Below are positions 1-64,000 of a stretch of DNA of 64,000 nucleotides, piece after piece. Made by a program: the position numbers and the translations under genes. Numbering within the stretch: position 1 is the first letter of the stretch; each line of letters opens with the position of its first letter. The stretch lies in sequence record OM386658.1, one strand, 5' to 3'. The stretch comes from Escherichia phage vB_EcoM_ESCO32. The notes under the pieces are model-generated. The model made no database searches and was not told the DNA's origin. It worked only from the letters and a program-made list of their open reading frames with translations.

Positions 1-9428: not shown

Positions 9429-9526
9429 ATAAGACTAAAATCACTTAAAAAGAACCGCTAGAGTTTGAAGGAGAAAACCATGAGCGAAAAGAGAAATTTT
9501 CTCTAGCGATTCCATTTAAATAATCT

Positions 9527-9601
9527 TGGAGCGAGTAACAGGACTTGAACCTGCACCTGGAGGGTGGAAACCTCATATGCTACCATTAACACTATACCCG
9601 C
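9527..9601 (-). tRNA. tRNA-Gly(TCC)
   Basis: Acceptor GCGGGTA/TACTCGC, anticodon loop TTTCCAC, T-arm GCAGG-TTCAAGT-CCTGT, CCA. Confidence 0.55.
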
Positions 9602-9656
9602 TTAACAATATTACTCTAACATATTATTAGCCCCTTTGTCAAGAGGCTTTTAATAT

Positions 9657-9980
9657 TTATTTTAAAATAGTAGATGCACCACGTCTATTTAGATATGCAA
9701 CCGTAAAGCTCAAATCACCTATTTCTTCAGGTTCCCACTGACCTTCTAAGCCATAACAAGAACAATGATATGCGTGTACTTCATAAAACAAAGATGTTTT
9801 CATATCATAGAAATAAACGTGAGATTCGCCTTCATAATATGCACAATCATAAGTGGCAGAAAGAATTACAATGTTATCCTTATCTAACTCTACTTCATAA
9901 TATCTTTCAACATCTTCAATATCATCAAAACCATCGAAAACATTGATATTAAAATATTTCTCTAACTCTTTTTCTGTCAC
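9657..9980 (-). CDS. hypothetical protein (Cys/Tyr-rich)
   Basis: ORF track; N-terminus trimmed to GTG after AAAGGAG because longer ORF overlaps tRNA-Thr. Confidence 0.35.
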   Translation of the reverse strand: MTEKELEKYFNINVFDGFDDIEDVERYYEVELDKDNIVILSATYDCAYYEGESHVYFYDMKTSLFYEVHAYHCSCYGLEGQWEPEEIGDLSFTVAYLNRRGASTILK

Positions 9981-10002
9981 ATACACTCCTTTAGAGTTAA
10001 AT

Positions 10003-10076
10003 TGGTGCTCCCACAAGGACTCGAACCCTGATAAGTTGCTTACAAGGCAACCGTAATAGCCGTTATACGATAGGAG
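10003..10076 (-). tRNA. tRNA-Thr(TGT)
   Basis: Acceptor GCTCCTA/TGGGAGC, anticodon arm GTTGC-CTTGTAA-GCAAC, T-arm CAGGG-TTCGAGT-CCTTG, CCA. Confidence 0.6.
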
Positions 10077-10156
10077 CAAAATATTTGCTTGGTAGGATTT
10101 GATACCTACAATTCTAGAAAATTCTAGAGGTTTCTATTAACTCTACAAGCACTATT

Positions 10157-10241
10157 TGGCGATGGATCAAGGATTTGAACCTTGCTAGAACTTTCGTTCA
10201 CGGATTAACAGTCCGTCGCCCAACCACTAGGCCAATCCATC
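10157..10241 (-). tRNA. tRNA-Asn(GTT)-like with extra long variable arm (atypical)
   Basis: Anticodon arm ACGGA-CTGTTAA-TCCGT (Asn-like), then GAAC-GAAA-GTTC extra hairpin, T-arm CAAGG-TTCAAAT-CCTTG, acceptor GATGGAT/ATCCATC, CCA. Confidence 0.4.
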
Positions 10242-10248
10242 TTTAATT

Positions 10249-10335
10249 TGGTGCAGGTAGTTGGACTCGAACCAACGAAGCCCCGAAGGGCAGGAGATTT
10301 ACAGTCTCCAGCAATTGCCGCTATGCGATACCTAC
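10249..10335 (-). tRNA. tRNA-Tyr(GTA), type II
   Basis: Acceptor GTAGGTA/TACCTGC, anticodon arm GGAGA-CTGTAAA-TCTCC, long variable arm, T-arm GTTGG-TTCGAGT-CCAAC, CCA. Confidence 0.6.
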
Positions 10336-10340
10336 GTGTT

Positions 10341-10416
10341 TGGTACATCGTGAAGGATTCGAACCTTCGACCTTGGAGTTAAAAGCCCCTTGCTCTACCA
10401 ACTAAGCTAACGATGT
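10341..10416 (-). tRNA. tRNA-Lys(TTT)
   Basis: Acceptor ACATCGT/ACGATGT, D-arm GCTT-AGTTGGTA-GAGC, anticodon loop CTTTTAA, T-arm GAAGG-TTCGAAT-CCTTC, CCA. Confidence 0.65.
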
Positions 10417-10586
10417 ATAAATTATCTTTAAAATAGCCAGTGTTCGCACCACTGACTATGAGGTATCGGTAAGATGGTGGGGGCCATCTGCCGAAAGTCT
10501 ACTCTATTAAAGTAAGATGGTTGCAGCCATCCTTCCAAAAAGTTACACCAAGCAACTAAGAGTAACAAGCTACATTAAAGATAACT

Positions 10587-10672
10587 TGGCGGTAGATGTA
10601 GGACTTGAACCTACACGCCGTTTCCGACGACAGTTTAGCAAACTGTTGTGGCTACCATTTCACCAATCTACC
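10587..10672 (-). tRNA. tRNA-Ser(GCT), type II
   Basis: Acceptor GGTAGAT/ATCTACC, anticodon arm ACAGT-TTGCTAA-ACTGT, long variable arm, T-arm GTAGG-TTCAAGT-CCTAC, CCA. Confidence 0.6.
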
Positions 10673-10680
10673 GTTCTTAA

Positions 10681-10833
10681 TTATTCAAAACAACCGGAAT
10701 CTTTTTGTTCTGTTTTTACCATACGAATATTCTTACCATCTTCAGATTGTTGAAGATTAGAATACTCATAAACAACTTTATTATTTACAATCTTAACTCC
10801 GGTAACAACCTGTCCAATAGTTTTATAATTCAT
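10681..10833 (-). CDS. hypothetical small protein (about 50 aa)
   Basis: ORF track trimmed to internal ATG (MNYKTIGQ...) preceded by AGGAGC; sits between tRNA genes. Confidence 0.3.
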   Translation of the reverse strand: MNYKTIGQVVTGVKIVNNKVVYEYSNLQQSEDGKNIRMVKTEQKDSGCFE

Positions 10834-10851
10834 AAAGCTCCTAAGAGAATT

Positions 10852-10941
10852 TGGAGGAAGATAATGGAGTCGAACCATCACCGTATCGCTACAATGGGCC
10901 AGGGTTCAAACCTGGTTGCGCACCGCTGCGCCCTACCTTCC
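10852..10941 (-). tRNA. tRNA-Ser(TGA), type II
   Basis: Acceptor GGAAGGT/ATCTTCC, anticodon arm CCAGG-TTTGAAC-CCTGG, long variable arm, T-arm GATGG-TTCGACT-CCATT, CCA. Confidence 0.55.
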
Positions 10942-11004
10942 TGTTACCATACTTTAAATCTAACATAAAACTATCTTGCTTGTCAAGTAGTTTTTAAAAC
11001 TTTT

Positions 11005-11086
11005 TGGCCGGGGTGACAGGATTCGAACCTGCATACTCCAATTACTCGGTTAACGCCTGATTAGAAGTCAGGTGAGATACACCCCG
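11005..11086 (-). tRNA. tRNA-Arg(TCT)-like element with atypical architecture
   Basis: Acceptor CGGGGTG/CACCCCG, anticodon arm CCTGA-CTTCTAA-TCAGG, T-arm GCAGG-TTCGAAT-CCTGT, CCA; but only 5 nt where the D-arm should be and a 23-nt segment between anticodon and T arms. Confidence 0.35.
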
Positions 11087-11267
11087 TTTTCATAATGACT
11101 ATAACAAAAAACTAAGTAAATGTCAAGATATTTTTTACTAAAATTACTATTTAAATTGAAGCCTAGTTATGGAATCGAACCATATTTCGTATTTAGTTAG
11201 ACAAAGCGGTCTAACATATTTTTCAGGCTTTGATGGCCTCGGAATTACCAAATACCCTACTAGGTGT

Positions 11268-11353
11268 TGGTGCAAGTGGAGGGATTCGAACCCTCAAGCA
11301 TTTAAGCGTTGCGTTTTAAGCACAATGTGTATCACCAATTCCACCACACTTGC
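11268..11353 (-). tRNA. tRNA-Leu(TAA), type II
   Basis: Acceptor GCAAGTG/CACTTGC, anticodon arm TTGTG-CTTAAAA-CGCAA, long variable arm, T-arm GAGGG-TTCGAAT-CCCTC, CCA. Confidence 0.6.
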
Positions 11354-11384
11354 ATATAGGAGATGCATAGCACCTCCTTTTAAA

Positions 11385-11460
11385 TGGTGGTTCCCCAGGG
11401 TTACAATCCCTGCCCTCGACACTTATGAGGTGTGCGCTCTCGTCAGTGAGCTATGGAACC
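11385..11460 (-). tRNA. tRNA (CAT anticodon; Met or Ile2) with non-canonical T-loop
   Basis: Acceptor GGTTCCA/GGGAACC, D-arm GCTC-ACTGACGA-GAGC, anticodon loop CTCATAA, T-arm CAGGG-ATTGTAA-CCCTG (no TTC), CCA. Confidence 0.45.
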
Positions 11461-11467
11461 TTGAATA

Positions 11468-11734
11468 TTAAGCATACTGGGTCATTTCACCAGCTTCGCG
11501 TTTCTCCAGAAGAACTGCAATCAAAGCAATAGCTGCTTCTTCTTCGTGAGGAAGCCCCATTTCATCCAGAAGAGCAAGGAAGTCAATTACCAAACTTTCT
11601 GTTTTAAGGCTAACGCTACCATTTTCGTTTTCAGTAAGAACTGATTCAGGATCAAAAATAAAGATTGCTCCACCTTTATTATCAATCAATACGTGCTTCT
11701 CAATCAATTCTTTGCCATAAGTCTTTTCTGTCAT
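11468..11734 (-). CDS. hypothetical protein
   Basis: ORF track; 88 aa acidic protein. Confidence 0.35.
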   Translation of the reverse strand: MTEKTYGKELIEKHVLIDNKGGAIFIFDPESVLTENENGSVSLKTESLVIDFLALLDEMGLPHEEEAAIALIAVLLEKREAGEMTQYA

Positions 11735-11912
11735 AGTTTTCTCCTTTTGTTTAACTTGTGCTTATCTTAGCAAATAACTAGCTATGTTGTCAACTAGTTT
11801 TTACAATATTTTTCTTGATCTGTAACCTAGTGTATAACCGCATACAAAAGATACAATAGCAATAAAAACAGATAAGCCAAAAATAATTTCTGTAGACATA
11901 CTGTTTCCTTAA

Positions 11913-12134
11913 TTATGTGAAATCTAATTCCTCCTCTGGTGCTGTGTAATTTAGAAGAAGATCAGTTACACTTTGATGTTGATAAACCCTTTCGGGACTG
12001 TCGTCGAATGCCAAACTTGTACAAATCGAGCATAGATCCGACTCTTGAATATTACCATTCCTGTCTCTACGGGAGTGATTAGTCAAGTGTCTGTTACAGG
12101 CTCGGCAACGAAAATAAAAATTATGTTGTTTCAT
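11913..12134 (-). CDS. hypothetical zinc-ribbon protein
   Basis: 73 aa with CRACN...CSIC Cys pairs. Confidence 0.35.
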   Translation of the reverse strand: MKQHNFYFRCRACNRHLTNHSRRDRNGNIQESDLCSICTSLAFDDSPERVYQHQSVTDLLLNYTAPEEELDFT

Positions 12135-12205
12135 AAATCCTTCGTGAAGCCCATCCAGGGCAGTTGCAGGCTCTCCTTACCTTAATCTTATCACGAAGTT
12201 TTTAT

Positions 12206-13939
12206 TTAGTCAACCTGGATGGTTCCCATAGTACGAAGAACCTCTACATCAACACGGTTGCGGATATCAGTAAATGTTTCATCACGTCCTTCTACTTGTG
12301 GTGTAATAACCGTACCATCCCTGAAGATAACTTTTAACTCATTGTCTTCATCTTGGATATCTTTAAAAGAAAGATTATCCACAAGAGAAAGTTTACCGTT
12401 TGTATCCTTAACAACCTTAATAAAACCTTTTGCAGAGCGTTTACCAGGATCAGTTTTAGGCTCCTTACTTACCAAAATTTCGTGTTCACCGATGATACTA
12501 CCTGTTGCTTTAACAGCAAAACCAAAAGTATCTCGTGTATTGAACTGATAAGTATAACTACCAACACCAAATACAATATTGGAAGCTGCAAAACCTTTCT
12601 TCTTCAGTCGGCGTAAGATCTCGTGTTCTCGTTCAACAGTAATAGAATCACCATAAATCATACCGATGTGCTGATCAAGAACCTTGTAGCCTTTTCGGTT
12701 GATAGTACCACCAAACACTTCCCAAAGGATTTGAATAGAACCTACTGCTTCACAATAAGGAATCTCATAAGTTTCATCAATACAATCAGCAACACTGCAA
12801 TCCTGAAGAACATTGTAATACTTATTAACATCAGCCAAATGAACTACTTCAGTGGCTGTAGCAATACCATTATTTAAAAGGTCTTCATAGTTATCAAAAG
12901 ATTCAACATTGTATCCTGCAACAACTTTAACCGGATCTCCTGAATCTGGACGAATAACAAGACGACCATTTCGTGACATAATGGACTCTTTCAATTCTAC
13001 CAGAATGCGAGTCAAGACAGCCCAGTAATCATAAGAATCTGCTACATATGAACAAAAACCTTCTGGAACAATTTCTTCAATATAGCGGCGAAGAAACTCT
13101 TTCTCTGCTACATAACGAAGCCCATCAACATCATCTTTAAGATGTGGGAAATGTTTCTTCAGATCTTCAACAATAGCTCCAATGTTAGTCGTTGCTACTG
13201 AATGTTCTGTTGCCGGAATAGAACCTGCAACAAATTGATCATAATCAATACCATAGTAATCATGCACAGTTTCAATAGCCAGAATATTATCTGTTCCTGT
13301 GAAAGATGCCAAATGAGCGATACCACTCTTATAACCATCTTCGATATTGCTTAAGCCACGTAGACTAAAGTCATGACACTGGAAATTAACGTGATCAATG
13401 TTATCACACGTTGCCATCGCATACGCCATAGCGATACGCTTATACTGAAAAGCTGCTGTGGCATTAGTCATTGTCTTCCAAGTTTCATCTGACAAGAGTG
13501 TTTCCACATAGTTAGTTAACCAAAAGAATTTTTCTAAAGTGTTATGCACAGTAAACACAGGAACACCAATAGGACACAAAACACCTTCTGGCAGAGATCG
13601 AACTTCTAGCGGAAGATAACCTAAGTCGTGCAATTCTCCCCAACATTCAGCAGAAGGAGCAGAAGCACCTAATGCATTTTTAGACATACGGTAAAATTTA
13701 TTTACTGCTGCACTACGAGACATTTTAAAGAAGCTATCCCACATAGTTACAAGAGCATCAGTAACTGCTCGACGAATACCTAAAACAATTACACCACGTG
13801 CTTCACGATCTGCATAGTGTGCAAAGTTTTTATCATTACGAGGAGTTAAATTAGAGAAAATGAGTTTTGTATTTTGGTTGTACATCTGCTTGTGACCAGG
13901 CTTATACCAATCAGTAGCAAAAGGTGCAAAAATATTCAT
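12206..13939 (-). CDS. nicotinamide phosphoribosyltransferase-like enzyme (NAMPT family; Namat-type of phage NAD+ reconstitution pathway)
   Basis: 577 aa, NAMPT-like length and composition; immediately downstream of PRPP-synthetase-like gene, the arrangement described for phage NARP1. Confidence 0.75.
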   Translation of the reverse strand: MNIFAPFATDWYKPGHKQMYNQNTKLIFSNLTPRNDKNFAHYADREARGVIVLGIRRAVTDALVTMWDSFFKMSRSAAVNKFYRMSKNALGASAPSAECWGELHDLGYLPLEVRSLPEGVLCPIGVPVFTVHNTLEKFFWLTNYVETLLSDETWKTMTNATAAFQYKRIAMAYAMATCDNIDHVNFQCHDFSLRGLSNIEDGYKSGIAHLASFTGTDNILAIETVHDYYGIDYDQFVAGSIPATEHSVATTNIGAIVEDLKKHFPHLKDDVDGLRYVAEKEFLRRYIEEIVPEGFCSYVADSYDYWAVLTRILVELKESIMSRNGRLVIRPDSGDPVKVVAGYNVESFDNYEDLLNNGIATATEVVHLADVNKYYNVLQDCSVADCIDETYEIPYCEAVGSIQILWEVFGGTINRKGYKVLDQHIGMIYGDSITVEREHEILRRLKKKGFAASNIVFGVGSYTYQFNTRDTFGFAVKATGSIIGEHEILVSKEPKTDPGKRSAKGFIKVVKDTNGKLSLVDNLSFKDIQDEDNELKVIFRDGTVITPQVEGRDETFTDIRNRVDVEVLRTMGTIQVD

Positions 13940-14010
13940 AGTTATGTCTCCTTGTTTGTTAGTGTGGGAGTATCTTACTAAGCATACTCCCTATTGTCAA
14001 CACTTATTAT

Positions 14011-14904
14011 TTAAAAATTCCACACGTATGGAGATACAATTTGTTGTTGCAAATCTGACTGATTCTTAACAAGAACACCGGAATCTTCTTGGATGTTATC
14101 TTCCCACACATTAAGAGAATGAATGCAGTCAAAGTGCTCACTTAACTCTTTAAGACCTTTAGAAAAGATACCGTGTGTAACATATAACTCAATCTTACCT
14201 GCGTTACGAGCACGTAGCACTTTAGCCAATTCAATAAAAGTTCTACCGCCGTCACAGATATCATCTACGATCATCAGGTTACGCTTATTGAAATCCTGTA
14301 CAGAAATGTCTGTACGAACAATAGCACCTGTTGCAGTATCTCTAACCTTCTCTGCACAGAACACATCTAAAGACATTTTCTTAGATAATTTAAATATTTT
14401 CTTAAGAGCACCACCATCAGGACTAACAAGAGCAAAATTCTCCATACGTAACTTCCACTTTAAAGTTTCGTAAGCAATCTCTTCTTGAGGTATTACACAG
14501 AGTCTGTCAAACACTGCTGGAGTAACATCACTATGTGGATCAGCAACGATAACACGTGAGAAATTTAATGAATTAATTATAGAAGCAAATGCTTTAACTC
14601 CGAATGCTTCCCCAGGTTCACACACTCTGTCTTGTCGTGCATATGGCACATACAACATGAGCAAATCAACACAATATGGTTTATGATATAGCATATTGTC
14701 CAATGCATTCTTAGTCATAACCAAAGTCATCAAGTCTTTAGCAGATCTTACTTCTAAAGAGAGTAAGATTCTGTCTGTAGCATGATTGAAACCTGATAGA
14801 TTCGTGTCTAGTTGAACATGTTGTTCTCCACCAGAGAACGTAAAGACTTTAACGTCTACATCAGTAACATAACAGTCAACACCATGTAGAATACTAACTT
14901 TCAT
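14011..14904 (-). CDS. ribose-phosphate pyrophosphokinase-like enzyme (Prs family; Adps-type of phage NAD+ reconstitution pathway)
   Basis: 297 aa; Prs-like motifs VSPDGGALKK and MIVDDICDGGRT (PRPP-binding loop); adjacent to NAMPT-like gene. Confidence 0.75.
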   Translation of the reverse strand: MKVSILHGVDCYVTDVDVKVFTFSGGEQHVQLDTNLSGFNHATDRILLSLEVRSAKDLMTLVMTKNALDNMLYHKPYCVDLLMLYVPYARQDRVCEPGEAFGVKAFASIINSLNFSRVIVADPHSDVTPAVFDRLCVIPQEEIAYETLKWKLRMENFALVSPDGGALKKIFKLSKKMSLDVFCAEKVRDTATGAIVRTDISVQDFNKRNLMIVDDICDGGRTFIELAKVLRARNAGKIELYVTHGIFSKGLKELSEHFDCIHSLNVWEDNIQEDSGVLVKNQSDLQQQIVSPYVWNF

Positions 14905-15324
14905 TGTTTATCTCCTTAGTTGAGTTAGGACTTTATGTTCTCTACTCTACATACAGATAGATCTAAAGTCAATAGATATTTATTATTTAATTTATTATTT
15001 AATTAATAATAAAATTAATAAAGAATCTATTGTTAGTATAGAGTATGTATGTTAGTATTATAGACATAACATAGTGCTATATGTAGACTACTCAGTTGTC
15101 TGTTAGATCATGTATCACAAGATTAGATAACACCCCTCGCTGCGCTCGGCGTTTTTCGGGGGTTAGGGTAGCATACTTTTTTGCGTTTGTCAACACCTTT
15201 TTAGATTATTTTTAAGTACAACCTAAACCTCCTAAAAACGATTGTAACGAGTTTTACTGTGAGGTAAGGTGATTGCATATCTTAAAGGCCATTAGCTCGT
15301 TACAGAGCTATACAGGAGGGAATA

Positions 15325-15693
15325 ATGAGGGTCACACGTTACGTTAGAAGTGAAACAGTAGATGGAGGCATAATGTATGCTTTCTACGATGATAAAACTT
15401 TTTGTTCTGCGTTCTATGAAGAAGACTTGTCTACGGAATGGCAACAAATCATCTTCTTACTTGACATTTTGAAAAGAAGAGATAACTTTGAAGGTATTGA
15501 GTGGACAGTGGGAAGCAAAGTTATCATCCCAGGTTTAAGCAAACATGAGTTGCTTGACTTAGATTGCAAACTTTGTAATTATCAATTCTCAAAACGTTTA
15601 CCATTAGAAAGACAGTTAGGAGTTGAGATTCATGTTGACTTGGGCGATGGAGTATCCTATACTCTCAACAATCATAGTGCTGACGTTAATTAG
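15325..15693 (+). CDS. hypothetical protein
   Basis: ORF track; first gene of plus-strand block, RBS GGAGGG upstream. Confidence 0.35.
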   Translation: MRVTRYVRSETVDGGIMYAFYDDKTFCSAFYEEDLSTEWQQIIFLLDILKRRDNFEGIEWTVGSKVIIPGLSKHELLDLDCKLCNYQFSKRLPLERQLGVEIHVDLGDGVSYTLNNHSADVN

Positions 15694-15759
15694 TGGGATC
15701 ACAAAGTGCGTCACGAGCATTTGCGATTGTTTAACACATTTTAAACAAAGGAAAAATAA

Positions 15760-15957
15760 ATGAATCAAACTATGCAAACAATCTATAGAGTAATTCTTGG
15801 TGAGTTCCATGTTGTTAAGTCAACATTGAATTATGAAGAAGCTAAAGAGAATTTCTTGCTTTGGGTTGAAGCATTCTCTGAAGTTGAAAAGGTAAGTTAC
15901 AATTGTGTAACTTTGACTGCTGATCACGTACCTGTTTTGGAGTTTATTAAAAAATGA
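15760..15957 (+). CDS. hypothetical protein
   Basis: ORF track; tightly packed co-directional gene. Confidence 0.3.
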   Translation: MNQTMQTIYRVILGEFHVVKSTLNYEEAKENFLLWVEAFSEVEKVSYNCVTLTADHVPVLEFIKK

Positions 15958-16193
15958 AAAAAGAAATTTTAACTGATGTAACATATTCTTGTATTAGTAA
16001 AGGTGGTTTATATCGTGTAGTTGGTTTTCCTAAACCAGCGGGTGTATCTAAAGTGTTTGATCCTGTTGTGATCTACGAAGATGTAAGGACTGGTCAACAG
16101 TATTGGCGATTCCAGCAAGATTTCTTACACCGTATGGAGGTTGTTGATGGCGAAAACACCGAAGAAGCGATCCGTAACAAAGCACGCATCTAA
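15954..16193 (+). CDS. hypothetical protein
   Basis: ORF track; start overlaps previous stop. Confidence 0.3.
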   Translation: MKKEILTDVTYSCISKGGLYRVVGFPKPAGVSKVFDPVVIYEDVRTGQQYWRFQQDFLHRMEVVDGENTEEAIRNKARI

Positions 16194-16482
16194 AGAGGGG
16201 GCGGCAAAGGCCGCTCCTAAGAAACAAAAATTTGACACAGAGGCTTTTGTCTTTGATACCCCAATAGAGAAGATAGAAGAAGCTCTTGCTAGATTTGAAG
16301 AACGTGATGAAGATCCTATGGCAGATCCTTTCACAGAAGATGAATTGTATTGGTTTGGCTGGTGGGTTTTGAATCTACCAGAAGCTAAAAAACGAGGAAT
16401 GAAATCAGTTCCTATTTGTGCAAAAGAGTCGGCTGTGTTAGGTTTATACGAGAAGCCTAAAAGAAGGAGCAAAAAGAAATGA
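16147..16482 (+). CDS. hypothetical basic protein
   Basis: ORF track trimmed to ATG after GGAGG; Lys-rich N- and C-termini. Confidence 0.3.
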   Translation: MAKTPKKRSVTKHASKEGAAKAAPKKQKFDTEAFVFDTPIEKIEEALARFEERDEDPMADPFTEDELYWFGWWVLNLPEAKKRGMKSVPICAKESAVLGLYEKPKRRSKKK

Positions 16483-16757
16483 GAAAAACCTACCTGAAGT
16501 GTTTGTCTGTTGTGCAAAATGAATGGTATTCAGGTTTGCTGATAGTAGGTAAGAAATATGAAGTGCTCAATAAACCAGGGGCAAGGTTTTCATTAATTAA
16601 GAACGATGAAGGCACTGAAATGCTTATTTCAGTTGCAGATTCTGTGTATGGTACTTTTGAGTTTGTCTATGAACATGCACCAATTATTCTTGAATACAGC
16701 GGTACAAACAAACCTTACACAGCTTTAGATGTGATCAACAACAAAAGGAATAAATAA
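16479..16757 (+). CDS. hypothetical protein
   Basis: ORF track. Confidence 0.3.
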   Translation: MRKTYLKCLSVVQNEWYSGLLIVGKKYEVLNKPGARFSLIKNDEGTEMLISVADSVYGTFEFVYEHAPIILEYSGTNKPYTALDVINNKRNK

Positions 16758-16948
16758 TGTTCCTTATTTATTCAGGTAAAGCCAAATACATGCAAGGTGT
16801 AAAGCGTGTAGAAGTAGTAGATACTGTAACTATAGGAAAATCCTTTATTCTTTATCTGTTTTATGTCAATGGAGAAAGATTTGCTGTTTCTAAGCAATTG
16901 GTAGATAAAGGTAAAACTTGGAAAGAAGAGAAACAGGAAGGGGGTTGA
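16757..16948 (+). CDS. hypothetical protein
   Basis: ORF track. Confidence 0.3.
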   Translation: MFLIYSGKAKYMQGVKRVEVVDTVTIGKSFILYLFYVNGERFAVSKQLVDKGKTWKEEKQEGG

Positions 16949-17292
16949 TAGTGGCTAAAATTCTTTGGTTAGACGATTTAAGAGATCCTAAAGATTATGG
17001 TTATGAGGATGCCATTTGGTTAAAATCTTTTGGGGATTGGTCATCTTTTGTTTCAGATGAAGATAATTTCAATAATATCTCAGAAATACACTTCGATAAT
17101 GATCTTGGGGAAGATCAAGAAGGCTATCATGCGTTCTTAGATGTAGAATGTATGTTGTACGCTGGTGAATGGGATGCTCTTAAAACTATCTATGTTCATA
17201 CATCAAATCCTTCTGCTGCTGGTAAATATATGTTAGCTAAGGAAAATTTTATTGCATCCTATGGTGTTGAAATTAAACGTGTTAACTATTAA
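16918..17292 (+). CDS. hypothetical protein
   Basis: ORF track; true start may be downstream. Confidence 0.3.
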   Translation: MERRETGRGLIVAKILWLDDLRDPKDYGYEDAIWLKSFGDWSSFVSDEDNFNNISEIHFDNDLGEDQEGYHAFLDVECMLYAGEWDALKTIYVHTSNPSAAGKYMLAKENFIASYGVEIKRVNY

Positions 17293-17447
17293 GTAGGTAT
17301 TATGCATTACTCAGTCTGGTCAGAGCAAGAAGAGGATGAAGGGCATTTTATCTATAGAGAGGAAGAAAATTGGAGCGATACGAGTAATGATCTTTTACTT
17401 CCTGATTACAGTTTTTTCGCTGATAGACTAAAAGAGTATGGAGAAAA

Positions 17448-17810
17448 TTGATGTGCGCTACTAATCAACATGATATTTGTTACCAACCTCTCACTTGGAT
17501 TGGTGAGGATCACTATGCTCAACGTGTTATAGTCTGCGCTGCGAACAAGTATATTCTTAACAATGGCGAAGAGTTAATTATTCCTTGTGTTAGGCATGCA
17601 AATCCTGTACTATCTGCACAACTTAATGTTTTAAAAGATGCAGGATTGATCGATAAACTGTTTTGCTTACCTGATAATCAAGGGTTTATTGATCAGTATT
17701 ATAACTGGTGGAGTCGCAAAGATGCTTATGTCATTGCAGATAACGCCAAACAAATTAACTACGAAAGAAATGGTCACAACAGTGAACTATTCAGCGAGGG
17801 ATTATACTAA
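17448..17810 (+). CDS. hypothetical protein (Cys-containing)
   Basis: ORF track. Confidence 0.3.
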   Translation: MMCATNQHDICYQPLTWIGEDHYAQRVIVCAANKYILNNGEELIIPCVRHANPVLSAQLNVLKDAGLIDKLFCLPDNQGFIDQYYNWWSRKDAYVIADNAKQINYERNGHNSELFSEGLY

Positions 17811-18361
17811 TGTTTATTACAAGTGATTTGCATTTTATGCACAAACGTATCCGAGAGTTTGCTCCTGAATATCGCCCGTGGGAAGATATGGAGCATATGA
17901 CAGAAGCACTGATCGAAGCATGGAATAAATGTGCCACAACACCAGGAGTAAAGATGTACCATCTTGGGGACTTCTGTTTCGGGACTGAAGAAGATACCCG
18001 TAAGATTGCTTCCCGTCTCCAAGGGGATATTACTTACTGTGTTGGGAACCATGATTACAGTAAACACAGAAAAGTGCTTGCAGAGTATGGAGAAGTTGTG
18101 TATTATGACGAAGTGAAATATCAGAAGCTGTTCTTCGTCTTAAGTCATTACCCTATGGCTGCCTGGAATAAACAAGGGCATGGATCAATCATGCTACATG
18201 GACACTCTCACGGATCATTTCCTGATCATTTGTATGGGAAAATGTTGGATGTTGGTTGGGATGCACACGGGAAAATCTTGCATTTTGACGAAATCATCTC
18301 TATTATGGATAAGCGTGATATTATTGTTGTAGATCATCATAAGATAATCAAAGGAGATTAA
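17810..18361 (+). CDS. calcineurin-like metallophosphoesterase (putative RNA-end phosphatase of repair cassette)
   Basis: Motifs SDLHFMH, HLGDFCFG, GNHDY, HGHSH characteristic of metallophosphoesterases; directly upstream of RNA ligase and kinase. Confidence 0.6.
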   Translation: MFITSDLHFMHKRIREFAPEYRPWEDMEHMTEALIEAWNKCATTPGVKMYHLGDFCFGTEEDTRKIASRLQGDITYCVGNHDYSKHRKVLAEYGEVVYYDEVKYQKLFFVLSHYPMAAWNKQGHGSIMLHGHSHGSFPDHLYGKMLDVGWDAHGKILHFDEIISIMDKRDIIVVDHHKIIKGD

Positions 18362-18362
18362 T

Positions 18363-19295
18363 GTGGCTAAGTTCAATTGTGATGACCTGATTGCAAAAGG
18401 TTTAGTGCATAAAAAAGAAGTTAAGTCTGGAGAGTATGCTGGTCTTGCTGTACTTAAATACAAAAACAATGTATTCTGGGATAACTTGTGGAACGTTGAC
18501 AAACGACTTTTAGATTGTCGTGGGTTGGTTGTTGACTCAGAAGATAATATTGTTATTTGGCCTTTTACTAAAATCTTTAATCGTTTTGAGAATGGTACAG
18601 ATCTTCCAGGAGATGAATTTGTAGATGCTGTCCGTAAAGTAAATGGTTTTATGGCATCTGTAGGTGTGTACAAAGGGCAACTTGTTGTATCAACAACAGG
18701 GAGCCTAGAGTCAGACTTTGCAACTATTGCCAAGAACCGTATTGTTTCCGAGTGTGATGACATAGAGTATTTCATTAAGTGGACAGAAAGTGCAAAAGCA
18801 ACTTTCCTTTTTGAAATCTGTGATCCTTCTGATCCACATGTTGTCGAAGAAGAACCAGGCGCATACTTAATTGGAGCAAGAATTCAAAATCTTGATGGGA
18901 CAAGTTTCATGTTACCTGAAGGTGTTCTTGATGGGATTGCATCTATTACAAAGTTTAAACGTCCTGAAGTTTATCCGATGATTAAATTTTCAGATGTTGT
19001 TGAAATGTCTAAACATTGTAAACACGAAGGGTTTGTTGTTCGTGAAACAAACTACCCGTTTAACTTACTGTTAAAGATTAAGTCACCATACTATCTTGCT
19101 AAAAAATTCCTTATGCGTGGTGGCAATAAGAAGTGGGATATGATTTGGGACAACCCAAACAATGCTAAACAAATTGTTGACGAAGAATATTATACTTTGC
19201 TAGAATGGCTTCGAAACAACTTTACTAAGACTCAATGGGCTGCTTTAGATCCACAAGAGCGACGTAAAGAAATAGAAAACTTCTTTGGAGGCTAA
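18363..19295 (+). CDS. RNA ligase, T4 Rnl1-like
   Basis: GTG start; blocks DCRGLVV, WPFTKIFNRFEN, RKVNGFMAS (motif I with Asn in place of Asp), EGFVVR, LLLKIKSPYY align by eye with T4 RnlA motifs. Confidence 0.65.
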   Translation: MAKFNCDDLIAKGLVHKKEVKSGEYAGLAVLKYKNNVFWDNLWNVDKRLLDCRGLVVDSEDNIVIWPFTKIFNRFENGTDLPGDEFVDAVRKVNGFMASVGVYKGQLVVSTTGSLESDFATIAKNRIVSECDDIEYFIKWTESAKATFLFEICDPSDPHVVEEEPGAYLIGARIQNLDGTSFMLPEGVLDGIASITKFKRPEVYPMIKFSDVVEMSKHCKHEGFVVRETNYPFNLLLKIKSPYYLAKKFLMRGGNKKWDMIWDNPNNAKQIVDEEYYTLLEWLRNNFTKTQWAALDPQERRKEIENFFGG

Positions 19296-19700
19296 ATGAA
19301 ACAACTTATCATCTTACGTGGTGTTTCAGGTGCAGGTAAATCTACAGTAGCAGAAATTATTTCTGAAGGTTATTGGCCTATCTGTGAGGCAGATCAATAT
19401 CATTACACAGAAAGTGGTGTTTACGATTGGAAGCCAGAGAATGTAGGTAAAGCACACGCATGGTGTCAGAGTATTGTTCGTGATGCTATGGCATCTAATA
19501 TTAAAAAGATTATTGTCTCTAACACTTCAACCACAGAGAAAGAACTTAAACCTTATTTAACTCTTGCTGAAGAGTTTGGTTATCAAGTTATCTCTTTAGT
19601 AGTTGAAAATAGGCACGGTAACGACTCAATTCATGAGGTTCCACAACATATCCGTGATCAGCAAGAGAAACGTCTTCGCAGTTCACTTAAGCTACAATAA
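19296..19700 (+). CDS. polynucleotide 5'-kinase (T4 Pnk kinase-domain-like, P-loop)
   Basis: Walker A GVSGAGKST; VVSNTSTTEKELKPYLTLAEEFGYQV resembles T4 Pnk kinase domain. Confidence 0.6.
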   Translation: MKQLIILRGVSGAGKSTVAEIISEGYWPICEADQYHYTESGVYDWKPENVGKAHAWCQSIVRDAMASNIKKIIVSNTSTTEKELKPYLTLAEEFGYQVISLVVENRHGNDSIHEVPQHIRDQQEKRLRSSLKLQ

Positions 19701-19709
19701 GGAGAATTT

Positions 19710-20030
19710 ATGGAAATTTATTCTGGTAAAGGTAAGTATTTTACAGTAGTCGATGATGGTGAAATTATTATTTATCGCTACGGAAGTGAGTGGAGGAACG
19801 AAACAGGAGACGGCTATATCTTATCTTTGCTGCATTTGATTGATAGTCTTATGGAAGACCTTGAAGAAACAAAACGTTCATATGATGATCAAGTAGATTC
19901 ATTAGAAAACATTATTTCAGATCTAAATGAAGAAGTTTCTTGTTTGAATGAACAAGTTTCAGAGTTAACACTGGAATGTGAAGATTTAAATGATGTTATT
20001 GCAGATTTAAATGAACGTCTTAAGGATTAA
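19710..20030 (+). CDS. hypothetical acidic coiled-coil protein
   Basis: ORF track; heptad-like LNEEVSCLNEQVSELTLECEDLNDVIADLNERL. Confidence 0.3.
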   Translation: MEIYSGKGKYFTVVDDGEIIIYRYGSEWRNETGDGYILSLLHLIDSLMEDLEETKRSYDDQVDSLENIISDLNEEVSCLNEQVSELTLECEDLNDVIADLNERLKD

Positions 20031-20033
20031 TAT

Positions 20034-20258
20034 ATGAGCACAGCTATCTATGTTAAAGGTGTAAGCGAAGATCAACAAATGTTATTTTCATTTGGTGAGA
20101 ATACTGAAATGGAAGATATGTTTAATGATATCCTTGATGCCCTTTCTTCGGAAGGGTTCACAATGATTACATACTTTATGGCAACATCTTCTGAATATGT
20201 TGATACAGATCTTGAAGATTTGATGGAAGAAATTCAAACTCTTGTGTATAATTGGTAA
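20034..20258 (+). CDS. hypothetical acidic protein
   Basis: ORF track. Confidence 0.3.
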   Translation: MSTAIYVKGVSEDQQMLFSFGENTEMEDMFNDILDALSSEGFTMITYFMATSSEYVDTDLEDLMEEIQTLVYNW

Positions 20259-20455
20259 GGTTAACTATGACATTTATTGAAGAACTAACGAGAATTGCAA
20301 ACGCGCCTAACAGTAGTGAAGATCCTTACTTTATGGTGGATGATTACACTGGTGGTAATATTGATGATGCCTATGAACTAGGCAGACTACACGGTGAAAT
20401 TGAAATGGCTAAATGGGTTCTTTCGCAACTGGAGGTTAAAGATGAAACAAACTAA
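20252..20455 (+). CDS. hypothetical protein
   Basis: ORF track. Confidence 0.3.
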   Translation: MVRLTMTFIEELTRIANAPNSSEDPYFMVDDYTGGNIDDAYELGRLHGEIEMAKWVLSQLEVKDETN

Positions 20456-21557
20456 TCCTACATTATATGGTAAAACTTCTACAGGTAAAATTAGACAGTG
20501 GTCAGTCTATACCGAAGGTAGTGTTGTAACTGTTGCTCATGGTCAATTAGGTGGAAAGATCACTAGCAAATCTTATACGGCAGAACCTAAAAATATTGGT
20601 CGCTCAAATGAAACAACAGCAGAAGAACAAGCTGAAATAGAAGCTCTTGCCAAATGGACAAAGCAACTTAAGAATGGGTACTATAAAACAAAAGAGGAAG
20701 CTGAAAACCATGTTCCTTCCACACCCATGAAATGTCAGGATTATAAAGATTATGCTGATCGTGTTTTGTTCCCTGGTTATGCACAATATAAATTGAATGG
20801 TCTACGTTCAATGATTAACATGCAAGGTGAATGTTTATCTAAAGCTGGGGAGGTATATAAACTTCCACCTCACTGGGAAGAAATTCCAACCTTCATTAAA
20901 GAAGTAGTTGGTCATCCTCTTGACGGTGAAGTTTTTGCTGGTTTGGGTGTCCTTAGCCTTCAACAAATTAATAGTGCGTGGAAAAAGCATAATGCTAACA
21001 CACCACTTCTTAAATACTATGTATATGATGTTCCTGTGGCATCTGTACCATTTGAGAAGAGGGTTCAAGTTTTGGCTGCTCTAAAAGAAGTTGTTGAAGA
21101 TAAAGGTTTAGATGAACTTATTTGTGTAGTACATACAGAGTACATTGAAAACCAAGAACAGTTTGATGCTTTCTATGCAAAAGCTCTACGTGAGAAAGCG
21201 GAAGGTGTGGTGTATCGTAACGCAAAAGGTGTTTACGAATTCGATAAACGTTCTTATGATGTTATTAAACGTAAACCACGGCAGACGCTTGAAGTTAAAG
21301 TGGTAAGTGCAAAGCGTGATAAAAATGGTGACGGGGTATTGACAGGAGAGATGGAAAATGGTAAAGTAGTCGAATTCCTGATGCGTAAGGATTCAGATGA
21401 AACCATTAACTATCGTAAAGAAGAAAATGCTTTGACACTTATTGGTCAATTTGTTGAAATAGAGTACGAAGAATTTTCAGACGAAGGTATTCCTACCAAG
21501 CCTGTTGGGGTACGTGTACGTAAGATGATTCCAGGTACTTGGGAACCAGCAGAGTAA
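20442..21557 (+). CDS. ATP-dependent DNA ligase (T7-like)
   Basis: ATG after GGAGG; motif I KLNGLR (Asn replaces canonical Asp), motif III LDGEVF, motif IV EGVVYR, motif V DVIKRK, C-terminal PVGVRVRK similar to T7 ligase. Confidence 0.7.
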   Translation: MKQTNPTLYGKTSTGKIRQWSVYTEGSVVTVAHGQLGGKITSKSYTAEPKNIGRSNETTAEEQAEIEALAKWTKQLKNGYYKTKEEAENHVPSTPMKCQDYKDYADRVLFPGYAQYKLNGLRSMINMQGECLSKAGEVYKLPPHWEEIPTFIKEVVGHPLDGEVFAGLGVLSLQQINSAWKKHNANTPLLKYYVYDVPVASVPFEKRVQVLAALKEVVEDKGLDELICVVHTEYIENQEQFDAFYAKALREKAEGVVYRNAKGVYEFDKRSYDVIKRKPRQTLEVKVVSAKRDKNGDGVLTGEMENGKVVEFLMRKDSDETINYRKEENALTLIGQFVEIEYEEFSDEGIPTKPVGVRVRKMIPGTWEPAE

Positions 21558-21565
21558 GAGGTAAT

Positions 21566-21745
21566 ATGGTATTAGTAACAGTTCTTATGATGTTAATTGC
21601 TATTGCAATTATAATGTTAGCCTCGTTTCCAGTGGACAAATGGTACTGCAATTTTTGTAGATTTGTTGTTTTCCTCTGTGCTGGGGCGTATATGGGCGAA
21701 TCGGTAGTTCGCATTAGTGTTTTGTTAGAACAATATTTTAAATAA
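21566..21745 (+). CDS. small membrane protein
   Basis: Internal ATG after AGAGG; hydrophobic MVLVTVLMMLIAIAIIMLASF. Confidence 0.3.
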   Translation: MVLVTVLMMLIAIAIIMLASFPVDKWYCNFCRFVVFLCAGAYMGESVVRISVLLEQYFK

Positions 21746-21754
21746 GGAGAAACA

Positions 21755-22477
21755 ATGATCGAGAATTTTTTCAAACAAGTAAAAGTGGACAATAGCTTCT
21801 TTATCAAAGCTGCCGATCAAATTGTTGCTTGGAATGCTAAGGCACGTGGTGGAGTAACCCCAGAATTTACTCAAGAGATGTTTGAAGCTCAACTTTCTTT
21901 TGTACGAGAAGAACTTAAAGAGTTTCAAGCAGCAGCACAGGAAAATGATCACGTTGAATTACTTGATGCAGCAGCAGATATTTTTGTGGTAGCATCCTAC
22001 CTGGCATTTATGTTCTTTGGTAAAGAAGGTGTTGATAAAGCTCTGGAAATGCCAACAGGAGATGTTCTGGCAGAGAACATTTACGATGTTATCATTGAAT
22101 TTGATAAAATGGTAGAAAATGACTTGCAATTTGCCTTAATGTCTCTTACACTTACCCGTATGGCACGAGATACTTTGGTGCGTTCTGTTTATAACGAGAA
22201 GAAGGTTATGCGTGAAGTGTTGAATAGCAATGAGTCCAAGTATCCTACCAAGAAGCAACTCCTGGCTATTTGGGAAACTAAGGATATTATTGAAGCTCTT
22301 GAAAAAGAGTGCGATGCTATCGAGATGCGAAGCAAAGATCGTGCAGAAGGTTCTTATACTGGGGTACATGCTGTATATAACGAAGTTCAAAAGGTATACG
22401 TATTCTTTGATGACAAAGGTAAAATTATGAAACCATCTACCTTTGTTAAACCTAATATCGCAGCAATCATTGCTTAA
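21755..22477 (+). CDS. MazG-like all-alpha nucleoside triphosphate pyrophosphohydrolase (putative)
   Basis: EExxE...D-type motif: VREELKEFQAAAQEN...ELLDAAADIFVVASYLA. Confidence 0.5.
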   Translation: MIENFFKQVKVDNSFFIKAADQIVAWNAKARGGVTPEFTQEMFEAQLSFVREELKEFQAAAQENDHVELLDAAADIFVVASYLAFMFFGKEGVDKALEMPTGDVLAENIYDVIIEFDKMVENDLQFALMSLTLTRMARDTLVRSVYNEKKVMREVLNSNESKYPTKKQLLAIWETKDIIEALEKECDAIEMRSKDRAEGSYTGVHAVYNEVQKVYVFFDDKGKIMKPSTFVKPNIAAIIA

Positions 22478-22482
22478 GAAAT

Positions 22483-22503
22483 AAAGCCCCTTCGGGGGCT
22501 TAT
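22483..22503 (+). terminator. weak stem-loop (GCCCC-TTCG-GGGGC) after MazG-like gene
   Basis: Hairpin seen in sequence; poor T-tract. Confidence 0.3.
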
Positions 22504-22513
22504 TGGAGGTATT

Positions 22514-22792
22514 ATGTTAACAGCAGAAGATATCTTTAAACACGGTTTGCGTCAGGTAATCAAATCCTTGAAGAATGCAGGTATTGAAGATATCACACAG
22601 GAAATTGTTGGTTTAGAAAAAGAAGGTAAGAGAACAGAGTTTAAGTTTTACACAGAAGAACAGTGGCTGAGTAATCCGCAAAACAAAGCTAATGAGGCTG
22701 TTAGTCTGTTTGGTAAATCTTATAAAGGATTTAAATATCCTGATCATATTGTCGAATATGATGGTGTAAAATATTTTGTAGTTATTATTTGA
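22514..22792 (+). CDS. hypothetical protein
   Basis: ORF track. Confidence 0.3.
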   Translation: MLTAEDIFKHGLRQVIKSLKNAGIEDITQEIVGLEKEGKRTEFKFYTEEQWLSNPQNKANEAVSLFGKSYKGFKYPDHIVEYDGVKYFVVII

Positions 22793-22802
22793 GGAGAAAA
22801 CT

Positions 22803-23687
22803 ATGTTTGCTAAAAATTTCAAATCTTGCGTAACCCTGATTTCTGGTGATGGTCTGTCTATTTCCGCACTGAACACAGTAACAGACAAACCGCTGGATTT
22901 TGTTGTGGCACAGGGTCAACAAGCGCATACCATTGGTCTTGTTCGTTTTGAAGATGATGGTTCCTATGTAAAAGTGTTCTCTGGTTTAGAGGTTATTAAA
23001 GTAGGGCAATCTGTTAAGAAAGTTAACAAGAAAAAAGTTAAACGCATTCTTAATGAAAAACTCAAAGAGATGGAACAAGAGTTTATTGCTGCAAATCCTA
23101 CTAAAGAATTCTTCTTGGACAAAGAAAGTAAGAAAGCAATTGAGGCTGATATCGTGTTTTCTCTGCTCCCAGAAACAGAGGCAGATGATTTCTATAACTA
23201 TGTTGTTGTAGACACTGAAAACAGTATTACCTACGTTCTTAATGGTACTAAGAAAATTAGTGAAGATATTGCTGTGTTTCTTCGTGAGGTGTTGGGTACT
23301 TTCCCAGTCCTGCCGTTTAGTGTACACGAAGAGGCCATTATTAAAGGTTTTGATACCATCTTAGAAGAACATGAGGCTGAACGACTGACCCTTGGTAATT
23401 ATATTAAACTTGAAGATTCTGAAGGTGTGGTTGTATGGAGTAAAGAATCCCTTTATGAATCTCGTGCAGTAGAACTTATGGAAGATGGTAAGCACGTTGT
23501 TGCCATTGGCCTGGAATATGACGGTTTCGTTAACTTTATTGTTGATAAAGAATTTAAGTTGAGTGGTATTAAATTCCCTAAATACTTTAACGATGAAGAA
23601 GGATCTTTTGAAGCATCTGTCCTTCTGTGCTTTAATGAAATCCGTGGTATTATGCAAGACCTTATTAAGTCAACTATTCAAAAATAA
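22803..23687 (+). CDS. hypothetical protein (294 aa)
   Basis: ORF track; RBS GAGGAG upstream. Confidence 0.35.
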   Translation: MFAKNFKSCVTLISGDGLSISALNTVTDKPLDFVVAQGQQAHTIGLVRFEDDGSYVKVFSGLEVIKVGQSVKKVNKKKVKRILNEKLKEMEQEFIAANPTKEFFLDKESKKAIEADIVFSLLPETEADDFYNYVVVDTENSITYVLNGTKKISEDIAVFLREVLGTFPVLPFSVHEEAIIKGFDTILEEHEAERLTLGNYIKLEDSEGVVVWSKESLYESRAVELMEDGKHVVAIGLEYDGFVNFIVDKEFKLSGIKFPKYFNDEEGSFEASVLLCFNEIRGIMQDLIKSTIQK

Positions 23688-23690
23688 TAC

Positions 23691-23720
23691 TTGACTTACT
23701 AATTTAATATGTGTTAATAT
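23691..23720 (+). promoter_or_regulatory. sigma70-like promoter (TTGACT - 17 nt - TTAATA)
   Basis: -35/-10 hexamers with 17-nt spacer upstream of secreted-protein gene. Confidence 0.4.
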
Positions 23721-23761
23721 GCCTACCTACTTAGTTAGGTGGGCTTTTAAGGAGACACACC

Positions 23762-23974
23762 ATGAAAAAACTTCTTGTCGGTTTACTTTTAGTAATCAGT
23801 TCTTATTCTTATGCTGGTCAAATAACTTTAATTAATTCTGGAGAACAAGTTTCTGGAAGTACAAAATACTGTTTTTACTCTAACGGTATGTACGACAAGG
23901 TTATAGAGGTTTCTGCAAGTCGTCAGTGTCCCTACACACGAACATTCTCAACAGAGAGTTCAGATGATGAATAG
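23762..23974 (+). CDS. small secreted protein (signal peptide)
   Basis: MKKLLVGLLLVISSYSYA then mature domain; own promoter and RBS AAGGAG. Confidence 0.45.
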   Translation: MKKLLVGLLLVISSYSYAGQITLINSGEQVSGSTKYCFYSNGMYDKVIEVSASRQCPYTRTFSTESSDDE

Positions 23975-24066
23975 GAGGTAATATTAGCGGTTACATTTTA
24001 ATCCAACCGGAAGACCTGCACAAATATGTTGACGAGAACACAATTCTTGCAATAGACTACGATCAA

Positions 24067-25101
24067 GTGGCGTTCCAAGCGTCTTCAGCTTTAGAACAAA
24101 GAAAAATCCACGCTGTACACAAGGCTTCCGGTAATGTAAAAGAGTTTGAAACAAGAACAGATTTTTGGGGTAAATCTTCAAAAAATATTGGAGGATGGTT
24201 AGGAGCACTTAACGCGCAACGCGAAGCTGCTGGTAAGAAGTTGTTCTCCAAGGAAGATTTTGAAATAAAAGATGTTCAAATAGTCCCAGAGAATATTTCT
24301 TTTACGTTTCAAGCTGCAAAGACAAAAATAACCCAGATGGTGGATCACCTAAAACTTCAAAAGTATTGCGGTGTCATCGGGGTAGGAAAAACCTTCCGGC
24401 ATTCTTTCAAAATGCCAAAAGAATATAAATCAGAACGATCAGATTTAAGACCAATCCAATTATCAGATACTAAAGATTATCTAGTTGAAAAACATAACGG
24501 TGACGTTGTTACTGGTATTGAGGCAGATGATGCTTTAGAAATCTATGGATATGCAGGGTATAAAGCCTACAAGGAAACTGGTAAGTTTTCTCATATTGTA
24601 GCATCTATCGACAAAGATAGCTTACACACACCAAGTTTACTCTTTAACTTTTATAAAGAGGATGGTGTTTATAAAAATCCTTGTGTTATTCTGATTGATG
24701 AATCTATCGGTGATATCTGGATCGTAGAAAAAGGTAAGAAAAAAGAAGTTAAGGGTTGGGGTAGTTACTGGTTAGCTTATCAAATGCTAATGGGCGATAA
24801 GACAGATAGTATTCGACCTTACCAAGATTTCGATGTTAAGTTTGGAGATATTACTTGCTTTAATCTTATTTCCAAATGTAAAACACAGGCTGAACTTTTT
24901 CAGACAGTTAAAGATCAGTATTATGAATGGTTCCCAGATGGCGTTAAATTTACTTCTTGGGATGGTGAAGAAGTAGAAATGACAACTGATGAATGGATAG
25001 AGACAATTTTTCAGTTGGTATATATGAAACGTTGGGCGAATGATGAAACAACTTTTGAAAGTATGCTACAAGCATATATTTCAGAGCAGGAGGAACATTG
25101 A
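24067..25101 (+). CDS. RNase H / 5'-3' flap endonuclease (T4 rnh-like, FEN family)
   Basis: GTG start; IEADDALE, VILIDESIGD, LMGDKTDSI blocks resemble T4 RNase H acidic-residue motifs. Confidence 0.6.
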   Translation: MAFQASSALEQRKIHAVHKASGNVKEFETRTDFWGKSSKNIGGWLGALNAQREAAGKKLFSKEDFEIKDVQIVPENISFTFQAAKTKITQMVDHLKLQKYCGVIGVGKTFRHSFKMPKEYKSERSDLRPIQLSDTKDYLVEKHNGDVVTGIEADDALEIYGYAGYKAYKETGKFSHIVASIDKDSLHTPSLLFNFYKEDGVYKNPCVILIDESIGDIWIVEKGKKKEVKGWGSYWLAYQMLMGDKTDSIRPYQDFDVKFGDITCFNLISKCKTQAELFQTVKDQYYEWFPDGVKFTSWDGEEVEMTTDEWIETIFQLVYMKRWANDETTFESMLQAYISEQEEH

Positions 25102-26060
25102 GTAAATTAACAGACGAACAGAAAGCCTTGATTGTATCTATGAAAGCACAAGGTTATTCTTCGCGTAAGATTGCACAAGAGGTGTTGGGAAGTTCTACTA
25201 AGAAGAGCACAGTAAATGATTACTTAGCTCGTGTAAATTCACCACATCGTGGTGCTCCGCAAGATAAAGGTGGGCCAGTAATTAAAATTATTGACGTAGA
25301 GACAGCACCGGAGATTGTGTATAGCTTCTCACGTTTCAAAGCCTTTATTGCACCTGAACAAGTTATTCGTCGAGGTTACTTGCTTTCCTATTCATCTGCT
25401 GATTTAGAAACAGGGGAAGTAGAAGGTAAGAACCTTAGCAATTACCCTTTGTTTGACATAGATCATACAGATGATTGGGAATTATGTCAAGATCTCTGGC
25501 ACTTGCTTGACGATGCAGATATTGTGATCGCGCACAACGGTATTAAGTTTGATAAGGCTTATATTAACCAACGTTTTGCTTTTCACGGTATGGAGCCACC
25601 ATCACATTATGTTGTAATTGATACACTCAAGGCAGCTAAGAAGCAGTTTGCACTACCTTCTAATGCGCTTAAAGAAATGTGTTTGTATTTTGATACAGAA
25701 AACTTTAAACTTGATAATGAAGGTTTTCCTTTGTGGAAAGCATGTTGTGAAGGAGATAGACATGCCTTCTTCCGTATGCAAACATACAATGATGGTGATG
25801 TTGTTTCTCTTAGAGATCTTTACATCAAACTTCGTGCATGGATTCCACAACATCCTAACGTATCTGCATTCTATGACGATGAAAAACTTCGTTGTCCTCG
25901 TTGCGGTAAAGAGCACCTTGAAGTTGTTCCTGGTAAGGTTTACACAACAGCGGTTAGTACATTCCAAGTGCTAAGATGCACATCATGTAATAGCCTGTCT
26001 CGTGGACGTGTTAATTTGCGTAGCAAAGAGAAGCGTGTAAACACTGTTATTGGAATTTAA
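25098..26060 (+). CDS. DEDD-family 3'-5' exonuclease with N-terminal HTH-like region and C-terminal Cys4 zinc ribbon
   Basis: Exo motifs IDVETAP, IAHNGIKFD, YNDGDV; C-terminal CPRCG...CTSCN. Confidence 0.5.
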   Translation: MSKLTDEQKALIVSMKAQGYSSRKIAQEVLGSSTKKSTVNDYLARVNSPHRGAPQDKGGPVIKIIDVETAPEIVYSFSRFKAFIAPEQVIRRGYLLSYSSADLETGEVEGKNLSNYPLFDIDHTDDWELCQDLWHLLDDADIVIAHNGIKFDKAYINQRFAFHGMEPPSHYVVIDTLKAAKKQFALPSNALKEMCLYFDTENFKLDNEGFPLWKACCEGDRHAFFRMQTYNDGDVVSLRDLYIKLRAWIPQHPNVSAFYDDEKLRCPRCGKEHLEVVPGKVYTTAVSTFQVLRCTSCNSLSRGRVNLRSKEKRVNTVIGI

Positions 26061-26063
26061 TAA

Positions 26064-26090
26064 AAAAGGGGCGAAAGCCCCTTTATTTTT
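26064..26090 (+). terminator. rho-independent terminator, GGGGC-GAAA-GCCCC hairpin plus T-tract
   Basis: Hairpin followed by TTTATTTTT; same element recurs at 39152 and 50436. Confidence 0.6.
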
Positions 26091-26099
26091 GGAGGATTT

Positions 26100-26501
26100 A
26101 TGACTACAGCACTGGATATTCAAATTGATGGTGATCACTACAAACGTATGCGTATGCAACCTTTGGAACTTGCATATCTAATTGGTGCAACTCCTTGTTT
26201 CACTAAGTTAGCTAAGTATGCTTGTCGAAACAAAGGTGATCGTGTGATCAACCTAAACAAAGCGATTCACGTTATTCATATTGAAAAAGAATTAAGTGAT
26301 AAGTATTACAATATGTTGTATGAAGCCTACCCTAACTTAAAAAATCCTGTAAAAATTGAGTTAGCTAATCAGCTAATTGATTTATACACAGACGATGATC
26401 TTGTTCGTAAGGCTTTAAAAGCAATGTACAAAGGTAAGTATATTGAAGCAGCAGATGCTATTGAAACATTGAAGGAGAGTGTAGATGGCTTCTCACGGTA
26501 A
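26100..26501 (+). CDS. hypothetical protein
   Basis: ORF track; RBS GGAGG. Confidence 0.35.
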   Translation: MTTALDIQIDGDHYKRMRMQPLELAYLIGATPCFTKLAKYACRNKGDRVINLNKAIHVIHIEKELSDKYYNMLYEAYPNLKNPVKIELANQLIDLYTDDDLVRKALKAMYKGKYIEAADAIETLKESVDGFSR

Positions 26502-26679
26502 ACAATACGGAGAGGGTGAAGTATATAAAATATACAATAAACGTGGAGATAAACTCCTATATACAATCACAATCCCAGAAAACATGTGTAAAGCTGGTTT
26601 AGACCGTATGCTTTTCTTTAAATATAACATTCCACCAGGAGATTATGTAGCTAAAAAGGTGAGCACTATTGGAAAATAA
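26485..26679 (+). CDS. hypothetical protein
   Basis: ORF track. Confidence 0.3.
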   Translation: MASHGKQYGEGEVYKIYNKRGDKLLYTITIPENMCKAGLDRMLFFKYNIPPGDYVAKKVSTIGK

Positions 26680-27244
26680 AGAACCTAAAGTTATTTGGGG
26701 AGATGGAACACCTTGGAAAACTCAAGCAGCCTTTTATACATATTTAAGGGGTTGCTTAAGGAAAGCATGGGTGAGACACCCGAATAAGATAAAAAAGATC
26801 CAATCTGTACGATTTAAAGCGGATAGGTTGGATAAAGATGGAAATATAGTTTTAGATAAGAAAACAGGCAAACCGAAACAGGTTTGGAATTGTAAGTGTG
26901 AATTGTGTGGACATACAGGAGGTATGAAAGACTTTCAAGTAGACCATATTAATGCAGCAGGTACATTAACCTGTTATGAAGATATCCCAAGTTTTGTTTT
27001 ACGCCTATTGTACGTAACAGAAGACGACCTGCGTGTAGTTTGTAAGCAGTGTAACGCTATCCTGGCTTACGCTGACAAGCACGATATGACATTCAGGGAA
27101 GCAAAAGCGGAGAAGGAAGCGATAGCTTTATGCCAGTCTAAAAAGGATAAAAATTGGCTAACGAAGCGCGGAATTTCACCAGAAAGTACAGTAAGTAAGC
27201 GAAGAAAACAAATAGTAAAAATTCTTCTTGACGAAGAGAAATAA
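26669..27244 (+). CDS. HNH endonuclease (putative free-standing homing endonuclease)
   Basis: CELCG...DFQVDHINAAG...CKQCN arrangement matches HNH pattern CxxC..DH..N..CxxC. Confidence 0.5.
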   Translation: MENKEPKVIWGDGTPWKTQAAFYTYLRGCLRKAWVRHPNKIKKIQSVRFKADRLDKDGNIVLDKKTGKPKQVWNCKCELCGHTGGMKDFQVDHINAAGTLTCYEDIPSFVLRLLYVTEDDLRVVCKQCNAILAYADKHDMTFREAKAEKEAIALCQSKKDKNWLTKRGISPESTVSKRRKQIVKILLDEEK

Positions 27245-27289
27245 TAAAGTATTATCGCTCCCACAAATGGGAGCGTTAGAGGAGAAAAT

Positions 27290-27853
27290 ATGGCTAAACT
27301 TTATTTCCGATATAGTCCGATGAACAGTGGTAAAAGCACACATCTGCTACAAACAGCTTGGAACTATAAAGAAAGAAATATGAAAGTTCTTCTTTTAACT
27401 TCAGCTTTAGATACCAGATCTGGTTGTGCGATTGCTTCTAGGATAGGTATTAAAGAGGAAGCAAAACCAGTTAAAACAAAAGAAGATATGCTGGAAATTT
27501 ATACACAACTTAAAGAAAATCCAGTAGATGCAGTTTTTGTGGACGAATCACAATTCCTAACTAAAGATATGGTTGACATTCTTGGAGATGTGGTAGATAA
27601 TTACGATATTCCTGTATTCTGTTATGGACTTAAAACAGATTTTGCTACAGAATTGTTTGAAGGTTCTGAACGGTTATTAGCCATAGCAGATTCAATTACA
27701 GAATTGAAAAGCATTTGTAAATGTGGAAGAAAAGCTATTTTCAATGCTAGACTTATCGACTCTAAAGAACAGATTGTTATTGGAGGAGAAGACATTTACG
27801 AAACAATGTGTAGAAAATGTTATAACAGGAGAAAAAATGCGTCTAGTATGTGA
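27290..27853 (+). CDS. tdk: thymidine kinase
   Basis: P-loop SPMNSGKST, C-terminal zinc motif CKCGRKA...CRKCY, typical length. Confidence 0.85.
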   Translation: MAKLYFRYSPMNSGKSTHLLQTAWNYKERNMKVLLLTSALDTRSGCAIASRIGIKEEAKPVKTKEDMLEIYTQLKENPVDAVFVDESQFLTKDMVDILGDVVDNYDIPVFCYGLKTDFATELFEGSERLLAIADSITELKSICKCGRKAIFNARLIDSKEQIVIGGEDIYETMCRKCYNRRKNASSM

Positions 27854-28427
27854 TTGGGATTTAGTAATAGCTCCTGCCGATATAGAATGGTTGAGTTGGT
27901 TAAATGCGGTAAGTAGATCTAATATCAAGTTTGATAAGACACAAAAGACTGTGCATTATGATATTACGAAATATTTTCCTGATTTTAAAAAGCAATTTGG
28001 TGTAGATCCTTACTCTTTTTGGGATAACCAACATCTATATGATACTATGGGAGTAGTACCTAATAGTACAGATGTTGTTCATCGTATAATTGCAAATGGA
28101 GCTAATATATCTATAGCAAGCCACACTAAGGGTGGACACCTTAGTTCTAAATATAGACACGTAACACGATCTTTAGATAAAGTGGACTTTAGTAGAACAT
28201 CTGGTAATGGCTTTTTCGCAACAAAAGAAAAATACTTATTACCTTGTGACGTAACTATTGACGATAGGGCTGAAAATCTTGTCCTATTTCCAGATGAAAC
28301 GTTGAAAATATATTTCAACACTATTTACGAAGATCCATACTTGGAAGAGTTAAAGAAACTTCCTAATGTAATTATCACTGGTTTAGATAATCAGTGGGAA
28401 GAAATTGAAAGTATTTTACTACCTTAA
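27837..28427 (+). CDS. 5'(3')-deoxyribonucleotidase (HAD family, putative)
   Basis: Internal ATG after AGGAG; N-terminal VCDWDLV (DxD-type) and C-terminal VTIDDRAEN motif. Confidence 0.5.
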   Translation: MRLVCDWDLVIAPADIEWLSWLNAVSRSNIKFDKTQKTVHYDITKYFPDFKKQFGVDPYSFWDNQHLYDTMGVVPNSTDVVHRIIANGANISIASHTKGGHLSSKYRHVTRSLDKVDFSRTSGNGFFATKEKYLLPCDVTIDDRAENLVLFPDETLKIYFNTIYEDPYLEELKKLPNVIITGLDNQWEEIESILLP

Positions 28428-28436
28428 GGAGAAATA

Positions 28437-29408
28437 ATGACAGATTCTATTTCAGCAAAAATTATTGCACACTCTCAAACATCTGAAGGTAAGGATATTG
28501 TTACCTTTGAACTTGAATATCCTCGAATCATTCACTCTGAATTGATGACGCATCGTTTGTTTTCTCGTAATGCTGCATCAAGTCGAGCTATCCCTGTTAA
28601 AACTCTAATTGAAATGGTACGGCAATCTCCAGCACGTCCTTATCGTTTTGGTGCTAACCAACCAGGTATGCAAGATAAAGGCACAGATCACGATGCCCTG
28701 ATTGATGCAGGTTACACTGCAAAAGAATGGTGGGACTTGGCTGCACTAAGTGCTGCACGTTTTGCAGAAGAGTTTGCCCTTGCTGGTTATCATAAACAGG
28801 TTGCAAACCGACTACTAGAACCATTCCAGCGTATGAAGACTGTAGTAACCACTACAGAGTTAGAAAACTTCTTGTGGTTGCGCGTAGATGCTGATGCAGA
28901 TCCTACTATCGAGGCTCTTGCTAAAGAAATTAAAAAACTGTATGAATCTTCTGAACCATATCTTCTTTTCCCAGGGGAATGGCATACACCTTACGTTAAT
29001 CGTGATCGAGATCCAGAAACTGGTATGATCCGTTATTTCTTGGGTGAAGCCTTCTCCAACGAGAAAATGTTGACAGAAGATGAAGCAAAAGCTATTTCAG
29101 CTTCTTGTTGCGCTCAGGTAAGTTATCGTAAGTTGAATGATACTAAAGATAAAGCATTGGATATCTATTCTCGTTTGCTGTCTGGACAAAAGGTACATGC
29201 ATCTCCGTTTGAACACCAGGCAACACCAATGAAAGAAATGGATTTGTCAGGATTAAAACAACAGAAAGGTGGTATTAATATTCCTCCGTTCCCTACTTCT
29301 TGGGAAGAAGGTATTACACATATGGATCGTAAACATCGTTTGTGGAGTGGAAACTTCTGCGGTTGGATTCAACATCGTCAACTTTTGACTAACCATACAA
29401 AATGGTGA
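28437..29408 (+). CDS. thyX: flavin-dependent thymidylate synthase
   Basis: ThyX signature ELMTHRLFSRNAASSRAIP (RHR...S.R). Confidence 0.8.
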   Translation: MTDSISAKIIAHSQTSEGKDIVTFELEYPRIIHSELMTHRLFSRNAASSRAIPVKTLIEMVRQSPARPYRFGANQPGMQDKGTDHDALIDAGYTAKEWWDLAALSAARFAEEFALAGYHKQVANRLLEPFQRMKTVVTTTELENFLWLRVDADADPTIEALAKEIKKLYESSEPYLLFPGEWHTPYVNRDRDPETGMIRYFLGEAFSNEKMLTEDEAKAISASCCAQVSYRKLNDTKDKALDIYSRLLSGQKVHASPFEHQATPMKEMDLSGLKQQKGGINIPPFPTSWEEGITHMDRKHRLWSGNFCGWIQHRQLLTNHTKW

Positions 29409-29425
29409 TCAACTTAAAATTATAG

Positions 29426-29455
29426 TTGACTTTTAATTGAGATTCGTGTAGTATA
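29426..29455 (+). promoter_or_regulatory. sigma70-like promoter (TTGACT - 17 nt - TAGTAT)
   Basis: Hexamers seen upstream of 29506 gene; followed by inverted repeat AGGAGAGC-TA-TGCTCTCCT in leader. Confidence 0.4.
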
Positions 29456-29505
29456 GGCTAACGTTAGGAGAGCTATGCTCTCCTTAAAAGAGAGAAGGAG
29501 AATTT

Positions 29506-29916
29506 ATGTCACTAATTAATACAACCATTTGGGCGACCGTAAGTATGTCTACCATTAAGGCTACACCGATCTGGAAAGAAATGGCTAAAAAGCACGGAGG
29601 AAAAATTCCTCACGAATATCATAACACTACATTGCGAGCAGCATTAGTAATGCTTGGTATGTCTACCGATGGACATTATACAGTAGAACGTGGTGTTAAT
29701 ATTCGTAGTAACAACAATCGACGTGTGGTGTTTGCAAATACTACATTGTATACTTTCCCAGTTCGACAGGACTATAAATATAAACGAATCTATCAAGGTG
29801 TAGATATTTTGCACTTTGGAGAAGAAGATTTTACAGGTTGGGGTAGCTCTCATATCAAAATGGAAGACTTCGGAAATGAACATGATCCATCACGAGATGA
29901 TGATTCTGAATTCTAA
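29506..29916 (+). CDS. hypothetical protein
   Basis: ORF track; RBS AGAAGGAG. Confidence 0.35.
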   Translation: MSLINTTIWATVSMSTIKATPIWKEMAKKHGGKIPHEYHNTTLRAALVMLGMSTDGHYTVERGVNIRSNNNRRVVFANTTLYTFPVRQDYKYKRIYQGVDILHFGEEDFTGWGSSHIKMEDFGNEHDPSRDDDSEF

Positions 29917-30177
29917 TTGAGAGGCCAAATGACAGAAAGTAATAAATATGAAGGCTGTGAAATTGAAGTCTATTTTGATGAAACATTAGGTTGCAATGTA
30001 ACAGTTATCCTTGATACATCTAAAAGATTATCCCCAAAAAGACAAGAAGCAGACCGCAAAGCAAAGGCAAAAGGTTTTGAAGGTATAGATCATTTTGAAG
30101 GTTTTCTATACGCAAATGGCTTATATAATGAGATGCGTGGCGGTTATGATGTAGATGTTCTAAACATGCACAATTAA
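29917..30177 (+). CDS. hypothetical protein
   Basis: ORF track. Confidence 0.3.
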   Translation: MRGQMTESNKYEGCEIEVYFDETLGCNVTVILDTSKRLSPKRQEADRKAKAKGFEGIDHFEGFLYANGLYNEMRGGYDVDVLNMHN

Positions 30178-30188
30178 TAGGAGAGGAA

Positions 30189-32450
30189 GTGACTCAGTAT
30201 CTAAGCAAATCTATCCGTTATGTAACAAAAACAAACGGCAAGAAAGAAGAATTTAATCCAGAAAAACTTCGTAAATGGTCAGAGTTTGCTGCTGGTAAAT
30301 TAAATTGGTCTGAAATTGAACTCGAAGCTGTTAAACGTTGTTACGACGGTGTGCCTACTCGTGATTTACATAAAGCTATGATAGCAGCATGTATTGATAA
30401 GAAAGATCAGGCATATAGTGATATGGCAGGTCGGTTACTTCTTGGTATGATTTATAAACAGGCTCATGGGGGATATCATAATATCCCCTCCCTCCTGGAT
30501 TTCTACAATATGTCTGTAAGTAAAGGCTATTGGGGAAAAATGGATTATACAGAAGAAGAAATTATTGAGATTGGTAAAATTGTCGATCACGATAAAAACC
30601 TAACTTATGGTTATTCCGTACTGCGCCAGATGGTTGATAAGTATCTTGTGAAAGATGCGATCAATGATGTTGTTTTTGAATCACCACAGTTTTTATTCAT
30701 TGGTGTAGCAATGAAGGTAATGGAAATTCAACCAAAAGATCGCAGAGTAGAAGACATTAAACGTCTATATACCTACGTAAGTGATCTTAAGATTAATTTA
30801 CCATCGCCTTATTTAACAACTTTGCGTACTAAGATTAAAGGTAGTGCTTCTTGTTGCCTGTTTAGAGCAGATGATACAGCAGAATCTTTAGCAATTGCTA
30901 ACTATCTTGCTCATGAATATACATTGAATAATGCAGGTATTGGTGTTAACCTCCAAACCCGTGCTACAGGACAAGGTGTTAAGAACAACCGTATCGTTCA
31001 CGGTGGTCTTTTACCATACCTGAAATGGATGGAGACAAGTGTTGGAGCATCAAAACAAGCAAGTCGTGGTGGAAGTGCAACAGTAACGTTTACAATATTA
31101 GAACCTGATTTTGAAGATCTGGTACGTTTGAAAAACCCAACTACTGTTAGTGAAAAACGAGTAGATAAACTTGATTACTCTATCGTAGTAAACAATGCTT
31201 TCCTGCGTCGTGCAGCAAAAGGTAAAGATTGGATGCTAGTCAGTTATGACGAAGCACCAGAACTCTATGAGGCGCTTTATAAAAGCGAGGAAGAGTTTGA
31301 AGAAGTATATGAAAAAGTTAGTCGCAAACGAATTAAGAAGAAGTTTGTAAAAGCACGAGATCTTCTGGCAGAAATTATTACACAAAGAGCAGAGACAGGA
31401 CGTATTTATATGTTCTTTGCGGATAATGTTAATAAGCATACTCCGTTTAAGGATGTTATTTACCAGTCAAACTTGTGCCAAGAAATTTTCTTACCTACGA
31501 AAGCATTTCACAATATGACTGATCTTTTCACAGGTGAGAATACAGAAGATCAAGAATTGGCATTATGCTTCCTGTCTTCTATTGTAGCTGGTCGTGTTAC
31601 ACCAGAAGAATATGAAGATGTTGCATATTATACCGTTCTAACTATTGATAATGTTATTGAAACAATGCAGTATCCGTTTAAACATAACGAAATCACTGCT
31701 AAAGCACGTAGGTCTATCGGTGTAGGTATTACAAACCTTGCACATTATCTGGCAAGTAATTTTGTTACTTATTCAGATCCTTACGGCAAAAAACTAATTC
31801 ACGAATTAGCAGAAAGACATTATTATTGGTTAGCAAGAGCTTCTCTTCGTTTGGCAAAAGAGAAAGGTAATGCAGAATGGATGCATAAAACCAAATGGCC
31901 TGAAGGATGGTTGCCTATTGACACCTACGCTAAAGCTGTAGACGATATTGGCAATTTTAAACTTAAAATGGATTGGGAAGGTTTACGACAAGATATCATT
32001 GCACAGGGCGGTATCCGAAATAGTGTATTAGCAGCTATTGCTCCAAATGAGTCCAGTAGTCTTGTAAGTAATACGACTAACTCTGTGTATCCTGTACGTG
32101 ATACTATAGTTTATAAACAAAGCCAAAAGGGTAATGTTCTGTTTATTGTGCCAGACTACGATAAACTAAAAGATATTTACCAATCGGCTTGGGATACACC
32201 AGATAAAGATATGGCTGAAGCATATGGGCTGTTGACTAAATTCTTAGATCAAGGTGCATCATGTGATAAGTGGATTGACTATTCTAAGATGGAAGGTGGT
32301 CGTTTATCCATTAAATCAGAAATGCAATATATTCTTCAGTTTGCAAAACTTGGTGGTAAATCTTTGTACTATCTAAATAGCAGAACAAAATCGGCAACCT
32401 CACTCGCTCAAGAGGATGAAGAATCCGGTTGTGAGGCTTGTAAGATGTAA
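30189..32450 (+). CDS. nrdA: ribonucleotide reductase class Ia alpha subunit
   Basis: 753 aa; N-terminal ATP-cone-like region, NLCQEIFL active-site block, C-terminal Cys pair SGCEAC. Confidence 0.85.
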   Translation: MTQYLSKSIRYVTKTNGKKEEFNPEKLRKWSEFAAGKLNWSEIELEAVKRCYDGVPTRDLHKAMIAACIDKKDQAYSDMAGRLLLGMIYKQAHGGYHNIPSLLDFYNMSVSKGYWGKMDYTEEEIIEIGKIVDHDKNLTYGYSVLRQMVDKYLVKDAINDVVFESPQFLFIGVAMKVMEIQPKDRRVEDIKRLYTYVSDLKINLPSPYLTTLRTKIKGSASCCLFRADDTAESLAIANYLAHEYTLNNAGIGVNLQTRATGQGVKNNRIVHGGLLPYLKWMETSVGASKQASRGGSATVTFTILEPDFEDLVRLKNPTTVSEKRVDKLDYSIVVNNAFLRRAAKGKDWMLVSYDEAPELYEALYKSEEEFEEVYEKVSRKRIKKKFVKARDLLAEIITQRAETGRIYMFFADNVNKHTPFKDVIYQSNLCQEIFLPTKAFHNMTDLFTGENTEDQELALCFLSSIVAGRVTPEEYEDVAYYTVLTIDNVIETMQYPFKHNEITAKARRSIGVGITNLAHYLASNFVTYSDPYGKKLIHELAERHYYWLARASLRLAKEKGNAEWMHKTKWPEGWLPIDTYAKAVDDIGNFKLKMDWEGLRQDIIAQGGIRNSVLAAIAPNESSSLVSNTTNSVYPVRDTIVYKQSQKGNVLFIVPDYDKLKDIYQSAWDTPDKDMAEAYGLLTKFLDQGASCDKWIDYSKMEGGRLSIKSEMQYILQFAKLGGKSLYYLNSRTKSATSLAQEDEESGCEACKM

Positions 32451-32456
32451 TGAAAC

Positions 32457-32482
32457 TAGGGGGCTTTGTCCCCCCTTTCTTA
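32457..32482 (+). terminator. stem-loop (GGGGG-CTTTGT-CCCCC) plus T-rich tract
   Basis: Hairpin after nrdA. Confidence 0.4.
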
Positions 32483-32491
32483 AGGAGGAAT

Positions 32492-32827
32492 ATGCCTACA
32501 TTAGTTGTATTACCTGGAGCAACACCACAAAGACGCTGGGGAAATTATACACTGGTAGATAGTAAAGATTTTACATTCGATTGGTGTTGTCATTATATTG
32601 CAGGTTTTCAATTTTCCAGTGTTGAAATATGGGCTTCCAATGATCCCATAGCTACCTGGTATGCTTTAACCAGAGCAAGGTATGAGGGAGAGGTTACTAT
32701 ACTACTCACAAAGAGTGTATGGGACGCATTAGAGAAGGCTTACCTAGATGATGGTATGGAGAGAGAACACATTGATACAATAAAAGCAATGTGTGATATT
32801 GTGGAGGATTTAAATGGCAGCAATTAA
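32492..32827 (+). CDS. hypothetical protein between nrdA and nrdB
   Basis: Internal ATG after AAGGAGG. Confidence 0.35.
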   Translation: MPTLVVLPGATPQRRWGNYTLVDSKDFTFDWCCHYIAGFQFSSVEIWASNDPIATWYALTRARYEGEVTILLTKSVWDALEKAYLDDGMEREHIDTIKAMCDIVEDLNGSN

Positions 32828-33899
32828 CTTATACAACGACACTTACAAAGAAGGTTTCTACCCTGTATTTTTGGGAGAACAGTTAGGTATTTTTGATTCT
32901 ATTAATGTAACATACCCAGAAATGCATCGTCTGTACAAACTACAAAAACAGCAAGATTGGGATGAAAACGAAGTAAACTTAGATCAGACACGAAAAGATT
33001 TCGTAGCTTGTTCTAAAAGCAACTATGATGTTATGATCAAAAACCTATCTTTCCAATGGGAAAATGATTCACTTGCTAAATCAATCATCACTTTGTTTGC
33101 ACCATTTTTAAGCAACAACGAAGCATGTGCAATGATGATGAAGCAATCAGAAATGGAAGTTTTACACGCTTTGACATATTCTGAAATTATTCGTCAGTGT
33201 ATCCCTAATCCAAATGAAGTTATCGATCAGATTATGGAGAACGAAAGAATCTTCCAGAGGATGGGTATAGTTGAAGAGATAATGAGTGATCTGGCAGAGG
33301 CAGGACATAAATATGCTCTAGGTCTGATTGAGAAGGATGATAACCTTCGTCTACTGATTCTGAAAGGAATGATTGCACTTATCGGTCTGGAAGGTATTCA
33401 GTTCATCTCCTCTTTTGCTGCAACATTTGCCTTAGCAGAGCAGCAATTGTTTGTAGGTGCAGCTAAACTCATTCAAAAAATTATGTTGGATGAACTATTG
33501 CACGTTAAAATGGATTATGCTATTATTGATGCACTGCTGAAAGATCCTGTCTGGAGAAAAGTATACGAAGATAATATCGACGTTCTGACAGAAATTCTTG
33601 ACACAGTAGTTGGACAAGAGGAAGATTGGTGTGACTATCTGTTTAGTGAAGGAAGGATTATCGTTGGCGGTAACGCAGAGTTGTTCAAACTTTGGGTTTA
33701 CTTCAATGCCGCGCCTATCTATCGCAGACTGAAAATGAAACACAAATTCCGTGCACCTAAGAAAAGTCCACTGCCTTGGATGGATGTTTGGTTAAATCCA
33801 GATCAAATTCAAGCAGCAGCACAAGAGATCCAAATTACAGCTTACAAACTGAATTCAGCAAATAAAGATGTAAGTGATGACGAGGAGTTAGACTTTTAA
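32814..33899 (+). CDS. nrdB: ribonucleotide reductase class Ia beta subunit
   Basis: 361 aa; follows nrdA; EVLHALTYSEIIRQ-type di-iron ligand helix. Confidence 0.8.
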   Translation: MAAINLYNDTYKEGFYPVFLGEQLGIFDSINVTYPEMHRLYKLQKQQDWDENEVNLDQTRKDFVACSKSNYDVMIKNLSFQWENDSLAKSIITLFAPFLSNNEACAMMMKQSEMEVLHALTYSEIIRQCIPNPNEVIDQIMENERIFQRMGIVEEIMSDLAEAGHKYALGLIEKDDNLRLLILKGMIALIGLEGIQFISSFAATFALAEQQLFVGAAKLIQKIMLDELLHVKMDYAIIDALLKDPVWRKVYEDNIDVLTEILDTVVGQEEDWCDYLFSEGRIIVGGNAELFKLWVYFNAAPIYRRLKMKHKFRAPKKSPLPWMDVWLNPDQIQAAAQEIQITAYKLNSANKDVSDDEELDF

Positions 33900-34117
33900 T
33901 GAAACTACTTTGTGTTGGATTAATTTCTGACTTCAAAGACGTTTTCGAAAAGGGAGCCTCTTACGAGGCTTCCGAATTACAGAATGGTTTCTGTGATGTT
34001 TACGGCAAACGTTTAAAAAAGAATGGTGATCATTGGCTAGGAGTTATGTCTTGCGGTCACATTATAGTTAATGGTGTAGCCAAGTTTGAAATTATCAAAG
34101 GAGAAAAAGATGATTGA
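33899..34117 (+). CDS. hypothetical protein
   Basis: ORF track. Confidence 0.3.
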   Translation: MKLLCVGLISDFKDVFEKGASYEASELQNGFCDVYGKRLKKNGDHWLGVMSCGHIIVNGVAKFEIIKGEKDD

Positions 34118-34292
34118 TTTTGTTGATGTAGATATTAATTCTGACTTAACAGAAGATGAAGGTGGCGCTTTTGTGTGTTCAGATGGAGAAAAATGTTTTA
34201 CTCTGATGGTAGAAACTTATGACGGTATCACAGAAATTCTATTAACAGAGAATGAGTTAAAACAGATGTTAGAAAAGATTGAGGAGCTTTAA
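34110..34292 (+). CDS. hypothetical acidic protein
   Basis: Internal ATG after AAAGGAG. Confidence 0.3.
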   Translation: MIDFVDVDINSDLTEDEGGAFVCSDGEKCFTLMVETYDGITEILLTENELKQMLEKIEEL

Positions 34293-34295
34293 TAA

Positions 34296-34442
34296 TGGAT
34301 GATGTAAGTATTTGTCCTATCTGCGGGGGTACTGGGAATTTTATTGTTAGTATGGAACAATTTATTCCTTGTTGGAATTGTAACGGTTTAGGTTTCGTTC
34401 ATACAGAAGAAAAAGAAGAGGAGGAAGATAGTGGGAGTTGAT
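34296..34442 (+). CDS. small zinc-ribbon protein (about 48 aa)
   Basis: Manual translation MDDVSICPICGGTG...CWNCNGLG; below ORF-track cut-off. Confidence 0.3.
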
Positions 34443-34757
34443 ATTGCATGGCGTATGTTACAGGGTGCACCTTTTAATAAATGGGAAGAGGCTGTAGGAG
34501 AAGATCCTAAAATTGAAGAAGAATTTGATGGAGATTTGAACTGGTTCTTACAAGAAGGTCTTGATTTAAGTCGTATCTCTCCTTTCTATGATGCTGATGA
34601 ATCTTATTGCATATATGGCATTTATTTAGAAGGTGGCGAAGGAAGTATAGCTGTAGATCTTGAGCAACTAAATAAGAATGCAAAAGAAGCCTATGCACAA
34701 CTTCTTGAAAAATATAACATTGAAACGGAAACTATTATTTCTCAACACGTTTGGTAA
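34431..34757 (+). CDS. hypothetical acidic protein
   Basis: ORF track. Confidence 0.3.
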   Translation: MGVDIAWRMLQGAPFNKWEEAVGEDPKIEEEFDGDLNWFLQEGLDLSRISPFYDADESYCIYGIYLEGGEGSIAVDLEQLNKNAKEAYAQLLEKYNIETETIISQHVW

Positions 34758-34770
34758 GGAGGATAGTAGA

Positions 34771-34968
34771 ATGATGCTAGATCAACTGATCAATGCTCCT
34801 CGCGTAACAGTAAGTCCAAAAACATTTGCATCACTTTTAGAAGATGCTAAAGAGGTTTATAACTTTACTGAAGAAGAGCTTCCTGTTCCTGTTGAAAAAG
34901 GTTCCAGATGGTTGTTTTATGAAGGTATTATTTTTACTGAAGGGAATAATTGGAAGGAGACTAAATGA
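34771..34968 (+). CDS. hypothetical protein
   Basis: Internal ATG after AAGGAGG. Confidence 0.3.
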   Translation: MMLDQLINAPRVTVSPKTFASLLEDAKEVYNFTEEELPVPVEKGSRWLFYEGIIFTEGNNWKETK

Positions 34969-35954
34969 AATACTTAGTAACAGGTGGTTTAGGCTTTATT
35001 GGAAGTGCGGTAGTTCGTTTCCTGGCTAAAAATACTAAGAACGATATTTACGTTATAGATAAATGGGGTTACGCTTCAGATCCTAGAAATTTAGCAGAAA
35101 CACCTAATGTAAAGTTTTGTCGTGTTGACTTGACAAATGCGCAGGTAACTGCTAAGATTGTGGCAGATGTTAATCCAGATTATATAATGCATCTTGCAGC
35201 AGAAAGTCACGTAGATAATTCAATAGCATCACCGAGTGTTTTTATAAATTCAAATATTGTTGGGACATTTAATCTTCTAGAAGCTGTTCGTTTAATGGGA
35301 GATAAATCAAATCTTAAAATGTTCCATCATATTTCAACAGATGAAGTGTATGGTGATCTGGAAGAAGGGGATTATCCGTTTACAGAACAGAATCCTTATA
35401 AGCCAAGTAGTCCATATGCTGCATCTAAGGCAGCAAGCGATCATTTGGTAAGAGCGTGGCATCGTACTTATGGTATTCCGACAGTTATAACAAATTGTTC
35501 AAATAATTTTGGAGCATATCATCATCCAGAAAAACTAATACCTAAAACGATAACAAATATCTTGATGCATAAACCAATCCCTGTTTATGGCAATGGTCTT
35601 CAAGTAAGAGATTGGTTATACGTTGACGATCACGCAGAAGCATTACACCTAGTAGTAACTAAAGGCAAATCTGGAGAAACATATAATATTGGGAGCAGAA
35701 ACCCTAGAACTAATATTGATGTAATCTATATGATTTGTGATTATATGGATGCGGTGTATCCATCTGAAACAGATGCTTGTAGCCTCATTGAGATGGTTAC
35801 AGATAGACCTGGACATGATTTAAGATATGAAGTGAATCCTTATAAGATTGAAAAGGAATTAGGGTGGAAAGCTAAAGGCACATTTGAAGAAAAACTTTAT
35901 TCAACCATTGATTGGTATGTAGATAACAAAGAGTGGTGGGAAAATAAAGTTTAA
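34965..35954 (+). CDS. rmlB: dTDP-glucose 4,6-dehydratase
   Basis: SDR fold: [10 protein letters not shown] Rossmann motif, YAASK catalytic YxxxK, typical length 329 aa. Confidence 0.85.
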
Positions 35955-35962
35955 GGAGGAGT

Positions 35963-36832
35963 ATGAAAGGTATTATCTTAGCAGGTGGTAGTGGAACAAG
36001 ACTTTACCCAGTTACTAAAGGGGTTAGTAAACAACTATTACCAATTTATGATAAGCCTATGATTTATTATCCGCTCTCTGTCCTAATGCTTTCTGGAATT
36101 AGGGAAATACTAATAATTACAACACCAGAAGATCAAATTAATTTTGTAAATCTTCTAGGTGATGGTTCTTCTTTTGGTATTTCCCTACAGTATGCAATAC
36201 AGGATAGCCCAAAAGGTTTAGCAGAAGCGTTTATTATTGGTGAGAACTTTATTGGTGAAGATTCTGTAGCACTTGTGCTAGGTGATAATTTATTCTTTGG
36301 TCAGAGTTTTGGTAGCATTTTAGATTCTGCTAAAGAACATATTGAAAAGAATGGTGGAGCTAATATTTTTGGGTATCACGTAAATGATCCTGAAAGATTT
36401 GGTGTTGTTGAGTTTGATTCTGAAGGTACAGTGGTGAGTATTGAAGAAAAACCAAAAGCACCAAAAAGCAACTACGCAATCACAGGCTTGTACTTTTACG
36501 ATAATTCTGTTATACAGAAAGCTAAGAGCGTTAAACCTTCTGCTAGAGGGGAGTTAGAGATTACAGATATAAATGAGATGTACTGGAAAGAAAAGACTTT
36601 ACGTGTCTGTAAACTAGGAAGAGGTTTCACTTGGCTGGATACAGGAACACATGAAAGTCTTATGGAAGCATCTCAATTTGTTCATGCAATAGAAAAGCAA
36701 CAAGGTATGAAGGTTGCATGCCTGGAAGAGATTGCTTTTAAAAATGAATGGATTACTTTAGACTCTGTAAAAAGTTCTGGAGAGGTTTTAAGTAAAACAG
36801 ACTACGGTAAGTATTTACTTAAATTAAAATAA
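35963..36832 (+). CDS. rmlA: glucose-1-phosphate thymidylyltransferase
   Basis: N-terminal [14 protein letters not shown] nucleotidyltransferase signature; 289 aa. Confidence 0.85.
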
Positions 36833-36844
36833 AGGGGGAATTAA

Positions 36845-37399
36845 ATGATTCAAGCAACAAAAATCGAAGATTTGTTGATCATTCAACCTGACGTTTACGG
36901 AGATGAACGTGGCTTTTTCTTAGAAAGTTTTAATCAGGCTTTATATGATCAATACATAGGTAAACAAAACTTTGTCCAAGATAACCATTCACGTTCTATT
37001 CGAGGAGTTCTACGTGGGCTTCATTTTCAAAAGAAAAACCCACAAGGGAAGTTAGTACGTTGTGTTCGTGGTGAAGTTTATGATGTTGCTGTAGATATTA
37101 GGGTTGGTAGTCCAACATTTGGAGAATGGGTAGGTGTTCTCTTATCTGAAAAGAATAAAACACAATTTTGGATTCCTCCTGGTTTCGCTCATGGCTTTGT
37201 TGTGATTAGTGACATTGCTGATTTTGAATATAAATGTACAGAATATTACGATCCGACTTCAGAGTGTAGTCTTGCGTGGAATGATCCAGATATCAATATT
37301 GATTGGGGTTTTGATTTAATCTTTAATGATATTAATTTTAAACCTATCTTGTCACAAAAAGATCAGGAAGCCAAAACACTAAAGGAGATCATATTTTGA
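36845..37399 (+). CDS. rmlC: dTDP-4-dehydrorhamnose 3,5-epimerase
   Basis: 184 aa cupin; DERGFFLE and HFQK motifs typical of RmlC. Confidence 0.8.
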   Translation: MIQATKIEDLLIIQPDVYGDERGFFLESFNQALYDQYIGKQNFVQDNHSRSIRGVLRGLHFQKKNPQGKLVRCVRGEVYDVAVDIRVGSPTFGEWVGVLLSEKNKTQFWIPPGFAHGFVVISDIADFEYKCTEYYDPTSECSLAWNDPDINIDWGFDLIFNDINFKPILSQKDQEAKTLKEIIF

Positions 37400-38226
37400 C
37401 AAAATTTTTAATCTTTGGTTCAAAAGGTCAATTAGGACAATCTTTGGCAAAAGTTGCACCAGAAGATGTTATTTTGATTGAAGCAAGTGATATAGACATT
37501 ACCAACTTTAAAGATGTTATGAATAGTCTTGTACAGCACGTGCCTGATGTTGTTGTGAATTGTGCGGCTTACACGGCAGTAGATAAAGCTGAAGAAGATG
37601 TTAACACCTGTATAAATGTTAATGCATACGGTGCAACAAACATTGCCAAAGCATGTAATGATTTACTGATACAGTTTGTACATATTTCAACAGACTATGT
37701 TTTTGATGGGCATGTTGCTGGCACAGAAGATAGTAAAACAAACCCCTTGAACACCTACGGTTACAGTAAACAATTAGGTGAAACTTTAGTACAAACAGTT
37801 TGTCCTACAGCACTTACTATCAGAACAGCTTCTGTTTATAGTGAATTTGGACATAACTTTTTGAAAACTATGTTGGAACGCTACAACGGTGGTCAAAAAG
37901 AATTTAATGTAGTATGTGATCATTTGTCGTGTCCTACTTATGCACCTGATCTTGCAGAAACAATTTTTAAACTTGTAAAAGATGGTGTAAATAGTAAAAT
38001 TGTACACTATGCAGGTGCAGATTATATTTCTTGGTATGATTTTGCACGAAAGATATTTCTTGTTATAGATTTATCTGTTACAGTTAATCCTGTATCTGCT
38101 TCAACCTATAATTCCAAAGCAGTCAGACCAGCAACATCTTATTTAAAAACAGATCCTACTTTAAATCCGCGAAGTGTTGATAGCGGTATTGTAAGAACTT
38201 TAACTATACTTTTAAACAAGGAGTGA
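37396..38226 (+). CDS. rmlD: dTDP-4-dehydrorhamnose reductase
   Basis: 276 aa SDR; GSKGQLG N-terminus, YGYSK catalytic motif; completes RmlB-A-C-D set. Confidence 0.75.
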   Translation: MTKFLIFGSKGQLGQSLAKVAPEDVILIEASDIDITNFKDVMNSLVQHVPDVVVNCAAYTAVDKAEEDVNTCINVNAYGATNIAKACNDLLIQFVHISTDYVFDGHVAGTEDSKTNPLNTYGYSKQLGETLVQTVCPTALTIRTASVYSEFGHNFLKTMLERYNGGQKEFNVVCDHLSCPTYAPDLAETIFKLVKDGVNSKIVHYAGADYISWYDFARKIFLVIDLSVTVNPVSASTYNSKAVRPATSYLKTDPTLNPRSVDSGIVRTLTILLNKE

Positions 38227-38228
38227 AA

Positions 38229-38489
38229 ATGAATTTTATTATCTACGGTAAACCAAATTGTCCTTTCTGCACTAACGCTAAGATTCTACTAGAACAGCGT
38301 GAACAGGATTTTAAATACCTTACCTTAGATGAAGACTATTCTTTAGATCAGATTCAGAATCTGGTTTTAGAGAAAACAGGTGTTCTACCACGCACATTTC
38401 CTCAGATTTTTGTGGAAGATGGTGAACAGCTAACCCACGTAGGAGGTTTTTCTGAACTACGTGAATTCATGGCTCAGATTGCGGAGTAA
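38229..38489 (+). CDS. glutaredoxin / NrdH-like redoxin
   Basis: CPFC active-site motif near N-terminus; 87 aa. Confidence 0.75.
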   Translation: MNFIIYGKPNCPFCTNAKILLEQREQDFKYLTLDEDYSLDQIQNLVLEKTGVLPRTFPQIFVEDGEQLTHVGGFSELREFMAQIAE

Positions 38490-38649
38490 CAATATGAAAG
38501 GTAAACAGAAACGTAAGATCTTTTCTCGTGCTTTGGCAACAGAGCTTAAGTCCCAAACTAAAAAGACGAAGCCTAAACGTGAAATGTCTCCTGAACACCT
38601 ACTGTTTCAAGAGCTAGATCATGGGGAGGGCGACTAATATAAGGAAAAC

Positions 38650-39150
38650 ATGGCTAAAGTAGTTGATGTGTTTGATATGTTACGTTTTGATGAAGGACTA
38701 AAGCTAACTGTATATCCTGATACCGAAGGGTATTGGACAGTTGGTATTGGACACCTTCTGACAAAACTCAAAGATAAAGCAGAAGCTATACGCATTCTTG
38801 ATAACTTAGTAGGTAGAAAAACCAATGGAGTTATTACTGAAGCGGAAGCTAGAAGAATCTTTGAAAGTGACGTAAAGAAAGCGATACAACAAATCCATTC
38901 AAGTACCATATTATCTCCTATTTACGATAAAGTAAGTCCTAATCGTAAAATGGCTATTATTAATATGGTATTTCAAATGGGGTTGAAAGGTGCAGAATCT
39001 TTCAAAAATAGCTTGACTTTAGTGAGTAATTCATATTATACTCAAGCCTCTATAAATTTACGTAAAAGTAAATGGTATCGCCAAACGCCTAATCGCGCAG
39101 AGCGTGTAATTCAGGTGCTTAAAACTGGAACATTAGACGCTTATAACTAA
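38650..39150 (+). CDS. lysozyme (T4 e-type endolysin)
   Basis: N-terminus MLRFDEGLKLTVYPDTEGYWTVGIGHLL matches T4 lysozyme catalytic Glu/Asp/Thr context. Confidence 0.85.
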   Translation: MAKVVDVFDMLRFDEGLKLTVYPDTEGYWTVGIGHLLTKLKDKAEAIRILDNLVGRKTNGVITEAEARRIFESDVKKAIQQIHSSTILSPIYDKVSPNRKMAIINMVFQMGLKGAESFKNSLTLVSNSYYTQASINLRKSKWYRQTPNRAERVIQVLKTGTLDAYN

Positions 39151-39151
39151 A

Positions 39152-39176
39152 CAAAGGGGCGAAAGCCCCTTTTATA
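39152..39176 (+). terminator. rho-independent terminator, GGGGC-GAAA-GCCCC hairpin plus T-tract
   Basis: Second copy of the repeated tetraloop hairpin. Confidence 0.6.
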
Positions 39177-39188
39177 AGGAGTGCAAAC

Positions 39189-39941
39189 ATGGGAAATAAA
39201 ACCGCAAAGGCTCGTCGTCAATCAGCAGCCAATGATGACAAACGTGCCAGTCGTTATGCGGCTAAAGCAGTAGGAAATGATGATTACCGTCTTGATGAAT
39301 TTACCCCTGTTGGGAATCAAGAAGCTATTGTAAGAAGCATGGTTTGGAATGATTTAACCATTGTTAACGCCCCAGCAGGAACAGGAAAAACGACAACAGC
39401 ACTATGGAAAGCATTGCAAATGCTTAAAGCTGGTGATTTCAGAAAGTTGATTTTCCTTAAAAACCCGACAGAAGTAGGTGATGACCAGATTGGTTTCTTA
39501 TCTGGAGATAAAACTGATAAACTAGCAGCACACTACGAATCAACTAAACGAATTTTCCAACAGTTTATGACTGCAAATAAATTGGAAAACGATATTGCAA
39601 GTGGCAAAATTGAACTTAATATTCCAAACTATGCACTAGGTGCTACGTGGGATAACAGCATTATTCTTATTGATGAAGTTCAACTTATGTCACCAAACAC
39701 AGTAAAACTTCTTCTTGAGCGAGCAGGTCTTAATACACGAATTGTCATTATGGGCGATGTTAATCAAACATATGCAATTAAACGAAGAGCTAACGGGTTA
39801 GGTGATTTGTTAGATCGTGTTGTTCCTATTAACGAAGAAGGAGAAAGGGAAGCTATTGTAGATTTTATTGGTTATGTTGAAATGACAACTGCTGATAACC
39901 AACGTTCCCGTTTGTCTCAGTTCATCACGGAAGTATATTAA
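39189..39941 (+). CDS. PhoH-like ATPase
   Basis: Walker A NAPAGTGKTT, downstream LIDEVQ Walker B-like block. Confidence 0.8.
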   Translation: MGNKTAKARRQSAANDDKRASRYAAKAVGNDDYRLDEFTPVGNQEAIVRSMVWNDLTIVNAPAGTGKTTTALWKALQMLKAGDFRKLIFLKNPTEVGDDQIGFLSGDKTDKLAAHYESTKRIFQQFMTANKLENDIASGKIELNIPNYALGATWDNSIILIDEVQLMSPNTVKLLLERAGLNTRIVIMGDVNQTYAIKRRANGLGDLLDRVVPINEEGEREAIVDFIGYVEMTTADNQRSRLSQFITEVY

Positions 39942-39977
39942 TAATTACAAGGCAAGGATGCCTGTTATGGAGGTTAA

Positions 39978-40472
39978 ATGACGCTAATTGAGATTGATCG
40001 CAATGGTATTGATGAATGCTATCAAGCTGGCTTAGTTAAGCCGAATGAGTTTAGACAGATTTATATTGACAAGATTGAAAAAGAGATATCTCTTCGTTTA
40101 GAGAACATGACAACTTTGCAAAAAGTTCAGATGTTTTTTAGTTGGTTAAAAGGCGAGGATTGGCTAACTAAATATTACCAGGAATTATCTGATAGTCAAG
40201 AAGGCTTGTTTGAGTGTATAATAAATATAGCTGGGTCTAATTCAGAATTACTCCTGATTGATGAAGAAGATTCTAAACTTCTTTTTCTTAGCAGTATCTT
40301 TCACAAGAAATCTATGTTAGTAAGAAATTGCAGTGATTTACTAAATCATCCACTAACAAGAACTAATAAAATTCTTGTGGATAAAGAAACACTAAGAGCT
40401 ATTGATTACCTCCGTAAATATGTAAGCGGTGGTAAAGCAGTCCTTAAAACACTACAGGAGGAAGTACAATGA
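39978..40472 (+). CDS. hypothetical protein
   Basis: ORF track; stop overlaps start of HslV-like gene. Confidence 0.35.
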   Translation: MTLIEIDRNGIDECYQAGLVKPNEFRQIYIDKIEKEISLRLENMTTLQKVQMFFSWLKGEDWLTKYYQELSDSQEGLFECIINIAGSNSELLLIDEEDSKLLFLSSIFHKKSMLVRNCSDLLNHPLTRTNKILVDKETLRAIDYLRKYVSGGKAVLKTLQEEVQ

Positions 40473-41122
40473 CAACAATTATTGCAACACATAACAAAAT
40501 TCTATCTGATGGTAAAGTAACAGTAGGTAATCGAGTAGACACTTTAAATTTCAAGAAAGTGCGTAAAATTGGGGATTACCTTGTTGGTGGTGCAGGACGT
40601 CTGTCTTCTATCCTGACTTTCTTTTCTTGGTTCGAACAAAACTTACAGTGCCAGGCAGCACAAGAGACAATCCCAGGTTTGGTGATCCAGTCAGATCCTG
40701 ATAAAGAAGATGAAGAGTTTGTGGCATTAGTTGTTCACCCAGACGGTAAAATTTATATGCACGAGGGTAACAATCCAACGCGAGCATATCCTTTAACTGA
40801 AGATTATTATGCTGTTGGTAGTGGGGCAGATTTTGCTTTAGCAGCTTTAGACGCTGGGGCAACCCCAGAAGAAGCGATGGAAGTTGCAAAACTGCGAGAT
40901 GCTTTTTCAGGCGGTGAAACTTTTATCGAAGAGATCGAAGAACAACTGGAGTTAACAGCGGAAGATATTCTGAACTTCAGCAAGGAGCAACTAATTAGTA
41001 TGCTGTTGACTGGTGATCCTGATAGTGATGAAGCTGAAAGTATTTTAGCAGAAATGAAAGAATCACAAGAAAAAGTATTGACAGTCTCTGAAAAACTTGA
41101 TAAAGTGTCCTCTGATAATTAA
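40469..41122 (+). CDS. HslV-like proteasome-type Ntn hydrolase with acidic C-terminal extension
   Basis: N-terminus MTTIIAT...GNRVD...KKVRKIG...GGAG parallels HslV Thr1 nucleophile, Lys33 and GxxG segments. Confidence 0.5.
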   Translation: MTTIIATHNKILSDGKVTVGNRVDTLNFKKVRKIGDYLVGGAGRLSSILTFFSWFEQNLQCQAAQETIPGLVIQSDPDKEDEEFVALVVHPDGKIYMHEGNNPTRAYPLTEDYYAVGSGADFALAALDAGATPEEAMEVAKLRDAFSGGETFIEEIEEQLELTAEDILNFSKEQLISMLLTGDPDSDEAESILAEMKESQEKVLTVSEKLDKVSSDN

Positions 41123-41130
41123 TCTAGTAT

Positions 41131-41153
41131 AAACCCCCGCAAGGGGGTTATTA
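41131..41153 (+). terminator. stem-loop (CCCCC-GCAA-GGGGG) plus weak T-tract
   Basis: Hairpin after HslV-like gene. Confidence 0.4.
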
Positions 41154-41162
41154 GGAGGAGAT

Positions 41163-41591
41163 ATGTTACCAGTACCTGTAATCTTTGTAGAAAAAGCCTA
41201 CTACTCTTTAGAACAAAATTGTAAAAGAGCTAAAAATTTTATTGAAAGTTTAGCAGAACAGCGTTACACTGTATCTAAAAAGGGATGGTTCAGAACTTCA
41301 CAATATTTAGTCAACCCTTTCGGAGAAGTTCGTGTGTTGTATGGCAACACAGAAAATATCTTAGAAAGAATGTTAGAACTAGACAGGATCTCCTCCTGTG
41401 ATTATCAACTGTTGAAATTTTACGATGTGTCAGAAAACGTTAAAAACTTTCTTGATGACTTATGTAAACGAAAAACAGAAGAAGATACAATACCAGTATC
41501 TATGGAAGAATTAACGTTCTTAAGAGATATTATGGTTTTTGAAGAAAACCCTGAAATCACAAAAGAGGAGATTTTAAGTAGTGGCAAATAA
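41163..41591 (+). CDS. hypothetical protein
   Basis: ORF track; RBS AGGAGG. Confidence 0.35.
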   Translation: MLPVPVIFVEKAYYSLEQNCKRAKNFIESLAEQRYTVSKKGWFRTSQYLVNPFGEVRVLYGNTENILERMLELDRISSCDYQLLKFYDVSENVKNFLDDLCKRKTEEDTIPVSMEELTFLRDIMVFEENPEITKEEILSSGK

Positions 41592-42090
41592 GTATGATCG
41601 TCCACCAACTGATTACTATCCTACTCCACAAAAATGTATAAATGCATTATTTAGTGTAATAGATTTTAATAACCTTAAAGAAGAAGGTTTTATTTTTGCA
41701 GAACCGTGTAAAGGCGCTGCTGCTGCAATTTATCAACATTTTCCAGAAGGATCAGAATATTGTGAGTTAGAAGAAGGGAAGGATTATTTTAACCACGAAT
41801 GGCATACTAAGCCGGATATTATAATCACAAATCCACCATTCAGACTTGCACTTGAGTTCTTGCAAAAGAGCTTAAAAGAAGCAGACGTTTGCATATACTT
41901 GTTGCGTCTTGGGTTCCTAGAGTCTATTAAACGAAGGGAATTCCATAAACAGAATCCACCAACAAATTTGATTGTTCTTTCTGAACGACCATCTTTTGTT
42001 GCAGGTGGTACTGATAAGACAGCATATGCTTGGTACGTCTACGACCCAAAAAACAGGCTGGGTTTAACTCAACCTTTCTATTTTGTTTAA
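41581..42090 (+). CDS. small amino-methyltransferase (DNA N6-adenine or N4-cytosine MTase, putative)
   Basis: DYYPTP near N-terminus, EPCKGAAAA (SAM-binding-like), IITNPPF catalytic (D/N)PP(Y/F) motif. Confidence 0.55.
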   Translation: MANKYDRPPTDYYPTPQKCINALFSVIDFNNLKEEGFIFAEPCKGAAAAIYQHFPEGSEYCELEEGKDYFNHEWHTKPDIIITNPPFRLALEFLQKSLKEADVCIYLLRLGFLESIKRREFHKQNPPTNLIVLSERPSFVAGGTDKTAYAWYVYDPKNRLGLTQPFYFV

Positions 42091-42334
42091 GAGGAGCATT
42101 TTTATGACCGAGAAATTTATTGTTACTATGGAACTCACCTTTGATGAAGAAGATTTTGATCTTCATGTATCAACTAAAGCAGATAACATTCACACAACAC
42201 AGAGTGTTGCAATCGCTATGTTCTTTAAGCAAGCAATTGCAAAACAAGCTGAAGTGTGTGCTGGTTTAGCTGTAGAGTACGCAGAAGTTGTCAAGGTTCT
42301 TGAAAGTGCTCGCAACAACGATTGGGATGAATAA
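42083..42334 (+). CDS. hypothetical protein
   Basis: ORF track. Confidence 0.3.
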   Translation: MFKRSIFMTEKFIVTMELTFDEEDFDLHVSTKADNIHTTQSVAIAMFFKQAIAKQAEVCAGLAVEYAEVVKVLESARNNDWDE

Positions 42335-42537
42335 TGGCATACAATTACTATCTGGTATATTTTAACGAAACTAAGAAAAAAGACACAGGAACTAATGTTT
42401 ATGCGGAATCCGAAGAACACGCAAAAGCTATTGGTTCAGTGCTTCTTTCTAGAATAGCAGGTGAAGAAATTCCTGTAGAGGCTATCTTTGCAGAAGTTGA
42501 CCCTGATATTCAAGAAGATGATATTACCACTACTTAA
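42334..42537 (+). CDS. hypothetical protein
   Basis: ORF track. Confidence 0.3.
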   Translation: MAYNYYLVYFNETKKKDTGTNVYAESEEHAKAIGSVLLSRIAGEEIPVEAIFAEVDPDIQEDDITTT

Positions 42538-42540
42538 CTG

Positions 42541-42569
42541 TTGACTTTAACATTAAGGTAGTGCATACT
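42541..42569 (+). promoter_or_regulatory. possible sigma70-like promoter (TTGACT - 17 nt - CATACT)
   Basis: Hexamers upstream of serine recombinase gene; -10 is weak. Confidence 0.3.
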
Positions 42570-42594
42570 TCCTGCAACAGAACAGGAGGGTATT

Positions 42595-43257
42595 ATGAAG
42601 TTTGTACTGTATCATCGACTTTCTAAGAAGAAACAACAAGGCAACCAGTATGGTATAGAATCACAGGAAGCAGATATCCAACGCTTCCTGGATTCACAAG
42701 AAAATTATACTATTGTAGGTAGCTTTGCAGAGTTTTATTCTGGTAAAGGCGATTGGAAGCAACGTAGAGAGCTTGTAAAAGCTGTTAATCTTTGCAAAGA
42801 AACAGGTGCTACACTTGTTGTTGCTAAGGTTGACCGTCTGGGACGTAACACAGCTTCTGTTGCAACCTTGTTAGAGATGATTAATGTACGGATAGCAACT
42901 ATGCCCTCCGCTGAAAATATGATAATAAATATTTTAGCAGTTCTGGCAGAAGAAGAGGCTCGTGCAATATCTGATCGTGTTAAGAAGAGCCTTAAGGTAG
43001 CAAAAGCGAAGGGAACGCTTCTTGGTGCAGCAAACCCTAAATACAAAAGAACAGATTATACGAAAACGGAAGAAGCAAAACGCTCAAGAGAGTTTGCGCT
43101 TTCTTTAAAAGATTCTTTAGTTGCATACAGAGCTTGTAAAACGCCATATATGACGATTGCAAAGCATCTGAATGAATCAGGAAAGAGAACTATTCGTGGG
43201 AGTTTGTTCGATGCCAAAGCGGTACAACGTCTTTGTGCAAAATTGAATATTAAATAA
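42595..43257 (+). CDS. serine recombinase (resolvase/invertase family)
   Basis: N-terminal YHRLSKKKQ (catalytic Ser context), GATLVVAKVDRLGRN signature, E-helix region, C-terminal HTH-like tail. Confidence 0.6.
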   Translation: MKFVLYHRLSKKKQQGNQYGIESQEADIQRFLDSQENYTIVGSFAEFYSGKGDWKQRRELVKAVNLCKETGATLVVAKVDRLGRNTASVATLLEMINVRIATMPSAENMIINILAVLAEEEARAISDRVKKSLKVAKAKGTLLGAANPKYKRTDYTKTEEAKRSREFALSLKDSLVAYRACKTPYMTIAKHLNESGKRTIRGSLFDAKAVQRLCAKLNIK

Positions 43258-43266
43258 GGAGGAAAC

Positions 43267-43470
43267 ATGGCAGTTCAATCTTTTGAGGAGACTGTTAAAA
43301 AACAATTCCTATCGAAGCGAGCGATGGTTGAATTTTTGCATTTTCTCGAAGTAGATAGGGTACTTATTGAGACTACACCAGATGGTAACTGGCAAGTCTC
43401 GTATATTGCCACCAGGCATATCGTAGACAGTACGAAAGAAGAAAGTTCGGAAGTTACGGTTGCTAGTTAA
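43267..43470 (+). CDS. hypothetical protein
   Basis: ORF track; RBS AAGGAGG. Confidence 0.3.
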   Translation: MAVQSFEETVKKQFLSKRAMVEFLHFLEVDRVLIETTPDGNWQVSYIATRHIVDSTKEESSEVTVAS

Positions 43471-43481
43471 AGGAGTTAAAT

Positions 43482-44054
43482 ATGCGTTTAGCTTTTAACG
43501 GGAAGATAAGCACAGCAAACATATTGTCAGCAGTAGGATTATTAGGTAAAAAATTCACACCTTTCAGTTTACCAGTTTGTGTAGATTTTGATCATGTGTT
43601 TGATATTAATAATCCTTCACGTTGTATCGCCAGAAGTAATATTGATAACCCAAGTGAAAATCTGTTTTATATTACTAAACCATCCCAAGCAATTTTGAAT
43701 CAATGGGAAGCAGGTCTGATTAAACCAGGTAAATATTTTGCATTACTACCTTGTAAATCATTGGCTATAGAGGACAGTCTAAACTATGCAAACAATCTTG
43801 TTGTTACAGCATTCATTGTCTCAGAAAAAGAAGAAACTGCGGCACTTGCAAACACTGTTAAATCTTTGTATGATGCTTTGGGTGTTACTTACACTACCTT
43901 CGTTTGTGAAGATATTCCACATTGCGTTGAATTCGTGGTGAATGGTGTAACTGTATGTCGTGTAGAAACAACTCAAGACGAAGACGTTTTTATTACTGTA
44001 GCCGATGTAATATCTGAACCTGTGTTTAGTTACGCAGTTTCATTAACACATTAA
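43482..44054 (+). CDS. hypothetical protein
   Basis: ORF track. Confidence 0.35.
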   Translation: MRLAFNGKISTANILSAVGLLGKKFTPFSLPVCVDFDHVFDINNPSRCIARSNIDNPSENLFYITKPSQAILNQWEAGLIKPGKYFALLPCKSLAIEDSLNYANNLVVTAFIVSEKEETAALANTVKSLYDALGVTYTTFVCEDIPHCVEFVVNGVTVCRVETTQDEDVFITVADVISEPVFSYAVSLTH

Positions 44055-44064
44055 GGAGAAGGGG

Positions 44065-44391
44065 ATGAAAATAACGACAGAACAGGCTTTAATAGACAAA
44101 GGAAGGGAAATCTTAGAAAGTCATTTGGAGGATATTCAAAGGACTCCAGGGTATCTCGGCTGGCGTATACAAGAAGCCGTCGATTTTCTACCCCGTAAAA
44201 ATAAAGAGATTGAAGTAAGATCTCTATTCCTCCTTGTTAAAGTAGATGGTGACGCTATATACAAAGATGTAGCGTCTCACATTGAACAAATAGAAGAAAA
44301 AGCCTACAAAGAATTTGCAGATCTTGTTGTAGAACATAATATAGAAGGTAAAGTTAATATCTTTATACTTATGGATTTTGAGGAGAGTTGA
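44065..44391 (+). CDS. hypothetical protein
   Basis: ORF track. Confidence 0.3.
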   Translation: MKITTEQALIDKGREILESHLEDIQRTPGYLGWRIQEAVDFLPRKNKEIEVRSLFLLVKVDGDAIYKDVASHIEQIEEKAYKEFADLVVEHNIEGKVNIFILMDFEES

Positions 44392-45134
44392 TGTTAGTAT
44401 ATCAAGAAATTAGTGTAAAAGATGATCAAGACCTGTTTATTATTGGTGATTTACATGGTTGCTTTGATTTGTATCAGAAGGGTGTTAATACTTTAGGTAT
44501 CCGAGATCAAGATGTTGTTGTATCTTTAGGAGATCTTACAGATCGCGGCAAGCAGAATTTTCGTTGTGTTGTTGAATTCACCAGAAAGCTAAATCGTTAT
44601 GGTATTCGTGGAAATCATGAAGATATGATGATTAAAGGGTTGCTAGAAGGTGATAGACGATATTACGAATGTTGGTTTCAGAACGGAGGCCATACAGTTC
44701 TAGACGAGTGTGGAGAAGAGGGTGCAACTGCTCTTGCTTTGATGCTAGAAGATTTACCTGTTGTACTTGTTGTCAATTATCGTAATATGAAACTAGGCTT
44801 TATTCACGGTGGGTATCCTTCAGTTTTGGAACATTTACCAGTAACAGAAGTTTTGCCATTTTGTTTGAATATGAATAAAGAGCAAGTTTCTCGATTCACA
44901 GAATCTTTAATGTGGGATCGTGATATGATAGATTGCGCACTTGAAGGGATTCTTCTTCCTAGGGTTTCAGGAGTAGATTATGTATTTCACGGGCATTCTT
45001 ATGTTCCTAAACCTGTAATTAGCAGTAATAGGGTATATATGGACACAGGATCTTGCTTCAATGGTAATTTAACCTTTGCATATTTTGATGATTCAAATAC
45101 GTTACAATTTTATTCTACTTTAGAGGAGGATTAA
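44388..45134 (+). CDS. Ser/Thr protein phosphatase (PPP-family metallophosphatase)
   Basis: GDLHGC, GDLTDRG, GNHE signature triad. Confidence 0.75.
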   Translation: MMLVYQEISVKDDQDLFIIGDLHGCFDLYQKGVNTLGIRDQDVVVSLGDLTDRGKQNFRCVVEFTRKLNRYGIRGNHEDMMIKGLLEGDRRYYECWFQNGGHTVLDECGEEGATALALMLEDLPVVLVVNYRNMKLGFIHGGYPSVLEHLPVTEVLPFCLNMNKEQVSRFTESLMWDRDMIDCALEGILLPRVSGVDYVFHGHSYVPKPVISSNRVYMDTGSCFNGNLTFAYFDDSNTLQFYSTLEED

Positions 45135-45454
45135 TGTATAAAATCACAATTAAAGAAACAGTAGGAGAACTTACGAAAGAAACTACTATTGAGACGGAAG
45201 ATGTTGAGTTAGTCCAAGAGCTTTTATTTCCAAAACCAGAAATAAAAGACAATGATGAACAGTTGGATGAAGATAATGAGACAGCAAGGGATAAATGGAA
45301 GAAACAATTAGCGGAGATTTGGAAAAAGCCTGAAGTAACTCCTCCATACGATCCTCGTAGACCTTATTATCCTTGGGAAATTGGAAGCCCTTGGTTTACG
45401 TACCCTATTACTCCAATTGTTAATCCAATTGTTACTCCCAATATTACTTGTTAA
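45134..45454 (+). CDS. hypothetical protein with Pro-rich C-terminus
   Basis: ORF track. Confidence 0.3.
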   Translation: MYKITIKETVGELTKETTIETEDVELVQELLFPKPEIKDNDEQLDEDNETARDKWKKQLAEIWKKPEVTPPYDPRRPYYPWEIGSPWFTYPITPIVNPIVTPNITC

Positions 45455-45464
45455 GGAGAAAACC

Positions 45465-46043
45465 ATGAGCGATTTATTCTACACAGGTGTTGGTAGCAGA
45501 GATATTACAGACGAAGAATGGGATACTATGGTATCTGTTGCAAAATGGTTATCTACATGGTTCATTTTGCGGTCTGGTAAAGCAGAAGGTGCAGATTCCG
45601 CATTTGAATGCGGGGTATATGATAGTGGGAACAATACGAAGAAAGAAATATACATCCCTTGGCTCTCGTTTAAAGGTAATGAGATAGAGGGAGAGGTTAT
45701 TGTTCTTGACAGACCAGATAGTGTAAACTATGCTTTAACCTTACAATATGCAAAAGAATTGCATCCAGCTTGGGACAGATTATCTCAAGGTGCTAAAAAA
45801 TTACATCAAAGAAATATCCACCAAGTTCTTGGAAGAGATCTTGAGAATCCAAAACCATCTTGTTTTCTTTTAGCTTGTGCAAATACAGATAAAAATGGAG
45901 ATCCTTTAGGTGGTACAAGAACAGCTTGGATGTTGGCTAAAAAGTTTAATGTCCCTTGTTTTAATATTCGAGGTAAAAGTAAAAAACAAATTTTCGAATT
46001 TATTAAGCCTATTTTAGAGGAGAATGGTCTTGTCCAGAAATAA
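45465..46043 (+). CDS. DprA/Smf-like SLOG-domain protein
   Basis: YTGVGSRDI...LRSGKAEGADSAFECG resembles DprA Rossmann motifs; ATG after AAGGAG. Confidence 0.45.
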   Translation: MSDLFYTGVGSRDITDEEWDTMVSVAKWLSTWFILRSGKAEGADSAFECGVYDSGNNTKKEIYIPWLSFKGNEIEGEVIVLDRPDSVNYALTLQYAKELHPAWDRLSQGAKKLHQRNIHQVLGRDLENPKPSCFLLACANTDKNGDPLGGTRTAWMLAKKFNVPCFNIRGKSKKQIFEFIKPILEENGLVQK

Positions 46044-46548
46044 TATAAGCGTCATTAAAGATAGTTTTATTGATGTAACAAACGATATTGTACCTACAAT
46101 ACAATATATAGTTGAGGCACAAGGTTTAAACTTTATACGTGATAAAGTTAAGATTGTTTTTCATAACACTCCAGGTTTTGTAATAGTAGATTCAACAAAA
46201 ACGATGTATCCTACAGATCTGATTACTTTAGACAAAAACTTAACACAAGAAGAAGTAGAAATTCTTAACCTCTATTGGTTAGGTTTTAAAAGATACGAGG
46301 ATACAGCTTTATCCCGAATGTCAACTATTTTAGCTAACATTCTGGTTCGGAAAATTTCTAAACTATGGGATGAAGAAAACCCAGATGAAATAGTTTTACA
46401 CTTTGCTAAACCGGAAGACGGGGCATATGATATAGACACATCTGAAATGGCTTACGGGTTTATTATTTCTGGTAATGTATTACAGATGGAATCTTTATTG
46501 TATGTTGAGACAGTAAAACACAATAACAACTACGAGGAGGTTGTATGA
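46024..46548 (+). CDS. hypothetical protein
   Basis: ORF track. Confidence 0.3.
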   Translation: MVLSRNNISVIKDSFIDVTNDIVPTIQYIVEAQGLNFIRDKVKIVFHNTPGFVIVDSTKTMYPTDLITLDKNLTQEEVEILNLYWLGFKRYEDTALSRMSTILANILVRKISKLWDEENPDEIVLHFAKPEDGAYDIDTSEMAYGFIISGNVLQMESLLYVETVKHNNNYEEVV

Positions 46549-46802
46549 AAGGTTTAGAGTTTAACTTTGTAGATGCGTGGGAAGGATGGGATGAACTAGG
46601 AGTAGGGGATTTATGTTTTTATGATGTTACCTTGAAGGAAGAATACAAACATCTAGCTCCTAGTGAAGATTGCGATGTGATTCTATCTATCCTATTAAGT
46701 CAGTCTATAGTGCAATTTGATTTTCTAAAAGGTAGTGAGTGTATTGAAAGTAAAGCATTCCGTTTAGAAGTTTCTCTTGGTGAAGAAGTTCCTGTAGAAT
46801 AA
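46545..46802 (+). CDS. hypothetical acidic protein
   Basis: ORF track. Confidence 0.3.
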   Translation: MKGLEFNFVDAWEGWDELGVGDLCFYDVTLKEEYKHLAPSEDCDVILSILLSQSIVQFDFLKGSECIESKAFRLEVSLGEEVPVE

Positions 46803-46805
46803 TAT

Positions 46806-46830
46806 AAACCCGCTTCGGCGGGTTTTTTGT
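46806..46830 (+). terminator. rho-independent terminator (CCCGC-TTCG-GCGGG plus T6)
   Basis: Strong hairpin followed by TTTTTTG. Confidence 0.7.
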
Positions 46831-46858
46831 TGACAACACCAGTTTTTTCGAATAAACT
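46830..46858 (+). promoter_or_regulatory. sigma70-like promoter (TTGACA - 17 nt - TAAACT)
   Basis: Consensus -35 immediately after terminator; upstream of 46885 gene. Confidence 0.4.
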
Positions 46859-46884
46859 ACAGAAAAACAGAAGAGGAGATTAGC

Positions 46885-47295
46885 ATGTATTATAGTGATT
46901 ATTTTGTAAACCCAACAAAAGAACAACTTCAATCAGCAGTGGATAAGATGCAGATTGTAGTTAAAGAATGTGAGAAAATAAGAAAACAACTACAAGAAGA
47001 GACTGTTGTTGCTAATAAATGGTTTGGTCTTAAGAAGAAAGTTGTTAGTAAACACGATATCATCCTTGAAAAAGCAAAAACGACAGGAACTAGTTACGCC
47101 TTACAAGCCTTGTTACTAAATTACATTGATATAGAACAACATTCTCTTCTGCACTGTTGGCTTAACAGCCCTGGTATTGAGGATCTCTTGTTCTGGTTAT
47201 CGTGTGAATCTGTACTTTTAAATGAGAATGAGGCTTATCGTTTAAACTTCTGCCTCAAGGCAGAATTACCAGCTAGTGTTAAGGAGAAGAAGTAA
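46885..47295 (+). CDS. hypothetical protein
   Basis: ORF track; RBS GAGGAG. Confidence 0.35.
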   Translation: MYYSDYFVNPTKEQLQSAVDKMQIVVKECEKIRKQLQEETVVANKWFGLKKKVVSKHDIILEKAKTTGTSYALQALLLNYIDIEQHSLLHCWLNSPGIEDLLFWLSCESVLLNENEAYRLNFCLKAELPASVKEKK

Positions 47296-47297
47296 TA

Positions 47298-48287
47298 ATG
47301 AAAGTTTTAAGTCTTTTTGATGGTATGTCAGGAGGAATGCTTGCGCTAAAAAGTGCAGGTATTGAAGTAGATACATATTATGCTTCAGAATTAGACAAAT
47401 TCGCCATAGCTGAAAGCCAAGCAAATTTTCCAGATATTATTCAGTTAGGTGATGTTACAAAATGGAGAGAATGGGATATTCCGTGGGGAGAAATTGATCT
47501 TTTGTTAGGTGGTAGTCCGTGTCAAGGCTTCTCTTCTTCTGGTAAGGGTTTGAACTTTCAAGATCCGCGATCTAAGCTATTCTTCGAATATGTTGAGATT
47601 CTTGAACATATTAAAAAGTTTAACCCTAATGTTAAGTTCATGCTTGAAAACGTTAAGATGAAAGTGGAGTGGGAAAACGTGATCACAAGTTACTTAGGTG
47701 TTGATCCCGTATTCATTAACTCCGCAGATTTCACGGCACAAAATAGACAACGTTTATACTGGTGCAACTGGGAAATAAAACCTTGGGATATTACCAATGA
47801 AGTGTTGCAAGATATCATTGAAGATGATAGTATCGTAGACAGAGATAAGGCTTATTGCATAGATGCAAATTATGCCAAAGGTGGTAATATAGAACAGTAT
47901 TTTGAAAAGAGTCGCAGACAACTGGTTTTTTATCCGGCAGCAATATATGGGCGTAGAATTAATGAAAATGGTAAACGTAGTACATCTAAAACTGATCGTT
48001 TGGTACATTGTTTGGAAGTTCAGGACAGTGAAAAAACTCGTTGCCTCACGACTGTGCCTAAAGACGTACTATTAGCCTACATTCCACCTGGAAGATATCT
48101 AGATGCCTTTGAAAAATTGAGTGAAGGCGTACATTATAGAAAGTTAACGGTTAAAGAGTGTTGCCGCTTGCAAGGTGTGCCAGATGATTACTTTAAAGTG
48201 AGTAGTAACACACAAGCATATAAGATGTTAGGCAATGGTTGGACTATACCTGTCATTGCACATATTCTTAAATGTATGGAGGAATAA
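47298..48287 (+). CDS. DNA cytosine-5 methyltransferase
   Basis: Motif I LFDGMSGG, motif IV GGSPCQGFS (catalytic Cys), motif VI ENV. Confidence 0.8.
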   Translation: MKVLSLFDGMSGGMLALKSAGIEVDTYYASELDKFAIAESQANFPDIIQLGDVTKWREWDIPWGEIDLLLGGSPCQGFSSSGKGLNFQDPRSKLFFEYVEILEHIKKFNPNVKFMLENVKMKVEWENVITSYLGVDPVFINSADFTAQNRQRLYWCNWEIKPWDITNEVLQDIIEDDSIVDRDKAYCIDANYAKGGNIEQYFEKSRRQLVFYPAAIYGRRINENGKRSTSKTDRLVHCLEVQDSEKTRCLTTVPKDVLLAYIPPGRYLDAFEKLSEGVHYRKLTVKECCRLQGVPDDYFKVSSNTQAYKMLGNGWTIPVIAHILKCMEE

Positions 48288-48410
48288 TGGAAACATTGTG
48301 GAAAGGCTGGAAGACTGCTCTGATAGCTTTTATAATTCCATTAACTTTTCTTGGTTGGTGTTTTTGGGAATTTATCTTTTGGTTAATTTCCCATATACAT
48401 TGGGGGTAAT

Positions 48411-49019
48411 ATGACTCAAAAAGTTGCATATCAAGTAGATCGTGAAGATGGTGAAGGTAGTGTTGTAGTTTTTGATACACATGGCCTTGCAGCAAGACGC
48501 AAAGGAGCTTGTCTACTGGACATTGGTGGTGAAGATGAATACTGCACTGTACGTAGAGTAAAAGAATTTGATCAATATGCTGAAAAAGGTTTTGTACCTG
48601 TGAAAGCACTATTAGAAGCTGGATGGTGGATACCTAGTGCACATGATTATGATATTTTGGAAGATACAGATGAATTCAACAGCGAGGATTTTGTTTTTTC
48701 TCTGGATGAAAAATGCGTTTGGAAAGACTGGGATGAAATGGAACGCCATGCTTATTTTATAAACGAAGCATTAGATCGTAAAACTTGGTTTGAAAATACA
48801 GTTAAAGCAGCGTATCCTCAATTTACTTTTACACAGTTTTGGGGTGGCCCACATCATATTACTCATACAGCATATTTCGAGTTCCCAGGTTCACGTTATA
48901 AAGGTACTGTTTATTGGGATTGGGACGAGGACAAAGAACCTTCTGCTCAAGACTTCCGTTGCTATGTTTGTCAAGGTGATCAAGAAGCCCTTGACAAGTA
49001 CCTTAAAAGTCTGGTATAA
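48411..49019 (+). CDS. hypothetical protein (Trp/acidic-rich)
   Basis: ORF track. Confidence 0.35.
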   Translation: MTQKVAYQVDREDGEGSVVVFDTHGLAARRKGACLLDIGGEDEYCTVRRVKEFDQYAEKGFVPVKALLEAGWWIPSAHDYDILEDTDEFNSEDFVFSLDEKCVWKDWDEMERHAYFINEALDRKTWFENTVKAAYPQFTFTQFWGGPHHITHTAYFEFPGSRYKGTVYWDWDEDKEPSAQDFRCYVCQGDQEALDKYLKSLV

Positions 49020-49035
49020 TCCGTAAAACTTAACC

Positions 49036-49063
49036 AAAGCCCCCAGGCAGGGGCTTTATTTGT
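49036..49063 (+). terminator. rho-independent terminator (GCCCC-loop-GGGGC plus T-tract)
   Basis: Hairpin followed by TTTATTTGT. Confidence 0.5.
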
Positions 49064-49074
49064 CTGGAGAATAT

Positions 49075-49605
49075 ATGGGTTTTGATGACATGTTATTATA
49101 TGAGGAGGCTTGTGTGAAAGAAGCTATGGCTTTACCAGTTTTATCTATTGATATTACAACAGTAGACACTTTTTCAGATTGTGAAACGTGTGGATCGTAT
49201 TCGTCTATTGTACATGAGGTTAGTGGGGATTTAGGCACTTACGAAGATGGAGATTATGCAAGTTGTTTAGGTGATAATCGAGATGGTGAAGTGGCGAATG
49301 TTGCAAACTGGATTGCTTCTAAGTTAAAAGAAAGAAATCGTCCGTTCCCTAATCTTCTTACACCAGAAGCTATGCTTAAAGCTGAACAAGAGATGTATGA
49401 TTATGGTTATAAAGTAGATTATGACTATAATGATCCTAAATATAAAAAATTGAGTGACAAGTATTGGGAACTAGCTAATGCTTATGATAAATACTACTCT
49501 ACAGAAAACATTGTTAAATTGTTTTTAGATTTTGGAGTAGAAATTAATTGGGATTTCGAAGAGGAAGAGCGTTACGACGCATCTTCTTGGGATGATGATT
49601 ACTAA
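49075..49605 (+). CDS. hypothetical acidic protein
   Basis: Internal ATG after GGAGAAT. Confidence 0.35.
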   Translation: MGFDDMLLYEEACVKEAMALPVLSIDITTVDTFSDCETCGSYSSIVHEVSGDLGTYEDGDYASCLGDNRDGEVANVANWIASKLKERNRPFPNLLTPEAMLKAEQEMYDYGYKVDYDYNDPKYKKLSDKYWELANAYDKYYSTENIVKLFLDFGVEINWDFEEEERYDASSWDDDY

Positions 49606-49616
49606 GAGGATATTGA

Positions 49617-50429
49617 ATGCGAAGAGTAATTTTTGTTAGTGGCGCAGGTTTAAGTGCAGACAGTGGGATTCGAACGTTCCGAACAGACACAGATAGTGGT
49701 CGTGCCTTATGGGAAGAATATGACTTAGAAGAGGTCTGCGATATTGGAGCTTTCCAAGCAGGTTATCGTGTGAGAACATCTCCAGATCTTCCAGTGGTCG
49801 GTGGTGTAGACGAGAACGGTATGGACTTGTATGCCAAAACACACGAATTTTATAACAAAAGACGTGTTGAGCTTAAAGATGTACAACCTAATGCTGCACA
49901 TATTCAAATAGCAAGGTGGTTTAAGGAATATCCTAACCAAGTAGTAAACTTGACAACAAACGTTGATGACCTACTAGAGCGAGCAGGTGTAGACAGGGAT
50001 TCTGTTATTCACGTGCACGGATATCTTCCTGAAGTAGTTTACCGTATGCATCCTGGAGATTACAAAACACTGGTAGACATTGGTTACAATAGTATAAACA
50101 TAGATGATTATAACTGGGTGAAGCCTAATGTTGTATTTTTTGGTGAGGCTGCACCTTTGTATGCAGATATGGCTCACTTGTTTGATACTTTGACCATGCA
50201 AGATTTGGTTGTTGTAGTAGGATGTTCAAACCAAGTTATCAATTTTAATTGGGAATTATTCCCTGCACTTAATATGGGTACAAAAATGATCGTTGTTAAC
50301 CCAGGAATTAATTACGAAGAAACTCTTCTTTACGAAGATAGAGGAGTCTTTGTTTATAGAGAAAAGGCAGCAGATGCTTTTAGCAATCCTGCTTTCATAA
50401 AAATGATAGAAGATCATTTGACTAAGTAA
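49617..50429 (+). CDS. SIR2-family (sirtuin-like) NAD+-dependent enzyme lacking zinc-ribbon module
   Basis: GAGLSADSGIRTFR NAD-binding signature, QPNAAHIQIA, TTNVDDLL, catalytic HVHG, VVFFGE, VVVGCS; no CxxC pairs. Confidence 0.7.
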   Translation: MRRVIFVSGAGLSADSGIRTFRTDTDSGRALWEEYDLEEVCDIGAFQAGYRVRTSPDLPVVGGVDENGMDLYAKTHEFYNKRRVELKDVQPNAAHIQIARWFKEYPNQVVNLTTNVDDLLERAGVDRDSVIHVHGYLPEVVYRMHPGDYKTLVDIGYNSINIDDYNWVKPNVVFFGEAAPLYADMAHLFDTLTMQDLVVVVGCSNQVINFNWELFPALNMGTKMIVVNPGINYEETLLYEDRGVFVYREKAADAFSNPAFIKMIEDHLTK

Positions 50430-50435
50430 CTTAAC

Positions 50436-50460
50436 CAAGGGGGCGAAAGCCCCTTTTCTT
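50436..50460 (+). terminator. rho-independent terminator, GGGGC-GAAA-GCCCC hairpin plus T-tract
   Basis: Third copy of the repeated tetraloop hairpin. Confidence 0.6.
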
Positions 50461-50473
50461 ATAGGAGAATATT

Positions 50474-50731
50474 ATGACCACAGAACAAATCGTTAAAGAC
50501 CATTTTATGATGCACTACGTTTATTACTTCAATAATAATCAACAGAAAGGTGAGGGATTTTGTTATCTATCTGCACAACAAGGTTTTGGTATCCGTCAAG
50601 CAGATATTAACGGGGCAGTGGCTGGGATTACAAAAGGCTTGGTTGCAAACCTTAAAGACAATGTTGTTGTTGTCCCAACATGCATCTCTTATCTCTCAAC
50701 CTGTCCTGAAGAAGATTTTATGCATTCCTAA
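50474..50731 (+). CDS. hypothetical protein
   Basis: ORF track; RBS AGGAG. Confidence 0.35.
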   Translation: MTTEQIVKDHFMMHYVYYFNNNQQKGEGFCYLSAQQGFGIRQADINGAVAGITKGLVANLKDNVVVVPTCISYLSTCPEEDFMHS

Positions 50732-50797
50732 AACCTCCTGTAACGCATTCTAACGCACTTTTTATTTTAGTAATACGTTTCCCTACCTTATGCAAAC

Positions 50798-50836
50798 AAA
50801 AGCCCCTAGAAGCGATTCTAGGGGCTTTATTTTAGT
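50798..50836 (+). terminator. long hairpin (CCCCTAGA-loop-TCTAGGGG) plus T-tract at convergent block boundary
   Basis: Perfect 8-bp arms followed by CTTTATTTTA; lies between convergent plus and minus blocks. Confidence 0.55.
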
Positions 50837-50906
50837 CTTCTGTAAAATATCCTATGACAACAATGATAAAGATGATTAACACTACGATACTCTCTAGTAA
50901 AGTCAT

Positions 50907-51128
50907 CTATAAATCTCGTTCATATAGTTCAATTATCAATTCATCCTCTGCTGTTATCGTACCAATTTGCCAAGTGTGAAGATAAACCTCTGTGTAAGAG
51001 TGTATCTTACTATCTAACAAGCACAACCACGTATTGTTGCTTACCTTTTCTTGAATATGAACCTTAACCACGAAAGGGTGAGGGTTATCTACTAAGAAAC
51101 CAATACTACCTTCTACAACTACAGACAT
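50907..51128 (-). CDS. hypothetical protein
   Basis: ORF track. Confidence 0.3.
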   Translation of the reverse strand: MSVVVEGSIGFLVDNPHPFVVKVHIQEKVSNNTWLCLLDSKIHSYTEVYLHTWQIGTITAEDELIIELYERDL

Positions 51129-51183
51129 AATACCTCCTATTGTTTATGCTAAAAGTGTTTATAACATATAAAGAGCATATATA

Positions 51184-51208
51184 CAAGAAAACCCGCCGAA
51201 GCGGGTTT
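51184..51208 (-). terminator. rho-independent terminator on minus strand (CCCGC-TTCG-GCGGG plus T-tract)
   Basis: Hairpin followed by TTTTCTT on the minus strand, downstream of 51214 gene. Confidence 0.5.
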
Positions 51209-51213
51209 ATGCG

Positions 51214-51537
51214 TTATACAATGTGTTTTGTTTTAACGTGCGAAGATTTAAAAATCTTATTATGTAATGAAATACGATTATCACGGAACACATAATAGTT
51301 AGCAACATCTGGCTTATCAACACAGAGTGTAGCCACAACTTTCATAGGTATAGATACATTCTCACGAAGAGTAACACTACCTTTCAAACGTTCAGATGAA
51401 ATGTGAATCAAACCTTCTTTTTCATCAATGACAACTTCTTTAACATTTTTGAAATTATAACAAGAGTTGTCAATATAAGATACCCTTGCCTTTGTTTGCT
51501 TCTGTTTAGGACGAGAACCAGTGTTTATTTTTTGCAT
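51214..51537 (-). CDS. hypothetical protein
   Basis: ORF track. Confidence 0.35.
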   Translation of the reverse strand: MQKINTGSRPKQKQTKARVSYIDNSCYNFKNVKEVVIDEKEGLIHISSERLKGSVTLRENVSIPMKVVATLCVDKPDVANYYVFRDNRISLHNKIFKSSHVKTKHIV

Positions 51538-51545
51538 AGTTTTCC

Positions 51546-51833
51546 TTATTTGCTTTCACGAGCAAAATAATAATTTTCATATTCATTACGTGTAACGATT
51601 TCTGGATGATCAGGTTCACCGTAACTAAGTTTAACTTCAGGATACACTTTGGTGTTGAACAGACACGTAACACCTCTCATATAATATCCTGTAGGACTTA
51701 AAACAACATCATCTTCACTTACACTTGAGAATTTTATTTCACCATTAGTATCTTTGACGACAATAAGAGCATGTTCAGGCCAATCAAGATTTTCTTCTTT
51801 TAGTTTTTCATAAACTTCTTGTACTAGTTCCAT
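51546..51833 (-). CDS. hypothetical protein
   Basis: ORF track. Confidence 0.35.
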   Translation of the reverse strand: MELVQEVYEKLKEENLDWPEHALIVVKDTNGEIKFSSVSEDDVVLSPTGYYMRGVTCLFNTKVYPEVKLSYGEPDHPEIVTRNEYENYYFARESK

Positions 51834-51843
51834 ATTGCCTCCT

Positions 51844-52017
51844 CAGATTACAAATTTTTCTTCTTCTGGTTTCTCGTAGTTGGGAGAATAAACGTGGGAT
51901 GGATTAAAACCTTTAAAGCTACCTCGCCCTTTTCGTGGACAATTGAACGTCTTAGCTTGGTGATCACCAAAAGATTTACCACAATGTACACATTTATAAT
52001 TGGTATCTTTGAACATT
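51844..52017 (-). CDS. small zinc-finger-like protein (about 57 aa)
   Basis: Manual translation MFKDTNYKCVHCGKSFGDHQ...NCPRKG after AAGGAGAG; preferred over overlapping low-complexity ORF 51848..52045. Confidence 0.35.
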
Positions 52018-52172
52018 TTACTCTCCTTTGAAAGATAGGCTGCACAATAGTACAGCCTTTTAGAAAATTAGTGTTTAAATTTTTCGATTACTTCGTCAAC
52101 TTTAGCGATGATAACATCCTGATACTTGTGACCAAAATAACCAACAACAACACCAACAATAAACGTCATCAT

Positions 52173-52772
52173 TTACTTCTCCTTTTTAACTATAATGGCT
52201 TCTTCATTCAGAGTAAACAGCAAGGAAGATGTATCACCAACACACCTTGCACCTGGAATGAGTTCTAAAATTTTAGAGGATATAGCAATAGTAGTGTCAT
52301 CCAGTACGTATTCCCCAGGTAACAATCTTAATGTTATTGGAAAATCTACAGATGCCAGACCAGAGAACATCCCATCATTCAGAAGAATAACTTCTAAACC
52401 GCTATCTTCTTGTTGTGCATTATGCACTTTTTCAGGTAAGAAGTCAATACATTGATTTAAAATTTCTACATCTAATTCTACACCAGTCCTAGCCTTATAA
52501 ACTCTAGCCAAATCTATGATCCGAGAATCAATGCTGGCGTAAGGAGATTCCAAGTGTTTTGGGTCAATAGGAGCAACGCGTAATTTACTATCGAGAGATA
52601 CCCACGTTACAATCCACATTTCACCAACCCCAGGTTGATCTCGCGCAGTAAGGAATTCTACTAATGCTCCAGGATTAGGCATTATGTAATCTTGTGTGAT
52701 CAACATGTTCTTCACTCGCAAAAGCATTCCTGGCTTTAGTAAGCCCTTCTCACCACTCCAATATTCTTTCAT
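52173..52772 (-). CDS. hypothetical protein
   Basis: ORF track trimmed to ATG after AGGAGTG. Confidence 0.35.
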   Translation of the reverse strand: MKEYWSGEKGLLKPGMLLRVKNMLITQDYIMPNPGALVEFLTARDQPGVGEMWIVTWVSLDSKLRVAPIDPKHLESPYASIDSRIIDLARVYKARTGVELDVEILNQCIDFLPEKVHNAQQEDSGLEVILLNDGMFSGLASVDFPITLRLLPGEYVLDDTTIAISSKILELIPGARCVGDTSSLLFTLNEEAIIVKKEK

Positions 52773-52785
52773 TTTCACTCCTGAT

Positions 52786-53058
52786 TTAATGTCGTAGTTC
52801 ACTAAACTTACAAACAAAGTGAACGTTAAGAAAAGTTAGTTTTCGATCTGGTGTAAACTCTGTTACTGTTTTATACACCTGTGCAATACCGAACCTGTTG
52901 ACAGCAGGTACTGACAATTGGCTTATACACTTTATAGCTGATAGTTTTGCCTCTTCTTCAGATGCAAAATAGGTAAACATACCTTCTTCGTCAACTATAA
53001 TCTCTTGTGTAACACAGTCTACAAAACAAAAGAAGACGTTAGGTAATTTTTCCGACAT
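52786..53058 (-). CDS. hypothetical protein
   Basis: ORF track trimmed to internal ATG to avoid overlap with upstream membrane-protein gene. Confidence 0.3.
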   Translation of the reverse strand: MSEKLPNVFFCFVDCVTQEIIVDEEGMFTYFASEEEAKLSAIKCISQLSVPAVNRFGIAQVYKTVTEFTPDRKLTFLNVHFVCKFSELRH

Positions 53059-53059
53059 A

Positions 53060-53272
53060 TTAGTTGTTCCTGTACTTAGAGAACAAAGTATTGACCAACC
53101 AATCAGCAAACAGTAGTCCAAGTGTACCAATACCGTAACCAATAAGCATAATGTAAGGCACGGCTTTATTTTCATTACCTGTCATTACTTCGGGAAAAAT
53201 CAAAAATACGATACCGTTACCAACGATAATCCAAAACATAAGAAACACAAAAACACGAAGCAACATTCCCAT
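53060..53272 (-). CDS. small membrane protein (two predicted TM segments)
   Basis: Hydrophobic stretches LLRVFVFLMFWIIVGNGIVFLIF and IMLIGYGIGTLGLLFADWLV. Confidence 0.4.
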   Translation of the reverse strand: MGMLLRVFVFLMFWIIVGNGIVFLIFPEVMTGNENKAVPYIMLIGYGIGTLGLLFADWLVNTLFSKYRNN

Positions 53273-53273
53273 A

Positions 53274-53456
53274 TTATTCTTCCTCCTTCACTTCTTCAAC
53301 TTTACGAAGCATACGTTTATCAAATGTAGCTTTCTGTAGTTGCTCATTAACATCAAACCACACTACTTCGCAAGTATCATAAGTAGATACCATTACAGTC
53401 ATTAACATTTCTTCACTGGCAAGACGTACAATATCACCTGTTTTAATATTTACCAT
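53274..53456 (-). CDS. hypothetical protein
   Basis: ORF track. Confidence 0.3.
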   Translation of the reverse strand: MVNIKTGDIVRLASEEMLMTVMVSTYDTCEVVWFDVNEQLQKATFDKRMLRKVEEVKEEE

Positions 53457-53860
53457 AACTCCTCCAGAAGTTTACCAAGTTTAGTTTTAAATTCATTATC
53501 CCACGCTATACGAACTATGTCAAGATCACCTTGTGCATTACGTTTTGTATCTAAGTAGTAACCACCATGCTCATAGCGGTGTTTTATATGCTCGATCAGA
53601 CGTTCTTTATCACTCTTAGATAAATAATCATCAAACTCCCCATTGAAAAGATCTAAGATTGTTTGTCTATTATCTCCTAATTGAGTGATTCTAAAGCTAA
53701 TCAGACACCCCTGTAAACCTATATCTGTTTGTTTAAGAGAAAACCCATGACCAAAGCCGCCTGTAACTATAACAAGCGGTTTTCCTGTGATAGAGCTTTT
53801 AATAACATCTTGCTTAGGTTCTGCCAAAGATGTTAGAAACCCTTTTAACCATTTGAACAT
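53450..53860 (-). CDS. hypothetical protein with Gly-rich loop (VIVTGGFGHGF)
   Basis: ORF track; glycine-rich motif of unknown family. Confidence 0.35.
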   Translation of the reverse strand: MFKWLKGFLTSLAEPKQDVIKSSITGKPLVIVTGGFGHGFSLKQTDIGLQGCLISFRITQLGDNRQTILDLFNGEFDDYLSKSDKERLIEHIKHRYEHGGYYLDTKRNAQGDLDIVRIAWDNEFKTKLGKLLEELW

Positions 53861-53965
53861 AAACCCTCCTGTGTGGCGTGGCTTTGCCTAAGCGCCGAAG
53901 GCGCGGATCAAATATAAGCTGAATTTATTACGCCCAGGTAGCCAGGGCGCATAAATATCAGAAAT

Positions 53966-54214
53966 TTACCATCGAATAACTATTCGAGTAAAGTTTTCAT
54001 CGTAATGAGATGTTTCTGTATCAATAAAAGTTGAAAAACCTTCAGCATCCAAGCTAACTTTTACGAAAGTTGGATAAAGCGTGTATATAGCAGCTTCTCT
54101 GTCCCCATCTTTAGCTGCTCTTTCAATATACGCGTAGATGCTTTGTAAACTCTCTTTTGCTTTGTTAAGTTCTGCGTTTTCTGCCAGTTCTCTCATTTTA
54201 TCTGCTACAGTCAT
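53966..54214 (-). CDS. hypothetical protein
   Basis: ORF track. Confidence 0.3.
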   Translation of the reverse strand: MTVADKMRELAENAELNKAKESLQSIYAYIERAAKDGDREAAIYTLYPTFVKVSLDAEGFSTFIDTETSHYDENFTRIVIRW

Positions 54215-54483
54215 TTGTCAGTATCCTTTTCAATAAAGCCTGTGGTTTTACAAGGTACACATTCATACATTTGTCCAACATCTGCAACCACCCAACCCAT
54301 TCCATTGCAATAAGGACAGATTGTTTTGTTCTCTTTAGCATACACAGCCAGAAGTCTTTCTTCTAGCTTGTTGTAATCAGCAAGAAGAACATAGTCTCCT
54401 TCTGGATCTGGTACAATATCACATTGACCAGCAGCACCTTGGCTGTACACCTCTAAATCATATCGTGTAACCATTATTCCCAC
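54211..54483 (-). CDS. hypothetical Cys-rich protein
   Basis: ORF track; CPYCNG...CVPC. Confidence 0.3.
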   Translation of the reverse strand: MGIMVTRYDLEVYSQGAAGQCDIVPDPEGDYVLLADYNKLEERLLAVYAKENKTICPYCNGMGWVVADVGQMYECVPCKTTGFIEKDTDK

Positions 54484-54692
54484 TCCGCAATCAGTTTTGG
54501 ATTTTCTGCACGAGAATAGAATGTTGTAATGTCACCGTAAGTGTACTCTTGTTCCGACAGTTTTACAAGAGAGATCATTTCACGATCTGGAGTACCAGGA
54601 ATCCAGTCAAATACAGCAACGCCACGTGGTGTTACATAGAAACCAGATGTATTACCCGTAAACTTATCTTTTCCTTTATATAATTTGTACAC
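54474..54692 (-). CDS. hypothetical protein
   Basis: ORF track. Confidence 0.3.
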   Translation of the reverse strand: MYKLYKGKDKFTGNTSGFYVTPRGVAVFDWIPGTPDREMISLVKLSEQEYTYGDITTFYSRAENPKLIAEWE

Positions 54693-54899
54693 TTTCTACT
54701 CCTCATAGATAGAATCTATTAAAAACCTGCTATCAATCGGTATAAACAGTTTTACTTTTCGTAAAAAACATGCTACCCTAATCTTATATACCGAGCGATA
54801 GCGAGGTAGAGAATATTCCATGTTATACATGGAAAGAGTATATGTAATGTTACTAACTCTATAACTAACTATATACTCTTTATACCTTACTTACTACTC

Positions 54900-55163
54900 T
54901 TATTGAAGTTCAAAGATATCCCCATCTCCATCATATCCATACTCTAACTCTCCTGTATCATATAATACAATAAAGTCTGTATCATCTTCAATAAAAGATT
55001 TAGCATAATCTACTAACTCTTCATTATCTTCATACCCTTCCAGGTACTCAATACGACCATTGATACATTTAGCTGCAACAACTCCTGGGCCATTGCTTGG
55101 AGTCCACTCACTGTATACTCGCATACCTAATTCTTTAATCATTGTTTGTCTCCTCATAATCAA
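54900..55163 (-). CDS. hypothetical acidic protein
   Basis: ORF track. Confidence 0.3.
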   Translation of the reverse strand: MIMRRQTMIKELGMRVYSEWTPSNGPGVVAAKCINGRIEYLEGYEDNEELVDYAKSFIEDDTDFIVLYDTGELEYGYDGDGDIFELQ

Positions 55164-55359
55164 TGTAGTTGTAACACTTATTCTTTAAGAAATCTTCTGC
55201 TTGTTTCTTGTGTTTTAGAATGATGCACTTCTCTTTATTCTGTTCTACATCATTATGTAGATTGTATAAGTTAGATGCACCATACAGAATACCAATTAAC
55301 AAAAGCAAAAAGATTGCGGTTGATAACAAAAATTGTTGCAACTTGTTTACAGACTTCAT
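55135..55359 (-). CDS. small membrane-anchored protein, paralog of 59853..60071
   Basis: N-terminal TM; shares EKCIILKHKKQAEDFLKNKC motif with EQCIVFKHQRDAEKFLALDC in the paralog. Confidence 0.4.
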   Translation of the reverse strand: MKSVNKLQQFLLSTAIFLLLLIGILYGASNLYNLHNDVEQNKEKCIILKHKKQAEDFLKNKCYNYIDYEETNND

Positions 55360-55582
55360 AAACCCTCCTTATCGTTAGTACACATTGATACTAACAAGAA
55401 GTTAAGATCGTGTCAACATCTTTGTGTTAATTTTATCCACTGTTCACATTCTTCTTTTGTGTCGTACTCTACAGGCTTTCCTGTATCATTTCCACAACCA
55501 TCTCCGAACGTAGCCCACCAGGAGAATAGAAAACAAGTTTCTCTTACTCTCCACTTATTGGCATAAGGTACAACATAATAAC

Positions 55583-55834
55583 TCATAAGATTGTGATCCT
55601 TAGCTCATTTTCTAAGGTATGTCTCACACATTCTTTGAAATTGTTATCAATATAAACCACACGTACTCCATGAGGTGTTTCTTTACATTCAAACACATTA
55701 TATACAGTGTCAGATAAGACATGTTGTACGTTTACTTGTCCAATACCATCTTTAACCACAACCATTACTTTCAGTAAACTTGTATGGTTTTTAACTTCAT
55801 CTTCTACGTATGCTACAACATCTTTGATATTCAT
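55583..55834 (-). CDS. hypothetical protein
   Basis: ORF track. Confidence 0.3.
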   Translation of the reverse strand: MNIKDVVAYVEDEVKNHTSLLKVMVVVKDGIGQVNVQHVLSDTVYNVFECKETPHGVRVVYIDNNFKECVRHTLENELRITIL

Positions 55835-56130
55835 CGTTTCTCCTGTTTAAGTACGATATAAGATTGACGAGATTTCCATCGTCCTATCTTAACAAGGCAA
55901 ATAATGCCTCTCTTTAACAGATATTTCATATCTTCGTCATAAGCTGTTTGCAATTGCCACTTACTGTTAACAGGAAGAGAACCATGTACCCTTAAATGAG
56001 CTAACAAATACTTTCTTCGCTCCTTCCCATAAGGCAGATATTGCCATTCTTTCTTTGATACAGGTTCATGTACTTTACGATGCCAGTAAGTAAGGTGTCT
56101 TCTTTTATGTAAACCCCTATTCCTTACCAT
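55831..56130 (-). CDS. hypothetical basic protein
   Basis: ORF track; Arg/Lys/His-rich. Confidence 0.3.
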   Translation of the reverse strand: MVRNRGLHKRRHLTYWHRKVHEPVSKKEWQYLPYGKERRKYLLAHLRVHGSLPVNSKWQLQTAYDEDMKYLLKRGIICLVKIGRWKSRQSYIVLKQEKR

Positions 56131-56369
56131 TATACCTCTACCTCCGTTACCCCAGGATCTCTAGTCCAGGTGTAGTAGAGCATACCATCTTCTTTCAGTG
56201 CAATGCGATCACTTTCGTCTCGAAGATATAGGTCACATACTACGCGCAGTTGCGGATCTGATCCGAGTAGTTCTGAAACAATAAGGTCATCACCGCTCAT
56301 ACGAGCAACAATCACTGCATATTGACCAGTATCTGCATCAAAAATTGGTTGTCCGATGTTTAATTGCAT
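56130..56369 (-). CDS. hypothetical protein
   Basis: ORF track. Confidence 0.3.
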   Translation of the reverse strand: MQLNIGQPIFDADTGQYAVIVARMSGDDLIVSELLGSDPQLRVVCDLYLRDESDRIALKEDGMLYYTWTRDPGVTEVEV

Positions 56370-56641
56370 TGTGTTGTCTCCTTATTCAGTACGTTGTTTT
56401 GTGCTGCGCACCAGCACTCATAAAAACCTTGGGTTAATGGCATAGTGTAATTTCCAGAAGGATCTCTTTCGAGATCCCCATCTGCATAACAACCACTACC
56501 TAAGAACCATTTTTCAAAATCGGATAAATCATACCAATCTACACTATTTTTCATATTATACTGTCTTATACCCGACAATGGCAACCTGATTCGTAGGCTT
56601 CCAACGACCAATAATCTCACCAGAAATCTCTGTGCTACCAT
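56360..56641 (-). CDS. hypothetical protein
   Basis: ORF track. Confidence 0.3.
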   Translation of the reverse strand: MVAQRFLVRLLVVGSLRIRLPLSGIRQYNMKNSVDWYDLSDFEKWFLGSGCYADGDLERDPSGNYTMPLTQGFYECWCAAQNNVLNKETTQCN

Positions 56642-57014
56642 TTATGTATTGGTAATGGGTATCATCATGATTAACCCACGCCATAACGTCAAGAGTAGGG
56701 GTTTTGACGTGTACCAGTAGTGTAGCCCATTCTGGGGCTTCTTTAATATCTACAGAATCTTGCCAATCTTCTTCGATGTGCCAAGTAGGTTCACCATCAA
56801 CATCTGTAATGAAGAAACGAGCTTTCATACGTTTAAAGAACATTGGTGTATACCCGTGATCGCACTCTGGGATAAAATCATCCATTGTCTCGTCATAGGT
56901 GAAATATTGTCCATCTTTGTAATGAAAAGATGCACAAAATAGTTCATTACGAGCAGGAACATGCCATACAGCTACAAAACTACGACCATGTGGATAATGT
57001 TTAACCTCTTGCAT
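56556..57014 (-). CDS. hypothetical protein
   Basis: ORF track trimmed to ATG after AAGGAG. Confidence 0.35.
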   Translation of the reverse strand: MQEVKHYPHGRSFVAVWHVPARNELFCASFHYKDGQYFTYDETMDDFIPECDHGYTPMFFKRMKARFFITDVDGEPTWHIEEDWQDSVDIKEAPEWATLLVHVKTPTLDVMAWVNHDDTHYQYINGSTEISGEIIGRWKPTNQVAIVGYKTV

Positions 57015-57030
57015 AGTTTTCTCCTTATTT

Positions 57031-57375
57031 TTATTCAAAAGAATCAATTCGATTTTGTTCTATGTCAATTGCAGCATCTAAGATAAGTTTTAATGCTTCA
57101 AATTGCAAGTGTTCTTCTAAAGAGAAGACGTATAAAACAACGGATTCCAAGTAAGACAGCACCCCAAGACTAAGAGTTGCAATTTCTACTCCTGCATCGG
57201 AGAAGCCTGTTTGCAAAACTTCTTTGAAGAAACGTTGTTTATCAACAATAGCAGATAAAATAAGCGTTTTACACTCGTCTGCTGATCGTACTGTGCAGTA
57301 TATGTTGCTAAAAGAATCTAGCCACATTTTGATCATACCCTGTCGGTACATAAGGATTTCAATATCAGCCAACAT
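57031..57375 (-). CDS. hypothetical protein
   Basis: ORF track trimmed to ATG after GAGGAG. Confidence 0.3.
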   Translation of the reverse strand: MLADIEILMYRQGMIKMWLDSFSNIYCTVRSADECKTLILSAIVDKQRFFKEVLQTGFSDAGVEIATLSLGVLSYLESVVLYVFSLEEHLQFEALKLILDAAIDIEQNRIDSFE

Positions 57376-57376
57376 A

Positions 57377-57544
57377 TTATTTCTCCTCTGGAGAGAGATT
57401 AGGATTGATTTGATAGTAAAAATCAAAATCCTTGTGTTGATCGCACCATTCTTGAGCTTCTTTAAATGACGCAAATTGCATAGTGAATGTTGCCATCCAC
57501 GTGTTCATACTTTTATTGAACTTGTCGATAAAAAATGTTTGCAT
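57377..57544 (-). CDS. hypothetical protein
   Basis: ORF track trimmed to ATG after GGGAGG. Confidence 0.3.
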   Translation of the reverse strand: MQTFFIDKFNKSMNTWMATFTMQFASFKEAQEWCDQHKDFDFYYQINPNLSPEEK

Positions 57545-57762
57545 TATTCCTCCCATTTTATCCAAAGGCAGTATTCTGGAACATAAACCTCCTTCCCTTT
57601 GTTATTTACAAAGGTGTACTCCACAAATTCTGCTTTATATGTTTTGTTATATTCCTCTGCTGCTGGCACAGGACATTTTGTAATGCGCGTTTCAGTCCAA
57701 CGGCGGTGTATAACCGCCTTGTTCTTTGGATCAAATGGATGTATAAAGTGCGTTTTACTCAT
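57544..57762 (-). CDS. hypothetical protein
   Basis: ORF track. Confidence 0.3.
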   Translation of the reverse strand: MSKTHFIHPFDPKNKAVIHRRWTETRITKCPVPAAEEYNKTYKAEFVEYTFVNNKGKEVYVPEYCLWIKWEE

Positions 57763-58159
57763 GCGCCATTTCCACCAGATTTTTAATCATAGTCTCTCGA
57801 CAGAGATTCCACATATCTGAAGCAACCATAGAGGCATATTCATCGGGGTTGGATTCTGGTAAAATCTCTTTAACGGCTTCTGGTGTCGGGTTGCACATAG
57901 CGGGTAGTGCTTTAAGTGCATCTTCAATAGAGAGCTTCTTACCTTCACTGTAAATAACTTCGTAATCATAGTCATTTACATCTTCTGGAATATCTCGATC
58001 CAGGAAACGTACAGTAGAGTTATGCATTTTGTTCATAGCTTCACTAACACCAGCGCCACAAAGCTGTGCAACTTCTTTAGAGATACAGTCACAAATAACA
58101 ACTTCGTAAGGCTTTCCACCATAATACTGCGCATTATATTTGATTTTAACAGACCACAT
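57755..58159 (-). CDS. hypothetical protein
   Basis: ORF track. Confidence 0.35.
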   Translation of the reverse strand: MWSVKIKYNAQYYGGKPYEVVICDCISKEVAQLCGAGVSEAMNKMHNSTVRFLDRDIPEDVNDYDYEVIYSEGKKLSIEDALKALPAMCNPTPEAVKEILPESNPDEYASMVASDMWNLCRETMIKNLVEMAHE

Positions 58160-58169
58160 ATTACTCTCC

Positions 58170-58856
58170 TTATTTAACGTGTTTTAGCAATTCAATGTTG
58201 GCAGAATAGTTTTCACCACAATTAGTAACGCTCAACAGTGACCATTTACAAGAGAATACACCTTTTAGATGATCTGGAACACACATCAGCGGAACATAAA
58301 CTGTTTCTGAATCTTCTGTTTGCTCTGTTTTGTTAACATTGCAACAAAATGGCAATACATCATCATGAATCATTTTACATTCACTCAAATTATCTAACAT
58401 ATGTGAAACTTGTTCTGAAGTTTCAAACATTTGTGCTTCACAAGCCAGCGCACCAACCACTTGATAAGCCTCTCCACACAAATCTTCTAGTTCTAAAATA
58501 CGTTCAGACATAGCTTCGATGATTGCTGATCGTGCTTCCACCTTAGTTTCTGCTTCTTTAATTTTCTTCTCAAGTTCTGCAATGTACTTCAGTAGCGCAC
58601 TAACAACATCTTGAGTATTTTCTTGGTCATCTTGGGAAATTTTTACCAAAGAAGAAGCTGCTTTGCAACGTACTTTAGGTTCTACATAACCAAAAGTCAT
58701 ATTTTCCGAAGAAGATTGTTGTGAAAACCAGTGTTTGTTCGAAGAAAACACAGGTTCATCTTCAAACCAGAACACATCTCCAGTGATATCACGAGCCATG
58801 AAATTTGCATTGTCTGGAACTTCGTAACGATGCCCTTCAAACATAATCTCTTTCAT
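58170..58856 (-). CDS. hypothetical protein with central coiled coil
   Basis: ORF track. Confidence 0.35.
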   Translation of the reverse strand: MKEIMFEGHRYEVPDNANFMARDITGDVFWFEDEPVFSSNKHWFSQQSSSENMTFGYVEPKVRCKAASSLVKISQDDQENTQDVVSALLKYIAELEKKIKEAETKVEARSAIIEAMSERILELEDLCGEAYQVVGALACEAQMFETSEQVSHMLDNLSECKMIHDDVLPFCCNVNKTEQTEDSETVYVPLMCVPDHLKGVFSCKWSLLSVTNCGENYSANIELLKHVK

Positions 58857-59440
58857 TACACATCCTCCATTTGGAACATCTCTTTGTGGTTAGAATAGAT
58901 CTGTTTGAAAATCTTGTCAAGGCGTTCATATGATTCTTTATGCTCTTGTTTCCATCCATGATTTCGGATTTTATCTGCCAAATCATAAGCCTCGCATAAA
59001 ACTTTGGCAAAGTTGGTATTATCTATAGCACAAGCCTCAAAACCTTGAACTAAACCCTCTACATCATACCATGTATAGTCAGAGTCACTAGGAGTCTTTC
59101 CTGCATCGGCTAAACGTTGCCTCACCCATTCGATACGTTTTTCATTCAAATGGCACTTACCTTCTCTACACTCTTGTTCTAATTCTTCTTTAGATTCATT
59201 GAATGGGTGAAGGACAGGTAGCTCTGCTTTTTGCAATTGCTCCAGATATTCTCCTACAATGCGCATAGCTTCACTGTGTGTACACTTTCTACCTGTGTGC
59301 CAGTAACGGAAGATACTTTCTGTTAAACAGATGTTTTTACTAAACATCGCATTATCTTTAACATTCGATCTATTAACCCAGTCTATATAATATACATAAA
59401 ACTGCAATAATTCATAACTGCTTGGTATAATTTTACTCAT
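58856..59440 (-). CDS. Cys-rich paralogous-family protein (member A, extended)
   Basis: Shares LLQFY..W, LHPFN, RIEWVRQRL motif pattern with 60064, 62356 and 62714 ORFs. Confidence 0.4.
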   Translation of the reverse strand: MSKIIPSSYELLQFYVYYIDWVNRSNVKDNAMFSKNICLTESIFRYWHTGRKCTHSEAMRIVGEYLEQLQKAELPVLHPFNESKEELEQECREGKCHLNEKRIEWVRQRLADAGKTPSDSDYTWYDVEGLVQGFEACAIDNTNFAKVLCEAYDLADKIRNHGWKQEHKESYERLDKIFKQIYSNHKEMFQMEDV

Positions 59441-59618
59441 AACCTCTCCTTAATTGTGAAAAATGTTATCGATCAGTATGACTAGTAGTACGAGGACAGA
59501 AGGGAGCAGGAATAGAAATCTTAACATTATGTGATGCGTGTGAGAAGCGGCTTTAGCGCCAGCCGCCAATAAGCCTACTAATCCTACAATAAAGAGCAGT
59601 TGTTCAGGGACACCCATA

Positions 59619-59843
59619 TTATGGAACACTTGGATACTCCGTAAGTTTGGCTAATAGTTGGATATGTGGACACGTAAACTGTTGTCCTGGATAGCGTGAG
59701 CTAATGTCATCCAGTAAAGCAATCACAGCATTGTGCAATGCTTCGTAATCCTCATAATACACCATCTCTCCATTAGGATCTTCAACAATATCACAGTGAC
59801 AAGCGTGAGCAGTACACGCATCCCATTCCAGACGTTTTACCAT
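59619..59843 (-). CDS. hypothetical Cys/His-rich protein
   Basis: ORF track. Confidence 0.3.
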   Translation of the reverse strand: MVKRLEWDACTAHACHCDIVEDPNGEMVYYEDYEALHNAVIALLDDISSRYPGQQFTCPHIQLLAKLTEYPSVP

Positions 59844-59852
59844 AAACCCTCC

Positions 59853-60071
59853 TTACTCATACATTTGATAAGATACATAACGATTGCAATCAAGTGCGAG
59901 AAACTTTTCAGCATCTCTTTGATGCTTGAACACAATACACTGTTCTTTTTTAGCTGCACTTTCACGAGCTTCTCTTGCCATATACTCACCTAAACGAATG
60001 ATACTAGAGAATAACACGTATGCAAGAATAAGACAAATAGTGATTGCACAGAAAGTTTTAAACTTAACCAT
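59853..60071 (-). CDS. small membrane-anchored protein, paralog of 55135..55359
   Basis: N-terminal TM FKTFCAITICLILAYVLF; conserved C-I-x-x-K-H...AE-x-FL...C motif. Confidence 0.4.
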   Translation of the reverse strand: MVKFKTFCAITICLILAYVLFSSIIRLGEYMAREARESAAKKEQCIVFKHQRDAEKFLALDCNRYVSYQMYE

Positions 60072-60432
60072 TGTATTCCTCCATATCACGAATACGATCA
60101 ATCACCCATTGTACACGTTCTTTATTAAGGTGTGCAATGCCTAACTCTGTTTCCGTAAAGTAATGTGAGAAATCTGTATTAAATGGGTGTAAATGGTTCA
60201 AACCCGCTTTCTTAAACTGTTCCTTCATTTCCTCTCGTACAGAGGACTGGAGGTTTGCTACATTCTCAACATCTTTTATCCAAGCAATATTGTACAAGAA
60301 GTCTACAAGACACGTGCAAAGACCATAATGCTTTTTGCTAAAGTTTGTATCTTCTTGTTCTAACCACCACTCATAAAATTGTAGCAAATAGGGGCTGCTT
60401 TTCATGTTACACACTTTATTATTTTCTTGCAT
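60064..60432 (-). CDS. Cys-rich paralogous-family protein (member B)
   Basis: LLQFYEWW, GLCTCLVDFL, HLHPFN, RVQWVIDRI. Confidence 0.45.
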   Translation of the reverse strand: MQENNKVCNMKSSPYLLQFYEWWLEQEDTNFSKKHYGLCTCLVDFLYNIAWIKDVENVANLQSSVREEMKEQFKKAGLNHLHPFNTDFSHYFTETELGIAHLNKERVQWVIDRIRDMEEYNG

Positions 60433-60441
60433 GGCTTCTCC

Positions 60442-60741
60442 TTAATGCCAATCTACGATCACTGAATCTACAAAACCCTCTTTGGTGTTTAAAGCATACA
60501 CCTTACTAAGCCCACGCTCTCGTAGTGCTTCCATAGCAAGATCAATCAAATCAACTTGGCGTTTCCTTGCTTGTTCATTTGTCGGATAGTCATCCAAACC
60601 GAAAACAGATGGTTTAAATGCTTTGGAGTATTTACCAGTTTTAGCCTGATCATAACAGTCCTGAATAACTTCATCAATAGGAAACCATAAACCTTCCCCG
60701 CTTTGCTTTGCAATACAGCGCAGTTTTTCTGTAACAGTCAT
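60442..60741 (-). CDS. hypothetical protein
   Basis: ORF track. Confidence 0.3.
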   Translation of the reverse strand: MTVTEKLRCIAKQSGEGLWFPIDEVIQDCYDQAKTGKYSKAFKPSVFGLDDYPTNEQARKRQVDLIDLAMEALRERGLSKVYALNTKEGFVDSVIVDWH

Positions 60742-60950
60742 TCTTCCTCTCCTTTCAATTTATACTCAAAGATACCATTCTTAATGTTATCTGTCAAATA
60801 AAGGTTATCTTCTATCTCTTCTTTTGTATACACATAAGCCTCCTTTTCCACGTCTGTCAGACCTTGCATCGGAGCTAGTAGCCACCAGCCCCGCCAGTCA
60901 AACATAGGAGACTTATCAGATACACGAAGAATGTATCTGGCATTACACAT
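60738..60950 (-). CDS. hypothetical protein
   Basis: ORF track. Confidence 0.3.
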   Translation of the reverse strand: MCNARYILRVSDKSPMFDWRGWWLLAPMQGLTDVEKEAYVYTKEEIEDNLYLTDNIKNGIFEYKLKGEEE

Positions 60951-60953
60951 ATA

Positions 60954-61406
60954 TTATACGATGTTCACACTAATATCTGCAACACCAACAAGAGAATAGA
61001 CTTCAACTACACTCTGTGTACGATCCAGCTTGTAACGTTTCGCCTCTTTTTCAACTTCCTCACGGGAGATGGTTTCCATGATCGGAACTCCATCCACTAC
61101 AAGCAGGTATTTCTCTTCGTGTTTACTTTTTGGTGCTTCCTCTAAGACTTCTACAAAATACTCAAACTCACTTTTTGCAAGCAACGTGTAACACTGAAGA
61201 AAGTCTCCTTCATTTTGAGCGATAATTTCTTGTTCTCCTGCTAAGGATTGCAAAGCAGTGACACCATACCAATCATCCACATCTAATACACGAAAATAGG
61301 AATCACCTAAAAAAGAAGCAATCCTGCTATTACACTCAGACATGTTAGCAAACTTACGGATATAAGATGGGTTTTTAAAACGATACACTTTACCAATTTC
61401 AAACAT
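60954..61406 (-). CDS. hypothetical protein
   Basis: ORF track. Confidence 0.35.
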   Translation of the reverse strand: MFEIGKVYRFKNPSYIRKFANMSECNSRIASFLGDSYFRVLDVDDWYGVTALQSLAGEQEIIAQNEGDFLQCYTLLAKSEFEYFVEVLEEAPKSKHEEKYLLVVDGVPIMETISREEVEKEAKRYKLDRTQSVVEVYSLVGVADISVNIV

Positions 61407-61609
61407 TACACAAATCCTTATTGTTCAAGAGTAAAAGGAATGATTTCACTATAGCTGTATTGCATGGCATTCACTTCTGCTTCTGCACGTTGTGCTAGTT
61501 CTAATGTTGCACAGATCTTGTAAGGTACAGTGCTGCATTGGCTCCAGCCTGGGGTATTCTTTGTTACTAAGTACACAGTAGTTTGTTTATCCATCTTCTT
61601 TTCCTCTCT

Positions 61610-61870
61610 TTAAACAGTATATTCGTGTGGAAGGAAAACATAATCTTCTCCTTCAACAACATCAACTACTTCCCACTTCCAGCCAGGTACTTGGCTCATT
61701 GTCTTGAATGACACATAAGCAACTCCGCTGTAAGCGATATCGGCATCTAATATAAGAGGGAAAGCAACGTGTGTCAACCCCAGATAACCACAATTATTTT
61801 CAATACACACCTGAATGCTTTTCATGTTATGCTCCATTAAAGACGGGGCGTGTAGCATTACGTTCATCAT
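61610..61870 (-). CDS. hypothetical protein
   Basis: ORF track. Confidence 0.3.
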   Translation of the reverse strand: MMNVMLHAPSLMEHNMKSIQVCIENNCGYLGLTHVAFPLILDADIAYSGVAYVSFKTMSQVPGWKWEVVDVVEGEDYVFLPHEYTV

Positions 61871-62285
61871 TCACTGTAATAAGGTTTTTCATAACCATAA
61901 CACCCTGAATATAGCCTAGCCAACGATGGCGTTTGGTTTCAGACATACCATTACTCCCATCCTGAATTTCACTCAACATCCACAGTAAGTGGGGAACACC
62001 TGTTTCACTGGTATCTGGATCTTCTACAGAACTAAGAATCGTTTCATAGCGTTCACAAATTTCTGGGTAGAATTCATAATCCTGTTGTACATCTCGCATT
62101 TCTCGAATGAAGTGACGAGCAATAGGCTTCCCACGAAAATATTCATTGATGAAATCAATAACACACATCTCGCTGCCTGTCACCACGGAAGGCGTTCCTA
62201 TGTTAAATTGAACACTCACACCGCATTCTTTTACAAGATTATGTACACGCTCCGTGTTAGCAAGATACAAAGATACAGTTTTCAT
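61827..62285 (-). CDS. hypothetical protein
   Basis: ORF track. Confidence 0.35.
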   Translation of the reverse strand: MKTVSLYLANTERVHNLVKECGVSVQFNIGTPSVVTGSEMCVIDFINEYFRGKPIARHFIREMRDVQQDYEFYPEICERYETILSSVEDPDTSETGVPHLLWMLSEIQDGSNGMSETKRHRWLGYIQGVMVMKNLITVNDERNATRPVFNGA

Positions 62286-62355
62286 TTACACCTCTCATTA
62301 GTAGTTTGTTATGCGCGATATTGCATATTTTATGGAACACAGTGTACAGGCATTT

Positions 62356-62724
62356 CTATTCAATGCAAGCATTATTTGCATCTTCGATTCTGTCTTTCAC
62401 CCATTGAAGACGTAACGTGTTGGTATGACACGCCAAGTCTATACACTCTGAAAGGTAATCCATGCAATCTGCATTGAACGGAAGATTGTAGTCCAGTCCT
62501 GCACATGTAAATTGTTTCCTCATTTCGTATTTCAAACTATCCAACAAACGATCACGCCATCTTTTATCTTCTTCTCTAGTTACCTCACCAACAAAATCAT
62601 CTACATAATCTACCAGACAACCACATAAGCCACTCGTTGTGCGATTCATTGCAGGATGGTTGGCAATCCATGCTTTATAGAATCGTATTAAAGCTGCACT
62701 ACTCAACGGAATATTACTTTTCAT
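62356..62724 (-). CDS. Cys-rich paralogous-family protein (member C)
   Basis: LIRFYKAW, GLCGCLVDYV, FTCAGLDYNLPFNAD, HTNTLRLQWVKDRI. Confidence 0.45.
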   Translation of the reverse strand: MKSNIPLSSAALIRFYKAWIANHPAMNRTTSGLCGCLVDYVDDFVGEVTREEDKRWRDRLLDSLKYEMRKQFTCAGLDYNLPFNADCMDYLSECIDLACHTNTLRLQWVKDRIEDANNACIE

Positions 62725-63148
62725 TATTACCCCCTAACACCAAACATGAATCGGCAATACGATCTTTCACCCACTGCAATCTCCCTGGGTTAGTATGGCA
62801 AGAATGTTTCTTACCTTCATCTTCATAACACAGAAGGTCATCATTAAAGGGCAGGAAGGAGGATAGCCCAGCACACGTGAATTGCAATTTCATCTCTTCT
62901 AGCGTTTTACTACGAACCATCTTGAAATGTTCTATATCTTCTTGCGTAGGTTTTTTCTTTGACATAGTGGTTGCCAGATAATCCATAAGGCAAATACACA
63001 AACCAACATTCTCACGATGCATTGAGGAATGATCTTCCATCCATGCTTTGTAAAATTCTAACAGCAGTGGACTGCTAAGAGGAACACACATATCAGACTC
63101 CTTTATAAATTTACGTTTCATGCCACACATCATACAGCATCTTTTCAT
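62714..63148 (-). CDS. Cys-rich paralogous-family protein (member D)
   Basis: LLEFYKAW, GLCICLMDYL, FTCAGLSSFLPFNDD, HTNPGRLQWVKDRI; closest to member C. Confidence 0.45.
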   Translation of the reverse strand: MKRCCMMCGMKRKFIKESDMCVPLSSPLLLEFYKAWMEDHSSMHRENVGLCICLMDYLATTMSKKKPTQEDIEHFKMVRSKTLEEMKLQFTCAGLSSFLPFNDDLLCYEDEGKKHSCHTNPGRLQWVKDRIADSCLVLGGNNEK

Positions 63149-63464
63149 CTATTACAAGAACAGCAACATAGAAACATCATTAATGGAGGGCTTAGTATAG
63201 GAATTAGTATAGGTATTCCCTATCAATTATTCTATATATACCTATTATTTTTAACACACCCCTTTGTACATAATATAGACAAATAAATATCTATGCCACA
63301 AAAATTTTCCGGTATACCCGATTTATTTCGACACACCCTTTTTCATAAGCGTAAAGTCAATAATATCAATAACTTGCCGCAAAATACTGCTCGCTTGCGA
63401 GAGGTGCTTAACGCGATTTTCAGCGCCCCCCGATTTCTGCCGACCGTCCCCCTCAAATATCAAT

Positions 63465-63483
63465 GAGAATAATTATCATTTGC
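63465..63483 (+). promoter_or_regulatory. Fur-box-like palindrome (GAGAATAATTATCATTTGC)
   Basis: 14 of 19 positions match the Fur consensus GATAATGATAATCATTATC; part of a ~20-bp direct repeat. Confidence 0.3.
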
Positions 63484-63658
63484 ATTATCATTCAATGACT
63501 TATAAGACTTTTGATTATTTTCTGAGCAAGAAAGGTACTACTCACAACAAAACAGATAAATTCTAAGTAAATCAATGGCTTGGCAAGTCTAAACATCTAT
63601 ATACACCTTGCCAAATGAAATGATCTGGCGTGAAATAGTGCCACCCGTGGAAGATAAC

Positions 63659-63678
63659 TGATAATGATTATCATTTGC
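63659..63678 (+). promoter_or_regulatory. Fur-box-like palindrome (GATAATGATTATCATTTGC)
   Basis: 16 of 19 positions match the Fur consensus; second copy of the repeat. Confidence 0.35.
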
Positions 63679-64000
63679 ATACTTTCTGTACTATAAAACC
63701 GACTAAAAATCAAGATAATTCTGATTTATTGCGCTTTTAAGAAAGTAGGCTCAACAAATAGGGGAATACATTGCAACAAATGAGGTATGTTATAGGGGCA
63801 ATAGTATGAAAAATCATCTATTCAGATAAAATAATTTTGCGCAATAGTGGCAATATTTTTCTTGACAAGAAAGATTTCTTTGTGTTCACATAGCGCCCCC
63901 TGGAGGGTGGCGCATTATGATCATCAGTGTCATTATTCATTTCAGTGTTATTATTCACCATGTTTATTATATGCAGCTTATATTATAGCCAATGTTCTAA

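Follow-up and report, generated by a model that had tools for sequence, protein, structure and literature searches.

A long-retained dTDP-L-rhamnose gene cluster in phi92-like and phAPEC8-like coliphages and its possible use in protein glycosylation

Bacterial O-antigen and capsule operons (rmlBACD or rfbBDAC) encode four enzyme families that also occur, with the same catalytic residues, in phi92-like phages; there, however, the genes lie in an nrd-grx module instead of a polysaccharide locus, and no transferase, flippase or polymerase adjoins them. In giant viruses, transferases fed by virus-made sugar nucleotides act on capsid or fibril proteins. Mimivirus (UDP-L-rhamnose) and the chloroviruses (GDP-sugars) resemble these phages in making an activated 6-deoxyhexose together with transferases, independently of the host (PMC9614988), but they use a UDP- or GDP-linked two-enzyme route and unrelated enzymes, in eukaryotic hosts. 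Among phages, virion glycosylation has been described in Che8, Corndog and Myrna (Clusters F, O and C), which likewise have several cytoplasmic phage glycosyltransferases (Freeman et al. 2023, as related in PMC12363180 and PMC11256854); Che8 gp110 and Corndog gp38 are the transferases reported to be essential for it. In contrast with these mycobacteriophages, the phi92-like phages have Gram-negative hosts and a dedicated nucleotide-sugar pathway, and no glycosylated virion protein is known from them.

A phage dTDP-rhamnose cluster is already known from GenBank and from the literature: Olsen 2020 termed it "peculiar" and published both the observation and the idea of DNA glycosylation (PMC7552041), and Maffei 2021 noted a high restriction sensitivity of rml-bearing phages in spite of the cluster (PMC8594841). 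We analysed a stretch of 64,000 nucleotides (hereafter, the window) of Escherichia phage vB_EcoM_ESCO32 (OM386658.1), an E. coli phage which is one more isolate of the described genus Justusliebigvirus (phi92-like). Its rml cluster shares 98.4–99.1% nucleotide identity with those of more than 50 Justusliebigvirus phages in GenBank, where it is already annotated. The clusters of phi92 (gp067-064), phAPEC8 and other Stephanstirmvirinae consist of the same genes, with no difference of substance, and gene order and locus are also shared with Phapecoctavirus (54–71% amino acid identity) and Klebsiella phage 05F01 (40–70%). The features of the locus are, all on the + strand:

32814..33899, +, nrdB, class I ribonucleotide reductase beta subunit by annotation in relatives; left flank of the insertion site
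34431..34757, +, open reading frame of unknown function marking the left junction; 108 aa, conserved, no Pfam or NCBIfam match
34771..34968, +, small open reading frame with a 4-nt overlap with the rmlB start; 65-aa hypothetical protein bas61_0215 in EmilieFrey; no family match
34965..35954, +, rmlB, dTDP-glucose 4,6-dehydratase; 329 aa; TIGR01181 at 442 bits (cut-off 365); ribosome-binding site ggaaggag
35963..36832, +, rmlA, glucose-1-phosphate thymidylyltransferase; 289 aa; TIGR01207 (RfbA) at 472 bits (cut-off 361)
36845..37399, +, rmlC, dTDP-4-dehydrorhamnose 3,5-epimerase; 184 aa; TIGR01221 at 260 bits (cut-off 156)
37396..38226, +, rmlD, dTDP-4-dehydrorhamnose reductase; 276 aa; TTG start, 4-nt overlap with rmlC; TIGR01214 at 250 bits (cut-off 224)
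38223..38489, +, glutaredoxin, start overlapping the rmlD stop; right flank; PF00462 (45 bits) and, under its cut-off, TIGR02181 (53 bits)

An earlier note on this DNA had read a complete RmlB-RmlA-RmlC-RmlD set at 34965-38226. Four contiguous + strand open reading frames do occupy exactly this interval, and the hallmark motifs that it quoted are present, as are the catalytic residues. For the identity of the enzymes we used the curated NCBIfam equivalog cut-offs, with which the Pfam matches agree for all four. RmlB conserves the GxxGxxG, STDEVYG and YAASK (YxxxK) motifs and is 55% identical to E. coli RfbB. RmlA, 64% identical to RfbA and 69% to its best cellular match, conserves the GGSGTRL loop (GGSGTRLYP as aligned to E. 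coli RfbA). In the cupin RmlC (63% identity to E. coli RfbC), His60, Lys69, Tyr129 and Asp173 are invariant in an alignment of RmlC homologues. RmlD is the most divergent, with merely 33% identity to E. coli RfbD and a small margin over the TIGR01214 cut-off; it conserves STDYVF and YGYSK, and its PDB matches are all dTDP-4-dehydrorhamnose reductases (best 3sc6, E 2e-43). Judged by these features, RmlD is a member of the reductase family with a putative L-rhamno (rather than 6-deoxy-L-talo) product, and the four intact genes are predicted to specify a working dTDP-L-rhamnose pathway.

Each gene is preceded by a Shine-Dalgarno sequence. From the small open reading frame to the glutaredoxin gene, the intergenic gaps are −4, 8, 12, −4 and −4 nt, which is consistent with one transcription unit, partly translationally coupled. 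A scan for promoters and terminators gave no enrichment over shuffled sequence. A longer reading frame (34678-34968) is listed for the small open reading frame among those of the window. Family searches and the list of reading frames confirmed the neighbours named in the earlier note, namely NrdA/NrdB and ThyX upstream and glutaredoxin downstream. In 05F01, ukendt, FKP3, L097 and L099 an open reading frame of ~110 aa likewise stands directly ahead of the rml genes, no matter which of them leads, and the rmlD-grx synteny is kept in 05F01, ukendt and FKP3.

The absence of recent host capture, which the earlier note had argued for, was borne out, although not by all of its arguments. None of 5426 E. 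coli genomes matched the cluster at a coverage of at least 80%, and the best nucleotide identity was about 65–67.5%. The phage genes are AT-rich, as had been said, but composition has no discriminating value: GC is 0.29–0.37 in the E. coli rfb genes compared and 0.34–0.35 in the phage genes, so we reject this argument. Nor is the B-A-C-D order unusual, as had been claimed; of the complete arrangements in the 80 nearest bacterial loci it is the most frequent, and Dickeya and Tatumella, both Enterobacterales, are among the bacteria that have it. The synteny nrdA-nrdB-small ORFs-rmlBACD-grx-lysin-phoH is found also in Phapecoctavirus ukendt and Klebsiella phage 05F01. In phage rV5 the site is empty, with nrdB (51% identical) followed by glutaredoxin 3 nt on, and all eight genes (the rml genes and the transferases described below) are absent from it, though NrdB, MCP and Grx were readily found. 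The rml cluster thus entered the nrdB-grx site long ago and is not a recent capture from the host.

The cluster is under strong purifying selection. Between the window and EmilieFrey, the rml genes show 33 synonymous versus 7 non-synonymous differences (dN/dS 0.04–0.14); between genera, synonymous sites are saturated and the proteins are still 40–77% identical. Some relatives carry clean deletions of rmlB (L099) or of rmlB and rmlA (FKP3), with rmlC-rmlD kept every time, which indicates that the end product matters. RmlC and RmlD, the committed steps, are the indispensable part.

Neither the window ORFs scanned nor the genes annotated in the syntenic region of EmilieFrey include a glycosyltransferase, in agreement with the earlier note, which had pointed to the rest of the genome as the place to search for a rhamnosyltransferase. 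A glycosyltransferase cassette does exist in all close relatives; its use of rhamnose is what we infer. This four-gene glycosyltransferase-like cassette adjoins the primase/helicase genes, ~70 kb from the rml genes, and was seen in relatives, outside the window. All ~55 close relatives have it (bas61_0046-0049), among them arall, the closest, and it is presumably carried by ESCO32 itself. The cassette is found in synteny in phAPEC8 (gp071-074) too, and its taxon distribution is that of RmlC. Such co-occurrence may only reflect the core genes of one subfamily, that is, one gain event. The cassette comprises two GT-B/GT4-like paralogues, one GT-A/GT2-like enzyme and one further glycosyltransferase-like protein (bas61_0049, supported by PHROG and without a Pfam match). 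The GT0046 model (pLDDT 94) is GT-B/GT4-like; GT4-like enzymes usually take UDP-, GDP- or ADP-sugars as donors. In the GT0048 family (bas61_0048) the FDDD and YGxED motifs are invariant, and its model (pLDDT 88) has a GT-A fold, which matched, among others, the dTDP-rhamnose transferase RmlT and dTDP-bound SpsA. Neither the sequences nor the folds of the transferases reveal their donor specificity. When unrelated viruses in IMG/VR were searched for rmlC beside GT0048- or GT0046-like genes, no informative adjacency appeared in 10-kb flanks, which are too short for a distance of 70 kb. Distant IMG/VR contigs carried different clusters, in which RmlC was flanked by SDR enzymes.

We tentatively propose, at somewhat less than even probability, that the rml pathway feeds phage transferases whose acceptor would be something other than DNA, possibly virion proteins. 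The cluster would have been gained long ago between nrdB and grx by the ancestor of Stephanstirmvirinae and would be expressed together with the nucleotide-metabolism genes. RmlA-D would convert glucose-1-phosphate and dTTP to dTDP-glucose, and this via dTDP-4-keto-6-deoxyglucose and dTDP-4-keto-rhamnose to dTDP-L-rhamnose, so that activated L-rhamnose would be assured in the infected cell independently of host production. The phage's own four-gene cassette would be its most likely consumer, building a rhamnose-containing glycan on a cytoplasmic non-DNA acceptor, for which phage structural proteins would be the leading candidate. The narrower proposal that the pathway and the four transferases glycosylate virion proteins, or another phage or host protein, in phi92- and phAPEC8-like coliphages is more doubtful, at perhaps one chance in a handful or slightly better.

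Outside enterobacterial myoviruses, the distant relatives of GT0048 are only GT-A domains such as that of Llij gp96 (25% identity), with which it shares the FxFDDDCYP and GxGxE signature. Llij gp96 belongs to the glycosyltransferase cassette of Cluster F mycobacteriophages; it is a variable neighbour in Llij-type phages, and the orthologue of Che8 gp110 lies two genes away. The Che8 version of this cassette glycosylates capsid and tail-tube proteins (PMC12363180, PMC11256854). We considered whether GT0048 is itself a Che8-type virion glycosyltransferase and rejected this, as direct comparison matched Llij gp96 alone and not gp108-110; bas61_0046-0049 gave no match to the experimentally tested Che8 gp108-110 (blastp E > 0.4; profile scores < 7 bits). 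The PBCV-1 and Mimivirus transferases were only generic GT-A fold matches of GT0048. On the acceptor side, the capsid, decoration and tube proteins have no obvious glycosylation tails and their C-termini lack a common motif; the sheath alone among the structural proteins compared has a Ser-rich C-terminus. Comparing structural-protein C-termini with those of Llij gave anecdotal results only. No account of glycosylated virions of phi92 emerged from a literature search, the phi92 structural papers lying outside it.

Remodelling of the host envelope is an unlikely use of the rhamnose, though the best placed of the other explanations. LPS core, O-antigen or another surface glycan would be modified at the cytoplasmic face, masking the receptor and thereby excluding superinfecting phages or keeping progeny off debris. 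Most fold neighbours of GT0046 and GT0048 indeed act on lipid-linked or cell-wall glycans (such as PglA, PglH, PimA, WaaG, TarP, TarS and RmlT). However, the best 25 of 39 Pfam families include neither flippases nor polymerases, nor any initiating transferase or membrane protein of the Gtr type, and the phage is strictly lytic, with little envelope turnover within one infection. Seroconversion of the Gtr/Oac type, an O-antigen modification which is a trait of temperate phages whereas the phage here is a virulent myovirus, was looked for specifically: there is no GtrA, GtrB, GtrX or O-acetyltransferase in the Pfam matches listed or in the EmilieFrey whole-genome annotations.

A metabolic diversion without any sugar transfer appears improbable. 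RmlC and RmlD would drain dTDP-4-keto-6-deoxyglucose, the precursor common to the Fuc4NAc of ECA and many O-antigen sugars, and the accumulating dTDP-rhamnose, which feedback-inhibits RmlA, would block the host enzyme and stop host glycan synthesis. That rmlC-rmlD alone are universally kept fits a start from a host-made intermediate, but rmlA and rmlB are under strong purifying selection in most lineages, and a pure drain needs neither of them; moreover, they consume dTTP needed for phage replication. Diversion of the ECA precursor is weakened because the receptor of the phi92-like phages is now assigned, in the BASEL follow-up, to the NGR glycan and not to ECA. This explanation also leaves the four transferases without a role.

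Transfer to DNA, placed first in the earlier note's list of possible uses, proved to be the least supported option in that list. T4 DNA carries glucose, and RB69 DNA arabinose, on a hydroxymethylated base; rhamnose would analogously be added to a hydroxymethylated phage base, perhaps site-specifically downstream of a phage C5-cytosine methyltransferase. As in the T4, RB69 and TET-type systems, the phage glycosyltransferases lie among genes of DNA metabolism and replication and have weak similarity to TAGT and to the T4 glucosyltransferases, but these matches are sub-threshold or generic. The TAGT scores (23.3 and 19.3 bits) are below the 27.5 cut-off and cover the N-terminal 60 residues alone, a generic nucleotide-binding part. 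In the fold comparison of GT0046, many GT4 glycan enzymes rank ahead of T4 AGT and BGT, which come only 18th and 33rd. In contrast to those systems, no acceptor-making enzyme was detected in phi92-like phages: the sole thymidylate synthase is ThyX (PF02511), no ThyA-type dCMP/dUMP hydroxymethylase was found, and no Tet_JBP or 2OG-Fe(II) family occurs among the best 25 of 39 Pfam families in 78 unannotated proteins (E < ~7e-4). With neither a dNMP hydroxymethylase nor a TET/JBP protein found, DNA glycosylation is unlikely. It also agrees poorly with restriction sensitivity, as six restriction systems, of types I, II and III, are reported to which Bas60-62 are "exceptionally susceptible" (PMC8594841), although a sparse, site-specific modification would remain compatible with it. 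Our literature search found no report of rhamnosylated phage DNA. Overall, the chance that DNA is the acceptor seems slim.

Finally, a reading of the cluster as a neutral passenger (a hitch-hiking moron that does nothing for the phage) is very improbable: no phenotype has been reported and rmlB, or rmlB and rmlA, were lost in some relatives, but the selection data contradict this reading, with a dN/dS of 0.04–0.14, all catalytic residues intact and the same locus kept across lineages whose synonymous sites are saturated.

An rml cluster is ordinary in itself; the interest here lies in the long retention of a private rhamnose supply throughout one subfamily of large, virulent phages of enterobacteria, and many rml-bearing phages are under development for therapy and biocontrol. 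The question of what this supply serves is now narrower, DNA being an unlikely acceptor, RmlC and RmlD indispensable and the four-gene cassette the obvious partner. Should the acceptor be the host envelope, a lytic phage would be masking receptors in a new way. Should it be a virion or another protein, as in the reading that we tentatively prefer, phages of Gram-negative hosts would have their first case of virion or protein glycosylation, which would also be the first to draw on a donor pathway encoded by the phage. A virion protein acceptor would extend virion glycosylation beyond actinobacteriophages, with a possible effect on antibody recognition and on the immune clearance of broad-host-range therapeutic phages.

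Each gene of the rml cluster was identified by the curated NCBIfam equivalog cut-off for the corresponding enzyme of the dTDP-L-rhamnose pathway, and all four ORFs scored above it:

34965-35954, plus strand, RmlB, 442 bits (cut-off 365)
35963-36832, plus strand, RmlA, 472 bits (cut-off 361)
36845-37399, plus strand, RmlC, 260 bits (cut-off 156)
37396-38226, plus strand, RmlD, 250 bits (cut-off 224)

The four contiguous RmlB-RmlA-RmlC-RmlD genes proposed in the earlier note were thereby confirmed with exact coordinates. Pfam assignments were consistent with NCBIfam, and alignments with E. coli RfbB, RfbA, RfbC and RfbD (55, 64, 63 and 33% identity, respectively) revealed that the catalytic motifs are kept in all four phage proteins, the His, Lys, Tyr and Asp positions of RmlC being invariant in six aligned sequences. 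For the divergent RmlD, all matches to solved structures were dTDP-4-dehydrorhamnose reductases. Each gene is preceded by a Shine-Dalgarno sequence, intergenic spacing is -4 to 12 nt, and the cluster ends overlap their neighbours (a small ORF before, the glutaredoxin gene, grx, after); promoters and terminators, scanned for by consensus, were not enriched. By every sequence criterion, the cluster is real and functional, and the pathway is very probably active. Between lysin and phoH is a perfect 8-bp GC-rich hairpin (AAAGGGGC...GCCCCTTT, window 39153-39172), which scored as terminator-like only on the minus strand.

Across 5426 complete E. coli genomes, no match extended over 80% or more of the cluster; the closest reached 65-67.5% nucleotide identity across about half its length. 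Among 185,579 species genomes, the best cellular RmlA was 69% identical (Raoultella, Snodgrassella), and matches at 60-69% were spread across many phyla. Because these matches are so distant, the idea that the cluster is not a recent host capture was upheld, although two arguments initially advanced were not. AT-richness fails as evidence since the GC content of the E. coli rfb genes compared (0.29-0.37) spans that of the phage genes (0.34-0.35), and the supposedly unusual gene order, B-A-C-D, occurred more often than any other complete arrangement among the 80 nearest bacterial loci, those of the Enterobacterales Dickeya and Tatumella being examples.

The cluster of these phages is already known. 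It shows 98.4-99.1% nucleotide identity to more than 50 GenBank Justusliebigvirus phages (phi92, EmilieFrey, arall, muut and others), whose records almost all annotate the pathway already, and it was discussed by Olsen et al. (PMC7552041). We found no experimental test of its function in the literature searched. Four records named 'Campylobacter phage' with C. jejuni as host (MG065639, MG065645, MG065656 and MG065689) carry a 98.9% identical cluster together with the glycosyltransferase cassette; mislabelling, or contamination by phi92-like phages, is the probable explanation.

Comparison with more distant relatives indicated that the cluster is, judging from synteny and substitution patterns, an ancient and constrained insertion. 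The order thyX-nrdA-nrdB-small ORFs-rmlBACD-grx-small ORF-lysin-phoH is the same in Phapecoctavirus ukendt (54-71% amino acid identity), and the thyX-to-phoH synteny extends to Klebsiella phage 05F01 despite its divergence (40-70%). In rV5, from the sister subfamily Vequintavirinae, grx starts 3 nt after nrdB, and whole-genome tblastn found NrdB (51%), the capsid protein (43%) and Grx (39%) but none of the four Rml proteins. The cluster differs from that of EmilieFrey by 33 synonymous and 7 non-synonymous changes (dN/dS 0.04-0.14); comparisons between genera show saturation at synonymous sites. Synonymous divergence from EmilieFrey (window 34965-38226 against EmilieFrey L001 20001-23262) is ~0.08 in rmlB/rmlA and ~0.01 in rmlC/rmlD, which suggests a recombination breakpoint within the cluster. 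Close Klebsiella-phage relatives (RmlC 76-78% identical) form a natural loss series:

L097 and L098 (IMG/VR contigs), B-A-C-D
L099 (IMG/VR contig), 8569-11385, A-C-D
FKP3 (Klebsiella phage, L091), 4442-6391, C-D only

Both deletions are clean and share the same left junction, after a conserved ORF of ~110 aa. The RmlB and RmlA steps, which a host can supply, are dispensable because Enterobacterales also make dTDP-4-keto-6-deoxyglucose via RffH and RffG. The two committed steps to L-rhamnose, rmlC-rmlD, are retained throughout and form the indispensable core of the pathway, which argues that selection acts on dTDP-L-rhamnose itself or on consumption of its keto precursor.

In the mechanism that we propose, this old insertion would supply dTDP-L-rhamnose to the phage's four-gene glycosyltransferase cassette (EmilieFrey bas61_0046-0049), which would act on an acceptor other than DNA; that the pathway feeds phage transferases is slightly favoured. 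Outside enterobacterial myoviruses, the only distant relatives of GT0048 (bas61_0048) are GT-A domains of Cluster F mycobacteriophages, such as Llij gp96 (66 records, 25-27% identity, profile E 6.5e-21, common FxFDDDCYP motif). Llij gp96 lies two genes away from the orthologue (84.5% identity) of Che8 gp110, which is reported to be among the transferases essential for capsid glycosylation (PMC12363180). GT0048 resembles this neighbour and had no match to Che8 gp108-110 themselves, so its tie to virion glycosylation is through gene neighbourhood rather than orthology. No obvious acceptor tails were seen on the capsid, decoration or tube proteins; the sheath protein has a Ser-rich end. A protein acceptor, whether of phage (virion included) or host, is a tentative proposal, and remodelling of the host envelope appears unlikely. 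In the divergent Stephanstirmvirinae Citrobacter phage Tr1 and Klebsiella phage KP13-26, a lone GT0048 homologue (35-39% identity) sits in a block of small early-type ORFs instead of a four-gene cassette, and KP13-26 has one GT0046-like gene elsewhere. rV5 lacks both rml genes and cassette and encodes its own 'putative alpha-1,3-fucosyltransferase' (gp010, L176 5703-6602); therefore, glycosyltransferases of some kind occur in both sister subfamilies.

Known kinds of DNA glycosylation require a hydroxymethylated base. The sole thymidylate synthase found is of the flavin-dependent ThyX type rather than a ThyA-type hydroxymethylase. When 78 EmilieFrey proteins that lacked other annotation (about 105 aa or longer) were scanned against Pfam as a batch, neither a TET/JBP nor a 2OG-Fe(II) oxygenase, nor any additional glycosyltransferase, was detected among the best 25 of 39 families. 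Moreover, Maffei et al. 2021 (PMC8594841) described the phi92-like phages as "exceptionally susceptible" to restriction-modification "despite a putative dTDP glycosylation machinery", and a 2024 paper restated the same idea and contradiction (PMC10844046). DNA is therefore the least likely acceptor, and its modification with rhamnose is highly improbable, as is pure metabolic diversion; a sparse, site-specific modification of DNA would still be compatible with these results. These phages encode several DNA methyltransferases, namely a Dcm-like C5 enzyme (Pfam-verified), a Dam-like one and a further putative N6 enzyme (window 41581-42090 and 47298-48287; locus L002 35999-36730), yet are reported to be restriction-sensitive.

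Other genes were observed in the window and in EmilieFrey. A nicotinamide/nicotinate phosphoribosyltransferase-family protein (12206-13939, minus strand) adjoins a PRPP-synthetase-like protein (14011-14904, minus strand), a pair that looks like phage NAD+ salvage of the type proposed against NAD-depleting defences; a Sir2-family protein is encoded at 49617-50429. A block of 15 tRNA genes (8713-11460, minus strand) contains one more than the EmilieFrey annotation, tRNA-Met (11385-11460). In EmilieFrey, TerC, TelA, vWA-TerF-like, ComF-like PRTase, HAD and macro-domain proteins occur together (L003, record 50-62 kb, outside the window), resembling a phage-borne Ter-type stress or nucleoside-metabolite system, and NADAR, CapR and cREC_REC domains are present in 'hypothetical' proteins.

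What is new here is not the discovery of the cluster but the narrowing of its role: it probably serves the four-gene glycosyltransferase cassette, working on a non-DNA acceptor.

Follow-up and report, generated by a model that had tools for sequence, protein, structure and literature searches.

A phage-borne proteasome-type threonine peptidase of Escherichia phage vB_EcoM_ESCO32, most likely independent of HslU

Positions 40469..41122 (+ strand) of a 64,000-nucleotide stretch of Escherichia phage vB_EcoM_ESCO32 (OM386658.1; hereafter the window) encode a 217-residue protein, followed by a stop codon, with the fold and the catalytic residues of a threonine peptidase of the proteasome/HslV family. 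The protein, named here gp058 after its counterpart in phage phi92, is most likely an HslU-independent accessory peptidase. Taken as a whole, the explanation that we consider probable, with moderate confidence, is that gp058 is a competent PPH-type threonine peptidase which acts without HslU in an accessory role, and that it belongs to the phage-borne PPH branch as a long form, distinguished by an acidic loop and by a C-terminal extension that is helical and likewise acidic. The assignment draws on the open reading frame list, PHROG 1040, Pfam PF00227, an AF2 model, Foldseek searches and identity with phi92.

Gene identity, fold and active site

The gene is already known and carries an existing proteasome/HslV-family annotation. 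Phage phi92 is ~99% identical to the window, and its counterpart gene, Phi92_gp058 (product 99% identical), has since 2012 been described as "putative 20S proteasome" and has the RefSeq name "peptidase HslV family" (PHROG 1040). The identical RefSeq product name is found on phi92, PHB05, alia, ESCO13, qdvp001 and other homologues, and the family is carried by 166 phage records. The open reading frame is real, and its product starts with MTTIIATHNKILSDGKVTVGNRVD, followed further on by the segments KKVRKIG and GGAG. Direct reading of the sequence places a ribosome-binding site, AGGAGG, at 40456..40461 (+), 7 nt 5' of the ATG, and the phi92 annotation has a ribosome-binding site at the same position. 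The 164-aa hypothetical ORF that the initial annotation saw overlapping the start is gp059 (39978..40472, +); its TGA and the gp058 ATG share the tetranucleotide ATGA, an overlap by which the two genes are predicted to be translationally coupled. Downstream, a G+C hairpin, CCCCC-GCA-AGGGG (41134..41146), lies 12 nt past the gp058 stop and ahead of the ribosome-binding site of the next gene. The terminator scan flagged it only on the minus strand, and its plus-strand T-run is weak; the hairpin may serve as a terminator or stabilise the RNA.

The similarity of gp058 to the proteasome/HslV family is far above chance. The PHROG 1040 profile ("peptidase HslV family") matched residues 1-212 over profile positions 14-214 of 277, with E = 2.4e-62 and 212 bits. 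The Pfam Proteasome model (PF00227) gave 24.4 bits (E = 2.5e-5), a small margin over the gathering threshold of 22.4 bits, and several gp058 homologues score slightly under this cut-off. Comparison of the sequence with solved HslV structures yielded E values of 2e-7 to 6e-6, and BLASTP against E. coli HslV gave 29% identity with E = 3e-10. The single-chain AF2 model (pLDDT 90.3, pTM 0.74) adopts the proteasome-beta/HslV fold, and a Foldseek search of the PDB with this model returned HslV/ClpQ, archaeal 20S beta subunits and BPH at E values of 1e-8 to 1e-10 and a probability of 1.00; eukaryotic beta subunits also reached this probability, and TM(target) was 0.55-0.69 over these matches. The Ntn/proteasome fold that had been proposed from the letters alone is thus present in the predicted structure. 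The protease core, residues 1-155 (40469..40933, +), was delimited using AF2 secondary structure, alignments and 263 homologues; it consists of a beta-sandwich of strands S1-S11 with flanking helices H1, H3 and H4, and is superposable on proteasome beta subunits and HslV.

The codons for Thr2 and Thr3 lie at 40472..40477 (+), and homologue counts support Thr2 as the residue that would become the N-terminal nucleophile, Thr1, after removal of Met, with no propeptide. An MTT start, as in E. coli HslV, is found in 222 of the 263 homologues. The nucleophile is Thr in 242 and Ser in a further 5, and the catalytic Asp, the catalytic Lys and the oxyanion Gly are conserved in 256/263, 258/263 and 231/263, respectively. 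Residues T2, D14, K30 and G40 of gp058 align with T1, D17, K33 and G45 of E. coli HslV, and D14, K30, R32, G40, G43, G117-S118-G119 and D144 make up its core catalytic and structural residues. Within the close family, T2, T3, D14, G15, K30, R32, G40, A42, G43 and G117-S118-G119 are invariant and common to E. coli HslV. The features that the initial annotation had picked out, namely a Thr1 nucleophile, a Lys33 equivalent and a Gly-rich loop, are conserved both among the homologues and in the HslV alignment. As judged from these alignments, the active site appears intact, and the conservation of its residues across 263 homologues points to selection on catalysis.

Divergence from HslV, ATPase partners and the C-terminal extension

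gp058 is not an HslV orthologue. On the HslV equivalog models NF003964 and TIGR03692 it scored 34.5 and 32.2 bits, against cut-offs of 137 and 157.75 bits, a shortfall of more than 100 bits on both models, on which E. coli HslV reaches 302.4 and 288.3 bits. Helix H2 is absent from the AF2 model, which has no helix between H1 (45-67) and the strand at 85-89. Its place and that of the basic pore motif are taken by an acidic coil, residues 68-84, IPGLVIQSDPDKEDEEF (40670..40720, +), with a net charge of -5 and pLDDT of 74-86, aligned to HslV A75-L91. In HslV, the H2 region carries Ala79 and Lys80 of the pocket for the HslU tail (PMC6429459), and the basic pore cluster R86/R89/K90 is responsive to HslU binding (PMC5777263). 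In gp058, A79/K80 fall in the coil, and the pore cluster is replaced by K79/E82/E83, within the acidic loop. The remaining pocket positions are partly kept, HslV F57, F60 and P115 corresponding to F52 (invariant), F55 and P108, and partly changed, HslV F54 and Q114 corresponding to L49 and Y107. The loop has a net charge of -2 to -6 in all long forms; the corresponding region spans only 5-11 residues in short forms, compared with 17 in gp058. The initial description as HslV-like therefore stands for the fold and the active site, but not in the sense that concerns HslU, given the equivalog scores, the absence of H2 and the charge reversal at the pore.

These differences bear on two readings that involve the host HslU. 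In the first, gp058 rings would dock on host HslU, ClpX or ClpA to form a hybrid protease, turning ATP-dependent degradation to phage-chosen substrates. An active site and MTTI N-terminus common to gp058 and HslV, the partly kept HslU-tail pocket and the lack of a phage-encoded unfoldase are consistent with such a hybrid, as are the hosts of the long forms, Escherichia, Klebsiella, Vibrio, Aeromonas and Shewanella, all of them gamma-proteobacteria that possess HslUV. Docking on HslU is nevertheless made less likely by the missing H2 with its pocket residues A79/K80, the Tyr aligned with HslV Q114, the replaced basic cluster and the failure on both equivalog models; moreover, BPH, also an HslV descendant, did not yield HslU in pull-downs (PMC5777263). 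We regard the hybrid as unlikely. The second reading, put forward in the initial annotation, makes gp058 a decoy or inhibitor that titrates host HslU without productive proteolysis, so that HslUV substrates are stabilised or phage proteins shielded. What speaks for it is just the general HslV resemblance and the absence of a phage HslU; the same structural points count against it, and a decoy needs no catalytic residues, whereas conservation of Thr1, Asp and Lys, and of the GSG turn, extends through the 263 homologues to relatives with as little as 30% identity, short forms included. We consider the decoy exceedingly improbable.

The initial observation that no HslU-like ATPase is encoded nearby was extended to the whole window and a complete phi92-type genome, and holds for both. 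A tblastn search of the two with E. coli HslU (E <= 10) returned only a 15-residue noise match, and the annotation tables of phi92-type genomes agree that HslU is absent. Among the matches listed, phage HslU records came from jumbo phages and contaminants, with none from Justusliebigvirus among 40 records, and no HslV-like partner was found beside the HslU-like gene of jumbo phage RAY. Two AAA ATPases of phi92-type phages (PHB05 gp184 and gp214) were considered as unfoldases and rejected, being paralogues in PHROG 2376 with clamp-loader/DnaC-like affinities; moreover, PHROG 2376 ATPases are widely distributed among Gram-positive myoviruses without the peptidase.

Beyond the core, residues 156-217 form a 62-residue extension with a net charge of -12 and three predicted helices, and this extension is net acidic in every long form. 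Its first part, residues 156-186 (40934..41026, +), was defined from alignments and contains two short helices (164-169 and 172-181) and a conserved motif, LT-x-ED...(S/T)K(E/K)(Q/E)L(I/L), which 96 of 140 long forms possess, compared with 12 of 40 mid forms and 1 of 83 short forms. This part is 48% identical between gp058 and ESCO13. The acidic terminal helix, residues 187-217 (41027..41119, +; helical at 188-216 in the AF2 model), is fast-evolving, with only 5 of 31 residues identical to ESCO13, its composition being conserved and its sequence not. No Pfam domain was detected in the C-terminal extensions of longer homologues, which gave only weak PHROG 2130 matches. The roughly 45-residue acidic tail described initially is accordingly real in its acidic C-terminal part, although the extension is more than a plain tail, being longer, helical and marked by a conserved motif.

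These features are consistent with the following mechanism. Host methionine aminopeptidase would remove Met1 and expose the Thr nucleophile without a propeptide, and an active site of proteasome type would be completed by Asp14 paired with Lys30, by Ser118 and by the oxyanion hole at Gly40. Judging from the analogous HslV and BPH, gp058 subunits probably form a ring-shaped, self-compartmentalising particle. The acidic loop, which resembles that of the ATPase-independent BPH, would line its entrance, with the C-terminal extensions facing outward, where partners or substrates could dock. Likely substrates would be unfolded or intrinsically disordered polypeptides, plausibly basic ones, for which HslU would not be needed.

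BPH, the closest studied ATPase-independent relative, is inert on standard substrates in vitro (PMC5777263), so conserved residues are no guarantee of stand-alone activity. This inertness would also fit a role other than proteolysis, in which the Ntn site would carry out peptide ligation or transpeptidation in the manner of connectase, or would hydrolyse a non-protein amide. The 2021 catalogue of these proteins counts the monomeric ligase connectase in the proteasome family (PMC8665760), and subunits without H2 may be unable to pack into classical rings (PMC8665760). Connectase is marked by two helices inserted between S3 and S4 and by the loss of both H1 and H2. gp058, however, lacks these hallmarks: it keeps a long H1 and has no insertion between S3 (17-19) and S4 (22-25), and true proteases are its best matches in both sequence and fold. 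A non-proteolytic function is thus highly improbable, and an HslU-independent peptidase remains our preferred reading.

Genomic neighbourhood and apparent dispensability

Upstream of gp059 lies a gene for a PhoH-like P-loop ATPase, gp060 (39189..39941, +; Pfam PhoH, E = 1.4e-35), with a basic extension at its N-terminus. A PhoH-like gene was found upstream of the peptidase on the same strand in 14/14 long-form contexts examined, at a distance of 0-2.7 kb; the two genes overlap by 4 nt in L009 and are immediate neighbours in L017 and in Shewanella phage 1/40. No PhoH was present near either of the two short forms inspected, neither of which has the C-terminal motif. In the long-form phages, the shared gene order runs RNR, glutaredoxin, lysozyme, PhoH, peptidase, ligase or methylase, Ser-recombinase and DprA. 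Since this whole backbone is syntenic, the PhoH-peptidase adjacency is most simply explained by inheritance, and the constant linkage is probably inherited synteny.

Between PhoH and the peptidase sits gp059, an orphan all-alpha protein (PHROG 14834) that is kept in the nearer clade. Several lineages have no gene at all at this place, and others have homing endonuclease and transposase genes. A single partner gene conserved directly upstream in all lineages was rejected, as the intervening genes belong to different PHROGs or are mobile elements, and an HMM of the gp059 family did not detect the middle genes of Vibrio and Aeromonas phages (E > 0.2). Tandem HslV-family genes in Aeromonas phage 2L372D prompted us to consider gp059 as a second, diverged alpha-like proteasome subunit; this was also rejected, because gp059 is confidently predicted to be all-alpha and matched no known fold.

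In phage VEcB, an in-frame deletion of 1,122 bp, corresponding to 39533..40654 of the window, removes the C-terminal half of PhoH, gp059 and residues 1-62 of gp058, taking out its catalytic Thr, Asp and Lys. The PhoH/gp059/gp058 cassette thus appears dispensable, with the qualification that faulty assembly of the sequence or a mutation acquired in laboratory passage could also account for the deletion. A prohead-maturation protease was considered and rejected: gp058 lies ~35 kb from the head genes in a phi92-type genome, is not mentioned in the 2026 paper on the phi92 virion structure, and is deleted in the viable VEcB isolate. Separately, one short-form relative (n = 1) was located in a head module.

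A closer relation to PhoH was weighed against inherited synteny. The long-form peptidase could be coupled to the upstream PhoH ATPase, with gp059 as an adaptor where present, either by docking of the C-terminal motif of the peptidase on the ATPase, or by threading into, or binding by, the acidic peptidase of the basic PhoH N-terminus. Such coupling would account for the invariable upstream position and the cases of overlap and adjacency, for the restriction of the motif to long forms together with the PhoH-free surroundings of the two motif-less short forms, and for the VEcB deletion, which in one event takes exactly PhoH-C, gp059 and the gp058 N-terminus. The N-terminal extension is, moreover, basic (+3 to +9) in all linked PhoH proteins, in contrast to the acidic loop and tail of the peptidase, and PhoH domains have been described as hexameric RNA helicases (PMC7390352). 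Against it stand the simpler account from backbone synteny, the tolerance of homing endonuclease and transposase genes between the two, and the fact that PhoH is very common in phages without the peptidase; PhoH is, besides, an SF1-like RNA helicase rather than a protein unfoldase. We judge coupling to PhoH distinctly unlikely. Its fullest form, with the long-form peptidase, the PhoH hexameric ATPase and gp059 as one machine that joins a proteasome-type ring to a non-AAA+ helicase-type ring, is very unlikely; if true, it would be a new pairing, in which the C-terminal motif and acidic surfaces of the peptidase engage the basic N-terminus of PhoH, and one that remodels host RNA-protein complexes or destroys defence proteins early in infection.

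Under the preferred reading, the HslU-independent accessory peptidase would be produced, along with PhoH and gp059, from a block of early or middle genes for nucleotide metabolism and replication. It would contribute to fitness, through host takeover or counter-defence, and would be neither essential nor a virion-maturation protease. A PADLOC search for a link of gp058 to defence or anti-defence systems gave no match.

Comparison with known proteasome homologues

A catalogue published in 2021 covers proteasome homologues that phages carry without AAA+ partners (Fuchs et al., PMC8665760); a literature search on the function of the gp058 lineage (phage-encoded HslV, PPH, phi92 proteasome) returned only this catalogue and genome announcements. 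gp058 offers a convenient entry point to these peptidases, as phi92 and related E. coli phages are simple to propagate and serve in therapy research. It also presents testable handles: the loss of H2, the acidic entrance loop, the C-terminal motif, the PhoH linkage, the coupled orphan gp059 and a natural deletion variant.

HslV (ClpQ) has the same fold and the MTTI N-terminus, and its Thr1, Asp17, Lys33, Arg35, Gly45 and Ser124 have equivalents in gp058. HslV is encoded with HslU in the hslVU operon and assembles as a dodecamer, two hexameric rings that become active when the C-terminal tails of HslU insert. gp058 differs in lacking H2, in having acidic in place of basic pore residues, in an S1-S2 hairpin region that is three residues shorter, and in its extra C-terminal extension and lack of a cognate HslU. 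From PHROG 1040, where it is already filed, gp058 shows no difference. The name of this group overstates the kinship with HslV, and the labels "HslV family" and "ATP-dependent protease subunit" likewise claim too much for a protein that is no HslV orthologue and has no evident ATPase partner.

BPH is, like gp058, without a partner ATPase or propeptide; it is an HslV descendant with a strongly acidic pore loop (PMC5777263), and the Foldseek match to it has E = 3e-9. In TM-score to gp058, it reaches 0.46-0.49, compared with 0.53-0.55 for HslV. BPH differs in keeping H2, in its longer pore loop, in lacking a C-terminal extension and in assembling into heptameric double rings; it is bacterial and linked to stress operons, whereas gp058 is phage-borne.

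Only PPH and RPC proteins are described as lacking helix H2 (PMC8665760), and gp058 is provisionally placed with the PPH type rather than with HslV because it shares this hallmark, scores far under the HslV equivalog cut-offs, has short phage proteins as its nearest relatives and has chromosomal relatives in a genus named for PPH. RPC combines a PPH-like core without H2 with a C-terminal extension, of no recognised fold, that would point outward from the presumed ring, an architecture also seen in gp058. RPC is, however, reported only from Proteobacteria and not from phages (PMC8665760), whereas the gp058 clade is phage-borne, and it is described as more divergent, whereas gp058 still matches HslV at E ~1e-7; the comparison with RPC (representative WP_140207863) is by published description.

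PPH is a Group-I homologue of tailed phages, and gp058 has the corresponding Thr1/Asp/Lys/Gly site without a propeptide, and likewise lacks H2 and an AAA+ partner in its neighbourhood. Chromosomal copies of PPH have been reported in Mesorhizobium and Pseudoalteromonas, the others being from tailed phages and prophages (PMC8665760). Relatives of gp058 were similarly found in Pseudaminobacter and Mesorhizobium genomes, and phage contexts of its family occur on metagenomic contigs as well. PPH proteins have ~140 residues and no C-terminal elements, compared with the 217 residues, 17-residue acidic loop and 62-residue extension of gp058. Outside the long forms, the nearest relatives of gp058 are phage proteins of 130-155 aa, which score 55-75 bits, compared with ~30 bits for HslV, and which fit the size description of PPH, kinship with PPH (representative WP_042125023.1) being judged by published description.

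The gp058 gene and its annotation

Neither the gp058 gene nor its kind is new; both have been annotated before. The ORF occupies 40469..41122 on the plus strand and encodes a protein of 217 aa with the N-terminus MTTIIATHNKILSDGKVTVGNRVD; the sequence places an AGGAGG ribosome-binding site at 40456-40461 on the same strand. An initial annotation had described this ORF together with an overlapping 164-aa ORF at its start, and both were recovered: the stop codon of the upstream ORF, gp059 (39978..40472, plus strand), overlaps the gp058 start codon (ATGA), as is typical of translationally coupled genes. The DNA of the region is 98.5-99.1% identical to that of phi92 and other Justusliebigvirus E. 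coli phages, and gp058 of ESCO32 is Phi92_gp058, noted in the original record as 'putative 20S proteaseome', and whose RefSeq name is 'peptidase HslV family'. Further record names in the family are 'putative 20S proteasome', 'putative proteasome component' and 'ATP-dependent protease'. A tblastn search revealed matches in 166 phage records, with identities of at least 95% in Justusliebigvirus, 70-79% in Phapecoctavirus and related Klebsiella and Pseudomonas phages, and 32-40% in Vibrio, Aeromonas and Shewanella myoviruses. The gene is mentioned neither in the 2026 phi92 virion structure paper nor in the 2025 Stephanstirmvirinae genomics paper. It is worth notice because phage proteasome homologues are uncharacterised and this member belongs to a tractable coliphage.

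Fold and active site

The likeness of gp058 to HslV is statistically solid at the sequence level, with E = 2.4e-62 against PHROG 1040 ('peptidase HslV family'), 24.4 bits against Pfam Proteasome (cut-off 22.4 bits), E = 2e-7 to 6e-6 against solved HslV structures, and 29% identity to E. coli HslV (E = 3e-10). With an alignment of 51 sequences as input, AlphaFold2 gave a confident model (mean pLDDT 90.3, pTM 0.74). This model comprises N-terminal strands (residues 3-6, 10-14, 17-19, 22-25, 31-34 and 37-42), a long helix H1 (45-67), four further strands (85-89, 95-99, 106-109 and 114-117), helices H3 (120-128) and H4 (133-143) and a last core strand (151-155), predicting a proteasome-type core. 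Foldseek comparison of the model with the PDB returned HslV/ClpQ, archaeal and eukaryotic 20S beta subunits and the bacterial proteasome homologue BPH (probability 1.00, E 1e-8 to 1e-10), so that the Ntn/proteasome fold expected of an HslV-like protein is present in the prediction.

Alignment with E. coli HslV pairs T2 and T3 of gp058 with the nucleophile Thr1 and its neighbour Thr2, K30 with the catalytic Lys33, R32 with the conserved Arg35, G40 with Gly45 of the oxyanion hole, D14-G15 with Asp17-Gly18, and G117-S118-G119 with the Ser124 turn. The roles of the last two, orienting the catalytic Lys and hydrogen bonding to Thr1, respectively, are taken from BPH. All catalytic residues are present and invariant in the close family, bearing out the parallel to Thr1 and Lys33 drawn initially. 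Among 263 collected homologues, 242 have Thr and 5 have Ser as the nucleophile, the rest being mostly truncated fragments; the catalytic Asp is found in 256/263 and the Lys in 258/263, and 222/263 begin with MTT, like E. coli HslV. gp058 has no propeptide. Methionine aminopeptidase tolerates Thr at P1', and trimming of Met1 by this enzyme would expose the Thr nucleophile.

That the catalytic residues persist even at about 30% identity argues for selection on catalysis. Such selection is hard to reconcile with a decoy that titrates host HslU, a role suggested in the initial annotation, and this can hardly be the function of gp058. Use of the site for a non-proteolytic Ntn reaction is judged very unlikely.

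Genomic context and apparent dispensability

As had been noted for the immediate neighbourhood, gp058 has no HslU-like ATPase beside it: tblastn and annotation tables revealed no HslU in the window or in a complete phi92-type genome. The phage HslU homologues among the matches listed were mainly those of jumbo phages infecting Erwinia and Salmonella, of Prevotella phages, of unclassified 'Bacteriophage sp.' records and of probable contaminants from bacteria. An example of the HslU-like ATPases of the Erwinia and Salmonella jumbo phages is gp116 of Erwinia phage RAY (L036 2998-4707). In this phage, the only one of them inspected, the 3 kb on each side of the ATPase gene contain nothing HslV-like, and two 179-aa ORFs downstream are unrelated to HslV or gp058; the RAY ATPase is a reciprocal 'orphan' to gp058. 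Two paralogous AAA ATPases (PHROG 2376) are encoded in phi92-type genomes, both outside the window; they have clamp-loader/DnaC-like affinities and are widespread in Gram-positive myoviruses that lack the peptidase.

In 14/14 contexts examined for long forms, homologues with an acidic loop and a C-terminal extension like those of gp058, the peptidase gene is preceded at a distance of 0-2.7 kb by a PhoH-like gene on the same strand (gp060 in the window, 39189..39941, plus strand). The two genes overlap by 4 nt in contig L009 and adjoin each other in L017 and Shewanella phage 1/40; no PhoH was found nearby in 2/2 contexts examined for short forms of about 130-155 aa. The linked PhoH proteins have a basic N-terminal extension with a net charge of +3 to +9 over 40 residues. 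This low-complexity stretch of about 40 residues is encoded at 39189-39320 in the window and in the PhoH genes of L005-L010 and L016-L019, and alignment of eleven PhoH-like proteins, all beside long-form peptidases, revealed a recurrent (K/G)(R/K)N(R/K)xKV element within it. Coupling of the peptidase to PhoH in one machine is an alternative suggested by this linkage. The gene order RNR, glutaredoxin, lysozyme, PhoH, peptidase, then ligase/methylase, Ser-recombinase and DprA is, however, syntenic throughout these phages, and the adjacency is most simply explained by inheritance. Moreover, a transposase or HNH endonuclease gene separates the two in some contexts, and PhoH is not a protein unfoldase but an ATPase of the RNA-helicase type, reported as hexameric (PMC7390352). 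The linkage is therefore given modest weight, and a PhoH-coupled machine is considered unlikely.

Short G+C-rich perfect hairpins follow the lysozyme, PhoH and gp058 genes (39153-39172, 39950-39963 and 41134-41146). In a scan they were terminator-like only on the minus strand, and the genes there are all on the plus strand; they may be RNA-stability/processing elements or weak terminators. Downstream of gp058, gp057 (41163-41591, 142 aa, PHROG 15078) is an orphan with homologues seen only in Stephanstirmvirinae relatives, and shares 11 nt with the beginning of a gene for a small DNA methyltransferase (41581-42090).

In comparison with the window, phage VEcB (MT932211.1) is missing 1,122 bp at about 39533-40654, and the deletion junction shows 8 bp of microhomology. 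The outcome is an in-frame fusion of PhoH residues 1-114 with gp058 residues 63-217 (L023 2165-2968); gp059 is lost completely, as are the greater part of the PhoH ATPase and Thr1, Asp14 and Lys30 of gp058. Judged by its sequence, the deletion appears to be a natural knock-out of the PhoH-gp059-gp058 cassette, which, unless VEcB contains an assembly artefact, is dispensable for propagation. Vequintavirinae-type relatives have many backbone genes in common (phi92 annotation notes), and such phages are absent among the peptidase matches listed. Both the deletion and this absence fit an accessory role.

Departures from HslV and family placement

Two NCBIfam equivalog models for HslV, with cut-offs of 137 and 157.75 bits, give gp058 34.5 and 32.2 bits, compared with 302 and 288 bits for E. 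coli HslV. Helix H2 is absent from the model, and a 17-residue coil (68-84, IPGLVIQSDPDKEDEEF), aligned to HslV residues 75-91, connects H1 to the next strand. In HslV, this segment includes Ala79/Lys80 of the HslU C-tail pocket (PMC6429459) and Arg86/Arg89/Lys90, a basic cluster at the pore entrance responsive to HslU (PMC5777263). The cluster positions align with K79, E82 and E83 of gp058, and the loop has a net charge of -5 (-2 to -6 in 39/39 long-form relatives analysed); by alignment, the pore charges are reversed relative to HslV. The HslU-tail pocket is partly kept, with HslV F57 matching the invariant F52, F54 matching L49 and Q114 matching Y107. A hybrid protease of gp058 with host HslU or another host unfoldase is rather unlikely.

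HslV lacks a C-terminal extension, whereas gp058 continues for 62 residues past the core, predicted as helices at 164-169, 172-181 and 188-216; the acidic tail of the initial annotation corresponds to this extension. Its first part contains the motif LT-x-ED...(S/T)K(E/K)(Q/E)L(I/L), kept in E. coli phages and in Vibrio, Aeromonas and marine relatives; the strict pattern occurs in 96/140 long, 12/40 intermediate and 1/83 short forms. Beyond the motif, the extension is fast-evolving and still acidic: residues identical between gp058 and ESCO13 number 129/155 in the core, 15/31 in 156-186 and 5/31 in 187-217, and the net charge after the core is -6 to -27 in proteins of at least 200 aa. The extra segments of longer homologues (260-380 aa) gave no Pfam match. 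C-termini in the family point away from the presumed ring as possible interaction sites (PMC8665760), and by analogy the gp058 extension may do likewise. The far C-termini of Vibrio, Aeromonas and marine homologues share a module of about 35 residues, e.g. LKRYADLLGVKFPHNIGQETLAQKL (L005 5700-5828, L006 5750-5882, L007 5670-5798, and protein P0074), reminiscent of a nucleic-acid-binding motif of the helix-extended-helix class (SAP, HeH or Rho-N type); PHROG 2130 matches are weak, and gp058 lacks the module. Long forms P0061 and P0069 have Cys-rich, zinc-ribbon-like insertions and a common ...ILKWRLHNA end. Given the failed equivalog models, missing H2, reversed pore charges, partly kept pocket and C-terminal extension, gp058 is not an HslV; 'HslV-like' holds for its fold and active site.

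According to the catalogue of 22 new proteasome homologues by Fuchs, Alva and Lupas (2021), absence of H2 is limited to the phage-borne PPH group and the RPC group, no co-occurring AAA+ interactor was found and function is unknown (PMC8665760); no later experimental work on these proteins was found in the literature. When 1.84 billion representatives were searched exhaustively with phmmer, 2,024 matches reached E <= 1e-3. The long forms are followed there by many 130-155-aa proteins at 55-75 bits, far more than the value of about 30 bits for true HslVs. These shorter relatives, located on phage contigs, have in common MTTI, a GSG turn and D-x-x-SGG, with a still shorter H1-S7 link, and end directly after the core. 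A narrow scan of GTDB genomes revealed relatives in Pseudaminobacter (163 aa) and Mesorhizobium (partial), the latter being one of two genera with a reported chromosomal PPH (PMC8665760). Because short phage relatives outscore HslVs and a Mesorhizobium-group relative exists, we assign gp058 to the PPH/RPC lineage and regard it as a 'long form'.

Aeromonas phage 2L372D has tandem PHROG-1040 genes, gp210 (L006 4432-4983) and gp211 (L006 5001-5885). The former encodes 183 aa starting MTC, without the C-terminal motif or acidic 17-residue loop, with an insertion after H1 in the alignment and a higher score against E. coli HslV than against gp058; the latter encodes a 294-aa long form. The pair could represent a two-subunit particle or a recent duplication. 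On metagenomic phage contigs, P0262 (137 aa, short PPH-type; L014 6001-6414, L015 1935-2348) lies within a head-morphogenesis module, flanked by genes for a Mu-like portal, a 684-aa protein, a cement protein and a 317-aa putative capsid protein. As this is the usual place of the prohead protease, some PPHs may be capsid-maturation proteases of a kind not yet described.

For gp058, we favour as probable an active PPH-type Ntn threonine peptidase. Its subunits would form rings with an acidic entrance and outward acidic extensions, and it would be expressed together with PhoH and gp059 from an early/middle gene block. Working without HslU, it would serve an accessory function. The analysis itself shows the fold, active site, H2 loss, charge reversal, missing HslU, gene context and apparent dispensability; assembly into rings, independence of HslU, substrate type and biological role are inferred from these. 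Its acidic loop resembles that of BPH, an ATPase-independent descendant of HslV whose hallmark is an acidic pore loop (PMC5777263).

Follow-up and report, generated by a model that had tools for sequence, protein, structure and literature searches.

The closest solved relatives, by profile, of the phage protein described here are the resolvases Sin (Tn552/pI9789), Tn3 and γδ, which share its catalytic domain and residues, its long helix E and a similar size (183 to 209 residues). Their pairwise identity to it is only ~18 to 26%, however, and their C-terminal domain is of the HTH_7 type, whereas that of the phage protein consists of four helices of the PF07508 type. Resolvases reside in transposons or plasmids and have a res site with accessory subsites beside their gene, while the phage gene lies in an early operon of a lytic phage, where no such site was found beside it. 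The invertases Gin (Mu), Cin (P1), Pin (e14 and P2-like), Hin and Mpi (Bacteroides) are superfamily members of much the same length, a resemblance that accounts for the database label “DNA invertase.” They are accompanied by an invertible segment, crossover sites and alternative tail-fibre cassettes, none of which was found at the phage locus, and the score of the phage protein against the Mpi family is far below the family cutoff. The integrases Bxb1, phiC31 and TP901-1 and the CcrA/CcrB recombinases share the fold or align with the phage protein, including a loop after S10 that is typical of large serine recombinases (LSRs), but they have 400 to 700 residues with a complete recombinase domain, a zinc ribbon and a coiled coil; the phage protein has 220 residues and none of these. 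Large serine integrases use attP/attB sites in lysogeny, and neither such a system nor lysogeny was found for the phage protein.

Proteins of about 215 residues from small plasmids, annotated as “recombinase family proteins” (WP_102906889 of Phaeobacter piscinae pP18_i and WP_338431979 of Synechococcus elongatus pIITB3_2), have the same size and architecture and are ~35% identical over their full length, C-terminal domain included. They are encoded on plasmids of 6 to 30 kb beside replication and partition genes, in hosts unrelated to E. coli. A functional analogy only is provided by Cre/loxP of P1, where a phage-encoded site-specific recombinase with one site per genome cyclises terminally redundant infecting DNA and resolves dimers. 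Cre is a tyrosine recombinase of a temperate phage with a plasmid prophage, whereas the phage enzyme is a serine recombinase for which no loxP equivalent was found.

The DNA analysed, hereafter the window, is a stretch of 64,000 nucleotides from Escherichia phage vB_EcoM_ESCO32 (OM386658.1). The 3-kb region around the recombinase gene shares 99.4% identity with Escherichia phages muut and VEcB and 99.2% with phi92, from which we take the window to be part of the ~146-kb genome of a phi92-like virulent myovirus (Justusliebigvirus, Stephanstirmvirinae). The recombinase protein is 100% identical in phages outra and VEcB. The features of the locus and the parts of the protein are as follows.

Positions 42334 to 42537, plus strand: 67-aa gene bounding the cassette on the left, orthologous to phAPEC8 gp179 (translation alignment).
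Positions 42541 to 42569, plus strand: putative promoter of the sigma-70 type, TTGACT-17 nt-CATACT, whose extended -10 region, TAGTGCATACT, is conserved (promoter scan).
Positions 42584 to 42589, plus strand: Shine-Dalgarno sequence AGGAGG, 5 nt ahead of the ATG (read from the sequence).
Positions 42595 to 43257, plus strand: serine recombinase gene (Phi92_gp053, muut gp179), ATG start, 220 aa and stop; “DNA invertase” in RefSeq and “hypothetical protein” in many GenBank records.
Positions 42595 to 42912, plus strand: catalytic alpha/beta core, residues 1 to 106, with Y6, R8, S10 (nucleophile), E46, R57, D80, R81 and R84; fold of Sin, γδ and Bxb1.
Positions 42913 to 43029, plus strand: long helix E and linker, residues 107 to 145, with invariant E121 and R128; helix predicted by AF2 at 108 to 138.
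Positions 43030 to 43254, plus strand: C-terminal four-helix domain, residues 146 to 220, of the short “Recombinase” type (LSR recombinase domain); helices predicted by AF2 at 157 to 170, 172 to 180, 185 to 194 and 207 to 216.
Positions 43267 to 43470, plus strand: 67-aa gene bounding the cassette on the right, orthologous to phAPEC8 gp180; its ribosome-binding site begins directly after the recombinase stop.

The preliminary description of this locus had reported a small serine recombinase in a lytic-looking genome, recognised by the resolvase-family motifs YHRLS and LVVAKVDRLGRN and by a C-terminal DNA-binding tail, and this identification was correct. The first motif spans residues 6 to 10, with the S10 codon (TCT) at 42622 to 42624, and the second spans residues 74 to 85 (nucleotides 42814 to 42849). 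Residues 4 to 141 matched the Pfam family Resolvase (PF00239) with 78.3 bits (gathering cutoff, 23.3; E = 8.4e−22), as did all 33 of the aligned family members, and the protein matched PHROG 125, “DNA invertase,” with an E value of 1.5e−31; both matches are far past chance. The catalytic serine and arginines, whose absence on alignment had been named as grounds for rejecting the assignment, are present in the alignment of these 33 members, which are 31 to 100% identical. Q24, E46, G50, R57, D80, R81, R84, E121, R128 and G140 are invariant, and Y6, R8 and S10 are kept in at least 90% of the sequences. The residues crucial in Tn3 resolvase are Y6, R8, S10, D36, R68 and R71 (PMC2794168), and all six positions are matched, by Y6, R8, S10, E46, R81 and R84, the equivalent of D36 being still acidic (Asp to Glu). 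The enzyme is thus intact and, as judged from these residues, predicted to be catalytically competent.

The AF2 model (mean pLDDT, 87) comprises an alpha/beta core, helix E, a linker and a four-helix C-terminal domain (157 to 216), which agrees with the DNA-binding tail first noted; this domain matched the Pfam family “Recombinase” (PF07508) in 14 of the 33 members, and no HTH_7-type C-terminal domain was matched in the Pfam search. Foldseek matched Sin, γδ resolvase, TP901-1 and Bxb1 with a probability of 1.00, Sin and γδ over the catalytic core, and the best whole-length match was the large serine recombinase Bxb1 (9iu2_A; E = 2.9e−7; 257 columns). In the PDB profile search the top ranks were Sin (E = 5e−17) and Tn3 resolvase (E = 1e−16). 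Residues 4 to 212 aligned to positions 10 to 225 of the 542 of NCBIfam CcrB, and the protein resembles LSRs in the loop that follows S10 and at the start of the recombinase domain. The 220-aa protein has no zinc-ribbon or coiled-coil domain, and the model stops after the four-helix domain. Nor does it have the layout of IS607-type enzymes, since the catalytic domain is N-terminal and no TnpB gene adjoins it. Taken together, the model and the matches describe a small resolvase-like enzyme whose predicted DNA-binding domain corresponds to the first helical part of the LSR “recombinase domain.”

The gene order is methyltransferase (MTase), small gene, 67-aa gene, promoter and recombinase, 67-aa gene, “HisRS-like” gene and phosphatase. 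The recombinase unit is compact, with an upstream spacer of 57 bp, its own putative promoter and at most 10 bp past the stop codon. Its neighbours in this early arm are host-takeover or auxiliary genes (PhoH, HslV-like, methyltransferases, Ser/Thr phosphatase, Sir2 and DprA-like). The promoter scan overall showed no enrichment over shuffles. Nevertheless, KP13-26 and the metagenomic relative L033 have TTGACA-17-CATACT with an identical TAGTGCATACT ahead of the gene, an arrangement kept despite saturated synonymous sites, and in phAPEC8 and KP13-16 the gene likewise follows a promoter of the TTGACA type. Phage phiWec181 has no promoter spacer upstream of its recombinase. The gene thus appears usually to have its own sigma-70 promoter, and we infer early transcription by the host RNA polymerase. 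Small palindromes overlap the promoter, CTGTTG...CAACAG in that of the window and an inverted repeat of 10 bp in that of KP13-26; they differ between lineages and were discarded as not conserved.

RefSeq and PHROGs label the protein a DNA invertase, an enzyme that would flip a segment flanked by inverted sites and so change tail fibres or gene expression, and an invertible host-range segment was also among the roles proposed at first. The PHROG 125 match, weak full-length alignments to the Mpi family and to Gin, and the elaborate multivalent tail-fibre sets of phi92-type phages are consistent with this label. However, the full-length match to the Mpi master invertase (NCBIfam NF009949) scored only 32.6 bits, against a cutoff of 272, and the C-terminal domain is not HTH_7. 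We used a shuffle-based, ungapped inverted-repeat test that compares the DNA adjoining the recombinase with the surrounding 6 kb, with the Pin-type phage pro483 as control. The z score was 4.7 for the control; the window and eight diverged relatives gave values between −1.4 and +1.9. Local and window-wide scans for inverted repeats likewise gave nothing beyond chance, in agreement with the earlier remark that no flanking inverted repeats were obvious, and the whole-genome search proposed then for inverted repeats yielded, in the self-comparison of muut, nothing but terminator hairpins that outscored the best pairs of shuffled genomes; very short sites far from the gene are below the reach of these tests, which use sequence alone. 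An early scan of 89 homolog loci for inverted repeats of at least 20 nt was also negative, but it missed the pro483 control too, because true Pin-type sites share only ~17 perfect bases, and it is not counted here as evidence.

The organisation of the genes points in the same direction. The genes around the recombinase are all on the plus strand, the tail and tail-fibre genes (muut 119 to 141 kb) are on one strand, and no alternative inverted gene cassettes were found around the recombinase or in the tail-fibre module. The 55 Justusliebigvirus genomes are collinear over positions 30001 to 55000 of the window and over muut 115 to 140 kb, a comparison that covered these two 25-kb stretches of the ~146-kb genome. 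An internal break shared by the J-01 and cardinal records corresponds to a swap of the tailspike module, not to an inversion. With no repeat pair above background, co-oriented tail fibres and collinear genomes, the proposed host-range switch finds no backing, and we consider it very unlikely that the enzyme is an invertase.

The relationship of the C-terminal domain to that of phage large serine integrases could suggest an integrase for a cryptic lysogenic or episomal state. This reading is largely refuted and hardly credible: the protein has only 220 residues, without the zinc-ribbon and coiled-coil domains, and the absence of a large integrase or repressor, first remarked on for the window, extends to the whole ~99%-identical muut genome, where no integrase, repressor or other lysogeny gene is annotated. 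A 3.9-kb region around the gene was unmatched in 5,426 complete E. coli genomes, plasmids included, and no close relative was found among 185,579 bacterial species genomes. Relatives in cells reached no more than 38 to 40% identity and came from unrelated taxa, mostly Rhodobacterales and other environmental bacteria.

The tblastn search found the recombinase in 171 phage records, including 55 with at least 99% identity (Justusliebigvirus), Klebsiella phages (78%), Phapecoctavirus (57%), KP13-16 (51%) and large Vibrio phages (33 to 37%). A neighbouring marker gene (window positions 43482 to 44051) occurred in 132 records, its counts per genus being close to those of the recombinase, and it is 59% identical between Justusliebigvirus and Phapecoctavirus, where the recombinase is 57% identical. 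The recombinase is therefore near-universal, being present in essentially all of the ~130 Stephanstirmvirinae genomes, and its divergence is consistent with vertical descent. More distant homologs (37 to 46%), in large virulent phages, also belong to early gene arrays, with genes for PhoH, ClpP-like proteins, NAMPT, rIIA/rIIB and ligase in the vicinity.

Where it could be estimated, dN/dS was 0.05 to 0.2, indicating strong purifying selection on the recombinase; dS was saturated in all deeper comparisons. Against a relative with 87% amino acid identity, dN was 0.05 in the core, 0.08 in helix E and 0.22 in the C-terminal domain (dS > 2.6). Across comparisons, the core dN was 0.04 to 0.05 and that of the C-terminal domain was 4 to 19 times the core value. 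Helix E and the linker remain 90 to 97% identical between lineages whose C-terminal domains are 36 to 76% identical. The most pronounced case is that of phAPEC8 and phiWec181, both Phapecoctavirus, with 94 to 97% identity in the core and helix E and 36% in the C-terminal domain (83% and 55%, respectively, at the nucleotide level, with no frameshift). The flanking genes of these two phages are unrelated, so that the catalytic segment forms a conserved island. These values indicate that catalysis is strongly constrained, whereas the DNA-recognition module diverges, or is swapped, rapidly. Positive selection on the C-terminal domain was considered and set aside, since no dN/dS above 1 was found, and at 87% identity dS was saturated with a dN of only 0.22.

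This pattern bears on a non-catalytic role, for example that of a DNA-binding regulator derived from a recombinase. Some resolvases repress their own promoter, and a putative promoter lies directly upstream of the gene. Yet the nucleophile S10 and the full set of catalytic residues vary little or not at all, and the core is the most constrained part of the protein and the DNA-binding domain the least, the opposite of what would be expected for a pure DNA binder. We therefore regard a purely regulatory role as highly improbable.

The rapid change of the C-terminal domain within one genus could instead reflect the tracking of targets in foreign DNA (the host chromosome, prophages, defence islands or co-infecting phages), on which the enzyme would act as a takeover or competition factor. 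The position of the gene among early host-takeover and auxiliary genes and the lack of a detectable target site in the phage genome would fit this role. The argument is purely circumstantial, however, and we know of no precedent for it. Moreover, the C-terminal domain is under purifying selection where this is measurable (dN of 0.22 and dS above 2.6), and phAPEC8 and phiWec181 both infect E. coli, so that a host target common to both would leave their divergence unexplained. An action on foreign DNA is accordingly a rather unlikely explanation.

The position of the gene differs between lineages. In Justusliebigvirus, KP13-26 and the P0028 lineage it lies between the orthologs of phAPEC8 gp179 and gp180 (locus A). 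In phAPEC8 itself the block from gp177 to gp183 is on the minus strand, and gp179 and gp180 adjoin with no recombinase between them, separated by a 46-bp spacer with a terminator hairpin. The recombinase of phAPEC8 (gp216) belongs to the other early arm, at a distance of ~16 kb, where it immediately follows the ortholog of muut gp140 (locus B, in Phapecoctavirus). In muut no recombinase is present at that position; both “empty” sites are intact. In KP13-16 the block of methyltransferase gene, small gene and recombinase moved as a unit, and in the Vibrio-type phages the recombinase is found on differing sides of rIIA/rIIB. In the upstream non-coding DNA of loci A and B the promoter alone is conserved, and we saw no flanking repeats and no shared end sequences or terminal repeats between the two loci. 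As judged from gene order, the recombinase is a compact cassette that was relocated rarely in evolution, at least once.

Such relocation could be expected of a selfish or semi-autonomous cassette of promoter and recombinase, which would move by its own activity or by hitch-hiking at regulatory sequences and persist without benefit to the phage. The two loci with their intact “empty” sites, the block moved in KP13-16, the shifts around rIIA/rIIB, the compactness of the cassette and the catalytic segment conserved between unrelated flanks in phAPEC8 and phiWec181 all agree with it. On the other hand, the gene is not sporadic but near-universal in ~130 genomes, a deep phylogeny shows no more than one or two relocations, and the divergence between genera (57%) matches that of the vertically inherited neighbour (59%). 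Terminal repeats or shared ends are lacking, the catalytic domain is N-terminal, unlike that of IS607-type serine transposases, and the promoter spacer is missing in phiWec181. In large phages, arrays of early genes are also known to shuffle without dedicated enzymes. We judge a selfish cassette unlikely. The mobile-element remnant suggested in the preliminary description finds no support in an intact, near-universal gene under purifying selection, even if its locus has changed at least once. A more speculative proposal, to which we give little credence, is that this “mini-LSR” clade of recombinases, confined to large virulent phages, represents a self-relocating gene or an early weapon that cuts or rearranges foreign DNA, and not a housekeeping resolvase; the modular, fast-diverging DNA-binding domain would then retarget a conserved catalytic engine.

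Our best guess, held tentatively, is a resolvase-type enzyme acting on replicating phage DNA, because the nearest cellular relatives (~35 to 40% identity) lie on small plasmids beside Rep and ParA. Full-length relatives with ~35% identity are found on plasmids of 6 to 30 kb. The 7.3-kb Phaeobacter plasmid pP18_i encodes Rep, ParA, an RHH protein and a recombinase of the same type, which is a classic maintenance set, and a 6.4-kb Synechococcus plasmid is a second example. A plasmid serine recombinase is expected, from established plasmid biology, to resolve multimers. On this reading, the phage gene would be transcribed by the host RNA polymerase from its own sigma-70 promoter in the early-gene arm, and the enzyme would act like a resolvase, deleting or resolving DNA between direct repeats of one site in the replicating phage genome. 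Its substrates may be circular multimers, concatemers or the terminal redundancy of the infecting genome, and the role would parallel that of plasmid multimer-resolution systems and of P1 Cre/lox. The genome of the related phage rV5 is reported to be circularly permuted (PMC3606486). If phi92-like genomes are permuted and terminally redundant, a single-site recombinase could cyclise the infecting DNA or make monomer circles from multimers. The same role was proposed, as a guess and without testing, in a genome paper on a Phapecoctavirus (PMC10282059), whereas other papers on these phages described a recombinase as absent (PMC5374246, PMC10269720).

Several observations count against a resolvase. 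No clustered repeated half-sites occur within ~1.5 kb of the gene and no res-like site was found; the upstream spacer has only 57 bp, and loci A and B share only the promoter. Nothing resembling a site was seen in the P0028 lineage either, where the upstream spacer is longer. A direct repeat in KP13-16 (z = 5.3) was rejected as a site, being merely a 75% match inside coding sequence. Headful-packaging phages need concatemers, and the gain from resolving them is therefore not obvious. In addition, the fast-diverging DNA-binding domain and the change of locus would not be predicted for a simple housekeeping resolvase, and the plasmid relatives are themselves uncharacterised. Multimer resolution is thus the best supported of the three roles first suggested, by analogy with these plasmid relatives, but the res site that should accompany it was not found.

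Footprinting of muut against KP13-26 revealed two large conserved non-coding regions. The best-conserved block within them (muut 64.9 to 65.1 kb), which is also the only conserved non-coding block of the genome rich in dyads, was considered as a res site or origin, but a three-way alignment showed compensatory changes in every stem, and the block is therefore a structured RNA and not a protein-binding site. The rest of these regions contains Fur-box-like motifs and iteron-like repeats.

Therapeutic use is widely proposed for phages similar to phi92 and phAPEC8, and the presence of a site-specific recombinase gene would normally count as a warning sign of lysogeny. Genome papers on these phages often state that no recombinase is present. 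A conserved, active-looking enzyme without the signature of an integrase or an invertase would clarify the concern about lysogeny and correct the database label. The enzyme was already in the databases, where the RefSeq label “DNA invertase” is probably wrong; what is new here is its conservation across the subfamily, the purifying selection, the change of locus, the putative promoter and the fast-diverging LSR-type C-terminal domain. The gene is ordinary in kind and moderately noteworthy as an unexplained conserved core gene of a strictly lytic subfamily, which raises the question of why such a lineage keeps a serine recombinase under strong selection. If its target site were found, a compact recombinase of 220 residues with a naturally modular DNA-binding domain could become a scaffold for genome engineering.

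In phage Schickermooser the gene is apparently truncated. The sequence differs by ~19 single-base indels and very few substitutions in 500 bp, and a local sequence error is thus more likely than decay. At least 596 relatives were found in IMG/VR. The exact protein occurs in 126 blocks of metagenome assemblies, and the gene order was identical in all 10 of the places listed.

Just past the end of the window, which corresponds to ~64,892 in the genome of Escherichia phage muut (~99% identical to the window and used here as the coordinate reference beyond it), begins a conserved structured element:

L005 (a stretch of the muut genome) 14899-15085, equal to muut 64,899-65,085; + strand; conserved structured element of ~190 nt.

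Its identity is ~80% across muut, the related phage KP13-26 and the Phapecoctavirus relative phAPEC8, and every stem shows compensatory changes among these three phages, which indicates that the element is probably a non-coding RNA on the + strand. The comparison with Rfam gave no match at E <= 1.

Motifs that fit GATAATGATWATCATT, the core of the E. coli Fur box, were found clustered at window positions 63462-63480 and 63657-63678, with further copies at L005 14368-15540 (muut 64.4-65.5 kb) and 25316-25407 (muut 75.3-75.4 kb). The window contains 5 matches (0.32 expected) and L005 contains 15 (0.25 expected), counts that were reached by no shuffle. The clusters are located in both large non-coding regions, each of which is also conserved in KP13-26, and suggest iron- or Fur-responsive control, or titration of Fur, in a lytic phage. 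The second muut cluster is adjoined by direct repeats, and other repeated sequences recur along the genome:

L005 25427-25631, equal to muut 75,427-75,631; tandem-like array of three direct repeats, each ~63 nt long, with spacings of 75 and 67 nt.
Window 46804-46826 and 51188-51210, and muut 26499, 39586, 51596, 113054 and 122976; recurring terminator hairpins.

The direct repeats are iteron-like in appearance, and a replication origin may lie there. The hairpins have the same or nearly the same sequence at many positions of the genome (e.g., AAACCCGCTTCGGCGGGTTT and AAGGGGCGAAAGCCCCTTT), and all the top genome-wide repeats are terminator hairpins of this kind.

The homolog of the 220-aa serine recombinase in phage Schickermooser is annotated as a 128-aa fragment because of ~19 single-base indels, accompanied by only ~4 substitutions, that separate this region (L015 3600-4200, equal to NC_048196 ~11.0-11.6 kb) from phAPEC8. 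The indels affect the homolog itself as well as the last part of the gene upstream of it, and reflect either an error in sequencing or assembly confined to this region or a gene that has recently become a pseudogene. In the metagenome index, one block lists the exact window recombinase protein on a contig of 0.2-1 Mb, larger than the ~146-kb phage genome; possible explanations include a concatemeric assembly.

Collinearity with PQ438393 (J-01) and PQ567651 (cardinal) is lost at one shared point, muut ~129,687 (~29,687 in L006, another muut stretch), a position flanked by the baseplate genes on one side and the next tail protein on the other. A different set of tail or tailspike genes takes the place of muut gp025 in J-01, which is a host-range module swap.

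The early arm carries an auxiliary gene set (window ~34965-38230, equal to muut 35398-38659, and window 40469-41122). It encodes a complete dTDP-rhamnose pathway (RmlA-D-like), together with an HslV-like peptidase, PhoH, Sir2, a DprA-like protein and several DNA methyltransferases, all of them annotated in relatives.

Follow-up and report, generated by a model that had tools for sequence, protein, structure and literature searches.

We found that Escherichia phage vB_EcoM_ESCO32 (OM386658.1) carries two separate accessory genes in one packed, co-directional block. One encodes a lambda-type phosphatase, and the other encodes a SLOG-domain protein that may act in counter-defence in connection with NAD+ or ADP-ribose, a reading to which we give a probability of about 0.5. 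The ligand and the counter-defence role of the SLOG protein are those that we infer from its fold and motifs and from the fusions and gene neighbourhoods of its family. Both genes have already been annotated in phi92-like E. coli phages and the phosphatase is an ordinary find. The find itself is ordinary, yet it gives a useful functional lead for the SLOG family, which, among uncharacterised families of phages and plasmids, is one of the larger and whose fusions and neighbours argue for a part in an NAD+/ADP-ribose arms race. Annotation pipelines call this family 'DprA-like DNA recombination-mediator protein', a label that, judged by the same fusions and neighbours, probably misleads.

The gene block and its surroundings

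The window, by which we mean the whole stretch of 64,000 nucleotides that was analysed, belongs to a phi92-like E. coli myovirus (Justusliebigvirus) with 98-99% identity to published phages. The coordinates and the plus strand that the original prediction gave for the phosphatase and SLOG genes were borne out, and both genes are real. The features are as follows, with positions counted from the first letter of the window.

12206-13939, minus strand: Nampt-like gene, adjoining the PRS-like gene (both within 12206-14904)
14011-14904, minus strand: PRS-like gene, adjoining the Nampt-like gene
44391-45134, plus strand: lambda-PP/NinI-like PPP-family metallophosphatase (PF00149, PHROG 246, 1g5b)
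44445-44621, plus strand: three PPP signature motifs of the phosphatase, aligned to lambda PP
45134-45454, plus strand: small acidic protein, phi92 gp048-like (PHROG 15301 at 1e-51)
45465-46043, plus strand: stand-alone DprA-like SLOG-domain protein (PHROG 768, AF2, Foldseek)
45486-45929, plus strand: family-invariant pocket motifs of the SLOG protein (alignment of 57 homologues), which are the next six entries
45486-45503, plus strand: GVGSRD, SLOG residues 8-13
45573-45605, plus strand: SGKAEGADSAF, SLOG residues 37-47
45654-45662, plus strand: IPW, pocket motif
45762-45773, plus strand: HPAW, pocket motif
45801-45833, plus strand: LHQRNIHQVLG, pocket motif
45909-45929, plus strand: GGTRTAW, pocket motif
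46024-46548 and 46545-46802, plus strand: two small, overlapping genes (PHROG 8569 and PHROG 4991)
46806-46825, plus strand: intrinsic-terminator-like hairpin (8 bp, 5 GC pairs, T-run)
46830-46858: promoter-like site after the terminator-like hairpin
49617-50429, plus strand: SIR2 (sirtuin) gene of the phage (PHROG 2162 at 2.5e-105)

A single gene for a protein of 106 aa lies between the phosphatase and the SLOG gene, and therefore the phosphatase was correctly described as lying two genes upstream. The start of this gp048-like gene overlaps the stop of the phosphatase gene (TAATG), and its product has a pI of 4.6, a tail rich in proline and a C-terminus that ends in an invariant ...T-C. The protein gave no match in Pfam, and its AF2 single-sequence model (pLDDT 62) was too poor for use. 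In the phi92-like and L053 lineages the gene is always found directly upstream of the SLOG gene. The two small genes that follow are translationally packed with the SLOG gene and syntenic across the phi92-like lineage, and neither matched a Pfam family. The hairpin marks the end of a co-directional block that runs from the phosphatase to gp045. The phosphatase and SLOG genes of this tightly packed block would be middle genes of a virulent phi92-like phage.

The phosphatase

The first gene of the block encodes a protein of 247 aa, the orthologue of phi92 gp049. Counted from an alternative TTG, the reading frame covers 44388-45134; the likely start is the ATG at 44391, which is preceded by a GAGGAGAG ribosome-binding site and agrees with the annotation of the relatives. 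In ATG numbering, the three signature motifs are GDLHGC at residues 19-24 (44445-44462), GDLTDRG at residues 47-53 (44529-44549) and GNHE at residues 74-77 (44610-44621), and their counterparts in lambda PP are GDLHGC, GDLVDRG and GNHE. The protein scored 51.1 bits (2.9e-13) against Pfam Metallophos PF00149, above the curated cut-off of 21.5 bits, and it matched PHROG 246 'NinI-like serine-threonine phosphatase' at 1e-75 and the lambda phosphatase structure 1g5b with an E of 2e-29 over residues 4-231.

Residues D20, H22, D48, R52, N75, H76, H139, R177 and H202 are invariant in the protein and in 11 diverged homologues with 25-75% identity. The last three of these align to H139, R162 and H186 of lambda PP, the two His ligands further along the chain and the Arg that binds phosphate. 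By alignment, the active site is complete, with all metal and phosphate ligands present. The original prediction had called the enzyme lambda-phosphatase-like and had named missing metal-ligand residues as the point that would speak against this. We found every catalytic residue in place, and together with the match to 1g5b this confirms the call.

The alignment with lambda NinI (1g5b) extends over the full length, and GDxHG, GDxxDRG, GNHE, the two later His ligands and the phosphate-binding Arg residues are common to both proteins. The window protein exceeds NinI by about 26 residues and carries an insertion at about 147-170, between the third and fourth ligand regions. The NCBIfam models of E. 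coli PrpA and PrpB also match it, at 5e-27 and 1e-23, but its score is far below their equivalog cut-offs (95 vs 326 bits), and it therefore represents a phage branch and not an orthologue. By its sequence, the gp049-like enzyme is a binuclear-metal phosphatase of the lambda-PP/NinI type, and it is predicted that it most likely dephosphorylates Ser, Thr or Tyr of proteins during infection. The original prediction had suggested that the phosphatase may reverse kinase-based defence of the host. For this idea, as for NinI-type phosphatases in counter-defence, we found no support in the literature.

The SLOG protein and its relation to DprA

The SLOG gene encodes a protein of 192 aa that is 100% identical to phi92 gp047 (tblastn). 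The mechanical reading frame begins at a TTG at 45381, whereas the real start is the ATG at 45465 (MSDLFYTGVGSRD), with AAGGAG before it. The original prediction had made the SLOG assignment depend on a profile match, and such a match was found with PHROG 768 'DprA-like' at 9e-60. The database matches of both the phosphatase and the SLOG protein are far beyond chance. Against PDB sequences, the single sequence gave no match, and the profile gave marginal DprA matches at the N-terminus only (E ~0.1).

The AF2 model has a pLDDT of 96.9 and a beta-alpha repeat topology. In Foldseek, the best matches were the DprA proteins of H. pylori and S. pneumoniae, with 4ljk, 3uqz and 3maj as the best structures (E 5e-6, TM 0.54-0.60; 4ljk with E 5e-6 and TM 0.60). 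These were followed by other SLOG families, namely the MoCo carrier protein, the SLOG domain of ThsA, ShosA, LOG and YpsA, and the probability was 1.0 for all of them including DprA. Going by the model, the protein belongs to the SLOG superfamily, with a Rossmannoid three-layer alpha/beta fold that matches several SLOG families.

The glycine-rich loops after strands 1, 2 and 4 (GVGSR, SGKAEGAD and GGTRT) vary little or not at all among 57 homologues, in which G10, R12, S37, G38, A40, G42, D44, H114, R116, N117, Q120, G123, S132, G149, G150 and T151 are invariant. In the alignments, the GSR, SGxAxGxD, RN and GGT invariants fall on the loops and the helix that form the pocket of DprA and LOG. 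A moiety of the adenine-nucleotide or ADP-ribose type would lie in this pocket, whether free or carried on ssDNA.

The protein had been described as a DprA/Smf-like SLOG protein, which holds for the fold and the motifs and fails for membership of the DprA family, as it is a single domain of 192 aa and gave no match to PF02481 (DprA) at E <= 0.1. Among the homologues, 45 of 57 matched PF02481 below its gathering threshold of 29.6 bits (best E 3.6e-6), and homologues scanned singly reached 15.6-20.8 bits, under the same cut-off. An hhalign comparison of the family with DprA Rossmann domains gave a probability of 79% over the N-terminal 46 columns. In a MAFFT alignment, DprA and the SLOG protein have six motifs in common, among them the RN helix and two loops, G-S/T-R and SGxAxGxD. 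In Sp, Ec and Rp DprA, the counterpart of GVGSR is VVGSR and that of SGKAEGAD is SGLA[KR]GID. The SAM and winged-helix (DML1) domains of DprA are absent, the Rossmann domain fills all 192 aa, and the SLOG protein, unlike DprA, has its own conserved helical insert with HPAW and LHxRNxxQVLG.

The residues of SpDprA that bear on partner binding were located in the chain of 3uqz; we take those for RecA contact to be E235, D243 and E265 and those for dimerisation to be H260 and L269, presumably as in Quevillon-Cheruel et al. 2012. According to the MAFFT alignment, E235 corresponds to Met156 and D243 to Pro164, and E265 is the sole contact of the three that is kept, as a Glu near the C-terminus of the SLOG protein. 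H260 is replaced by Lys and the protein ends short of L269. By this alignment, most of the RecA-contact and dimerisation residues of DprA are replaced or missing. The family may represent a single-domain, mobile-element-borne branch derived from the DprA Rossmann domain, in which the parts for dimerisation and RecA binding have been lost.

The DprA-like antitoxin ShosA of ShosTA (8zva) has a DprA-type Rossmann fold in common with the SLOG protein (Foldseek E 4e-4). ShosA has a SAM domain and a C-terminal helix that its dimer requires, and it binds RecA (PMC12961424); the phage protein has neither the SAM domain nor the C-terminal dimer helix and would lack the RecA binding. We found no match for it among the PADLOC and NCBIfam models, ShosA ranked below DprA in Foldseek and the needed domains are absent; an origin as a ShosA mimic or from a defence system is thus unsupported.

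Another small stand-alone SLOG protein of a phage, DruSM1 ORF83, was described as a 'Smf/DprA' with activity against Avs type III (Ojima et al. 2024 preprint), and it is the sole phage protein of such kind with a knockout phenotype. Homologues of ORF83 carry DUF4326 fusions, and ORF83 and Seurat gp80 have G-x-R, xGxAxGxD, RN and GG..T motifs equivalent to those of gp047. However, ORF83 has about 130 aa and is without the helical insert of gp047. Seurat gp80, which has the exact residue numbers of ORF83 (R89, N90, T112 and D114), matches PF10686 (YAcAr) at 5e-18 and reaches merely 9.8 bits against the gp047 family profile, while neither the SLOG protein nor any of its 57 homologues matched PF10686. 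ORF83 is of the YAcAr type and belongs to a different SLOG family; therefore its phenotype is not transferable to gp047, and we rejected it as a guide to the function.

Fusions and neighbourhoods of the SLOG family

The SLOG family comprises 6030 representative clusters at 50% identity. It was found in 1508 of 50,697 phage records, which is about 3% of sequenced phage genomes, and on 29 plasmids. Some members are fused to NADAR (P0138, P0207, P0121, P0122), others to DUF4326 (P0194, P0198, P0218, P0072), and a plasmid protein of 415 aa is fused to Macro (L171, 5824-7068). With an E of 1e-50 to 1e-68 against the family profile, the fused members belong to the same family.

Gene neighbourhoods were surveyed in 80 IMG/VR loci, many of which come from related myovirus groups, so that the counts are not fully independent: Macro was near the SLOG gene in 10 loci of 6 lineages and never more than 2.8 kb away, NADAR lay no more than 1.1 kb away in both of its 2 loci, and a Nampt-like gene was within 3.6 kb for 12 of 15 loci and within 5 kb for 7 lineages. 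PRS-like genes were also close. Across lineages, PhoH is the commonest neighbour and a ClpP-like gene comes next, both uninformative on ADP-ribose. In a T5-like phage, the SLOG gene lies directly upstream of an NAD-dependent ligase.

In the ESCO32 window, the nearest NAD-related gene is SIR2, 3.6 kb downstream of the SLOG gene. Its orthologue L008 matches PF02146 at 1.3e-22, and SIR2 lies less than 6 kb from SLOG in 12 phi92-like loci. The Nampt-like and PRS-like proteins of the window match PAK_P1-like proteins (phmmer, 1e-142 and 3e-53) as well as PHROG 448 at 1e-187 and PHROG 619 at 5e-91, which are the PHROGs of the pair flanking Macro-SLOG in PAK_P1-like phages. Against an ADP-ribose role count the distances of SIR2 and of this pair, the latter 30 kb from SLOG, and the fact that the SLOG protein of the window is itself unfused. 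A search of the 64-kb window with phmmer seeds for Macro, NADAR and DUF4326 genes found none.

It is because of the fusions to Macro, NADAR and DUF4326 and of the Macro, NADAR, PRS-like and Nampt-like neighbours that we favour an NAD+/ADP-ribose role over RecA loading. Nucleotide or ssDNA binding had been named as a property of SLOG domains; the family context points to NAD+/ADP-ribose and away from ssDNA and recombination, although the protein, which keeps all motifs of the ssDNA pocket of DprA, may also bind DNA. Since other elements fuse the family to enzymes that remove ADP-ribose, the label 'recombination mediator' is probably wrong. We propose that the protein binds or processes an ADP-ribose-type ligand and that it would work beside erasers and salvage enzymes, which in other elements are fused or adjacent to it (Macro, NADAR, DUF4326 and the PRS-like and Nampt-like proteins). 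In this way it may serve the countermeasures of the phage against host immunity that consumes NAD+ or attaches ADP-ribose. A phage NADAR protein, AdfN, strips ADP-ribose off DNA and neutralises DarT1 (PMC11257639).

Viral SLOG domains have been predicted to act on ADP-ribose derivatives (Iyer et al. 2022, PMC9503650), and the pattern described there is that of the gp047 family, with stand-alone phage SLOG proteins, fusions to Macro, NADAR and DUF4326, and neighbours from NAD salvage. The same study puts most viral SLOGs in a YpsA-like clade, whereas the gp047 family is closer to DprA (E 5e-6) than to YpsA (2nx2, E 3e-3), and it mentions neither phi92 nor DprA. The HIDEN-SEQ preprint mentions neither the phosphatase nor the SLOG gene. 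The NAD+/ADP-ribose hypothesis can be tested directly in phi92 and in Bas61 of the BASEL collection, two tractable E. coli phages that carry the gene.

Alternative functions of the SLOG protein

A different role, which we consider unlikely, is that of a pared-down DprA, a recombination mediator or accessory SSB that binds ssDNA and would help to load a recombinase in phage replication or recombination. DprA is the closest solved fold, and the motifs of the ssDNA pocket (G-S-R, SGxAxGxD, RN and [SG]G[ST]xxT) are all retained, whereas the window protein is without a Pfam DprA match, its homologues stay under the cut-off, and the SAM and winged-helix domains as well as two of the three RecA contacts and both dimerisation residues are gone. 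A T5-like phage has the gene in a replication module with genes for a helicase, a DNA-binding protein and a ligase, and on plasmids ssb, RdgC and SRAP genes are found close to it, but the recurrent fusion partners are domains of the ADP-ribose hydrolase type, with no recombination proteins among them. The role was proposed for DprA/Smf copies of jumbo phages (Iyer et al. 2021, PMC7824862), and the defence protein ShosA is DprA-like and binds both ssDNA and RecA (PMC12961424); the gp047 family, however, has a pI of about 7 and is not basic.

Rather less probable still is a LOG-like N-glycosidase (phosphoribohydrolase) that cleaves AMP, ADPR, cADPR or a related nucleotide. Such an enzyme would either destroy an immune signal or free ribose-5-phosphate, from which the PRS-like and Nampt-like proteins of the phage could rebuild NAD+. 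Foldseek also matched structures of LOG and PpnN/YgdH, and the invariant R116-N117 occupies the RN/RK position, which carries the catalytic Arg of LOG according to the analysis of ORF83 in the EVADES preprint (10.1101/2025.06.06.658234). The catalytic Glu of the LOG motif PGGxGTxxE is, however, replaced by Met156 (LGGTRTAWM), and none of the 57 members matched PF03641 (LOG). The polar invariants D44, H114, R116, N117, Q120 and T151 exceed the needs of a simple binder, yet, as DprA and the SLOG domain of ThsA demonstrate, this fold often does no more than bind its ligand. PRS-like and Nampt-like genes adjoin SLOG in about 7 lineages, and viral SLOGs have been proposed to cut the bond between ribosyl and adenine (Iyer et al. 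2022, PMC9503650).

Adjacency of the phosphatase and SLOG genes

The original prediction had placed the phosphatase and the SLOG protein together, which is not meaningful beyond the phi92-like lineage. A general linkage was ruled out by a reciprocal locus survey, in which none of about 70 phosphatase loci outside this lineage had a SLOG gene within 10 kb and 62 of 68 non-phi92 SLOG loci were without a phosphatase within 10 kb. The adjacency is lineage synteny and no general association.

These counts also stand against a reading, in our view improbable, in which the phosphatase, the gp048-like protein and the SLOG protein are one functional module. The PPP phosphatase would then act on an ADP-ribose derivative, at a phosphate that is cyclic or linked to the ribose, instead of on proteins, and it would fill the role that the phosphatase-like DUF4326 domain has in SLOG fusions. 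Lambda PP is indeed said to hydrolyse 2',3'-cyclic nucleotides (work attributed to Keppetipola & Shuman 2007), but the nearest relatives of the phosphatase, lambda PP and PrpA/PrpB, are protein phosphatases. The order of phosphatase, small gene and SLOG is kept even though the phosphatase diverges to 41% identity, and similar layouts are found in L081 (phosphatase, a 67-aa gene, SLOG) and in L051, whereas about 45 kb separate the phosphatase from the SLOG gene in the T5-like phage DU_PP_V. In L053, the phosphatase and SLOG genes have a DUF4326 gene between them, and DUF4326 was proposed to be a rhodanese-phosphatase-type domain that acts on the ribose phosphates of ADPr (PMC9503650). The genes of the block are translationally packed and have the terminator in common, but tight packing is usual in phage genes.

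A further form of the module, a dedicated counter-defence unit in which the SLOG protein captures an immune signal derived from ADP-ribose or else a DNA adduct that bears ADP-ribosyl, the phosphatase strips the ribose-linked or cyclic phosphate and the ADPR feeds NAD+ rebuilding by the PRS-like and Nampt-like proteins of the phage, is very improbable. If this were true, a lambda-type 'protein phosphatase' would be an enzyme that processes nucleotide signals, and the very large PHROG 768 family would gain a defined anti-immune function.

Identity of the phosphatase and SLOG genes

The 4-kb stretch around the phosphatase and SLOG genes shares 98-99% identity with 55 phage records, among them Escherichia phages arall, inny, phi92 and EmilieFrey (BASEL Bas61), and these relatives are placed in the genus Justusliebigvirus (Stephanstirmvirinae). 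The block contains:

44388-45134, + strand: phosphatase ORF, start at ATG 44391
45134-45454, + strand: gp048-like gene, 106 aa
45381-46043, + strand: mechanical ORF of the SLOG protein, start at ATG 45465

Both ATG 44391 and ATG 45465 lie behind a strong ribosome-binding site, consistent with the annotation of the relatives. The phosphatase stop overlaps the start of the gp048-like gene (TAATG), the SLOG gene overlaps the next gene downstream by 20 nt, and a terminator-like hairpin (46806-46825) closes the co-directional block. All motifs quoted in the original prediction were found in the window, and its naming of the two genes proved correct, with identities secured by profile, structure and motif matches. 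Public genomes already list both, the phosphatase as 'NinI-like serine-threonine phosphatase' or 'putative phosphatase' and the SLOG gene as 'DprA-like DNA recombination-mediator protein' or 'putative DprA-like recombination protein'. The useful addition here is a reassessment of the SLOG protein.

The phosphatase exceeds the threshold of the Pfam Metallophos model, matches PHROG 246 (1e-75) and is covered over its whole length by lambda phosphatase 1g5b (E 2e-29); the E. coli PrpA/PrpB models match as well. Among 11 aligned homologues (25-75% identity), D20, H22, D48, R52, N75, H76, H139, R177 and H202 are invariant. Since these residues align with the signature motifs and downstream ligand regions of the lambda enzyme, where we take the equivalents to be D20, H22, D49, R53, N75, H76, H139, R162 and H186, the phosphatase is intact. 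Our literature search found no paper assigning a counter-defence role to NinI-type phosphatases.

The SLOG protein resembles DprA in fold

The SLOG protein is 100% identical to phi92 gp047 and matches PHROG 768 (9e-60), while no model in Pfam, NCBIfam or PADLOC matched it. Its AlphaFold2 model, built with a 57-sequence alignment of the family, reached a pLDDT of 96.9. In a Foldseek search of the PDB, DprA of H. pylori and S. pneumoniae ranked on top (E 5e-6, TM 0.54-0.60), followed by MoCo carrier protein, ThsA SLOG, ShosA, LOG and YpsA. By this ranking, the modelled protein is a divergent SLOG domain, and among solved structures the DprA Rossmann domain is its nearest relative. Pfam DprA was matched below threshold by 45 of the 57 homologues, and when the family profile was compared with that of five DprA Rossmann domains, columns 1-46 matched with a probability of 79%. 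Moreover, MAFFT aligned six common motifs end to end (GSR, SGxAxGxD, [YI]P, xxRN, [SG]G[ST]xxT and F-x-[IL]). A conserved insert, HPAW ... LHxRNxxQVLG, is peculiar to the SLOG family.

The DprA/Smf-like assignment thus holds for fold and pocket, yet it does not extend to membership of the DprA family. The SAM and winged-helix domains of DprA are absent. In S. pneumoniae DprA, we take E235, D243 and E265 to be the RecA contacts and H260 and L269 to serve dimerisation (positions confirmed in the 3uqz chain). E235 and D243 correspond to Met156 and Pro164 in the phage protein and only E265 aligns with a Glu; H260 is replaced by Lys, and the protein terminates short of the position of L269. With the accessory domains and most RecA and dimer residues missing, membership is ruled out. 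A putative role in ssDNA binding or recombination, as the DprA-like fold might suggest, is rather unlikely for a protein with these losses; jumbo-phage DprA copies have been suggested as additional ssDNA binders (Iyer et al. 2021, PMC7824862). A putative LOG-like glycosidase appears still more doubtful: LOG is among the lower structural matches, but where the LOG motif has its catalytic Glu, the phage protein has Met156.

Distribution and association with ADP-ribose and NAD+ genes

In an exhaustive profile search the SLOG family comprised 6030 clusters at 50% identity, 2087 of which reach E <= 1e-30. It was found by tblastn in 1508 of 50,697 phage records, with carriers including Vequintavirinae, PAK_P1/JG004-like, T5-like, T4-like (Krischvirus), N4-like and jumbo phages. 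Plasmids, 29 in number, carry the family too, and the neighbours there include ssb, SRAP, RdgC, ImmA/IrrE and SocA genes.

Among the best 150 representatives, the recognisable partner domains in multi-domain members were NADAR (proteins P0138, P0207 and the ~1480-aa P0121 and P0122) or DUF4326 (P0194, P0198 and P0218, joined by P0072 from the first homologue search); about ten further members have extensions without a Pfam match. One plasmid protein is a SLOG-Macro fusion. The metagenomic P0121 and P0122 are giant polyproteins that combine three distinct SLOG domains (one of the gp047 type, a YAcAr and an LDcluster4) with an ADP-ribosyl hydrolase, the C-terminal NADAR, in each chain.

The neighbourhoods were surveyed in 80 IMG/VR loci of about 40 lineages, with +/-10 kb fetched. 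All ten loci that possess a Macro gene (6 lineages) have it no more than 2.8 kb from the SLOG gene. NADAR is within 1.1 kb in two of two loci, and of 15 loci with a Nampt-like gene, 12 have it no more than 3.6 kb away, mostly with a PRS-like gene alongside. Under an even spread over +/-10 kb, six of six Macro lineages within 2.8 kb has a probability of ~5e-4, but as the lineages are related, this makes the case look stronger than it is. In a T5-like phage, a NAD-dependent ligase gene stands immediately 3' of the SLOG gene. PhoH, the commonest neighbour overall, is uninformative on the role of SLOG. In the window, the NAD+-related genes are:

49617-50429, + strand: SIR2 (sirtuin) gene (PF02146, PHROG 2162), 3.6 kb 3' of the SLOG gene
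12206-13939, - strand: Nampt-like gene (PHROG 448, 1e-187)
14011-14904, - strand: PRS-like gene (PHROG 619, 5e-91), adjoining the Nampt-like gene

SIR2 is kept within 6 kb of the SLOG gene in 12 phi92-like loci. The PRS-like and Nampt-like PHROGs are those flanking Macro-SLOG in PAK_P1-like Pseudomonas phages, and together the two genes have the look of a phage pair for rebuilding NAD+. In NARP1, Adps is homologous to PRS and Namat to Nampt. Phage NARP pathways reconstitute NAD+ (PMC13464706).

NADAR and Macro erase ADP-ribose on DNA, and phage NADAR (AdfN) neutralises DarT1 (PMC11257639, PMC11125620). DUF4326 is a proposed phosphatase-like domain targeting the ribose phosphates of ADPr, and Iyer et al. 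(2022) made the general prediction that ADP-ribose derivatives are substrates of viral SLOGs (both PMC9503650). Fusions and neighbourhoods thus point to a tie of the SLOG family to ADP-ribose and NAD+ processing. We favour, with a probability of about 0.5, a putative role of the SLOG protein in ligand binding or processing in counter-defence.

The only experimental handle comes from phage DruSM1, where a knockout library showed that the phage plates less well on hosts with Avs type III once ORF83 ('Smf/DprA') is deleted (10.1101/2024.04.14.589459), indicating that small phage SLOGs can count in immune evasion. ORF83 is a predicted AMP binder via R89, N90, T112 and D114 (10.1101/2025.06.06.658234). 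Escherichia phage Seurat gp80 (130 aa; locus L089, 3656-4048) has the same residues at identical positions and is presumably its orthologue. Since gp80 is a YAcAr SLOG (PF10686, 5e-18) that scarcely matches the gp047-type profile, the ORF83 phenotype is not transferable to gp047. The annotation of gp80 as 'GTP-binding domain' looks wrong.

Pairing with the phosphatase

In the phi92-like lineage the order phosphatase-gp048-SLOG is kept although the phosphatase drops to 41% identity. Outside it, a phosphatase lies within ~2 kb of SLOG only in loci L053, L051 and L081. Reciprocally, among 80 phosphatase loci SLOG is present solely in eight phi92-like and L053-type loci; the rest are mainly lambdoid prophages, plus a T5-like phage. 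Both surveys therefore show that the pairing is lineage synteny; a general association is ruled out, and the joining of the two genes in the original prediction carries no meaning beyond this lineage. A putative joint module is very improbable, the DUF4326 gene (PF14216, 5.5e-20) between phosphatase and SLOG in L053 leaving only a small door open for a link.

L053 (IMG/VR 3300031372_000019), 7970-10633: phosphatase, stand-alone DUF4326, two small genes, gp048-like, SLOG

This module is a diverged relative of the window block, with PhoH and proteasome-like genes upstream and an N6-methyltransferase downstream. In both the phi92-like lineage and that of L053, the SLOG gene is always immediately 3' of the gp048-like gene. 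The gp048-like protein (45134-45454, + strand) is small and acidic (pI 4.6). Its N-terminal beta-hairpin and helix are conserved, its proline-rich linker varies, and the chain ends in an invariant P-[FYM]-x-[IV]-T-C. PHROG 15301 was the only family to match it, and a structure model of it reached no more than a poor pLDDT of 62.

Other genes and signals in the window

43482-44054 and about 49077-49607, + strand: two short genes (~180-190 aa), 'putative aminoacyl-tRNA synthetase' in relatives
42595-43257, + strand: serine-recombinase-like gene, 220 aa
41581-42090, + strand: N6-adenine methyltransferase-like gene
47298-48287, + strand: Dcm-like C5 cytosine methyltransferase gene
about 34960-38230, + strand: putative rmlABCD-like dTDP-rhamnose biosynthesis set (EmilieFrey annotation, synteny with bas61_0211-0214)
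48991-49020, + strand: perfect sigma-70 consensus (TTGACA, 18 nt spacer, TATAAT, upstream TG), directly before a GC-rich hairpin
46806-46825, 49036-49057 and 50799-50828: strong terminator hairpins, some bidirectional

The two short genes match PHROG 4806 'histidyl tRNA synthetase' (4e-60) and no Pfam model, and are far too small for a synthetase; the second was placed by synteny with bas61_0187 alone. By EmilieFrey synteny, the putative rmlABCD-like set is located inside the nucleotide-metabolism block. The serine-recombinase-like gene occurs within a virulent phage, and the two methyltransferase genes bracket the phosphatase/SLOG block. The promoter consensus and the hairpins mark the limits of units near the switch in transcription direction at about 50 kb.
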